From an uncultured Methanosarcinales archaeon (GTDB lineage: Archaea > Nanobdellota > Nanobdellia > Woesearchaeales > CAYSVS01), in contig CAZPRK010000001.1 of assembly GCA_964589485.1 (NCBI GenBank), positions 127,272 to 159,271 of the forward strand: DNA of 32,000 nt. The letters are read 5' to 3'. This document shows positions 1 through 32,000 of this stretch, one piece after another (position 1 is the stretch's first letter; each line of letters starts with the position of its first letter). A model generated the notes under the pieces. That model ran no database searches. It was not told where the DNA came from and was given only the letters and a program-made list of their open reading frames with translations. The position numbers and the translations under genes are program-made.

Positions 1-60
1 TTTTGGTAGGGAGATAGTGTAGCTGGATCCGCCTACTAATTGTATTTTTCTTCTAAACAT
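1..60 (-). CDS. First 20 codons of a SpoVT/AbrB-domain regulator, a candidate archaeal PhoU-type phosphate-uptake regulator; the gene continues beyond the window start
   Basis: The reverse complement of 1-60 reads ATG TTT AGA AGA AAA ATA CAA TTA GTA GGC GGA TCC AGC TAC ACT ATC TCC CTA CCA AAA = MFRRKIQLVGGSSYTISLPK. The RK(I/V)Q-x-x-GGSS-x-x-(I/V)SLPK string is the typical first strand of SpoVT/AbrB swapped-hairpin domains, as seen at the N-terminus of archaeal PhoU-like regulators. Only 20 aa are visible. Confidence 0.45.
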   Translation of the reverse strand, partial: MFRRKIQLVGGSSYTISLPK

Positions 61-97
61 GAGTTTATCATTCCCGCAAACTATATAAAGTTTTCTT

Positions 98-111
98 AAA
101 CTATATAGTTT
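98..111. promoter_or_regulatory. Perfect 14-nt palindrome AAACTATATAGTTT, overlapping the second copy of a 10-nt direct repeat AAACTATATA (78-87 and 98-107), in the divergent intergenic region
   Basis: Read directly from the sequence. Both copies contain TATA-like cores, so they could be the two divergent TATA boxes, an operator, or both. AT-rich palindromes are not rare in this genome. Confidence 0.25.
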
Positions 112-169
112 ATAGAATAAAAATATATATACTTGTTTTTTGTATATTTTTAAAAAAGGGGTTTTATTT

Positions 170-1246
170 ATGGAAAAAAAAGATATTTTCAAAAGAATTT
201 TTCTAATGATTATAATTATGTATATATTTCTTATTAGTATTAATTTACTTTCTGGGTCCTTTAAATTGTTTGGAAGTGGTTTTGCTGAACAATTAGTTAC
301 TTTAACAAGTAATCCTTTTGTAGCTTTATTTATTGGTATTTTAGCAACAGTTGTAGTTCAAAGTTCTTCTGTAACAACTTCTTTAGCTGTTGGAATGGCT
401 GCTTCTGGAGTTTTAAGTTTACAATTAGCAATTCCTTTAATAATAGGAGCAAATATTGGAACAACAGTAACTAATACATTAGTTTCTTTGGTTCATATTA
501 AAAATAAAGAAGAATTCAAAGCTGCATTTGCAGCTGCAACTGTACATGATTTTTTTAATATTTTAGCAGTTATAGTAATTCTTCCTTTAGAGCTAATTTT
601 TCATGTTCTTGAAAATTCAGCTGTTTTTATTACATCTTTAGTTTTTGGAACAAATGTAGGAACCTTTAATTCACCTTTATATTTTATGTTAAAGCCTGTA
701 ACAAAATCAATTATGGCATTTTTAGGAAATAATCCTTACTTTATTCTTCCACTTTCAATGTTTTTAATTTATGCAAGTTTAACTTTATTTGTTAAAATAG
801 TAAAACCTTTGGCAGAAACTGAGTTTAAAGCAATTGTAAATAAGCATTTGTTTAAAAATACTATTTTAAGTTTTATTATGGGTATATTAGTTACAGTAAT
901 GGTACAAAGTAGTAGTTTAGCAACTTCGATGATGGTACCTTTAGCAGCTACTGGTATTTTATCATTAAAGAGGATATTTCCTTATACTTTAGGGTCTAAT
1001 ATAGGAACAACAATAACGGCTTTTTTAGCTGCATTAGCTACAACAAGTCAAGTAGCTCTAACTGTAGCTTTATGTCACTTACTATTTAATATATATGGTA
1101 TAATTTTAATATTACCTTTTAGAGAAATACCTATTAAGTTAGCAAATTATTTAGCACATTTAAGCTTAAGATCTAAATTTTATCCTTTAGCTTATATTAG
1201 TTTAGTTTATTTTATGTTACCAATAAGTATAATTGGTTTTTTTTAA
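170..1246 (+). CDS. Na+/phosphate cotransporter family membrane protein (NptA-like, transporter core only)
   Basis: The track ORF opens at a TTG (140); the first ATG is at 170 (MEKKD...). The protein is polytopic and hydrophobic. It carries duplicated Na/Pi-cotransporter signatures, QSSSVTTS...GANIGTTVT and QSSSLATS...GSNIGTTIT. There is no C-terminal PhoU-like extension. Confidence 0.85.
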   Translation: MEKKDIFKRIFLMIIIMYIFLISINLLSGSFKLFGSGFAEQLVTLTSNPFVALFIGILATVVVQSSSVTTSLAVGMAASGVLSLQLAIPLIIGANIGTTVTNTLVSLVHIKNKEEFKAAFAAATVHDFFNILAVIVILPLELIFHVLENSAVFITSLVFGTNVGTFNSPLYFMLKPVTKSIMAFLGNNPYFILPLSMFLIYASLTLFVKIVKPLAETEFKAIVNKHLFKNTILSFIMGILVTVMVQSSSLATSMMVPLAATGILSLKRIFPYTLGSNIGTTITAFLAALATTSQVALTVALCHLLFNIYGIILILPFREIPIKLANYLAHLSLRSKFYPLAYISLVYFMLPISIIGFF

Positions 1247-2472
1247 TTTATTATATTAATAGAGTCGCTAGATATATTTCCCATAATTACTCCATTTTTC
1301 TCTTCTTGTTTTTTTTCAATAGATAAAACATTATTTAATATATCAATTACTTTCCCACTTATCATTACTCCTGAAACAGGTTTATTTTCGAAAATAGCAT
1401 GTTCTGCTGTTACTGAAAAGTCACTTGTTAAGGAATTACCGAGATGTGCCCCAATTATTGATTCTACAAAAATTCCATTTTCTGTATTTTTTTCTTTTCC
1501 TTCAATTATAATATTTGAAAAGTCTATATCATTTCCAAAAGAATTACCTGTAGTTTCAGTATTATTGTGTTTTGCAGTATTAAAATCATAAATAAATTTT
1601 TTTAATTCACCTTTATCAACTAAACATGTTTTTTGGCTCGGAGTTCCTTCTCCATCAAACATAAAACTTCCCATTGCATCGTTTTTTAAACCATCATCAA
1701 ATATACTAATTTCATCGCTTGTTACTTTTTGATTAAGTTTATCACAAAATAAACTTTTATGTTTTTCTACATTTTTTCCATTGAAATTAGTTAATAAACA
1801 GTGGTGTAATAAGGATGAAAAAACTTCAGGTGAAAGTGTTACTGTTTTAGTTTTACCTTCGTATTTTTGTTTATTTAAGTAAAGTAATGTTTTTTCATTA
1901 ACTCCATCTCCAAAGTTATCGAAATATTTATTTTTTTCTTCAGTTTCATACCATGAACTAACTTTTCCATTTTTATTTGCAACACTTTCAACTCCTATTC
2001 CGAAAGAACTTGATTTTTCATTTAATTCAATTCCATTTGAGTTATAAATAAAACTTTCACTAACATTGGCATTTATATCCCCTTCAGCAATCATTACATT
2101 ATTGTGAGCAATTTTTTTAATTATTTCTTTAGCATCTTGAATCATAGTATTTTCATTTAGTTCTTCAACACTTTTATCAAATGTTTTAGGTTTATTATAT
2201 TTTTTAAGTGAAGGTATTCCATAAAAATATTCTTTATTAGTATTATTTTTGGCAATTTTTATGGCTTTATTTGCTAGGTCTAAATTTAAAGCATTACTTG
2301 TAGCTCTTCCTTCTTTTCCATCGATCCAAACTTTTAATGTAAAATTAGAATTGTGATTATAACTAAAACTTTTTATTTTATTATTTTTAATTTGAATTTC
2401 TCTGTCTATTTCTTTATCTATATTTAATTGAACGTGGTCTGCAAATTTTTCTGCATAATTTAAAATTTCCAT
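1243..2472 (-). CDS. pmbA: PmbA/TldE, the non-catalytic partner of the TldD metalloprotease
   Basis: The long ORF reaches 2517, but starting at MEILNYAEKF (ATG 2472-2470) gives a TAATG stop/start overlap with the upstream tldD. It shows TldD/PmbA-family features (MFDGEGTP, GAHLGNSLTSDFS) and lacks HExxxH, as expected for TldE. Confidence 0.85.
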   Translation of the reverse strand: MEILNYAEKFADHVQLNIDKEIDREIQIKNNKIKSFSYNHNSNFTLKVWIDGKEGRATSNALNLDLANKAIKIAKNNTNKEYFYGIPSLKKYNKPKTFDKSVEELNENTMIQDAKEIIKKIAHNNVMIAEGDINANVSESFIYNSNGIELNEKSSSFGIGVESVANKNGKVSSWYETEEKNKYFDNFGDGVNEKTLLYLNKQKYEGKTKTVTLSPEVFSSLLHHCLLTNFNGKNVEKHKSLFCDKLNQKVTSDEISIFDDGLKNDAMGSFMFDGEGTPSQKTCLVDKGELKKFIYDFNTAKHNNTETTGNSFGNDIDFSNIIIEGKEKNTENGIFVESIIGAHLGNSLTSDFSVTAEHAIFENKPVSGVMISGKVIDILNNVLSIEKKQEEKNGVIMGNISSDSINIIN

Positions 2473-3824
2473 TATATTCCACCTATTGTTGCATCGTGAA
2501 CTAACATGCTTGGGCAAGGTCCATATACAGGCACTAGTTGCCCGCCTTTTCCACAGTGTCCTGCAAAACTTGGTTCATATTTATTAGATAACATTTTTAT
2601 ATTTTTTAGAGTATGTAAAGTATTTCCGCTTAAAGAAACTCCTCTTAATCTTCCTGCTAATTTTCCATTAATTATTTCAAATCCTTCTTGAGCTGAAAAT
2701 GCAAAATTTCCACTTATTGGGTCAACTTGTCCACCTGTACTTCCTTTTAAGTAAACTCCTTTTTTTACATCTTCAATTAATTCTTCAAATTTATAATCGC
2801 CTGTTTTAATGTATGTATTACTCATTCTTACTTGGGGTAAGAATTCAGAGCTTTGAGCTCTAGCATTTCCAGTCGGCTTTGCATTTAACTTTGCTGCACT
2901 TTCTCTTGAATGCATATATCCAACAAGTTCACCATTTTTCATTAAATTTGTTTTTTGTGCTTCAATTCCTTCGTCATCATAAAAGAAACTTCCCCATTCT
3001 TTGTTCATTGTAGCATCATCATATATAGATACAAAATCAGGAGCTAATTTTTTACCTATTAAATTTTTTAAACAACTACTATTTTGCATAACTAAATCAG
3101 CTTCTGCAGCATGTCCTAAAGCTTCATGGACAAACACATCTGTCATTGCACCATCGCATACAACTGGCATCTTTCCAGCTTTTGGTACTTTACTGTTTAA
3201 CATTTCAATGGCTTTTTTAGTTGCAGTTTCTACCATTGTTGGTAGGTTTTTACATATTTCATAACCTTGTAATTTTCCTAGTCTTTCTGCAAAATTTTCC
3301 ATACGATTTCCATCTTTACTTGTAAGTGTAGCTCCAATGTGTGTGTATTTGAGATTTTGTCTAATTTCTGATTCATCTGAATTACAAAACAATAATTTTT
3401 TATTAATTTCTTGATATGTAACATGATTATTTTTTATTTTATCATTTTCTACTTTAGAATTATCTAAAACTAATTTTTTCTTTTCTTCTAAACTTATATC
3501 TTCATTATTTATTTCATATTCACTGCTTACTTCATCTTTTATTGCTTTTGAATGAACTATGTTTTCTTTTTCATTACTTCCCATTGCTTTTGCTATTTTA
3601 TTAGCTTTTTCAATCATGGTTTTAATGTCATCTTCAACTGAAAAAACAAATCCCCAACCATTATTGTTTAATATTCTAAAACTTTTTCCAACTCTTTCAT
3701 TTAAATCAAAATTTTTAATTTTGTTATTCCATGCAGAAACTGAAGTTGAAGATATATTTTGTTCCCTATAATCCCAATATTCAAAATTTTCTTTTTTTAA
3801 AAGGTTAGATATTTTATTAAACAT
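2472..3824 (-). CDS. tldD: TldD-type zinc metalloprotease
   Basis: Contains the HEALGHAAE (HExxxH) zinc motif, YDDEGIEAQKT, GNARAQS and GGQVDPISGNFAFS. It is paired with pmbA immediately downstream. Confidence 0.9.
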   Translation of the reverse strand: MFNKISNLLKKENFEYWDYREQNISSTSVSAWNNKIKNFDLNERVGKSFRILNNNGWGFVFSVEDDIKTMIEKANKIAKAMGSNEKENIVHSKAIKDEVSSEYEINNEDISLEEKKKLVLDNSKVENDKIKNNHVTYQEINKKLLFCNSDESEIRQNLKYTHIGATLTSKDGNRMENFAERLGKLQGYEICKNLPTMVETATKKAIEMLNSKVPKAGKMPVVCDGAMTDVFVHEALGHAAEADLVMQNSSCLKNLIGKKLAPDFVSIYDDATMNKEWGSFFYDDEGIEAQKTNLMKNGELVGYMHSRESAAKLNAKPTGNARAQSSEFLPQVRMSNTYIKTGDYKFEELIEDVKKGVYLKGSTGGQVDPISGNFAFSAQEGFEIINGKLAGRLRGVSLSGNTLHTLKNIKMLSNKYEPSFAGHCGKGGQLVPVYGPCPSMLVHDATIGGI

Positions 3825-3863
3825 GATTTAAAGATTTTAAAGGTTATTTACATACTTTTTGGT

Positions 3864-4289
3864 TTAGTCAAAGTAATCTTCTTCACAAAAATTTTGACTT
3901 CTTCCTTTAAACGTACAAGTTCCTTTATCTTCTATCAAATTTCCATCTAAAAACTCTCTATATCTGTTAACCAAATTACAACAATCTTTACATCTGCTGA
4001 AATTTGATCCAATTTCAACTTCAAACTCCTTTTCAGAAATATTTTTTAATTTAGTGGGAACTTGGGCTTGAATTCTAAAATAATTATAAGTATTTTCAAT
4101 AAATTTATTATCTGAGAATTTGTTTGATAAATTAATAGATAACTTACAAGACTTTGGAGAATATGTACTTACAACATCTTTTCTTATTTTAATACATTTT
4201 TGATTTTCTAATCTACTTTTTTCTAAATCTTTATCTTTTTGCATTGATGAAGGTAATTTTATACTTCCATCTGGATTAAATTCGAACAT
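3864..4289 (-). CDS. Hypothetical cysteine-rich protein (141 aa, 7 Cys)
   Basis: Clean ORF whose ATG lies 3 nt after the tyrS stop, in the same orientation as tyrS and tldD-pmbA. It has a C-terminal cluster CKDCC-x24-C-x10-C. I do not recognise the family. Confidence 0.6.
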   Translation of the reverse strand: MFEFNPDGSIKLPSSMQKDKDLEKSRLENQKCIKIRKDVVSTYSPKSCKLSINLSNKFSDNKFIENTYNYFRIQAQVPTKLKNISEKEFEVEIGSNFSRCKDCCNLVNRYREFLDGNLIEDKGTCTFKGRSQNFCEEDYFD

Positions 4290-4292
4290 CTT

Positions 4293-5366
4293 TCATTTAC
4301 TCACTTTAAAACTTTGAACTTGTTCAAATAACTCTCTTGCTTTTTTATTTTTTTCAAAATGTTCTCTAACTGGAGAAATAGTTTGATTAATATAATTAGA
4401 AATTCCTTGCTTTAAATCTCCTGGGTGTAATTCTTTTTTTTCATAACTTTTAACTAAATCATTATAACTTCCAAAACTTAAATTTCCTCCAAATTTGGTA
4501 GGCCTTTCGATATTAAATTCTTTGAATTTTTCAAAAACAATATATTTAGCATATTCTAATACTGGATTATCTTGAACAATACCTTCTGGACAATATGCTT
4601 TATTTATTTTTTTAGTTATAACTTTTTCATCATCTGTCATAAAAATAGCTGTATCTGGGTTTGTCTTAGACATTTTCATTGCCATTGCTTTTTCTACTCC
4701 TTCTAAATTACTAGGTGGTTGTCCTAACCCCATTAACATATGATGATGTATTGCAACTGGTTTATACCCAAATAATTTTTGTCCAACTTCTCTTGCCAAA
4801 ACATTAACTTTTCTTTGATCCATACCTAATTGACATAAATCTACATTAAGATGAAAAATATCAGCTGTTTGCATGCATGGATACATAACTTGACTAGTTT
4901 TCAAAGAATCACTTTCACTTCTTCCCATAATTTGACTACATCTAATTGCTCTTTTAATTGTAGTATTTGTGGCTACTTGCATAACTTTCTTTAAATAATC
5001 TCTATCTTGCATTAAATCGTTTGCCCATACAAATTCAACTTTATTTAAATTCATTCCACTAACTTTCCATAATTCTATCAAATATTTTCCAACAGTTTGT
5101 ATTTTTTCTAAGTCTCCGCCTAATTTATCATTTGCCCATGCGTGCCAATCTGCAACTAACATTTTAAATTTAATTCCAGCTTTAGTTAGTTTATTTATGT
5201 TAATAGAACGGATTGTGACTTGCGCTATGTGCGGATTTCCGCTTGGTTCAAAACCATCATAAGCAATTGGGCTTTTTTTAGTTTCTAATAGTTGTTTTAA
5301 CTTTTCTTCTGTAAGGATTTCTTCGCCAACTTGCTTACATAAATCTAATTTTGTTTGAATGTCCAT
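4293..5366 (-). CDS. tyrS: Tyrosyl-tRNA synthetase, archaeal type
   Basis: Contains the class I motifs GNPHIAQ (HIGH-type) and KMSKT (KMSKS). It is colinear with archaeal TyrRS strings I remember from Methanocaldococcus TyrRS: YDGFEPSG, KKAYCPEG..DNPVLEYAKY, RPTKFGG and KELHPGDLK. Confidence 0.92.
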   Translation of the reverse strand: MDIQTKLDLCKQVGEEILTEEKLKQLLETKKSPIAYDGFEPSGNPHIAQVTIRSININKLTKAGIKFKMLVADWHAWANDKLGGDLEKIQTVGKYLIELWKVSGMNLNKVEFVWANDLMQDRDYLKKVMQVATNTTIKRAIRCSQIMGRSESDSLKTSQVMYPCMQTADIFHLNVDLCQLGMDQRKVNVLAREVGQKLFGYKPVAIHHHMLMGLGQPPSNLEGVEKAMAMKMSKTNPDTAIFMTDDEKVITKKINKAYCPEGIVQDNPVLEYAKYIVFEKFKEFNIERPTKFGGNLSFGSYNDLVKSYEKKELHPGDLKQGISNYINQTISPVREHFEKNKKARELFEQVQSFKVSK

Positions 5367-5456
5367 TTTACTAATTCTTTTTTTATTCTATTTAAATTTT
5401 TGGTTACATGAAATACTTCACTGCCTTGTAATAGCATCTTAAAGTTAAAATCGCAA

Positions 5457-5467
5457 GATTTAAATAT
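5457..5467 (+). promoter_or_regulatory. Candidate TATA box (GATTTAAATAT) for the PRC-barrel/RFC transcription unit, followed by a Shine-Dalgarno-like GAGGGGAG at 5500-5507
   Basis: The TATA-like element lies about 50 nt upstream of ATG 5515. The purine-rich GGAGG-like block lies 8-15 nt upstream of the ATG. An alternative TATA (ATAATATATAA) sits at about 5482-5492. Confidence 0.3.
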
Positions 5468-5514
5468 CACTACGCGAATTCATAATATATAATATTTATG
5501 AGGGGAGATACTTC

Positions 5515-5778
5515 ATGACATCTGATGAAAAAAAATTTTCAAAACAATTAATAGGAAAAACTGTAGTAAGTAAAACTGGTAAAAAATTCGGTGAAGTTGG
5601 AGATATTATTTTCGAATCACGATCAGGTGAGTTAATTCATATGGTTTTAACAAATCCTACTTCTTATACAGATAAAATGGAACTTGAAAAGGATAAAGCA
5701 GGTCAAATGTTAATTCCTTTTAGTGCAGTTATAGCTATTGGGGATTATATGGTTATATCTGAAGAAGACATTTTATAA
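5515..5778 (+). CDS. Stand-alone PRC-barrel domain protein (87 aa)
   Basis: Shows the PRC-barrel pattern: LIGKTVVSKTGKKFGEVGDIIFESRSGELIHMVL ... LIPFSAVIAIGDYMVISEE. Confidence 0.75.
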   Translation: MTSDEKKFSKQLIGKTVVSKTGKKFGEVGDIIFESRSGELIHMVLTNPTSYTDKMELEKDKAGQMLIPFSAVIAIGDYMVISEEDIL

Positions 5779-5819
5779 TTACATAAATTATATAAACAAC
5801 ATCTTTTTCTTTTTTCTTA

Positions 5820-6773
5820 ATGGAACATAAAATTTGGATTGAAAAATATAGACCTAAAACTTTTTCTGAAATAAAAGGTCAAACTGAAATAATTTCAAGA
5901 TTAAAGGCATTTGTAGAACAAAAAAATATGCCTCATTTATTATTTTCTGGGCCTGCTGGTGTTGGGAAAAGTACAACTGCATTAGTTATCGCGAAAGAAT
6001 TATTTGGTGAAACGTGGAAACAAAATTTCTTAGAATTAAATGCAAGTGATGAAAGGGGAATTGATGTAGTTAGAGTAAAAGTAAAGGATTTTGCAAGAAC
6101 TAGGGCAATAGGAGATGTTCCCTTTAAGATTATTTTTCTTGATGAATGTGATGCTTTAACTAAAGATGCTCAACAAGCATTAAGAAGGACTATGGAGAAT
6201 TTTACATTAACTACTAGGTTCATACTATCAGCTAATTATTCAAGTAAAATAATTGACCCTATTCAAAGTAGATGTGCACTGTTTAGATACAAGCCATTGA
6301 AAGAAGAAGATGTTTTTTCTTTGATAGATTATATTATTGAGAAAGAGCAAATTACTGTAACTGAAGAAGCAAAAAAGGCAATTGTTGAAGTAAGTAATGG
6401 TGATTGTAGGCGTATAGAAAATATTTTACAAAGTTCTGCTGCAATATCTAATAATGTTGATGCAGAAAGTATATATTCAATTGCATCAGTAGCTAAACCT
6501 AAAGAAGTTAAAGAATTTCTTACTTTAGCTATTAATAATAATTTTATTGAATCTAGAAACATGTTACTTAAAGTAATGTTGAATTATGGCTTATCTGGTT
6601 TAGATTTAATTAAACAAATTCAACGAGAAATTTGGAATTTAGATATTGATGATAAAACTAAAACTAGTTTAGTTGCATATTGTGGTGAAGTTGAATTTAG
6701 ATTAGTAGAAGGTAGCGATGACTTTGTACAATTAGAAGCTTTACTTTCTAAGTTCGTATTAGCAAAAGATTAA
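5820..6773 (+). CDS. rfcS: Replication factor C small subunit
   Basis: Contains WIEKYRP, Walker A GPAGVGKST, Walker B FLDECD, sensor-1 region RFILSAN and SRC motif QSRC. At 317 aa it has no intein. Confidence 0.93.
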   Translation: MEHKIWIEKYRPKTFSEIKGQTEIISRLKAFVEQKNMPHLLFSGPAGVGKSTTALVIAKELFGETWKQNFLELNASDERGIDVVRVKVKDFARTRAIGDVPFKIIFLDECDALTKDAQQALRRTMENFTLTTRFILSANYSSKIIDPIQSRCALFRYKPLKEEDVFSLIDYIIEKEQITVTEEAKKAIVEVSNGDCRRIENILQSSAAISNNVDAESIYSIASVAKPKEVKEFLTLAINNNFIESRNMLLKVMLNYGLSGLDLIKQIQREIWNLDIDDKTKTSLVAYCGEVEFRLVEGSDDFVQLEALLSKFVLAKD

Positions 6774-6799
6774 TAAATGATAAATATCTAATTTCTATA

Positions 6800-7180
6800 A
6801 TGAAAGATAGTTTAAGAAAAAATAAAGTAATTCTTGATTTGCAAAAACAATTAGATCATAAAGATCAAATTATTAAAAATTTAGAAAGTAAAGAATTTCT
6901 TAAACATTCAATTTTTGAATTATTGGAACAATTAAAGAAAAAAGATAAATTACTTGATAATTATGAAAAGTTATTAGAAAAATGTAAAATTCATTCAGTT
7001 GAAAATAAAATAATAATTTCATCTCAACATAAAGAAATTTTAGAATTAAATAAACAAATAAGACAATTACAATTATACAATAATGAACATTTATTACAAA
7101 ATCAAATTAATGCAATTAAAGAAGAAAATTTTGCATTATATAAAAAAATACATATATTAGAAGAAAAAATAAAAAATTAG
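6800..7180 (+). CDS. Hypothetical coiled-coil protein (126 aa, K/E/L/Q-rich)
   Basis: ORF lying 26 nt downstream of rfcS on the same strand. It shows heptad-like periodicity throughout and no recognisable motif. Confidence 0.5.
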   Translation: MKDSLRKNKVILDLQKQLDHKDQIIKNLESKEFLKHSIFELLEQLKKKDKLLDNYEKLLEKCKIHSVENKIIISSQHKEILELNKQIRQLQLYNNEHLLQNQINAIKEENFALYKKIHILEEKIKN

Positions 7181-8127
7181 TCAATGTGTTTTACAATGAC
7201 TTCAGTATTTATTTTGTCTTGATATCTGTATTCGACTTCTATATTTATTTGTTTAACTGCATCGTTTCTTTGATTTAATTGTTGTGTACAAATTAAACTT
7301 CTAGTTTCTGCTCTATTGTCTCCGAATAATGAAACTTCTCCAGTGGTTCCTCCACCTAATTCATTACATTTTAAGTCTCCATCTTCGATACCACTTTTTA
7401 CGGTTACAAATACTTTATTTTTGTTGGCTAAGTCAGGTTCACATGCACTATCTTTTTTGAAAATCAATCCTTCACCTACGTGATTAATGTCAAAAGAAAA
7501 ACTAACTTTGTCTTCTGCAACAGCGGTTTCTTTAAAATTAGATACTTTTACTGGTGCTCCTGAGTTTTCTACTTCTTTTACTTCATCAACAGAACATAAT
7601 GGTTCTTCTCCTGATTTTCTTGTTTTTCCTAATAAGTCTTCCAATATGCAAATTTTAGATACTACTTTAGTTTCATATGGATAACAAACTTCTCCAACTA
7701 AAGGATAACTAACTGACCCAGTTACTTCTGAAGCTTGTAAATTTGCAAAATCGATGGTTTCAATTCCTCCATCTATAACATTATTGTTTGGATCTAAACT
7801 TGCTCCATTCAAATCTAATTGAGATGTTTTTGTAAGTTCAACATTTCCAAAATCGCTTGGACTTATACCTTTAATTTTAACTATTGCTTCACTTTTCGGA
7901 ATATCTGCTTCTCCTACATTTTCAATTCTTAAATTAATATTAAATGGATAATTTTTATCGAATACTTCTTCAGGTGGAGTTCCTTTTACAAATTTAATAT
8001 CTAATCCTTTTTCACCGCCTACGAAAGCATTTGTAGTTGCTCCTGATGATGTTTTATCGCTATCTGTTTGACTTTCACAAGCAACTAACATTGTTAAAAC
8101 CATTAATAATACAATTATTTTTTTCAT
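7177..8127 (-). CDS. Secreted lipoprotein candidate (316 aa), paralogue of 8138-9076
   Basis: Signal peptide MKKIIVLLMVLTMLVAC with a lipobox-like LVAC. Blocks shared with the neighbour include G-KG(L/I)-x-KF(V/M)K-x-x-PP, (I/L)xIxNxG, CY-x-YET...(I/V)CI, GAP(V/I) and a C-terminal (V/I)VK. Both mature proteins have six Cys in the same order. Confidence 0.7.
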   Translation of the reverse strand: MKKIIVLLMVLTMLVACESQTDSDKTSSGATTNAFVGGEKGLDIKFVKGTPPEEVFDKNYPFNINLRIENVGEADIPKSEAIVKIKGISPSDFGNVELTKTSQLDLNGASLDPNNNVIDGGIETIDFANLQASEVTGSVSYPLVGEVCYPYETKVVSKICILEDLLGKTRKSGEEPLCSVDEVKEVENSGAPVKVSNFKETAVAEDKVSFSFDINHVGEGLIFKKDSACEPDLANKNKVFVTVKSGIEDGDLKCNELGGGTTGEVSLFGDNRAETRSLICTQQLNQRNDAVKQINIEVEYRYQDKINTEVIVKHID

Positions 8128-8137
8128 TTTTTTTCAC

Positions 8138-9076
8138 CTATTTTGGAATTTTGACAATTTCTACTTCTTGCGCAATTGAATCCATATATCCATAATTTAA
8201 CTTAATTTCTAATGGAGTTGAATACGCATATTGATTTTGACTTGGAATGTTGAATGAACAAAAAATAGTTCCCTTTCCATTAACTAATCTAACTTCTCTT
8301 GTAGGGCTACATTTTTCAGGTCTTTGTCCGGCCATTTTAACCTGGTATTGTATTTTGTTAAGGTCATCATATTTTAAATTAAAAGGGCAATCATTATGAT
8401 TAACAACTTTACCTCTTGCAAAATTACTGATTTCAATTCTGAAATGAGCTTTATCTTTTACAGAGTCTACTCTTACAACGTCTACACCAATAGGTGCACC
8501 TTGTCCTCCACCTGTTGAAACATCTCTAACAAGGCATGCTTTATCTTCAACACTTACATCATAAAATTTAGGATCAATACAAACTACTGGGTTCGATAAG
8601 GTTTCATATTGATAACACATAGTTGCCAAAAATTTAGGGTTATATGAATCTGAACCTTCAGGTAATTTTATTATATTTGATTTGAATTCAATGGTTTCAA
8701 TGTCGCCTTGTAAATTAAATTTATTTTTACCTTCAAGTGTTCTAAATCTTTTATTGTTATCAATGCCCCTAAGAATTACTGGGTCATATCCTGTTAAAAA
8801 AACTTTTCCATCTGTTTTATGTGCGCCTTCATTTTTAATTTCTAACACTAAACTTAAATCATTATTATCATAAATTCTTCTTGGAGGAAGATTTTTCATG
8901 AATTTCATTGTAATACCTTTTGTTCCTTGATAAATTTTATCATTAAGAACTCCTCCTCCTGCTGTTTCGGAATTAGCTCTTTTTTGTGCACTTAGCCGAG
9001 AACATCCAGTGCTAAAAATTAAGATTATTATAATTAAAGAAATAATTATCAATCTTTTTTTTATTATCCTATTCAT
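8138..9076 (-). CDS. Secreted lipoprotein candidate (312 aa), paralogue of 7177-8127
   Basis: N-terminal anchor/signal RLIIISLIIIILIFSTGC. Conserved blocks are as listed for 7177-8127. It lies 10 nt upstream of its paralogue on the same strand. Confidence 0.7.
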   Translation of the reverse strand: MNRIIKKRLIIISLIIIILIFSTGCSRLSAQKRANSETAGGGVLNDKIYQGTKGITMKFMKNLPPRRIYDNNDLSLVLEIKNEGAHKTDGKVFLTGYDPVILRGIDNNKRFRTLEGKNKFNLQGDIETIEFKSNIIKLPEGSDSYNPKFLATMCYQYETLSNPVVCIDPKFYDVSVEDKACLVRDVSTGGGQGAPIGVDVVRVDSVKDKAHFRIEISNFARGKVVNHNDCPFNLKYDDLNKIQYQVKMAGQRPEKCSPTREVRLVNGKGTIFCSFNIPSQNQYAYSTPLEIKLNYGYMDSIAQEVEIVKIPK

Positions 9077-9135
9077 TTTATTAATATATTATTTTCATTA
9101 TCAATATATAAAAGCTTTTCGATTATTCATATAAA

Positions 9136-9148
9136 AAAGCTTATAAAT
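9136..9148 (+). promoter_or_regulatory. Candidate BRE/TATA element AAGCTTATAAATA for top6B-top6A, with a GAGG Shine-Dalgarno at 9176-9179
   Basis: The TATA centre lies about 44 nt upstream of ATG 9188. The same AAGC(T/C)T(T)ATAAA string recurs at 24535-24547 and 30715-30727, upstream of hef and rpl3. Confidence 0.35.
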
Positions 9149-9187
9149 AAGTTGTAAATCTATCTAATTTCTTAAAGAGGCGATTTA

Positions 9188-10825
9188 ATGTCAAAAGCAG
9201 AAGAATTAGCAAAAAAGCAAAGAGAAATTGGTGTTGCAGAATTTTTCGCAAAAAATAAACATTTGTTAGGGTTTGATAATAAAAGAAAAGCTTTAATGAC
9301 TACTATTAAGGAAGCAGTAGATAATAGTTTAGATGCATGTGAAGAAGCTAGAATTTTACCTGAAATAATTGTTGAAGTAATCGATATGGGTAACGATAGA
9401 GTTAAAGTTATTATTGAAGATAATGGCCCAGGTATTATTAAAAGTCAAATCCCTAAAATATTTGCAAAATTACTTTACGGAAGTAAATTTCATAGTATGA
9501 AGCAATCAAGAGGACAGCAAGGAATAGGAATAAGTGCTGCTGTAATGTATGGGCAATTAACAACTGGAAGACCTGCTAAAATCGTATCAACAGTTAGTAA
9601 ATCTGCAGATGCTCACTATTATGAATTAAAAATAGATACTCAAAAAAATTCTCCAGAAATTGTTAAAGATCAAATAATAGAATGGGATAAAGAACATGGA
9701 ACTAAAATAGAACTAGATATAGAGGCAACTTATCAAAAAGGTTTACAATCAATTGATGAATATATTAAAGAAACTGCTATTGCAAACTCTCATGCAACGA
9801 TAATTTACACTAATCCTAAAGCTGAACAAATAATTTTTCCAAGAGTTAGTGATGATTTACCTTTAGAATCAAAAGAGATTAAACCACATCCATATGGTGT
9901 AGAGTTGGGAATTCTTATTAGTATGTTAAAATCAACTTCTGCAAAAACATTACAACAATTCCTTACAACTGAATTTGCAAGGATAGGTGGTGGAACTGCA
10001 AAACAAATTTGTGAAAATGGTGCATTATTACCTAATACTAAACCAGGTAAAATGAGCATGGAAATGACAGAGAAATTAATGGAAGGTATTAAAAAAACTA
10101 AATTAATTAACCCTCCAACTGATTGTATTAGTCCTATTGGTCAAGATCAACTTGAAAAAGGGTTAAGAAAAGAAATAAATGCTGAATTTTATGCATCTGT
10201 ATCAAGAAATCCTGTTGTTTATAGAGGAAATCCTTTTGCTATTGAAGCTGCTGTAGCATATGGCGGAGAATTAAGAGGAGATGAAGCAATTCGAACTATA
10301 CGTTTTGCAAATAGAGTTCCTTTATTATACCAACAAGGAGCTTGTGCTGTTACAAAAGCTATTACTCAAACAGGTTGGCGTTCTTATGGTTTAAGTCAAA
10401 GTTCTGGTAATTTACCTATTGGTCCATGCGTAATTACAGTTCATATCGCATCTGTTTGGGTCCCTTTTACAAGTGAAAGTAAAGAAGCAATTGCACATTA
10501 TCCTGAAATTATTAAAGAAATTAAATTAGCGTTACAAGAAATTGGAAGAAAATTAGCAAGTTATGTTAGAAAAAGAAAATCTATCTCTGATGAAGCTAAA
10601 AAAAGAAGTTATATTGAAAAATACATTCCGCATATGGCAATTGGTCTTAAAGAAATTTTAAATTTAAAAGATTCTGAAGAAACTAATGTGATTCATATGC
10701 TTGAAGATATATTGGAGAAAAAAAGGGGAACCCTTGAAAGTTTAGAAATAGATAATAAAGATTATGATGAAGAATTTGCTAAAATAGGTAAAGAGGAGAA
10801 TGAAGATGAGCAAAAAGAAGAATAA
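9188..10825 (+). CDS. top6B: DNA topoisomerase VI subunit B
   Basis: Contains the GHKL/Bergerat ATPase boxes EAVDNSLDA (N-box), DNGPGI (G1) and GQQGIGIS (G2), followed by a transducer domain and an acidic C-terminal tail. Confidence 0.93.
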
Positions 10826-11900
10826 TATTGTTGAGGATATAAAAAAGTTATCTCAGGGTATTTATAAAAAAATTATTGCTAAGAAAGCTCCGGAAGTTTC
10901 AATGCCTTTAAGATCTTTAAGTAATGTAAAATATGATGTAAAAGCTGGTTTTTTTGAATTAGTTGGAAAGTTAAAATCAAGAACTTTAACTGCATCAACA
11001 GTAAAAACTTTTGCTCAAACTTTACGAATGATGTCTTTAAGTAAACAATTAGCTGAAACTAATGATATTGCAACAAAAAGAGAAGCTTATTATGTTAGTA
11101 AAAATTGGGCTGAAGCTAGATTTAATGAACAACCTGAATCAGATACAGTTATGGATGACATTGAAGCTATGATGATGGTAAATAGAGAACAAATGGGCTT
11201 TTTACCTGAAGAAAAAGGTGGAGACATTGCAGGCCAATTAACTGTTATAGATTATGATCAAGATACTGGAAAAGAAATTAAAATAGATTGTACTAAATTT
11301 GGTTCTGGTGCATATAGTATTCCTTCAAGTGTCGAGCAACTTAAATTTGAAACTAAAGCAAGTTTTATTTTAGCAATCGAAACAGCAGGTATGTTTCAAA
11401 GACTAGTAAAACATAAATTTTGGAAAAAAGCAAATGGGATTTTAATTTCACTGGGTGGAGTTCCAACTAGGGCAACAAGAAGATTTATTAGAAGGTTAAG
11501 TGATGAAATGAAAATTCCTGTATATGCTTTTACTGACGGAGATCCTTATGGGTATTTGAATATTTATCGTACTTTGAAAGTTGGTTCAGGTAATGCTGCT
11601 CATATAAATGAATATTTTTGTGTACCTAAAGCAAAATTTATTGGGGTAACTGCGCAAGATATTTTAAAATATGATTTACCAACGCATCCTTTGAAAGATG
11701 TCGATATTAAAAGAATTAAAGATGGAATAAAAAATGATCCTTTTGTTATGCATCATAAAGAGTGGCAGAAATGTTTGAATGATTTAGCAAAGTTAAAGAA
11801 AAGAGCAGAGCAACAAAGTCTTGCAGCTCATGGTTTAAATTTTGTAATTTCTGACTATTTGCCAGATAAATTGAAAGATAATAAGTCTTGGCTTCCTTAA
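10800..11900 (+). CDS. top6A: DNA topoisomerase VI subunit A (Spo11 family)
   Basis: Contains a 5Y-CAP region with REAYYVS (catalytic Tyr candidate) and Toprim elements ILAIETAG and [11 protein letters not shown] 10800, or ATG 10806, overlaps the top6B 3' end by 26 or 20 nt. Confidence 0.93.
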
Positions 11901-11945
11901 TTCTGCGAAACCTTTAAGAATAACATGTTATGTCTTTATTTTAAT

Positions 11946-12020
11946 GGGCCTGTAGCCTAGCCTGGATAGGGCGACAGCCTTCTAAGCTGTAGACCGTGGG
12001 TTCGAATCCCTCCAGGCCCG
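11946..12020 (+). tRNA. tRNA-Arg (anticodon UCU), 75 nt, no encoded CCA, no intron
   Basis: Folded by hand. Acceptor GGGCCTG/CAGGCCC; D-stem GCCT/GGGC with a GG in the D-loop; anticodon stem ACAGC/GCTGT; anticodon loop CT-TCT-AA; T-arm GTGGG-TTCGAAT-CCCTC with one U-U mismatch; discriminator G. A candidate TATA CTTTAAGAATA lies at 11912-11922. Confidence 0.93.
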
Positions 12021-12027
12021 TTTATTT

Positions 12028-12100
12028 GGCGGTGTGGCCAAGCGGCTAAGGCGATCGGCTGCAACCCGATTATTCCTGGGTTCAAGTCCCAGCACCGCCT
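12028..12100 (+). tRNA. tRNA-Cys (anticodon GCA), 73 nt, no encoded CCA, no intron
   Basis: Folded by hand. Acceptor GGCGGTG/CACCGCC; anticodon stem ATCGG/CCGAT; loop CT-GCA-AC; T-arm CTGGG-TTCAAGT-CCCAG; discriminator U73, the classical Cys identity element. It lies 7 nt after tRNA-Arg. Confidence 0.93.
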
Positions 12101-12107
12101 TTTTTTT
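12101..12107 (+). terminator. Oligo-T tract (T7) directly after tRNA-Cys, a candidate archaeal terminator
   Basis: TTTTTTT follows the discriminator base. Archaeal RNA polymerase terminates at oligo-T runs. Confidence 0.4.
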
Positions 12108-12212
12108 GTGATGTTGAAATAGAGAAATTCAAAAAATTCTCATTTTAGCAGGCGGTAGTCACAACCTTTCTTTCCAATACTTTTATATATTTTTTATTTT
12201 TTATTTTATGTT

Positions 12213-12779
12213 ATGGAAATTTTAACAAAAGAAGAATTTAATTATCAAGCTTTATTATTTCAAAAAAAGATTCAAAATAATTCAATTTTTATTTATCCTA
12301 CAGATACTATATATGGTTTGGGTTGTGATGCAACAAATGATGAAGCGATTAATAAATTAAGATCTTTAAAAAAAATGCCAGATAAGCCTATTTCAGTAAT
12401 AGCTCCAAATAAACAATGGATTCTTGAAAATTGTGAAGTGAATGACGAGAAATGGATTAACAAATTACCTGGCCCTTATACTCTTATTTTAAAATTAAAA
12501 AATAAAAAATGTGTAAGCAAATTGATTAACCCTTTAACTGATACAATCGGTGTAAGAATTCCCAATCATTGGTTTTCAGTTTTTGTTGAACAATATGGAA
12601 AACCTATTTGTACTACAAGTGCCAATGTAACTGGGAAATCTTTTATGACTAATTTAGATGACTTGGATAAGGGTATTAAAAAATCAATTGATTTTTGTAT
12701 TTATGAAAAAGAAAAAAAATCAAGAGCTTCTAAAATTATAGATTTATCTAAAGGTGAAATAGAAATAAAAGAGAGATAG
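12213..12779 (+). CDS. tsaC: L-threonylcarbamoyladenylate synthase, short single-domain TsaC/YrdC type (t6A37 pathway)
   Basis: Contains YrdC-fold motifs IYPTDTIYGLGCDA, LRSLKKMPDKPISV, GVRIP and TTSANVTG. At 188 aa it lacks the C-terminal Sua5 domain. Confidence 0.85.
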   Translation: MEILTKEEFNYQALLFQKKIQNNSIFIYPTDTIYGLGCDATNDEAINKLRSLKKMPDKPISVIAPNKQWILENCEVNDEKWINKLPGPYTLILKLKNKKCVSKLINPLTDTIGVRIPNHWFSVFVEQYGKPICTTSANVTGKSFMTNLDDLDKGIKKSIDFCIYEKEKKSRASKIIDLSKGEIEIKER

Positions 12780-12810
12780 ATTTATATTTAATATACTTTT
12801 AATTGCTATT

Positions 12811-13413
12811 ATGAAGATATTAGCAGCAGGAGACATACATGGAGATAGTGCTTTAGCTGAAAAATTAGCAAAAAAAGCTGAAGATGAAAATGTTGATCTA
12901 GTAGTTTTATGTGGAGATTTAACTTATGCTGAACAAAGTACAGATAATATTGTTGGAGCTTTTACTAGTAGAAAACAAAAAGTAATTCTTATTCCAGGAA
13001 ATCATGAAACTGTTGCAACTGCTGACTTTTTATGTGAATTATATGGCGCAACAAATTTACATGGATATTCAATGAAATTTGATGATGTTGCATTATTTGG
13101 AGCAGGTGGAGCTAATGTGGGATTGCATCAAGTAAGCGATAATGAAATATATTCTTTGTTACAGAAAGGGCATGATAAAATAAAAGATGTTTCTAAAAAA
13201 GTAATGGTTACGCATGTACATCCAACAAATACAATGATGTCAAAATTTTCTACAATAGTTCCTGGAAGTCAAGGTGTTACTAATGCAATAAAAGCTTTCA
13301 AACCAGATATTTTACTTTGTAGTCATGTTCATGAAGCAGAAGGAATTGAAGAAATGATGGATGGAACTAAAGTAATGAATGTTGGAAAAGGCGGAAAAAT
13401 ATTTGAGATTTAA
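12811..13413 (+). CDS. Calcineurin-like metallophosphoesterase
   Basis: Contains the motifs GDIHGD, CGDL, GNHE, VTHVHP and SHVHE in canonical order. Confidence 0.8.
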   Translation: MKILAAGDIHGDSALAEKLAKKAEDENVDLVVLCGDLTYAEQSTDNIVGAFTSRKQKVILIPGNHETVATADFLCELYGATNLHGYSMKFDDVALFGAGGANVGLHQVSDNEIYSLLQKGHDKIKDVSKKVMVTHVHPTNTMMSKFSTIVPGSQGVTNAIKAFKPDILLCSHVHEAEGIEEMMDGTKVMNVGKGGKIFEI

Positions 13414-14822
13414 CCCTTAATAACTCCGATAGGTTTTAATCTAGCTACTTTTTTACCAATGTTTGCTTGATGACTAACTTCTACAACTTCGTTAACATCT
13501 TTATAAGAATCAGGAGCTTCTTCAGCAATTCCTCTTTTACTTGCTCCTTTAATTTCAATACCTTTTTCTCTTAAATCGTCAATAACTTTATTGCCTTCAA
13601 ATTTTTTTATAGCTGCATGTCTTGACATTGCTCTCCCTGCTCCATGTGCGGTACTTCCAAAACTTTGTGTCATTGCTTCATTTGTTCCAACTAGAATATA
13701 ACTTTCAGTTCCCATGCTTCCAGGAACTAAAATTGGTTGACCTGCTTTTCTATAAACTTCAGGAATTTCTTTTCTTCCTGGGCCGAAGGCTCTAGTTGCT
13801 CCTTTTCTATGAACGTAAACTTTTTTCTTTTCACCATTAATTTCATGTTCTTCAACTTTACAAATATTATGTGCAACATCATATAAAGTTTCTATATTAG
13901 CTTCAGGAAAAGTTTGTTTTATAGTTTTTTTAACATTATGGCCTATTACATGTCTATTTGCCCATGCAAAATTTGCAGCTGCAGACATTCCTTTTAGATA
14001 ATTATTAGCAATTTCACTTCCTGCAGGAGCATATGCTAATTCTCTTTCAGGAAGTTCTTTAATTAAATCAGGATAAGTTTTTTCAATCTGTCTTAAGTAA
14101 TCACTACATACTTGATGGCCTAATCCACGGCTTCCGCAATGTATCATTATAGTTATTTGTCCTTTTTTTATTTTGAAAGTTTTTGCAATTTCTTCATCAA
14201 AAATTTCATCTACGTATTGAATTTCAACAAAATGGTTTCCACTTCCTAAAGTTCCTAATTGTTTTATTCCTCTACTTTTTGCAGTTTCGCTTATGAAGTT
14301 TGAATCTCCTTCTTCTAAAAAACCAAATGATTCACAATTTTCTACATCTTGTTGATTTCCATAATTATTTTTAACTGCCCAGTTTGCTCCATTGTTTAAA
14401 ATTTCATTTAGTTGGTCATTAGTTAATTCAATTGAACTCTTTTTTACTCCTGTTGGAACAGCATTGAATAAATTTATAACTAATTCTCTTACTTTAGATT
14501 TAATTTCATTATAATTTAAATTAGTTCTTAATAATCTAACACCGCAGTTAATATCGTAACCTATCCCGCCAGGTGATATTCCGCCTTCTTTGATGTCTAA
14601 GGCTGCAACTCCACCGATTGGGAAACCATAGCCCTGATGACCATCGGCCATCACTAAACTATATTTTTGAATTCCTGGTAAAGAAGCAACATTTTTTCCT
14701 TGTTGCATTGTCCTATCTTGTTGCATTTTTTCTAATAATTTTTTAGAAGCAAAAACTCTACAAGGAACATTCATTTTACTTTCCTTAGGAACTTCCCAGA
14801 TATAATTTGATATTTTGTTCAT
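13410..14822 (-). CDS. rtcB: RNA-splicing ligase RtcB (3'-phosphate/5'-OH ligase)
   Basis: Contains GYDINCGVR, GSGNHFVE, HCGSRGLGHQ, VAHNI and STAHGAGR (nucleotidylated His region). At 470 aa it has no intein. Confidence 0.95.
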   Translation of the reverse strand: MNKISNYIWEVPKESKMNVPCRVFASKKLLEKMQQDRTMQQGKNVASLPGIQKYSLVMADGHQGYGFPIGGVAALDIKEGGISPGGIGYDINCGVRLLRTNLNYNEIKSKVRELVINLFNAVPTGVKKSSIELTNDQLNEILNNGANWAVKNNYGNQQDVENCESFGFLEEGDSNFISETAKSRGIKQLGTLGSGNHFVEIQYVDEIFDEEIAKTFKIKKGQITIMIHCGSRGLGHQVCSDYLRQIEKTYPDLIKELPERELAYAPAGSEIANNYLKGMSAAANFAWANRHVIGHNVKKTIKQTFPEANIETLYDVAHNICKVEEHEINGEKKKVYVHRKGATRAFGPGRKEIPEVYRKAGQPILVPGSMGTESYILVGTNEAMTQSFGSTAHGAGRAMSRHAAIKKFEGNKVIDDLREKGIEIKGASKRGIAEEAPDSYKDVNEVVEVSHQANIGKKVARLKPIGVIKG

Positions 14823-14853
14823 TTTTGAATGCTATTATTTAACCTTTAAATAA

Positions 14854-15255
14854 CTAATGGTCTACTACAACTTGTAACATAACTTTATCTCCTTTAACTA
14901 TTTCCATTTCTTGGTATGTTGGAGCTTTAATGTGTGTGTGGATTTCATAATTAGATACTATATCTCCTATTACTTTAGCTTTCAAATTATTTTCTTTTAT
15001 TTCTAAACTTACTATTTTAGATAATAGGAAATCTTCTGAATCTAAGGCTATAATAAACCACTCTAAGAAATCATATAATAAAGATTTTTCATCTTCTGCA
15101 GTTATTTCTATGTTTTTTTCGATTTTTTTCTTAATATCATCTGTACAAATAACATTTTTTAAAGCATAAGCTGCATTACAAAATGCTTCTTCTAAATTTT
15201 TACCATATGCTCGAAATTTTACATCCGCGGTATGTTCTAAATATTCGTAGTTCAT
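14854..15255 (-). CDS. Archease (RtcB activator)
   Basis: Contains the N-terminal YEYLEHTADVKFRAYG motif. It is 133 aa and lies 31 nt upstream of rtcB on the same strand. Confidence 0.9.
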   Translation of the reverse strand: MNYEYLEHTADVKFRAYGKNLEEAFCNAAYALKNVICTDDIKKKIEKNIEITAEDEKSLLYDFLEWFIIALDSEDFLLSKIVSLEIKENNLKAKVIGDIVSNYEIHTHIKAPTYQEMEIVKGDKVMLQVVVDH

Positions 15256-15390
15256 ATTATTAAAATAATAAAGAAGTATATAAAAATTTAGTTGGGAAGT
15301 CTTTGTTTGAACTTTGCAAAATGGTAATTATCCTTAGGAACTTGAAATTTGTGTAAAAACACATTAGTTCTAATCAAATCCACTTGGAAA

Positions 15391-15663
15391 TTATTCATCT
15401 TGTTCCTCTGGATTATAACTTGGCACTGCTGCTTTACTTATAATCATAATATCACCAATACTTTTTACTAATTGATGAGGAACTATTACACCTTTTGCAC
15501 TACCTAAAACTTGATTTAAGTATGAGTTTCTACTTGCCTTTACTTTCCATCCAAATAACTTGTTACTTGTCAAGATACTTTCTTCAATATCTCCAAAGTA
15601 ATCTCCATGATCTGTAAAAACTTTCATTTCGTATGTTTCAGAAATTCTCTTTAGTTTAAGCAT
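15391..15663 (-). CDS. Stand-alone PRC-barrel domain protein (90 aa), second copy in the window
   Basis: Contains VFTDHGDYFGDIEESIL ... VIVPHQLVKSIGDIMIISK, which parallels the motifs of ORF 5515-5778. It has an acidic tail. Confidence 0.65.
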   Translation of the reverse strand: MLKLKRISETYEMKVFTDHGDYFGDIEESILTSNKLFGWKVKASRNSYLNQVLGSAKGVIVPHQLVKSIGDIMIISKAAVPSYNPEEQDE

Positions 15664-15780
15664 GATATCACCTTATTTTGAAGTTAGCGATGATGTTTAT
15701 ATACTTTTCTGTTTTTTTGTAGTGTCTTATTGGTGGTTAAACTCAGTTAGTTTTATAAGTATTTTCTTCCTATCAGTAAT

Positions 15781-16884
15781 ATGATGAAATGGTTATTACC
15801 TACTGTCGCGGCATTATCTATTGGAGCTACTTCTCTCTCTAGGAAAAATATAGATGAAGTAGTAAATTCTGATTTAAATTCTACTACTATTTCAAGTAAA
15901 AGTAGTTCTATTTCAGTTGATTATAGTTCTATAGTACAAATTATTGATAAACATAGAATTGTAAATTCAAAAATGTCTAAAGGGTTTAAAGCCATTGCTT
16001 TATCAAATTTAGCAGAGGGTATTGTAAAATATACTATTGAAAATCCAGAAAATAAGACTGAATCAATAGACTTATTAGAGAAAATATTACAAGATGTTTT
16101 ATTTGAAAGTGTATCTCCAATAAAAGGAGGTTTATTTGATACGTCTAATTATAAAAATCATAATTTGTATTTAACACATACTAATATTATTCTTGGATGT
16201 ATTGAATTATTAACAAAAAATAATAAACATTCAAAACTTCATAAACAAATTACTAACCATTTAGTTGATAAAAGTTTAGAACATAAAACCAGTACTGCGA
16301 TTTCGTATCAAAAACAAAATTTAAGGTGGCCAGCAGATCAAACAGCCTTATTGTTTTCTCTATATTTATACGATAGAGTAAATAATTCTTCTATTAGTAA
16401 AAAACCTATAAAGAAATGGCTAAATTATATGTCATATAAAGGTATAGATCCAAAAACAAATTTACATATTTCTGGTTTTTCTGGAAATAAGAAAGATAAA
16501 CTTCCAAGAGGTTGCGCACTATCGTGGAGTGTTTATTATATGTCTTATTTCGCACCAATAGAAGCTAAACAACTTTGGACTAATTTCAATAAACATTTCA
16601 AAGAAGATTATTTTTTTGTAGCGGGTTTTAGAGAATGGCCTAAGAATGTTAGTTATTCTAGTGATGCTGACAGTGGACCTATAATTTATGGCATAGGTGT
16701 ATCTGCTACTGGGTTTGGACTTAGGGCTGCCTATTCAATGAAGGATACTGAAACAAGAGATAAAATATTAAATTCATATTCTATTTTACAAAATTTAGCA
16801 AAACCTTTAGGTTTTAATTTATCTAGTATAAATGGTGTTTTAGGTTCATCTCTTCTTTTTAATATATCAAAAACAAAATTATAG
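15781..16884 (+). CDS. Hypothetical protein (367 aa) with an N-terminal hydrophobic signal or anchor
   Basis: N-terminus is MMKWLLPTVAALSIGATSL. The remainder looks helical-repeat-like and is W/Y-rich (WPADQTALLFSLYLYD, GCALSWSVYYMSYF, GFREWPKN). I cannot place the family. Its stop abuts the stop of the convergent 838-aa gene. Confidence 0.6.
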   Translation: MMKWLLPTVAALSIGATSLSRKNIDEVVNSDLNSTTISSKSSSISVDYSSIVQIIDKHRIVNSKMSKGFKAIALSNLAEGIVKYTIENPENKTESIDLLEKILQDVLFESVSPIKGGLFDTSNYKNHNLYLTHTNIILGCIELLTKNNKHSKLHKQITNHLVDKSLEHKTSTAISYQKQNLRWPADQTALLFSLYLYDRVNNSSISKKPIKKWLNYMSYKGIDPKTNLHISGFSGNKKDKLPRGCALSWSVYYMSYFAPIEAKQLWTNFNKHFKEDYFFVAGFREWPKNVSYSSDADSGPIIYGIGVSATGFGLRAAYSMKDTETRDKILNSYSILQNLAKPLGFNLSSINGVLGSSLLFNISKTKL

Positions 16885-19401
16885 TTAGTTAACTCTTGTA
16901 CACTCTTGATTATTATTTGTACACTTCATAGTCCATTGACTAACCATATTATATTCTCTTGCTTTGCCAATTTTAGTTAAATAATTAGATAATTTATGAG
17001 GTACTTTTAGGCTTCGAGAATCTGTTTTTTTATATTTTTGTTTTATAAATTCAGGTACATATTTAGAATCTATAAATTTTTGTACTAATTGTTTACCTGT
17101 TTTGATGATTGTTACTTTTGGACCAGTTTCAAAATCATATGGGTCTTTTACAAAGAAAGTTATTTCAACACTACCATCATCTTTTTTTTGGTATTGACTA
17201 CTTAATCCAAACTTATGATTGGTATAGTACAAGTCTTTATCTTGATTCAATGAAGGAGTAATTATACCATTTCTAACTTGACCATAATTGTAATCGTAAT
17301 TACCTGTGTTTAAAGCTGCTTCTTGAGAAGTAATTCTTCCTTGTTCTTGAGATTCTGATTTTTGTATTGCTTTTTTTGTCATTTGATCAATTACTTTTTT
17401 AGTTACACTTGATTCCAAATAAATATTAGGATCTATTTCTAAATCAGAACCATCTGCAGATAAATAATGATATAGTGATTTTGCTGCATTATTTCCCATA
17501 ACAACTCCACCACCTGCAACCATGCTATAATATAATCCATCTATAAAATTAATATCAGAAGCTGCTAATTCTTGATTTTTTTCAATTTTATTAGTGATTT
17601 CTTTTATTTTAGTTTGCATATTTTTAATTTTTACAGGATTACCAACTGAAAGATCATATCCAACGTTTGCCATATTTTGGATTTTCTTTATTGAAAATAC
17701 ATTGCTACCTTTTGGTGGTTTGAATTCTTCAAATTCACCATTTTTTGTAATTCTCCCTAATTCCATTCCATTTTTATCTCTTAATATAATTTCTGTTTTT
17801 GTTTTAAATGCGAGATCTGAATTTTTTTTTAAACTTTTAAATATTTTAGAGTTAATACTTTCATAGTTGGTATTACCTATACTTAGCGAATTTTTACCTT
17901 GTAAATCTATTTCAACTTTACCATCTATTTGAAAATCAACTTCTCCTGGTTTTGTAGTTATAAACATTCTACCTGTATTCGGTGATAATGTGATTGAACT
18001 TAATTTGCCATAATTTGAATATTGTTTAAATGATGCTCTTCCAAATTTACCATCTGCTGAACATCCTGACTTTGTTCTGATACCTGTGCAAACGCCTTTT
18101 TTTGAATATATTGAGTTTTGCCAATTACGTAGTGCGCGGTCTGTATTAGGTCCAAATCTCCCATCGATTTGTTTAGATTTGTCACCCTTAAGAAAACCAA
18201 AGTCATAAAGCATAGTTTGTATTTTTTTAACAGAATCTCCTTTATCCCCTTTTTGAAAATATTTATTATTTCTTGATTTCGAAAAATCTACATTAGCATA
18301 ACTATTTTTATTATTAATTGGTTTTAAACCGGCAATAGATTGTAAATATGTTTCATAAACTTTTATTTTGTATGCATTTGAGTTACCTTGGATATCTAAA
18401 GAATTAGGAGTAATTATTATTTTATTTTGCTTTCCAATTTCTTTTTTTTCAAAAAATTTAAACATATTGGATTTAGCACTTTCTAAAATACTAGTATCAA
18501 TTGAATCATCAAATTCAATATTTACATCTTTTTTTTGTGCAAAAATATCTAATTCTGCACCATTATTGTGAGTTATTTTTAGTTTAGTTCCCCTTAAAAC
18601 ATTTAGTTTTTTCCCAAGGAAGTGCATTTTTTCTTTATCTATTATAATTTTTCCTTGAATATAAATTTCTTTATTTATGGCAATAATCTCTGCGTCATTT
18701 ATAGTCATTAGATTTTGTTGAGTATCATATTTGAAGTTAGAAATTGACGGAAATTTAACTCCATTAATTGATTTTGCTTTTCCTTCTATTTTTCCATTCT
18801 GATTAAATTTAATACCATAACCCAATTTCACAGGAACTCCATCTAAATTACCAGATATTATCCTTATATTTCCTGTTGAATCTTTAACAATTTCCCCACT
18901 GAATGAATGTTCATTTTTTCCTTTATCAATTATTAGAATATTTCCATCTGAATTTACTATGAAATTATATTTTTCTTTGAAGTCTTGAATATTTATTTTT
19001 CCATTCTTGGCCGTGATTAAACCATCACTATTTATTTCTTCTATATTTCCAACTAGTTCTATAGTTATACCTAATTTTTTTGAATATCTTTCAAAATCTG
19101 TTTTTCCTACATTAATATTATTCACTTCGGAAAAAAATTCTTTTGCAATTTTTAAGTCTTTATCACTAAAGTCAGAATTTATTATATATTGTTTTTTCTG
19201 ATCTACATTGAGTTTATTAAAATCTTCAATAGTAGGTTCCTCTAAATTAGATAGATCTTCCCAAGAAGGATTTTCAATTGTTTCAAAAGCGCTTCTACAT
19301 TCACTTTGTGAACTACATTCTGCAAGAACATTTGAAGATAAAGTAAATAAAATAATTAGGTATATGTAATATTTATTCTTCATTAATTTCACCTGAAACA
19401 T
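16885..19401 (-). CDS. Large secreted protein (838 aa) with a PG_binding_1-like peptidoglycan-binding module and an unassigned C-terminal domain
   Basis: Signal peptide (MFQVKL)MKNKYYIYLIILFTLSSNVLA|ECSS; an alternative ATG lies at 19383. Residues 382-428, FQKGDKGDSVKKIQTMLYDFGFLKGDKSKQIDGRFGPNTDRALRNWQ, match the G-x-x-G-x-x-V-x-x-(L/I)Q-x-x-L ... DG-x-FG-x-x-T-x-x-A(L/V)-x-x-(F/W)Q signature of bacterial PG-binding domains. The flanking regions are beta-rich and Gly/Asn/Lys-rich. Confidence 0.8.
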   Translation of the reverse strand: MFQVKLMKNKYYIYLIILFTLSSNVLAECSSQSECRSAFETIENPSWEDLSNLEEPTIEDFNKLNVDQKKQYIINSDFSDKDLKIAKEFFSEVNNINVGKTDFERYSKKLGITIELVGNIEEINSDGLITAKNGKINIQDFKEKYNFIVNSDGNILIIDKGKNEHSFSGEIVKDSTGNIRIISGNLDGVPVKLGYGIKFNQNGKIEGKAKSINGVKFPSISNFKYDTQQNLMTINDAEIIAINKEIYIQGKIIIDKEKMHFLGKKLNVLRGTKLKITHNNGAELDIFAQKKDVNIEFDDSIDTSILESAKSNMFKFFEKKEIGKQNKIIITPNSLDIQGNSNAYKIKVYETYLQSIAGLKPINNKNSYANVDFSKSRNNKYFQKGDKGDSVKKIQTMLYDFGFLKGDKSKQIDGRFGPNTDRALRNWQNSIYSKKGVCTGIRTKSGCSADGKFGRASFKQYSNYGKLSSITLSPNTGRMFITTKPGEVDFQIDGKVEIDLQGKNSLSIGNTNYESINSKIFKSLKKNSDLAFKTKTEIILRDKNGMELGRITKNGEFEEFKPPKGSNVFSIKKIQNMANVGYDLSVGNPVKIKNMQTKIKEITNKIEKNQELAASDINFIDGLYYSMVAGGGVVMGNNAAKSLYHYLSADGSDLEIDPNIYLESSVTKKVIDQMTKKAIQKSESQEQGRITSQEAALNTGNYDYNYGQVRNGIITPSLNQDKDLYYTNHKFGLSSQYQKKDDGSVEITFFVKDPYDFETGPKVTIIKTGKQLVQKFIDSKYVPEFIKQKYKKTDSRSLKVPHKLSNYLTKIGKAREYNMVSQWTMKCTNNNQECTRVN

Positions 19402-20386
19402 TCATAGTTAAAAATACATTTTTAATCATACTTGAATTATCTTTAACATCTACTTTTATTATATGTTCTCCTAGTTCTTCAATTGTAGGAACAAACGTTA
19501 TTAATCCTGTTTTGTTATTAATTTCGAATAAATCAGTATCATCGTAGAACATTGGGCTTTGTGCATCAGTTTCTATTTTGTACTGAAACTTTCGGCCAAT
19601 ATGCGCAAATAATTTATTTGGTTGGTTTATATTAAATTCTAATTGTGAATTTATAGTAATTATGTGGGCAAAAGTAAATTTTAGATCTTTTGATGTAAGA
19701 GTATAAATTATTAAATTATTTAAGCCCGAATCTATTAATTCAACATCAATATCTATCTCTTTACTTCTTTGGTTATTGTAAAAACAACTAATACATATGT
19801 CTTCTGATTTAGTTTGTTGTTCGGTAATATTAATAGATAGCAAATACATGTCGTAGTACAATGTATTTAATTTCCCACTAAATTGTTCCATGATTGTTTG
19901 CGAATTAGAATGGTTTATTTTAATAGGTAAAAATAAATCATATTTTAATTCATCTGTTGTCATAAAAACATCTAAGTTTAATTTTTTATAATTAGCATCT
20001 AAATCAAATTTTTTTAATGGATTATTTTCAATACATGTAGGAACTATCGATTTAAAACCATTTTCAATTTCAAATTCTAGTTGTTTTTTATTTGGAATTA
20101 ATTGATTTTTGTTTGTTAGATAATTTCGAATCTTATTTTCTATTAGAAATTCATTACTGCTTGAAGAAGTGTTAATATTAAAAAATCCACCTTGTAATGC
20201 ATTATATTTTAATACATCTTCGAATCTATCATTAAAGCAAAGTTGAAGATATTGATTTAATGAATTAAGGCCTGTTTCTGAATTATCGCTGAAATCTTTG
20301 GAATTATTTTGAAGAAATATAAATAGCAAGATTATCAAAAAAATACCTAAAACTAGAAATAAAGTCAATTGCCCTTTTTTTTGCAT
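19373..20386 (-). CDS. Exported or anchored protein (337 aa) with a class III (type IV pilin-like) signal candidate and a C-terminal cadherin/Ig-like domain
   Basis: The N-terminus MQKKGQLTLFLVLGIFLIILLFIFL has a KG|Q motif followed by a hydrophobic helix. The C-terminus FQYKIETDAQSPMFYDDTDLFEINNKTGLITFVPTIEELGEHIIKVDVKDNS fits the cadherin-like (dystroglycan/He_PIG-type) pattern. Its 3' end overlaps the start of the 838-aa gene by 11-29 nt. Confidence 0.7.
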   Translation of the reverse strand: MQKKGQLTLFLVLGIFLIILLFIFLQNNSKDFSDNSETGLNSLNQYLQLCFNDRFEDVLKYNALQGGFFNINTSSSSNEFLIENKIRNYLTNKNQLIPNKKQLEFEIENGFKSIVPTCIENNPLKKFDLDANYKKLNLDVFMTTDELKYDLFLPIKINHSNSQTIMEQFSGKLNTLYYDMYLLSINITEQQTKSEDICISCFYNNQRSKEIDIDVELIDSGLNNLIIYTLTSKDLKFTFAHIITINSQLEFNINQPNKLFAHIGRKFQYKIETDAQSPMFYDDTDLFEINNKTGLITFVPTIEELGEHIIKVDVKDNSSMIKNVFLTMNVSGEINEE

Positions 20387-20417
20387 TATATAATTAATAA
20401 ATTAACTATATATAAAA

Positions 20418-21380
20418 TTATTCTTTACTTAAAGCTAAATCTGCTATCTCTTTTACTACATTATATGGAAGTGCAAAACCAAGTCCTTCTGATTTATCTA
20501 TTTTTAAAGTATTTATTCCTACAATACGCTTTCCCGAATTAACTAAAGGTCCTCCTGAATTTCCTGGGTTTATGCTAACATCTGTTTGAATATATTTAAC
20601 ATCAGTATTATCTATTTGTCTATTAGTGGCACTAATTATTCCTTCAGTGACACTAAAACTTAATCCCAAAGGATTTCCAACTGCAATAACTCTTTGGCCA
20701 ACATTTACATTATCTGCAAATTTTAAATATGAAAAACTTTTATTAGAAATTATTTTTAATACTGCTAAATCTAAAGTATTTGCAACTCCAAGTATTTGTA
20801 CGTTATAAACTTCCCCATTATAATCAACAACTCTAATTGCAGAAGCTCCTTCAATTACGTGCTTATTGGTCATAATATAACCATCTGCAAAAAATACACC
20901 ACTTCCTTGGCCATTATTAGTTTGAACATTTACTACAGCTTTAACAACATCTTCAACTATTGCAGAAAAATCACTACTTTCAACATCTATTTCTGAAATT
21001 TTACCTTCAAGATTTCCAACTTGTGAGGTAATATCTTCTAAACCTTGTTCAGTAGAACTTTTAACGGTTTCCAAATCTGATTTAACATTTCCTACTTGAC
21101 TTTCAAGGTTAAGTTTTAATTTAGTAGTTTCTGTATTAAAATAATCTTGTAATTTTGCAAAATTATTAATTGTTTCAGTCTTTAAAATTTCTCTTTCGTT
21201 TTTACTATACTCATTTGTATTTTTGATTTGGTTTGTTAATAAATTATGAGATTTAACAAGATTTTCACTTAAATCTAAATTTTGTTTTTCGAATTTTTCA
21301 TTTAGTGTAAAATAAACTAAAGTATTGCTTAATATAACTAATATAATTGTTATAATTATTAATTTTTCATTTTTTTTCAT
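20418..21380 (-). CDS. Membrane-anchored trypsin-like serine protease (S1C/HtrA-type catalytic domain, no PDZ)
   Basis: N-terminal TM segment LIIITIILVILSNTLVYFTL, followed by about 110 aa of coiled-coil-like spacer. The catalytic triad contexts are TNKHV (His), DLAVLKI (Asp) and GNSGGPL (Ser). The protein ends right after the protease fold. Confidence 0.85.
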   Translation of the reverse strand: MKKNEKLIIITIILVILSNTLVYFTLNEKFEKQNLDLSENLVKSHNLLTNQIKNTNEYSKNEREILKTETINNFAKLQDYFNTETTKLKLNLESQVGNVKSDLETVKSSTEQGLEDITSQVGNLEGKISEIDVESSDFSAIVEDVVKAVVNVQTNNGQGSGVFFADGYIMTNKHVIEGASAIRVVDYNGEVYNVQILGVANTLDLAVLKIISNKSFSYLKFADNVNVGQRVIAVGNPLGLSFSVTEGIISATNRQIDNTDVKYIQTDVSINPGNSGGPLVNSGKRIVGINTLKIDKSEGLGFALPYNVVKEIADLALSKE

Positions 21381-21456
21381 ACTATTTGGTTACTTGTTTT
21401 TTTAGTTTAAAAGGTTTTTGCTAATATTTATATAAGAAGATATTTTATTACTTCTG

Positions 21457-22134
21457 ATGATTAAAATATTAGGTACAAGTCATGTTGCAAAGCAATCTTT
21501 GAAAGAAATAGAAAAGTACATTGAAGATAATCAACCTGATATTGTTGCTGTAGAGTTAGATAGAAACAGGTTAACAGCTTTACTTCATAATCAAAAGAAA
21601 CAACATTTATCGATAAAGGAAATACGTAATATTGGTTTTACTGGATTTATTTTCGCAAGTATTGGTTCTTATGTTCAAAATAAAATAGGAAAATTAGTTG
21701 AAGTTAATCCTGGTGAAGATATGTTAACTGCAGTTAAATTAGCTAAACAACATAACCTAAAAATTGCTTTAATAGATCAAAATATAAAAGTTACTTTACA
21801 AAAAATAAGTAAATCTTTCAAGTTTACTGATTTATTTAAATTATTTGTAGATGGTTTTAATGGTTTATTTTTTAAAGAAAGAGAATTAAAAAAATATGGA
21901 TTAAATGAAATAGATTTTAATAAAGTCCCTTCTAAAAAAGTAATTAAAAAAGTAATTAATGGGTTAAGTATACGTTACCCTAACCTTTACAAAGTTTTAG
22001 TACATGAACGAAATATATATATGGTTAGAAATTTAGTGAATATACAAAAACATCATCCTGATTCTAATATTTTAGCAGTTGTTGGCGCAGGTCATGAAGA
22101 CGGTATGTTAAAAATTCTAGAAACCTTTAAATAA
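21457..22134 (+). CDS. TraB/PrgY/Tiki-superfamily protein (225 aa, soluble domain only)
   Basis: Contains the TraB-family motifs ILGTSHVAKQS, PDIVAVELDRNR, GEDM and VVGAGHEDG. The C-terminal TM region of bacterial TraB/PrgY is absent. Confidence 0.8.
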   Translation: MIKILGTSHVAKQSLKEIEKYIEDNQPDIVAVELDRNRLTALLHNQKKQHLSIKEIRNIGFTGFIFASIGSYVQNKIGKLVEVNPGEDMLTAVKLAKQHNLKIALIDQNIKVTLQKISKSFKFTDLFKLFVDGFNGLFFKERELKKYGLNEIDFNKVPSKKVIKKVINGLSIRYPNLYKVLVHERNIYMVRNLVNIQKHHPDSNILAVVGAGHEDGMLKILETFK

Positions 22135-22157
22135 TCGTTTTATATAAAATAAATTTA

Positions 22158-22907
22158 ATGTTTGAAATAAAAGAAAGAATTAGAAAATATTTTGCATTTA
22201 GTAAAGATGAAATAAAAAGTTTAACTATAGTAATTCTTTTATTAGGATTCATTGTTGGATTTGATGATGGAAGGGTATCAAATTCAATTGATATCTTTTA
22301 TGCATTTAATATGTTAAATTCCTTAATCATTGTAACTTTGGCTGTTTTAGTACACATTTCCGCACAAAGAATTGTTGGATTGCAAGCAGGTTTCAAATGT
22401 ATTTTTAAAGTTTGGTGGTATGGTATTGCTTTTAGTTTAATTCTAACTTTTATGACTGGGGGAAATTTTTGGGTTTTTTTACCTGGCGGAATAATGGTTT
22501 TAATGCTTGAAAGACAAAGATTAGGTAAGTTTAGATATGGTTTAAACTATTGGGCAATAGGATTAACAAGTTTTGCCGGGCCTTTAGCAAATATTTTATT
22601 AGCACTTTTCTTGAAAGTTTTATCTAATATTACTTTTATTGCTTCAAATGCGTTATTGGAGAAAGCTATTTTAGTTAATGTTATTTTCGCATTATATACT
22701 TACTTACCTATTCCTCCTTTGGATGGATTTGCTTTATTTTATGCTTCACGGTTAACTTATGTATTTTCTTACGGAGCATTAATTGGAGCATCAATACTAT
22801 TGTTATTTAAATTAAGTTTATTATTAACAATAATTGGAGCATTGTTAGTAGCAACAGCTATATGGGGAACTTATTATTATAAATTTGAGAGTGATGCACA
22901 TGGTTAA
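22158..22907 (+). CDS. Site-2-protease (M50, COG1994-like) homologue with a degenerate active site
   Basis: The layout FS-x-x-E(I)...(TM)...VLVH-ISAQ-RIVGLQAGF...AGPLANILLA...YLPIPPLDGF follows small M50 proteases. However, the HExxH position reads H-I-S-A-Q (22353-22367). The LDG Asp ligand motif is retained. Confidence 0.7.
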   Translation: MFEIKERIRKYFAFSKDEIKSLTIVILLLGFIVGFDDGRVSNSIDIFYAFNMLNSLIIVTLAVLVHISAQRIVGLQAGFKCIFKVWWYGIAFSLILTFMTGGNFWVFLPGGIMVLMLERQRLGKFRYGLNYWAIGLTSFAGPLANILLALFLKVLSNITFIASNALLEKAILVNVIFALYTYLPIPPLDGFALFYASRLTYVFSYGALIGASILLLFKLSLLLTIIGALLVATAIWGTYYYKFESDAHG

Positions 22908-23235
22908 CAAAAAAGGGTTTTCATATTTAAATTTCTGGGTAGAAGCTTATGCTATTTTGGGATTTGTAATTGGGTTTATTTTCGCAATAACTATGAGGAA
23001 TGTTTATGTGCTATATGCAATTACTTTTCTTTGTGGATTTATTTTAGCTAGAATATTATTTTTAATGAAGACTGAACCTACTTTTCCATTCTATCTTATG
23101 ATGTTTACAACCTTTATTGGTTTTGTTTTGGGAGGATGGATATCGAAAAATACATTTAGCTTGAAAATAATGACATTAGTGTTTTTAGGATCAATTTATA
23201 TTGGCTATAAATTACATTCTAAGGGATATTTGTGA
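22885..23235 (+). CDS. Small integral membrane protein (about 111-116 aa, about 4 TM helices)
   Basis: The track ORF starts at a TTG (22885). In-frame ATGs at 22894 and 22900 overlap the upstream stop (ATGGTTAA). The protein is highly hydrophobic. Its stop overlaps the GTG start of the next gene (GTGA). Confidence 0.55.
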   Translation: MRVMHMVNKKGFSYLNFWVEAYAILGFVIGFIFAITMRNVYVLYAITFLCGFILARILFLMKTEPTFPFYLMMFTTFIGFVLGGWISKNTFSLKIMTLVFLGSIYIGYKLHSKGYL

Positions 23236-23795
23236 TTATTAAAATTACAGACGGAGTTTGGAAAGTTCTTGCAGATAGTAATGTATATTACATTGAAGAC
23301 CTTGATTTAGTGATAGATACTGGTAGAAGAGAAAATAAACACTTACTTGAAACTTTTCTTAGTAAAGTAATTCCTTTAGATCAAGTAAAGAAAGTTATTT
23401 TTACTCACTTACATTACGATCATATCAGTAATTTTGATTTATTTCCTAATGCTAAATTTTATGCTTCAAAAGAATCAATTAGATTTGTTGATGAAAATAA
23501 ATTTGGTGCAATACTTAATGAAGAAACTTGTGATAGATTTAATATTGATTTGAACGATATAGAAGAAATTAACTTTTTTGAAAAATATGAATTACTTTAT
23601 ACTCCTGGACATACTAGTGGAGCAATTTGTATTTATGATAAAGAAAACCAAATTCTTTATTTAGGAGATACTTTATTGAATACTAATCATGGAAGAACAG
23701 ATTTACCTAGTGGAAATGAAGAACAAATGAAAAAAACATTACTCAATTTAAGTAAATTAAATGTTAAAATTCTTTGTGCCGGTCATGAATATTAA
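23232..23795 (+). CDS. MBL-fold metallo-hydrolase (187 aa)
   Basis: Contains THLHYDH (HxHxDH), TPGHTSG, GDTL and a C-terminal AGHEY, which are all five metallo-beta-lactamase-fold motifs in order. A GTG start overlaps the upstream stop. Confidence 0.8.
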   Translation: MIIKITDGVWKVLADSNVYYIEDLDLVIDTGRRENKHLLETFLSKVIPLDQVKKVIFTHLHYDHISNFDLFPNAKFYASKESIRFVDENKFGAILNEETCDRFNIDLNDIEEINFFEKYELLYTPGHTSGAICIYDKENQILYLGDTLLNTNHGRTDLPSGNEEQMKKTLLNLSKLNVKILCAGHEY

Positions 23796-24472
23796 TCACA
23801 TTCAACAAATTCTATTTTTTTAGGGTCAACATCAAGAATTTTTTTTATTTTACTTTCTTCTTGAGAAGTAAATAAAGAATACAATTTACTGGAGAATATA
23901 GAATGTTTAATTCCTATAATAGTAAGTTCTTTATTAGATAAAACTGACCATTCTTTAACTTTTTTGAAACTTCTATCTTGTAACAATTTTATAACTTCTA
24001 ACAATTTAGATTTATCTAATTTTTTTATTTTATTATAAAATGAATCTTTTCCATTTTTATTATATCTAAATTTTTTATGTATTTTAGATTCTCTGCTAGT
24101 AATATAGTTAAGAATAGTTTCTTTTTTAATTTTGGTTCTATTTAAATTTTCAGGCTTAAATGCTATTTTTAATCCTTTATATAAATATTCAAGAGCTATG
24201 TCTATTTCTTTTTCTCTATCTTTTGAACTTTTTATTCTTTCTATTGAATTTTTTGCGTGGTTTAGTGTTACAATATTATCTCCTACTTCATTAATAACTT
24301 TATTAAAGCATTTAATGTATTTTTCAACAAAAGCTTCTACTTCAACTTGATGTTTTGGGCCATTTTCAAAAACACTTAACATTAACTTTAATTTTTTTAT
24401 CATTATTTTATCAGATATAAATGAAAATTCATTAGAATCCAAGTATTCATTAAATTGTTTTAAATCGTACAT
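23792..24472 (-). CDS. Hypothetical protein (226 aa, K/E-rich, predicted soluble)
   Basis: Clean ORF with an ATG start and no motif I recognise. Its stop overlaps the stop of the convergent MBL gene (TTAA). Confidence 0.55.
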   Translation of the reverse strand: MYDLKQFNEYLDSNEFSFISDKIMIKKLKLMLSVFENGPKHQVEVEAFVEKYIKCFNKVINEVGDNIVTLNHAKNSIERIKSSKDREKEIDIALEYLYKGLKIAFKPENLNRTKIKKETILNYITSRESKIHKKFRYNKNGKDSFYNKIKKLDKSKLLEVIKLLQDRSFKKVKEWSVLSNKELTIIGIKHSIFSSKLYSLFTSQEESKIKKILDVDPKKIEFVECD

Positions 24473-24507
24473 GTATTTAGAATAATCTAATCATTTAAAT
24501 AATCATC

Positions 24508-24530
24508 CACTGGACACACTGGACAAGTCC
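24508..24530. promoter_or_regulatory. GC-rich tandem 9-mer CACTGGACA CACTGGACA, running into the palindrome GGACAAGTCC, in the divergent hef / 226-aa intergenic region
   Basis: Read directly: repeat copies at 24508-24516 and 24517-24525, palindrome at 24521-24530. It sits immediately upstream of the candidate hef BRE/TATA AAGCCTTATAAAG (24535-24547). That TATA lies about 25 nt before ATG 24569, which implies a leaderless mRNA. Confidence 0.35.
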
Positions 24531-24568
24531 GCGTAAGCCTTATAAAGATATAACTGATATTTTAATTG

Positions 24569-26761
24569 ATGATTAAAAATTTTAAGCCTAGACTTTATCA
24601 GGAAACTATTTTTGCAACTGCTATTAATCATAATACTTTGGTTGTTTTACCTACTGGTATGGGAAAAACAGCAATTGCTATGATGATGGCTGCCCAAAGA
24701 TTAAAACAATATGATGGTTCTAAAATTTTAGTATTAGCTCCAACGAAGCCTTTAGTAGAACAAATAATGCAAGTTTTTAGAAATAATTTATCTTTAGAAG
24801 AAATTGAAATGTTTACTGGGCAAGTTACTTCAGATAAAAGGCAAGAACTTTGGAAAAAAAGTAAAATTATAATTAGTACGCCCCAATCTATTGAAAATGA
24901 TTTAATAAATAAGCGCATATCTTTAACAGATGTAAGTTTACTTGTTTTTGATGAATGTCATAGAGCAGTAAAAGATTATTCTTATGTATGGGTTGCAAAA
25001 CAATATGAACAACAAGCTCAACGTGCAAAAATACTTGGATTAACTGCTTCTCCTGGAAGTGACTTAGAAGTAATTAATGAAGTATGCCAAAATTTGTTTA
25101 TTGAAGAAATCGAAATTAGAACAGATAAAGATTCAGATGTGAAAGAATATGTTCAAGATGTAGATGTTCAATGGGAAAAAGTAGTTTTACCTTTAGAATT
25201 TAAACAAATTCAACAATTTTTAAAAGATTGTGTGAAAACAAAAATTATAGAACTTAGAAAGTTAGATGTCATAAATAATATTTCTATGGAATCTTCTAAA
25301 AAAGAATTATTGGGAATGCAAGCTCAACTTAGGTTTGAGATTAGTCAAGGAGATAAATCTTTAGCAGCTTTACGATCTATAAGTTTAATGGCAGAAATTA
25401 TGAAAGTTCAACATGGTTTGGAATTAATTGAAACCCAAGGTGTAACTGCGTTAAATGAATATCTTGATAAAATACATAAAGAATCATATACTACAAAAAC
25501 AAAAGCAACAATTAATTTAGCTAAAGATATAAATTTTAAAAGTGCTTTAATTAGATCAAAAACTTTAATTGAAAAAGAAATAGAACATCCTAAATTAGAT
25601 AAACTTAAAAGTATTATTTCTGATGAGTATAATAATAATCCTAATGTGAAAATTATTGTTTTTAATCAATATAGGGGAAGTGCAAAAAAAATAGTTGAAG
25701 AACTTAACACTTTAGAAAATATTACTTCTAAATTATTTGTAGGTCAGGCAAAAAAAGTAGGTAGTGGATTAACTCAAAAAAAACAAATTGAAATGTTGAA
25801 TGATTTTCGGGAAAATAAATTTAATATTTTAGTAAGTAGTAGCGTTGGAGAGGAAGGATTAGATATTCCTCAAGTAAATTTAGTTATTTTTTTTGAACCT
25901 ATTCCTAGTGCAGTTAGAAGTATTCAAAGAAGGGGAAGAACAGGAAGACTTAGTGAAGGAAAGGTAATTGTTTTACTTGCACAAGGAACGCGAGATGAAG
26001 CCTACAGATGGAGTGCTTTTCATAAAGAAAATAAAATGTATAGGAATTTAGAATTATTAAAAAAAACTTTTAAACTTCAACAATTTAAAAAACAAGTAAC
26101 TTTAACTGAATATATTTACGATGGATTAAATATTCATGTTGATTATAGAGAAAAAGGTTCTAAAATTATTAAAGATTTAATTGAAAATGGTTGTAATGTT
26201 AAACTAGAAAAACTTGAAGTTGGAGATTATGTTTTGAGTGATAATTGTGCAATTGAATATAAAACTCAAAATGATTTTGTTTCTTCTTTATTAGATGGAA
26301 GGTTAATGGAACAATTAAGTCAAATGAAAAGTAATTATTCTAAATCTTTGGTTATTGTTGAAGGTCATGAGGAAATTTATAAAATTAAAAATATTCATCC
26401 TAATGCAATTAGAGGAATGTTGGCATCTATAGCTGTAGGTTATGGAATTCCTATTCTTTTTACTAAAGATTACAAAGAAAGTTCAGCTATGATTGCAATG
26501 ATTGCTAAGCGAGAACAAAAAGAGAGTAAAGAATTTAGTGTCCATGGATCAAATAAACCAAAAACGTGGCGTGAACAACAAGAGTATGTAATAAGTTCAC
26601 TTCCTGGGATAGGTTTAACTTTAGCAAGGCCTCTTTTGGAAAAGTTTGGAAGTGTTAAAGCAATTGTAAATGCTGATATTAAAGATTTGAAGGAAATTGA
26701 AAAAATAGGCGATATTAAGGCAAGAATGTTAAAAGAATTAGTTGATAAAGAATATAACTAA
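24569..26761 (+). CDS. hef: Hef: SF2 helicase fused to an ERCC4/XPF nuclease and an HhH2 domain
   Basis: The track ORF starts at a TTG (24566); the ATG is at 24569. The helicase motifs are LPTGMGKT, DECH, TASPG and QRRGRTGR. The nuclease region reads VDYRE...GDYV...EYKTQNDF. The C-terminal HhH2 reads LPGIGLTLARPLLEKFGS...IEKIGDIKA. Confidence 0.9.
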   Translation: MIKNFKPRLYQETIFATAINHNTLVVLPTGMGKTAIAMMMAAQRLKQYDGSKILVLAPTKPLVEQIMQVFRNNLSLEEIEMFTGQVTSDKRQELWKKSKIIISTPQSIENDLINKRISLTDVSLLVFDECHRAVKDYSYVWVAKQYEQQAQRAKILGLTASPGSDLEVINEVCQNLFIEEIEIRTDKDSDVKEYVQDVDVQWEKVVLPLEFKQIQQFLKDCVKTKIIELRKLDVINNISMESSKKELLGMQAQLRFEISQGDKSLAALRSISLMAEIMKVQHGLELIETQGVTALNEYLDKIHKESYTTKTKATINLAKDINFKSALIRSKTLIEKEIEHPKLDKLKSIISDEYNNNPNVKIIVFNQYRGSAKKIVEELNTLENITSKLFVGQAKKVGSGLTQKKQIEMLNDFRENKFNILVSSSVGEEGLDIPQVNLVIFFEPIPSAVRSIQRRGRTGRLSEGKVIVLLAQGTRDEAYRWSAFHKENKMYRNLELLKKTFKLQQFKKQVTLTEYIYDGLNIHVDYREKGSKIIKDLIENGCNVKLEKLEVGDYVLSDNCAIEYKTQNDFVSSLLDGRLMEQLSQMKSNYSKSLVIVEGHEEIYKIKNIHPNAIRGMLASIAVGYGIPILFTKDYKESSAMIAMIAKREQKESKEFSVHGSNKPKTWREQQEYVISSLPGIGLTLARPLLEKFGSVKAIVNADIKDLKEIEKIGDIKARMLKELVDKEYN

Positions 26762-27606
26762 ACATTCATTTCTTTTAATTTTTTAATTCTATCATCTAAA
26801 GGTGGATGCGTGCTTAATAATTTCATTATATTTTTTCCACTAAAAGGGTTATTAATAAACAATGCGCTAGTAGCTTCACTTCCAAATCTCATGGGATGTA
26901 TTTTATTTCCTGATTTTAGTTTCTCTAAAGCACTTGCTAAACCATGTGCATTATGTAACATTTTAGCTCCTGTTTCATCTGCAAGATATTCTCTGCTTCT
27001 AGATAAAGAAAGTTGAAGTAAAGTTGCCATTAGTGGAGTAACAATAGCTAAAGCTAAAAATTCAATTAAACCGTTATTATCTCGATCTCCTCGCATTCCT
27101 CCAAATATGGCAGCCCATCTTGCCATCATTGCAACATAAGATATAACTCCTGCCATTGTAGCTGCAATTGTGGTTACTAATGTATCTCTATTTTTAACAT
27201 GACTTAATTCATGTGCAGTTACTCCTTTTAATTCTGAATTATTTAATAAATTAATTATTCCTGTTGTAAATGCAATGGCTGCATTTTCTGGATTTCTTCC
27301 TGTAGCGAATGCATTTGGGTTTTCACTAGGGATTAAATATATTTTTGGCATTGGCATATTTGCTAAATGTACAATTTCTCTCACCATTTTGAAAATATCA
27401 GGATGTTCTTTTTCAGTTACTGGTTGTGCTTTATACATTGCCAACACTATTTTATCACTAAACCAATAACTTCCAAAATTGAATATAATTGCAAATATTA
27501 ATGCTATAGTTAACCCAGACATTCCGCCTACTAGATTACCTACCCATAACAATAGTCCAGTTAAAAGACCTAATATGAATACAGTTTTTATTTGATTATT
27601 GATCAT
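26758..27606 (-). CDS. htpX: HtpX-type M48 zinc metalloprotease (membrane protein quality control)
   Basis: Contains HELSHVKNRD (HExxH) and the downstream REYLADE glutamate. It has four hydrophobic segments and a C-terminal STHPPLDDRI. Confidence 0.9.
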   Translation of the reverse strand: MINNQIKTVFILGLLTGLLLWVGNLVGGMSGLTIALIFAIIFNFGSYWFSDKIVLAMYKAQPVTEKEHPDIFKMVREIVHLANMPMPKIYLIPSENPNAFATGRNPENAAIAFTTGIINLLNNSELKGVTAHELSHVKNRDTLVTTIAATMAGVISYVAMMARWAAIFGGMRGDRDNNGLIEFLALAIVTPLMATLLQLSLSRSREYLADETGAKMLHNAHGLASALEKLKSGNKIHPMRFGSEATSALFINNPFSGKNIMKLLSTHPPLDDRIKKLKEMNV

Positions 27607-27684
27607 TTTACTTAATAATTTATTATTGTTTAAAAATATATCTTTTTAGAAACAAATAAATATTATGTTTGTTTTGTTTTGATA

Positions 27685-28707
27685 ATGTTTAATTTTTTTA
27701 GATCAACTTCATATAAGCTTAAAAGAAGAATTAAAGCAATTTATCGTTTATATAGAATTAGAGCTAAAAGTGATAAAAAAACTGCCATTTTTTTAAAGGA
27801 TTTTTCAAAAAGTATGAAAGATAGAGTTAATTTATTTAATAATAAATATAAAAAAAAGAGAATTTTGGATAAAAAATATATTGAAGATTTTATGCCGAAG
27901 TTAGCAAAGTTAGAACAGGAAATAAAAAAAACAAAAGATAATGTTGAATTGAATGCATTATTAAGAGCAAAAGAAATACTTTTTTTTGAAGAAAAAGAAA
28001 AACTGGAAAAAATAATTGGAAAAGATGGTCTTCTTCTTTTAGCAGAAAATAGACCTGAACCATCGCTTCGAAGATTAATTTGGGAGATGAAACAAGCTTG
28101 TGATGATTTTAAGCAATATAGAAAGAAAATAAAAAATCTAATTTTAAATTTAGATGCCTCTTTTTTACCTATTAATATAGCAAAAAGGTTCATTAAATCA
28201 ATTGATTTGGCTGCAAGTATGAATGAAAAAGTAACTTATCTTTTGGAATTGCTTGATAAAAATTTTAAAAATCAATCTAAATTATTAACAGAAGAAAATT
28301 ATTATGGTTATTTTGAATCTTTAAACAAGGAAAAATCTTATTTTTTAAACTTAGAAAAAATATCTGAAAATTATGAAAACGCTTTCAGGGATTTGATGGA
28401 TTATTCTGTAATAAAAATGAACAGGGGTTTATTGCGTTTAGGAGTATTAAGTGCATTAACTATTGCGCATTTTCCATTTGTATTTTCTTTGGGTTTATCG
28501 CCAGGTATGTTATTAACTCCTTTAATGGCAGATGCTGGTTTTTATGCTGGATCAAAATTTGTTTCTAAAGATGCGAAATTAACTATACAAAATATGGGAG
28601 AATCTATTCCTCCAAATAAAGATATAGAAACTTATACTAAAAAGTTTAATGATGTAATTATAAAAGCGGATAGTTTTTTATCTAAAGTATTAAGGCAAAA
28701 CTTTTAA
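27685..28707 (+). CDS. Hypothetical protein (about 340 aa): basic N-terminus, long coiled-coil region, C-terminal hydrophobic hairpin
   Basis: The track ORF starts at a TTG (27679); the first ATG is at 27685. It carries a hydrophobic stretch, LLRLGVLSALTIAHFPFVFSLGLSPGMLLTPLMADAGFYAG. I do not recognise the family. It lies 24 nt upstream of the primase gene. Confidence 0.55.
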   Translation: MFNFFRSTSYKLKRRIKAIYRLYRIRAKSDKKTAIFLKDFSKSMKDRVNLFNNKYKKKRILDKKYIEDFMPKLAKLEQEIKKTKDNVELNALLRAKEILFFEEKEKLEKIIGKDGLLLLAENRPEPSLRRLIWEMKQACDDFKQYRKKIKNLILNLDASFLPINIAKRFIKSIDLAASMNEKVTYLLELLDKNFKNQSKLLTEENYYGYFESLNKEKSYFLNLEKISENYENAFRDLMDYSVIKMNRGLLRLGVLSALTIAHFPFVFSLGLSPGMLLTPLMADAGFYAGSKFVSKDAKLTIQNMGESIPPNKDIETYTKKFNDVIIKADSFLSKVLRQNF

Positions 28708-28731
28708 CATAAGCTAGTTTCCTTTATTTTT

Positions 28732-30024
28732 ATGTCTAAATATATTGAAGTTGATAAAAATAAAGTACTTAAACATTATTCTAGAAAAGAAGTTCAAGAA
28801 GAAATTCTTAGATGTAGCACTGATAAAGAAGTAGTTGGGAGTTATGGTGGTAAGGGTTATGCTAAACGTCCAGATACTTTGATGTATGCGGGAGATGTTT
28901 TAGAATTAGTTAAGCAAGGAATTACTAGTTTTCATTTTTCTGAGGAAACTTGGCAAAATCCTCTTTCTATAGATCCATTAATGAAAAAAAATGAAATTGA
29001 AAATTTAAGAATAGGTTGGGATTTAATTTTAGATATAGATTGTGATGAATTAGAATATAGTGCAATGGCTGCGCATTTGCTAATTCAAGCATTGAAGTAT
29101 CACGAAATAGAAAATATTAGTGTGAAATTTTCAGGAAATCATGGTTTTCATATTGCAGTTCCATTTGAATCTTTTCCTGAATATATTAATGATATGGAGG
29201 TAAGAAAGTTATTTCCTGAAGCTCCAAGACGAATTGCTCTTTATTTGAAGGAAATGATACGTGAACATTTAACTAACATGTTACAGAAAGATTCTTTAGA
29301 AGAAATGGCAAAAAAAAGTAATAATCCTGAATTATTGCAAAAAGAAAAATTTGATCCTTTTGATGTATTGGAAGTTGATACAATTTTAATTTCATCTAGG
29401 CATTTATTAAGGCATGTATTTTCATTTAATGAGAAATCTGGTTTGGTTAGTATACCTATAACTTCTGAAGAGGTTTTGGGTTTTAAGAAAGATAGATCCT
29501 TACCAGAAAATATTACTGATTTTTCAACTAAGTTCTTAGATAGAACTAAATCTAAGAAAGGTGAAGCAAATCATTTATTTGTTCAAGCTTTTGATTTTAA
29601 ACCTCAAATTGAAGATGAGTTTAAACAATTAGTTGAATCTAAAAAAGAATATGAAATTCCTGAAGAAGCTATTCCTGAAGAATACTTTCCTCCTTGTATA
29701 AAAAAAATATTTTTAGGTTTAACTGATGGTAAAAAAAGAGCATTATTCATATTAATTAATTTTTTAAGGTGTGTTGGTTGGAGTTATGAACAAATTGAAG
29801 ATAGATTAAAAGAATGGAATAAAGTAAATCCTGAGCAATTAAGAGAAACTATTTTGTTGGGCCAAATACGGTACCATAAACAACAGAAAAAAAATATAAT
29901 GCCGCCTAATTGTACAAGTTCATATTATAAGGATTTACAAATTTGTTTTCCTGATAATTTATGTAATAAAATTAAAAATCCTATTCAATATTCTAGAAGA
30001 AAAACTTTTTTTAAGAAGCCTTAA
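28732..30024 (+). CDS. Single-chain archaeo-eukaryotic primase: PriS catalytic domain fused to a PriL C-terminal Fe-S-type domain
   Basis: The AEP motifs are I WDLILDIDCD (DxD), II FSGNHGFHIAVP (SGxxGxH), and III VDTILISSRHLLRHVFSFNEKSG. The C-terminal roughly 110 aa, PPC-IKKIF...KRALFILINFLRCVGWSYEQIEDRL...PPNC-x10-C-x5-C...NPIQY, resembles the 4-Cys PriL-CTD. Confidence 0.8.
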   Translation: MSKYIEVDKNKVLKHYSRKEVQEEILRCSTDKEVVGSYGGKGYAKRPDTLMYAGDVLELVKQGITSFHFSEETWQNPLSIDPLMKKNEIENLRIGWDLILDIDCDELEYSAMAAHLLIQALKYHEIENISVKFSGNHGFHIAVPFESFPEYINDMEVRKLFPEAPRRIALYLKEMIREHLTNMLQKDSLEEMAKKSNNPELLQKEKFDPFDVLEVDTILISSRHLLRHVFSFNEKSGLVSIPITSEEVLGFKKDRSLPENITDFSTKFLDRTKSKKGEANHLFVQAFDFKPQIEDEFKQLVESKKEYEIPEEAIPEEYFPPCIKKIFLGLTDGKKRALFILINFLRCVGWSYEQIEDRLKEWNKVNPEQLRETILLGQIRYHKQQKKNIMPPNCTSSYYKDLQICFPDNLCNKIKNPIQYSRRKTFFKKP

Positions 30025-30652
30025 AATCGATTATTTTTGTTTCAATTTCATTATTGCCTGAGTCGTAAAATACTATTTTTAACTTTTTGTTCTGTGTAAT
30101 GTCGCTGAAACTTTCTCCGCCCCAATTTTGAGTTTTTTCATAAATGGTACCTGATTTGATTGTACTTAATTCAACTGTTTGATCAGGTGTGTCTCTTGGT
30201 TGACTTCCTATATTATATATAAATACATTATATTTTAAAGTTAAATCTTTTAATCCGTTTTCAACTTTTAGTTTAAATTCATCTAATTTTGCCCAATTTT
30301 CTCCTTTAATTGTAGTTTTAATATTAGATATAGTAAATACTCTTCTGCCTGCAACTACTTTTGGAGTGTTATCTATAATTGGTTTAGGGGTTGCGACAAC
30401 TATTTCTTTTATTGCTGGTTCTTCTTCAACTACTGGTTCTTCGATTACTTTCTCTGGTTCTTTTTCAATAACTGGTTCTAATTCAATTGGCTCTGGAATT
30501 ATTTCTTCAGCTATGACATTACCTGTTACTTGATTGTTTCCAGATATGATTGAATTTTGCCAAAATACAACTCCTGACAAACCTATAATTATTAGTAGAA
30601 ATATTAATCTTTCAATGTGTTTTAATTTGAATTTAATTACTAATTCATCCAT
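30011..30652 (-). CDS. Membrane-anchored surface protein (213 aa) with a Pro/Glu-rich repeat linker
   Basis: Contains an N-terminal TM segment LIFLLIIIGLSGVVFW, the linker EEIIPEPIELEPVIEKEPEKVIEEPVVEEEPAIKE, and a C-terminal beta-rich domain of about 120 aa. Its 3' end overlaps the primase 3' end by 14 nt. Confidence 0.6.
   Translation of the reverse strand: MDELVIKFKLKHIERLIFLLIIIGLSGVVFWQNSIISGNNQVTGNVIAEEIIPEPIELEPVIEKEPEKVIEEPVVEEEPAIKEIVVATPKPIIDNTPKVVAGRRVFTISNIKTTIKGENWAKLDEFKLKVENGLKDLTLKYNVFIYNIGSQPRDTPDQTVELSTIKSGTIYEKTQNWGGESFSDITQNKKLKIVFYDSGNNEIETKIIDFKAS
30415..30500 (-). repeat. Imperfect in-frame tandem repeat (period 18-21 nt) encoding the (E-P-V/I-x-E-x) linker
   Basis: CTGGTTCT recurs at 30415, 30433, 30454 and 30472, giving spacings of 18, 21 and 18 nt. 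A degenerate copy lies near 30491. Confidence 0.5.
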
Positions 30653-30714
30653 AGTAATTACGAGTGAAATAATAACTTATTTATATTTTTTTTGATTTTA
30701 TATTTGTAAACCAT

Positions 30715-30727
30715 AAGCTTTATAAAT
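30715..30727 (+). promoter_or_regulatory. Candidate BRE/TATA AAGCTTTATAAAT for the ribosomal protein operon
   Basis: This is the same motif as upstream of top6B and hef. It lies about 145 nt upstream of the rpl3 ATG, implying a roughly 120-nt leader. A GTGAT Shine-Dalgarno-like match lies 4-8 nt before the ATG. Confidence 0.3.
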
Positions 30728-30757
30728 CAAATCAAATTTCTTTGAAAAAAGAGAAAT

Positions 30758-30811
30758 GGTATTAAAGTAATATTAATACCGATATTAACAGCCTGAAAAA
30801 AGCTTTTTCAG
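30758..30811 (+). promoter_or_regulatory. Two adjacent perfect 8-bp hairpins in the putative rpl3 leader
   Basis: The first is GGTATTAA(30758-65)/TTAATACC(30773-80) with a 7-nt loop. The second is CTGAAAAA(30793-800)/TTTTTCAG(30804-11) with a 3-nt loop. Both were read directly. Confidence 0.3.
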
Positions 30812-30870
30812 TACAATTAATAATTGATTGTTTCTAATTGAAATTGCTTAATAAATAGGTTAGTGATAAA

Positions 30871-31833
30871 ATGCCTACAAGAAAAAATCCAAGATACGGA
30901 ACTATGCAATTTTGGCCAAGAAAAAGAGCCAAGAAAGAGACTGGTTTAGTTAGATCTTGGGCTGAAAGTAAAGAAGTTCTTCCTTTAGGGTTTGCTGGAT
31001 ATAAAGCAGGGATGATGCATTTAGTTGTTACAGATAATAGTTCTAAAAGTAAAAATAAAGGTCAAGATTTACAAATCCCAGTTACTGTAGTAGAATGTCC
31101 ACCTATGAAGGTTATCGGTATAAGATATTATAAAAATACTACATATGGTTTGAAAGTTGTTGGAGATACTATGACTGAAAATTTTGATAAAAATGTAAAT
31201 CTAACAAAACCCAAAAAGAAACAAGATGATAAAAATATTGAATTTGATGAATTGCATTTAGTTGTTCATACTCAACCAAGTTTAACAGGGATAGGTAAGA
31301 AAAAATCAGATATTTTTGAATTAGCTGTTGGTGGGTCAAAAGAAGAAAAACAAACTTATGCAAAAGAAATTTTAGGAAAAGAACTTAAAATAAATGATGT
31401 GTTTAAAGAAGGTCAACAAGTTGATATACATGCAGTTACTCGTGGAAAAGGTTTTCAAGGAGTTGTAAAAAAGCATGGTGTTTCTATAAAGCAACATAAA
31501 TCAGAAAAAGGTAAAAGAACAGCTTCACCTTCTGGTTCTTGGAATAGAGAAAATCAAACAATGTGGAGAAATCCTCGTCCTGGTAAAATGGGTTATTGGT
31601 TAAGAACACATTATAATCAACAAATAATTAAAATTGGAGATGCTCCTGAGGAAATTAAACCTTCTGCTGGAATTAAACATTTCGGTTTCTTAAAAAACTC
31701 GTATGTTTTTGTAAAAGGAAGTATTCCTGGTCCTAAAAAAAGAATTGTAAGATTTAATCATGCAATTAGACCTAGTAAAAAAATACCTGGTCAATCACCT
31801 GAGATAATCTATTCTCACCTTGAGGGTATGTAA
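30871..31833 (+). CDS. rpl3: Large-subunit ribosomal protein uL3
   Basis: Contains FAGYKAGMMH, VTRGKGFQGVVKKHG and W-x-x-PRPGKMGY. It is followed 1 nt later by uL4, the canonical operon order. Confidence 0.93.
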   Translation: MPTRKNPRYGTMQFWPRKRAKKETGLVRSWAESKEVLPLGFAGYKAGMMHLVVTDNSSKSKNKGQDLQIPVTVVECPPMKVIGIRYYKNTTYGLKVVGDTMTENFDKNVNLTKPKKKQDDKNIEFDELHLVVHTQPSLTGIGKKKSDIFELAVGGSKEEKQTYAKEILGKELKINDVFKEGQQVDIHAVTRGKGFQGVVKKHGVSIKQHKSEKGKRTASPSGSWNRENQTMWRNPRPGKMGYWLRTHYNQQIIKIGDAPEEIKPSAGIKHFGFLKNSYVFVKGSIPGPKKRIVRFNHAIRPSKKIPGQSPEIIYSHLEGM

Positions 31834-31834
31834 A

Positions 31835-32000
31835 ATGAAATTAAAAATACTATCAACTCAAAATGCAGAAAAAGGGTCAATAGACTTACCACCTCAGTTT
31901 TTAGAAGTGCCGAGACAAGATTTAGTTAAACGTGCTGTTTTAACAATTCAAAGTAATTCAAGACAAAAATATGGAACAAACCCTGATGCTGGAAAAAGAC
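31835..32000 (+). CDS. rpl4: Large-subunit ribosomal protein uL4, N-terminal 55 codons (runs off the window)
   Basis: Not in the ORF track because it has no stop in the window. ATG 31835 translates to MKLKILSTQNAEKGSIDLPPQFLEVPRQDLVKRAVLTIQSNSRQKYGTNPDAGKR, which matches the archaeal uL4 N-terminal pattern (...RAVL...SN-RQ-YG..P-AGKR). Confidence 0.85.
   Translation, partial: MKLKILSTQNAEKGSIDLPPQFLEVPRQDLVKRAVLTIQSNSRQKYGTNPDAGKR

Follow-up and report, generated by a model that had tools for sequence, protein, structure and literature searches.

The stretch of DNA analysed here, the window, comprises 32 kb and contains a three-gene cassette (15781-20386). The cassette is a genuine unit with conserved genes, and four of its domains have firm identities (PG_binding_1, linalool dehydratase/isomerase (LDI) superfamily, class III signal and He_PIG). 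On balance we lean towards the view that this DPANN cassette is a modular effector aimed at bacterial envelopes, with a colicin M-like C-terminal domain and a pilin-like presenter.

DPANN archaea are tiny symbionts. Little is understood of the ways in which they make contact with other cells and exploit them, and whether some target bacteria rather than archaea is at issue. Predation by Woesearchaeota has been suggested (PMC9723730). Nanoarchaeota are notable for their peptidoglycan hydrolases, and homologues of colicin M have a patchy distribution among archaea (PMC12352652). The cassette is a concrete candidate, both conserved and amenable to testing, i.e. a murein-binding secreted family with exchangeable wall-active C-termini, and it also supplies a dedicated pilin-like presenter and a partner enzyme from an isoprenoid-handling superfamily. 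Three of the protein families are new to Pfam: the N-domain (NTD) and the C-terminal domain (CTD) of the effector and the globular domain of the pilin-like protein.

A cassette of three genes conserved in Woesearchaeota-type archaea

Four open reading frames were examined: 15781-16884 on the plus strand (367 aa) and, on the minus strand, 16885-19401 (838 aa), 19373-20386 (337 aa) and 20418-21380 (320 aa, a protease). The 337-aa and 838-aa genes overlap by 29 nt with the ATG at 19401 or by 11 nt with the ATG at 19383. The spacer between the protease and the 337-aa genes is 31 nt, and the 367-aa and 838-aa genes converge with abutting stop codons and zero spacing. Thus, the geometry reported in the initial annotation was verified throughout. 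The translational coupling it had suggested for the 337-aa/838-aa pair is upheld by overlaps of 4-23 nt kept in six other loci.

The genes for the pilin-like (337-aa), 838-aa and LDI-like (367-aa) proteins recur in identical order and orientation in at least seven further distinct archaeal contigs (loci L046, L048, L050, L053, L054, L068 and L076), which makes eight loci with the window included. The flanks are unrelated and protein identity is merely 21-48%. Archaeal marker genes near cassette loci are S3Ae, RIO1, tRNA intron endonuclease, eIF-1A and Topo VI. Recurrence of order and orientation between unrelated flanks is more than chance for these three genes, not for the protease. They are a genuine cassette, conserved in Woesearchaeota-type DPANN archaea. 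The surroundings of the conserved neighbour RtcB were inspected in 44 related loci and none had any of the four genes; therefore, the cassette moves in the genome. All four genes had initially been grouped into one module. The three cassette genes hold up as such, with conserved, apparently extracytoplasmic products in DPANN archaea and synteny in eight loci, whereas the protease recurs in none of the other seven and is absent from the related loci.

The 838-aa and 337-aa proteins looked like orphans in word-indexed searches, which returned near-identical copies only. This was overturned by an exhaustive HMMER search and by neighbourhood walking from homologues of the LDI-like protein.

A TATA-like TTTATATA was read in the 31-nt spacer (20409-20416, minus strand; -30 to -23 from the ATG of the pilin-like gene). 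It is possibly an own promoter of a two-gene operon; because such motifs are expected by chance at the 27% G+C of this genome, it is a hint only.

The proposed effector is a modular protein with a peptidoglycan-binding domain

The effector gene (16885-19401, minus strand) has an open reading frame of 838 aa. The likely start is the ATG at 19383, which yields 832 aa and was also chosen in the public gene call (P0001). An SD-like GGTGA (19389-19393, minus strand) is located 5 nt 5' of this ATG within the 3' end of the pilin-like gene and is a candidate coupling signal, weak when taken alone. The exhaustive HMMER search yielded 298 relatives; a full-length homologue in L046 matched with E 4e-74. 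The AF2 model had a mean pLDDT of 83.6. The domain order is Sec signal, NTD, PG_binding_1, a beta-rich middle and the CTD.

A Sec-type signal peptide is predicted from sequence and hydropathy (19321-19401, minus strand). Read from M7 it has MKNK, a hydrophobic core and VLA|E, and homologues show the same pattern. A Cys29/Cys35 pair follows. Two further close Cys pairs are 438/447 and 827/834, and the three pairs fit an extracellular protein. The 838-aa product is a predicted Sec-secreted, presumably disulfide-stabilised modular protein.

The family-defining NTD (residues 28-345; 18367-19320, minus strand) is modelled as a helical bundle with a beta-rich body, with pLDDT >90 across most residues. 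It had zero matches in Pfam, PDB and BFVD, and a Foldseek search with the full-length model also had none. Next is PG_binding_1 (PF01471; residues ~378-445; 18067-18270, minus strand). It scored E 2.4e-7 and 31.2 bits in Pfam against a cut-off of 23 and matched PDB sequences of SleB and of an amidase PG-binding domain. In BFVD it was aligned with phage PG-binding domains (prob 1.0, rmsd 1.6 Å, 81 columns), the sole return of that search with the effector model. This bears out the bacterial-type peptidoglycan-binding module which had been noticed in the initial annotation. The beta-rich middle (residues ~446-570; 17692-18066, minus strand), with strands at 469-552 in the AF2 model, had no family match, and the full-length model gave no structural match for it in Foldseek or BFVD.

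The C-terminal domain resembles colicin M in two short motifs

The catalytic domain of colicin M (ColM) cleaves lipid II, a precursor of peptidoglycan, into undecaprenol and 1-pyrophospho-MurNAc(pentapeptide)-GlcNAc, with the cut between undecaprenol and the pyrophospho-sugar. The CTD of the effector (residues 585-838; 16888-17649, minus strand) belongs to a new family of ~250 aa and is a candidate colicin M-like catalytic domain. It had no sequence match in Pfam, NCBIfam or, in a profile search, the PDB. Specifically, none of 18 CTDs matched Pfam Colicin_M (PF14859) at E ≤ 1 or the NCBIfam models of lipid II-degrading bacteriocins at E ≤ 10, and the CTD profile did not retrieve ColM chains from the PDB sequences.

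The CTD-only AF2 model had a pLDDT of 88 and a pTM of 0.81. With this as well as with the full-length model the top matches in Foldseek were colicin M, syringacin M, PaeM and pectocin M2. Colicin M-type bacteriocins were the only structural neighbours of the CTD, at E 0.07-2.9, i.e. none at E 0.001. TM scores of 0.25-0.29 and rmsd values of 10-12 Å are within the range of unrelated folds and count against a link to ColM. Two other possibilities, the fold of a TelC-type phosphatase of lipid II and those of pore-forming toxins, were considered and found no support in the Foldseek lists.

The CTD was then aligned by hhalign with a single ColM sequence and with a six-member ColM alignment. Only the HYLxGxG motif aligned (P 0.0086), with a probability of just ~5%, and the significant part consisted of one 24-column motif. 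The same alignment path puts the invariant Asp753-x-Tyr-Asp on Asp226-x-Tyr228-Asp229 of ColM. The corresponding motifs of the effector are HYLSADG (residues 645-651; 17449-17469, minus strand) and DPYDF (residues 753-757; 17131-17145, minus strand). The N-proximal A-x-x-HY-x-x-G-x-G motif of the colicin M domain, both glycines of which are invariant in alignment A4, is present in the CTD. In the family alignment A2 invariant polar residues are few, just Asp753 and Tyr646. The very divergent CTD of L048 has kept just the two motifs HYLxGxG and DxYD. In a shuffle control with the CTD HMM the score of ColM exceeded that of every one of 1800 shuffles, and against the ColM HMM 10 of the 18 CTDs reached p ≤ 0.016.

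Hydrolase activity of ColM needs the signature DxYDx5HR, and degenerate signatures exist inside the colicin M family (PMC5821083). In the CTDs the first Asp is invariant; all 18 have an aromatic residue at +2, and 14 of them have Asp at +3. The His-Arg pair is not conserved; a basic residue at +9/+10 is found in 9/18, compared to 26% expected.

In the colicin M family a catalytic-type domain is situated C-terminally behind exchangeable N-terminal targeting regions, as is the candidate one of the effector. HYLxGxG and D-x-Y-D follow in the same order and with similar spacing, and the partner gene is just downstream on the opposite strand, as in cma/cmi (49 nt apart). In contrast to colicin M, the effector has no HMM-level match, no His-Arg pair and TM scores <0.3, and its producer is an archaeon. 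The TonB box and the receptor-binding domain of colicin M are absent; instead there are a Sec signal, the NTD and PG_binding_1. The partner, a 367-aa LDI-like barrel, is unrelated to Cmi, PmiA and BmiA. Taken together, motifs and models suggest that the CTD is, most likely, very distantly related to the catalytic domain of colicin M, in which case it may be catalytic and could constitute an archaeal branch of the colicin M fold.

The pilin-like partner

The 337-aa protein (19373-20386, minus strand), the gene of which shares 11 or 29 nt with that of the effector, had been annotated as a cadherin-like protein with a pilin signal. Both parts were borne out. The N-terminus MQKKG|QLTLF and the 20 hydrophobic residues behind it, MQKKG|QLTLFLVLGIFLIILLFIFL, have the class III (prepilin-type) pattern; signal and hydrophobic helix cover residues 1-26 (20309-20386, minus strand). 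A globular domain (residues 27-255; 19622-20308, minus strand) contains a QGG motif and four conserved Cys, two of which form a CxxC, and it is followed by one Ig repeat of the He_PIG type, of the cadherin-like clan (residues 256-331; 19394-19621, minus strand). Homologues had E values from 2e-31 to 2e-13. In five of them the signal K/R-G-Q-x-T-x-F is invariant, as is G14; the invariant residues are K3, G5, Q6, T8, F10, C50, Q65-G67, C118, C198 and C201. He_PIG exceeded the Pfam cut-off in 4 of the 6 homologues scanned.

Archaeal type IV pilin-like proteins have in common with the 337-aa protein the K/R-G|Q and hydrophobic helix N-terminus, and bindosome sugar-binding proteins also carry a large globular passenger behind a pilin-type N-terminus. 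Unlike in archaeal pilins and archaellins the globular part is a new domain (with QGG, four conserved Cys and 0-2 He_PIG repeats). Further, the protein is strictly coupled to one secreted-protein family and has no assembly genes nearby: pilus ATPase, platform and prepilin peptidase genes are absent from the 32-kb window. Its role is probably to anchor or present the effector, either on a pilus or on the surface of the archaeon.

C-terminal domains are exchanged together with the partner gene

Among the 21 members of the NTD family that were scanned at least 11 had PG_binding_1 and three had a YkuD L,D-transpeptidase, which in these paralogues replaces the CTD. Overall, the NTD pairs with alternative C-termini: CTD, YkuD, HEAT and others. 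In L055 the effector has a YkuD C-terminus and the partner is a YkuD protein in place of the LDI-like protein. A pilin-like gene was located upstream of all ten NTD genes that could be checked, compared to none of the four assessable CTD genes without NTD. A convergent LDI-like gene next to the CTD gene was found in 15 loci, a count which is biased since these loci were mostly fetched via the LDI-like gene. In loci fetched via the CTD it was found in four of four (L053, L054, L056 and L100), and those have three different N-terminal architectures between them. This demonstrated C-terminal domain swapping in the effector family and two independent linkages, of the pilin-like gene with the NTD and of the LDI-like gene with the CTD.

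Bacterial polymorphic toxins similarly combine a conserved N-terminal region with a variable C-terminus, and have a cognate immunity gene downstream; in the NTD family the downstream partner co-varies with the C-terminal domain, LDI-like with CTD and YkuD with YkuD. In contrast to these toxins, the NTD family has no known trafficking domain (RHS, LXG, PT-VENN etc.), the constant partner is a type-IV-pilin-like protein, and the partner genes look enzymatic rather than like small inhibitors, with immunity being putative. Classical polymorphic toxin systems are rare in archaea (PMC3482391). In the initial annotation no described system of this composition had been recognised. This is half true, as variable C-terminal effector domains with a partner gene that co-varies downstream on the other strand are known from polymorphic toxins and colicin M-type bacteriocins.

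These linkages bear on the question whether the cassette is a plain adhesion or host-contact apparatus, as had initially been supposed. The effector would then be a non-enzymatic adhesin in which PG_binding_1 grips the wall of the partner cell and the CTD binds; the pilin-like protein would be a fibre or anchor and the LDI-like protein loosely related. In favour, adhesins typically contain PG_binding_1 and Ig/He_PIG repeats, no enzyme matched the NTD, invariant polar residues are scarce in the CTD, and homology to ColM is weakly supported. Yet paralogues hold an enzyme, YkuD, at the position of the CTD, and CTD and dedicated partner travel independently of the adhesin-like parts, as effector cassettes do. 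The invariant Asp in DxYD is common to a hydrolase family and unexpected in a pure binding domain. We regard an adhesion apparatus as rather unlikely.

The LDI-like partner

The 367-aa gene (15781-16884, plus strand), which converges on the effector gene with zero spacing, had been called an orphan. This has to be revised: in addition to its tight linkage to the CTD, its product has 43 homologues and is an (alpha/alpha)6-barrel protein of the LDI superfamily. As a single sequence it matched LDI in the PDB (phmmer, E 4e-7), and the family profile A5 matched LDI structures over ~270 residues with E 4e-26. The window protein alone had no Pfam match; its homologues P0042 and L054_371 carry PF18566. 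Upon mapping of the LDI active site His133 is kept, Ser175 stands for Cys171 and Asp186 for Cys180. In the LDI-like family Ser175 is near-invariant and Asp186 is invariant. Because both cysteines are replaced the protein is a member of the LDI superfamily, not an LDI enzymatically. Further motifs are PRGCA at 242, FREWP at 283 and DADSGP at 295. His129 and the DADxG and RE motifs of the Castellaniella defragrans LDI (PDB 5G1U and others; PF18566) are common to both proteins. The characterised LDI acts on acyclic isoprenoid alcohols. It is exported, as is predicted for the 367-aa protein: its own N-terminus is weakly signal-like, and homologues have clear Tat (RRNLL, SRRLFL) or lipobox N-termini. 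The context differs, i.e. an effector cassette here and monoterpene catabolism in C. defragrans. The family also occurs in bacteria without a CTD neighbour and retains the enzyme-like invariant residues there.

ColM immunity genes are of several unrelated kinds and are located downstream on the opposite strand (PMC5821083). The LDI-like gene has the same position. This raises the possibility of an inter-archaeal toxin-immunity pair in which the CTD would hit polyprenyl- or dolichyl-(pyro)phosphate glycan carriers or another envelope target and the LDI-like protein would confer immunity. The strict tracking of the CTD by a gene placed like cmi (PMC5821083) would fit, and the Tat and lipobox N-termini would locate its product at the site of action of such a toxin. 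Only a producer that is itself sensitive would need a dedicated protector. Against this, PG_binding_1 and the YkuD paralogues indicate murein, which is absent from archaea, the enzyme-like invariant residues are common to the free-standing bacterial homologues, and the partner of the YkuD effector in L055 is a YkuD enzyme, no typical inhibitor. A literature search yielded nothing relevant about an immunity function of LDI-like proteins or about their presence in archaea. Overall, we consider a toxin-immunity pair among archaea improbable.

A proposed mode of action

The evidence favours an effector against peptidoglycan-bearing cells over the pure adhesion or envelope-remodelling apparatus of the initial annotation. 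A bacterial target, chemistry as in colicin M and partner functions are inferred as follows. PG_binding_1 would dock the effector on the wall of a neighbouring or host bacterium. The CTD might then cut lipid II between undecaprenol and the pyrophospho-sugar and thus damage the bacterial envelope. The translationally coupled pilin-like protein would hold or display the effector at the surface of the archaeon or on one of its pili. The LDI-like enzyme may be a protective partner or a second enzyme acting on the isoprenoid part of the same substrate. Against protection, archaea are to our knowledge devoid of lipid II, so immunity is not obviously needed, and the LDI-like family retains its enzyme-like invariant residues and is also found in bacteria away from any CTD.

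The latter option can be extended, rather speculatively, to an attack by two enzymes on the lipid carrier cycle of bacteria; we rate it as a long shot. Here, the CTD would free undecaprenol from lipid II and the exported LDI-like barrel, related to an enzyme for isomerisation and dehydration of allylic isoprenoid alcohols, would convert the released polyprenol. The damage would be irreversible because a converted polyprenol cannot be re-phosphorylated, or the isoprenoid would be harvested for the lipid-auxotrophic DPANN cell. If true, an enzymatic activity new to the LDI superfamily would be at work, and there would be a first mechanistic handle on the exploitation of bacteria by some DPANN archaea.

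Comparable archaeal proteins are known. Modular archaeal peptidoglycan hydrolases (Strock et al., 2025) are secreted and combine murein-binding and wall-active domains, and the 'large lytic murein transglycosylases' of Woesearchaeota have the same plan (Castelle, 2015; Vigneron, 2022). Such enzymes are prominent in Nanoarchaeota/Woesearchaeota and their use against bacteria has been proposed. They differ from the effector in that they target the polymer, compared to a lipid-linked precursor proposed for the CTD, and the effector comes with two conserved partner genes. As the CTD is outside the recognised hydrolase families, domain-based surveys of archaeal antibacterial weapons would miss it. 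If active on lipid II, CTDs would be new cell-wall-precursor-degrading enzymes that do not need an outer-membrane import machinery.

The adjacent protease

Self-directed envelope biogenesis or remodelling, i.e. S-layer or pilus anchoring or lipid-linked glycan processing with the protease as quality control, is very unlikely: all products are apparently extracytoplasmic, a membrane-anchored protease is encoded 31 nt upstream in this genome and isoprenoid lipids of the cell itself are conceivable substrates of LDI-superfamily barrels, yet the protease is not conserved with the cassette, the patchy distribution (0/44 RtcB loci) and swapped C-terminus are atypical of core envelope machinery, and we know of no PG_binding_1 ligand in DPANN envelopes.

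The protease was rejected as a cassette member, as no homologue was present in any of ~55 related loci, where other genes take its place. It had been described as an anchored HtrA-type protease. The HtrA-type label needs qualification: a PDZ domain is absent, the protein ends at residue 320 directly after the protease domain, and NCBIfam DegP/HtrA models match the catalytic half only (score 170, cut-off 416). The product (20418-21380, minus strand) is a membrane-anchored, PDZ-less S1C (HtrA-like) serine protease (Pfam Trypsin_2, E 8e-32) with one hydrophobic helix predicted from sequence and hydropathy at residues ~7-26 (21303-21362, minus strand), a coiled-coil region (20976-21293, minus strand) and a catalytic domain (20436-20933, minus strand) with the triad His174/Asp204/Ser275.

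A conserved cassette of three genes

On re-reading the sequence, the ORFs and the spacing of the four genes agreed exactly with the initial annotation: a 367-aa gene (15781-16884, plus strand) and, on the minus strand, an 838-aa effector gene (16885-19401), a 337-aa pilin-like gene (19373-20386) and a 320-aa protease gene (20418-21380). The 367-aa and 838-aa genes end with their stop codons directly abutting. For the 838-aa gene ATG 19383 is most likely the true start; the public gene call P0001 (832 aa) uses it, and a GGTGA (19389-19393) precedes it by 5 nt within the 3' end of the 337-aa gene. Counted from this ATG the two genes overlap by 11 nt. The 31-nt spacer at 20387-20417 contains TTTATATA at -30 to -23 relative to the pilin-like ATG, possibly a promoter for a leaderless transcript. 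Given a genome of 27% G+C, both TTTATATA and GGTGA are weak signals.

Word-indexed searches with the 838-aa and 337-aa proteins returned near-identical copies only. Related loci were reached by walking the neighborhoods of homologues of the 367-aa protein, which resembles linalool dehydratase/isomerase (LDI). On L046, L048 and L050, three contigs of archaea whose flanks are unrelated, an LDI-like gene converges on a gene for 697-881 aa, which is preceded, with an overlap of 4-23 nt, by a gene for 281-437 aa. BLASTP aligned the 838-aa protein with that of L046 over the full length (E 4e-74) and the 337-aa protein with that of L050 (E 2e-31). By these comparisons the big and the upstream genes are true homologues of the window genes. 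An exhaustive HMMER search yielded 298 relatives of the 838-aa protein, which match its N-domain (residues ~10-345) and its C-terminal domain (CTD, ~585-838) separately. The triad was again present in two loci reached via the big protein itself (L053, L054), and a metagenome scan added two further full triads (L068, L076). That this conserved three-gene cassette is real appears to us almost beyond doubt.

The protease has one hydrophobic helix at its N-terminus, a stretch resembling a coiled coil, and a trypsin-type domain (S1C) whose catalytic residues are His174, Asp204 and Ser275; it lacks a PDZ domain. About 55 related loci contained no homologue of the protease, and in none of 44 RtcB-anchored loci of relatives was any of the four genes near RtcB. 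Because of these two results and the unrelated flanks of the triads, the cassette comprises three genes and is mobile within genomes; the protease lies next to it by chance or in this lineage only. The surface module proposed initially was borne out, with three members instead of four, and the gene then taken for a convergent orphan has 43 homologues.

The effector and its link to murein

PG_binding_1 (residues 388-429, above the Pfam cut-off) is the sole recognisable domain of the 838-aa protein. The AlphaFold2 model, based on a 26-sequence alignment, was confident (mean pLDDT 83.6). It predicts, in order, a small bundle of helices, an extensive beta-rich N-domain and the three-helix PG-binding unit, which structurally matched PG-binding domains of phage endolysins with a probability of 1.0. 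Next is a second beta-rich region, after which long helices lead into an alpha/beta CTD. Three close cysteine pairs are consistent with an extracellular location. DPANN archaea themselves make no murein. Because at least 11 of the 21 scanned members of the N-domain family carry PG_binding_1 and three carry YkuD, the family is, judged by domain content, repeatedly tied to murein. The cassette probably targets peptidoglycan-bearing cells. A related contig, L060 (Ga0066863_10008534), is 95.5% identical to the window, and its positions 2480-4341 correspond to window positions 16885-18747; there the orthologue of the 838-aa gene shifts frame near residue 260, either by a sequencing error or as a disrupted allele.

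The 337-aa protein had no family match in Pfam or NCBIfam. All homologues start with K/R-G-Q-x-T-x-F followed by a hydrophobic helix, as is typical of archaeal class III (prepilin) signals. Next are a globular domain of ~230 residues with four conserved cysteines (one CxxC) and a QGG motif, and then none to two He_PIG Ig repeats, above the Pfam cut-off in four of six homologues. A single repeat is present in the window protein, with 39-44% identity to the repeats of L050 and L048. That the pilin-like protein is so strictly paired with the N-domain, with translational coupling, suggests that it would anchor the effector or present it on the surface or a pilus. Genes for pilus machinery were not found within the 32-kb window.

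The C-terminal domain and colicin M

No sequence relative of the CTD was found in Pfam, NCBIfam or PDB. A CTD-only model had a pLDDT of 88 and a pTM of 0.81. When this and the full-length model were compared with the PDB by Foldseek, the top matches were colicin M-type bacteriocins. The matched proteins were colicin M (ColM), syringacin M, PaeM and pectocin M2 (E 0.07-2.9), at TM-scores of 0.25-0.29 that are within the range of unrelated folds. Thus, the predicted structure points weakly to colicin M. Sequence comparison lends limited support of its own, independent of structure. The ColM sequence was checked against the PDB, and family members were gathered from PDB alignments and plasmid records. 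Both families have A-x-x-HY-L-x-G-x-G near the domain start (hhalign P 0.0086), and on the same alignment path the invariant Asp753-x-Tyr-Asp of the CTD falls on Asp226-x-Tyr228-Asp229 of ColM; the hhalign probability is ~5%. With the CTD HMM, ColM scored higher than all 1800 shuffled decoys, and with the ColM HMM 10 of 18 CTDs scored at p ≤ 0.016. The most divergent CTD, that of L048, kept only the HYLxGxG and DxYD motifs. The His-Arg of the ColM signature DxYDx5HR is not conserved in the CTDs, half of which have Lys or Arg there; degenerate versions of the signature are known within the ColM family (PMC5821083). In view of the non-conserved His-Arg pair, the low hhalign probability and the TM-scores, we take 'colicin M-like' to be the most likely mechanism of the CTD and do not regard family membership as established. 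Whether the CTD works like colicin M we regard as evenly balanced; towards the combined explanation of the cassette as a whole we lean slightly.

The LDI-like partner

The 367-aa protein had no Pfam match; it matched the solved LDI at E 4e-7, and the profile of its family did so at E 4e-26 over ~270 residues. His129 of LDI is retained; in place of the catalytic Cys171 and Cys180 the LDI-like family has Ser175 and Asp186, which are (nearly) invariant among its members. Because of these replacements and of the Tat motifs or lipoboxes at the N-termini of homologues, the family is predicted to be an exported enzyme with a chemistry probably different from that of LDI.

On plasmids of E. coli, cma converges on cmi with 49 nt between the two, and immunity genes of the ColM family, of several unrelated kinds, are mostly located downstream on the opposite strand (PMC5821083). 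The LDI-like gene occupies this place of the immunity gene. Its product, however, differs from typical immunity proteins in being large and in having enzyme-like invariant residues, which are shared with free-standing bacterial homologues. The producer archaeon is without lipid II. For these reasons the LDI-like protein does not qualify as a typical immunity protein. Its role may be that of a protective or neutralizing partner, or that of a second enzyme which works on the isoprenoid moiety of the substrate. ColM releases undecaprenol, an allylic polyprenol; the substrates of LDI are allylic terpene alcohols.

Two linkages and exchange of modules

HMMs of the four modules were run across all fetched loci. 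A pilin-like gene was directly upstream of all ten checkable N-domain genes, including those in L055 and in the second pair of L076, and was absent upstream of all four assessable CTD genes without N-domain (L056, L072, L078, L100). The LDI-like gene was convergent on the CTD gene in each of the four loci fetched via the CTD protein (L053, L054, L056, L100), which between them have three kinds of N-terminus (NTD, an extended coiled-coil region, SH3_3), and also in eight loci fetched via the LDI-like gene. Next to the LDI-like genes of high-G+C bacteria there was no CTD gene. The pilin-like gene thus tracks the N-domain and the LDI-like gene tracks the CTD. Separate partners for the part concerned with trafficking or presentation and for the C-terminal activity part follow the modular logic of polymorphic effectors.

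L076 (202-10724) has two pilin-like/N-domain gene pairs back to back, with effectors of 1233 aa (PG_binding_1, no CTD) and 721 aa (with CTD). The LDI-like gene between the pairs is convergent on the CTD gene only. In a paralogous cassette in L055 (1272-5087) the effector C-terminus is a YkuD L,D-transpeptidase, and an exported YkuD protein of 208 aa is the convergent partner in place of the LDI-like enzyme. This pair mildly favors a partner that would act on the same substrate class. In L056 and L046 malic enzyme and cupredoxin genes flank the cassette; one effector has the NTD and a pilin-like partner, the other a ~600-aa coiled-coil N-terminus and no partner. This suggests an in-place exchange of the N-terminal half. 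In L100 an SH3_3-CTD protein lacks a signal peptide, and a gene just upstream (566-961) encodes a Cys-rich protein of 131 aa whose N-terminus is class-III-like (MFSKSGQG and a hydrophobic helix), possibly another small partner of pilin type.

Modular peptidoglycan hydrolases have been documented in archaea and are 'particularly prominent' in Nanoarchaeota, and colicin M homologues were reported to be patchy in archaea (PMC12352652). Woesearchaeota were proposed to have large murein transglycosylases and to live as predators (PMC9723730). The cassette fits this theme. The catalytic candidate (CTD), the N-domain and the pilin-like partner are outside every described family; our literature search did not find the three-gene arrangement or the LDI-like partner described.

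Genomic setting

The window (27% G+C) contains housekeeping genes of archaea, namely those for Topo VI A/B, RFC, RtcB, archease, Hef, a fused primase and L3. With the RtcB proteins of Woesearchaeota/Nanoarchaeota MAGs its own RtcB shares 61-66% identity, which identifies the source as a member of the DPANN archaea. A public JGI metagenome contig carries a stretch identical to the window sequence. Without Pfam match were a 90-aa ORF between archease and the cassette (15391-15663, minus), two multi-helix membrane proteins of 249 and 116 aa beyond a TraB-family gene (22158-23235, plus) and two proteins of 312-316 aa (7177-9076, minus). A single 430-aa ORF (28732-30024, plus) matched DNA_primase_S and DNA_primase_lrg and appears to fuse the small and large primase subunits, as reported for some nano-sized archaea. 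The adjoining TldD and PmbA-type metallopeptidase genes (1243-3824, minus; 46-nt overlap) are an ordinary pair and bear no relation to the cassette.
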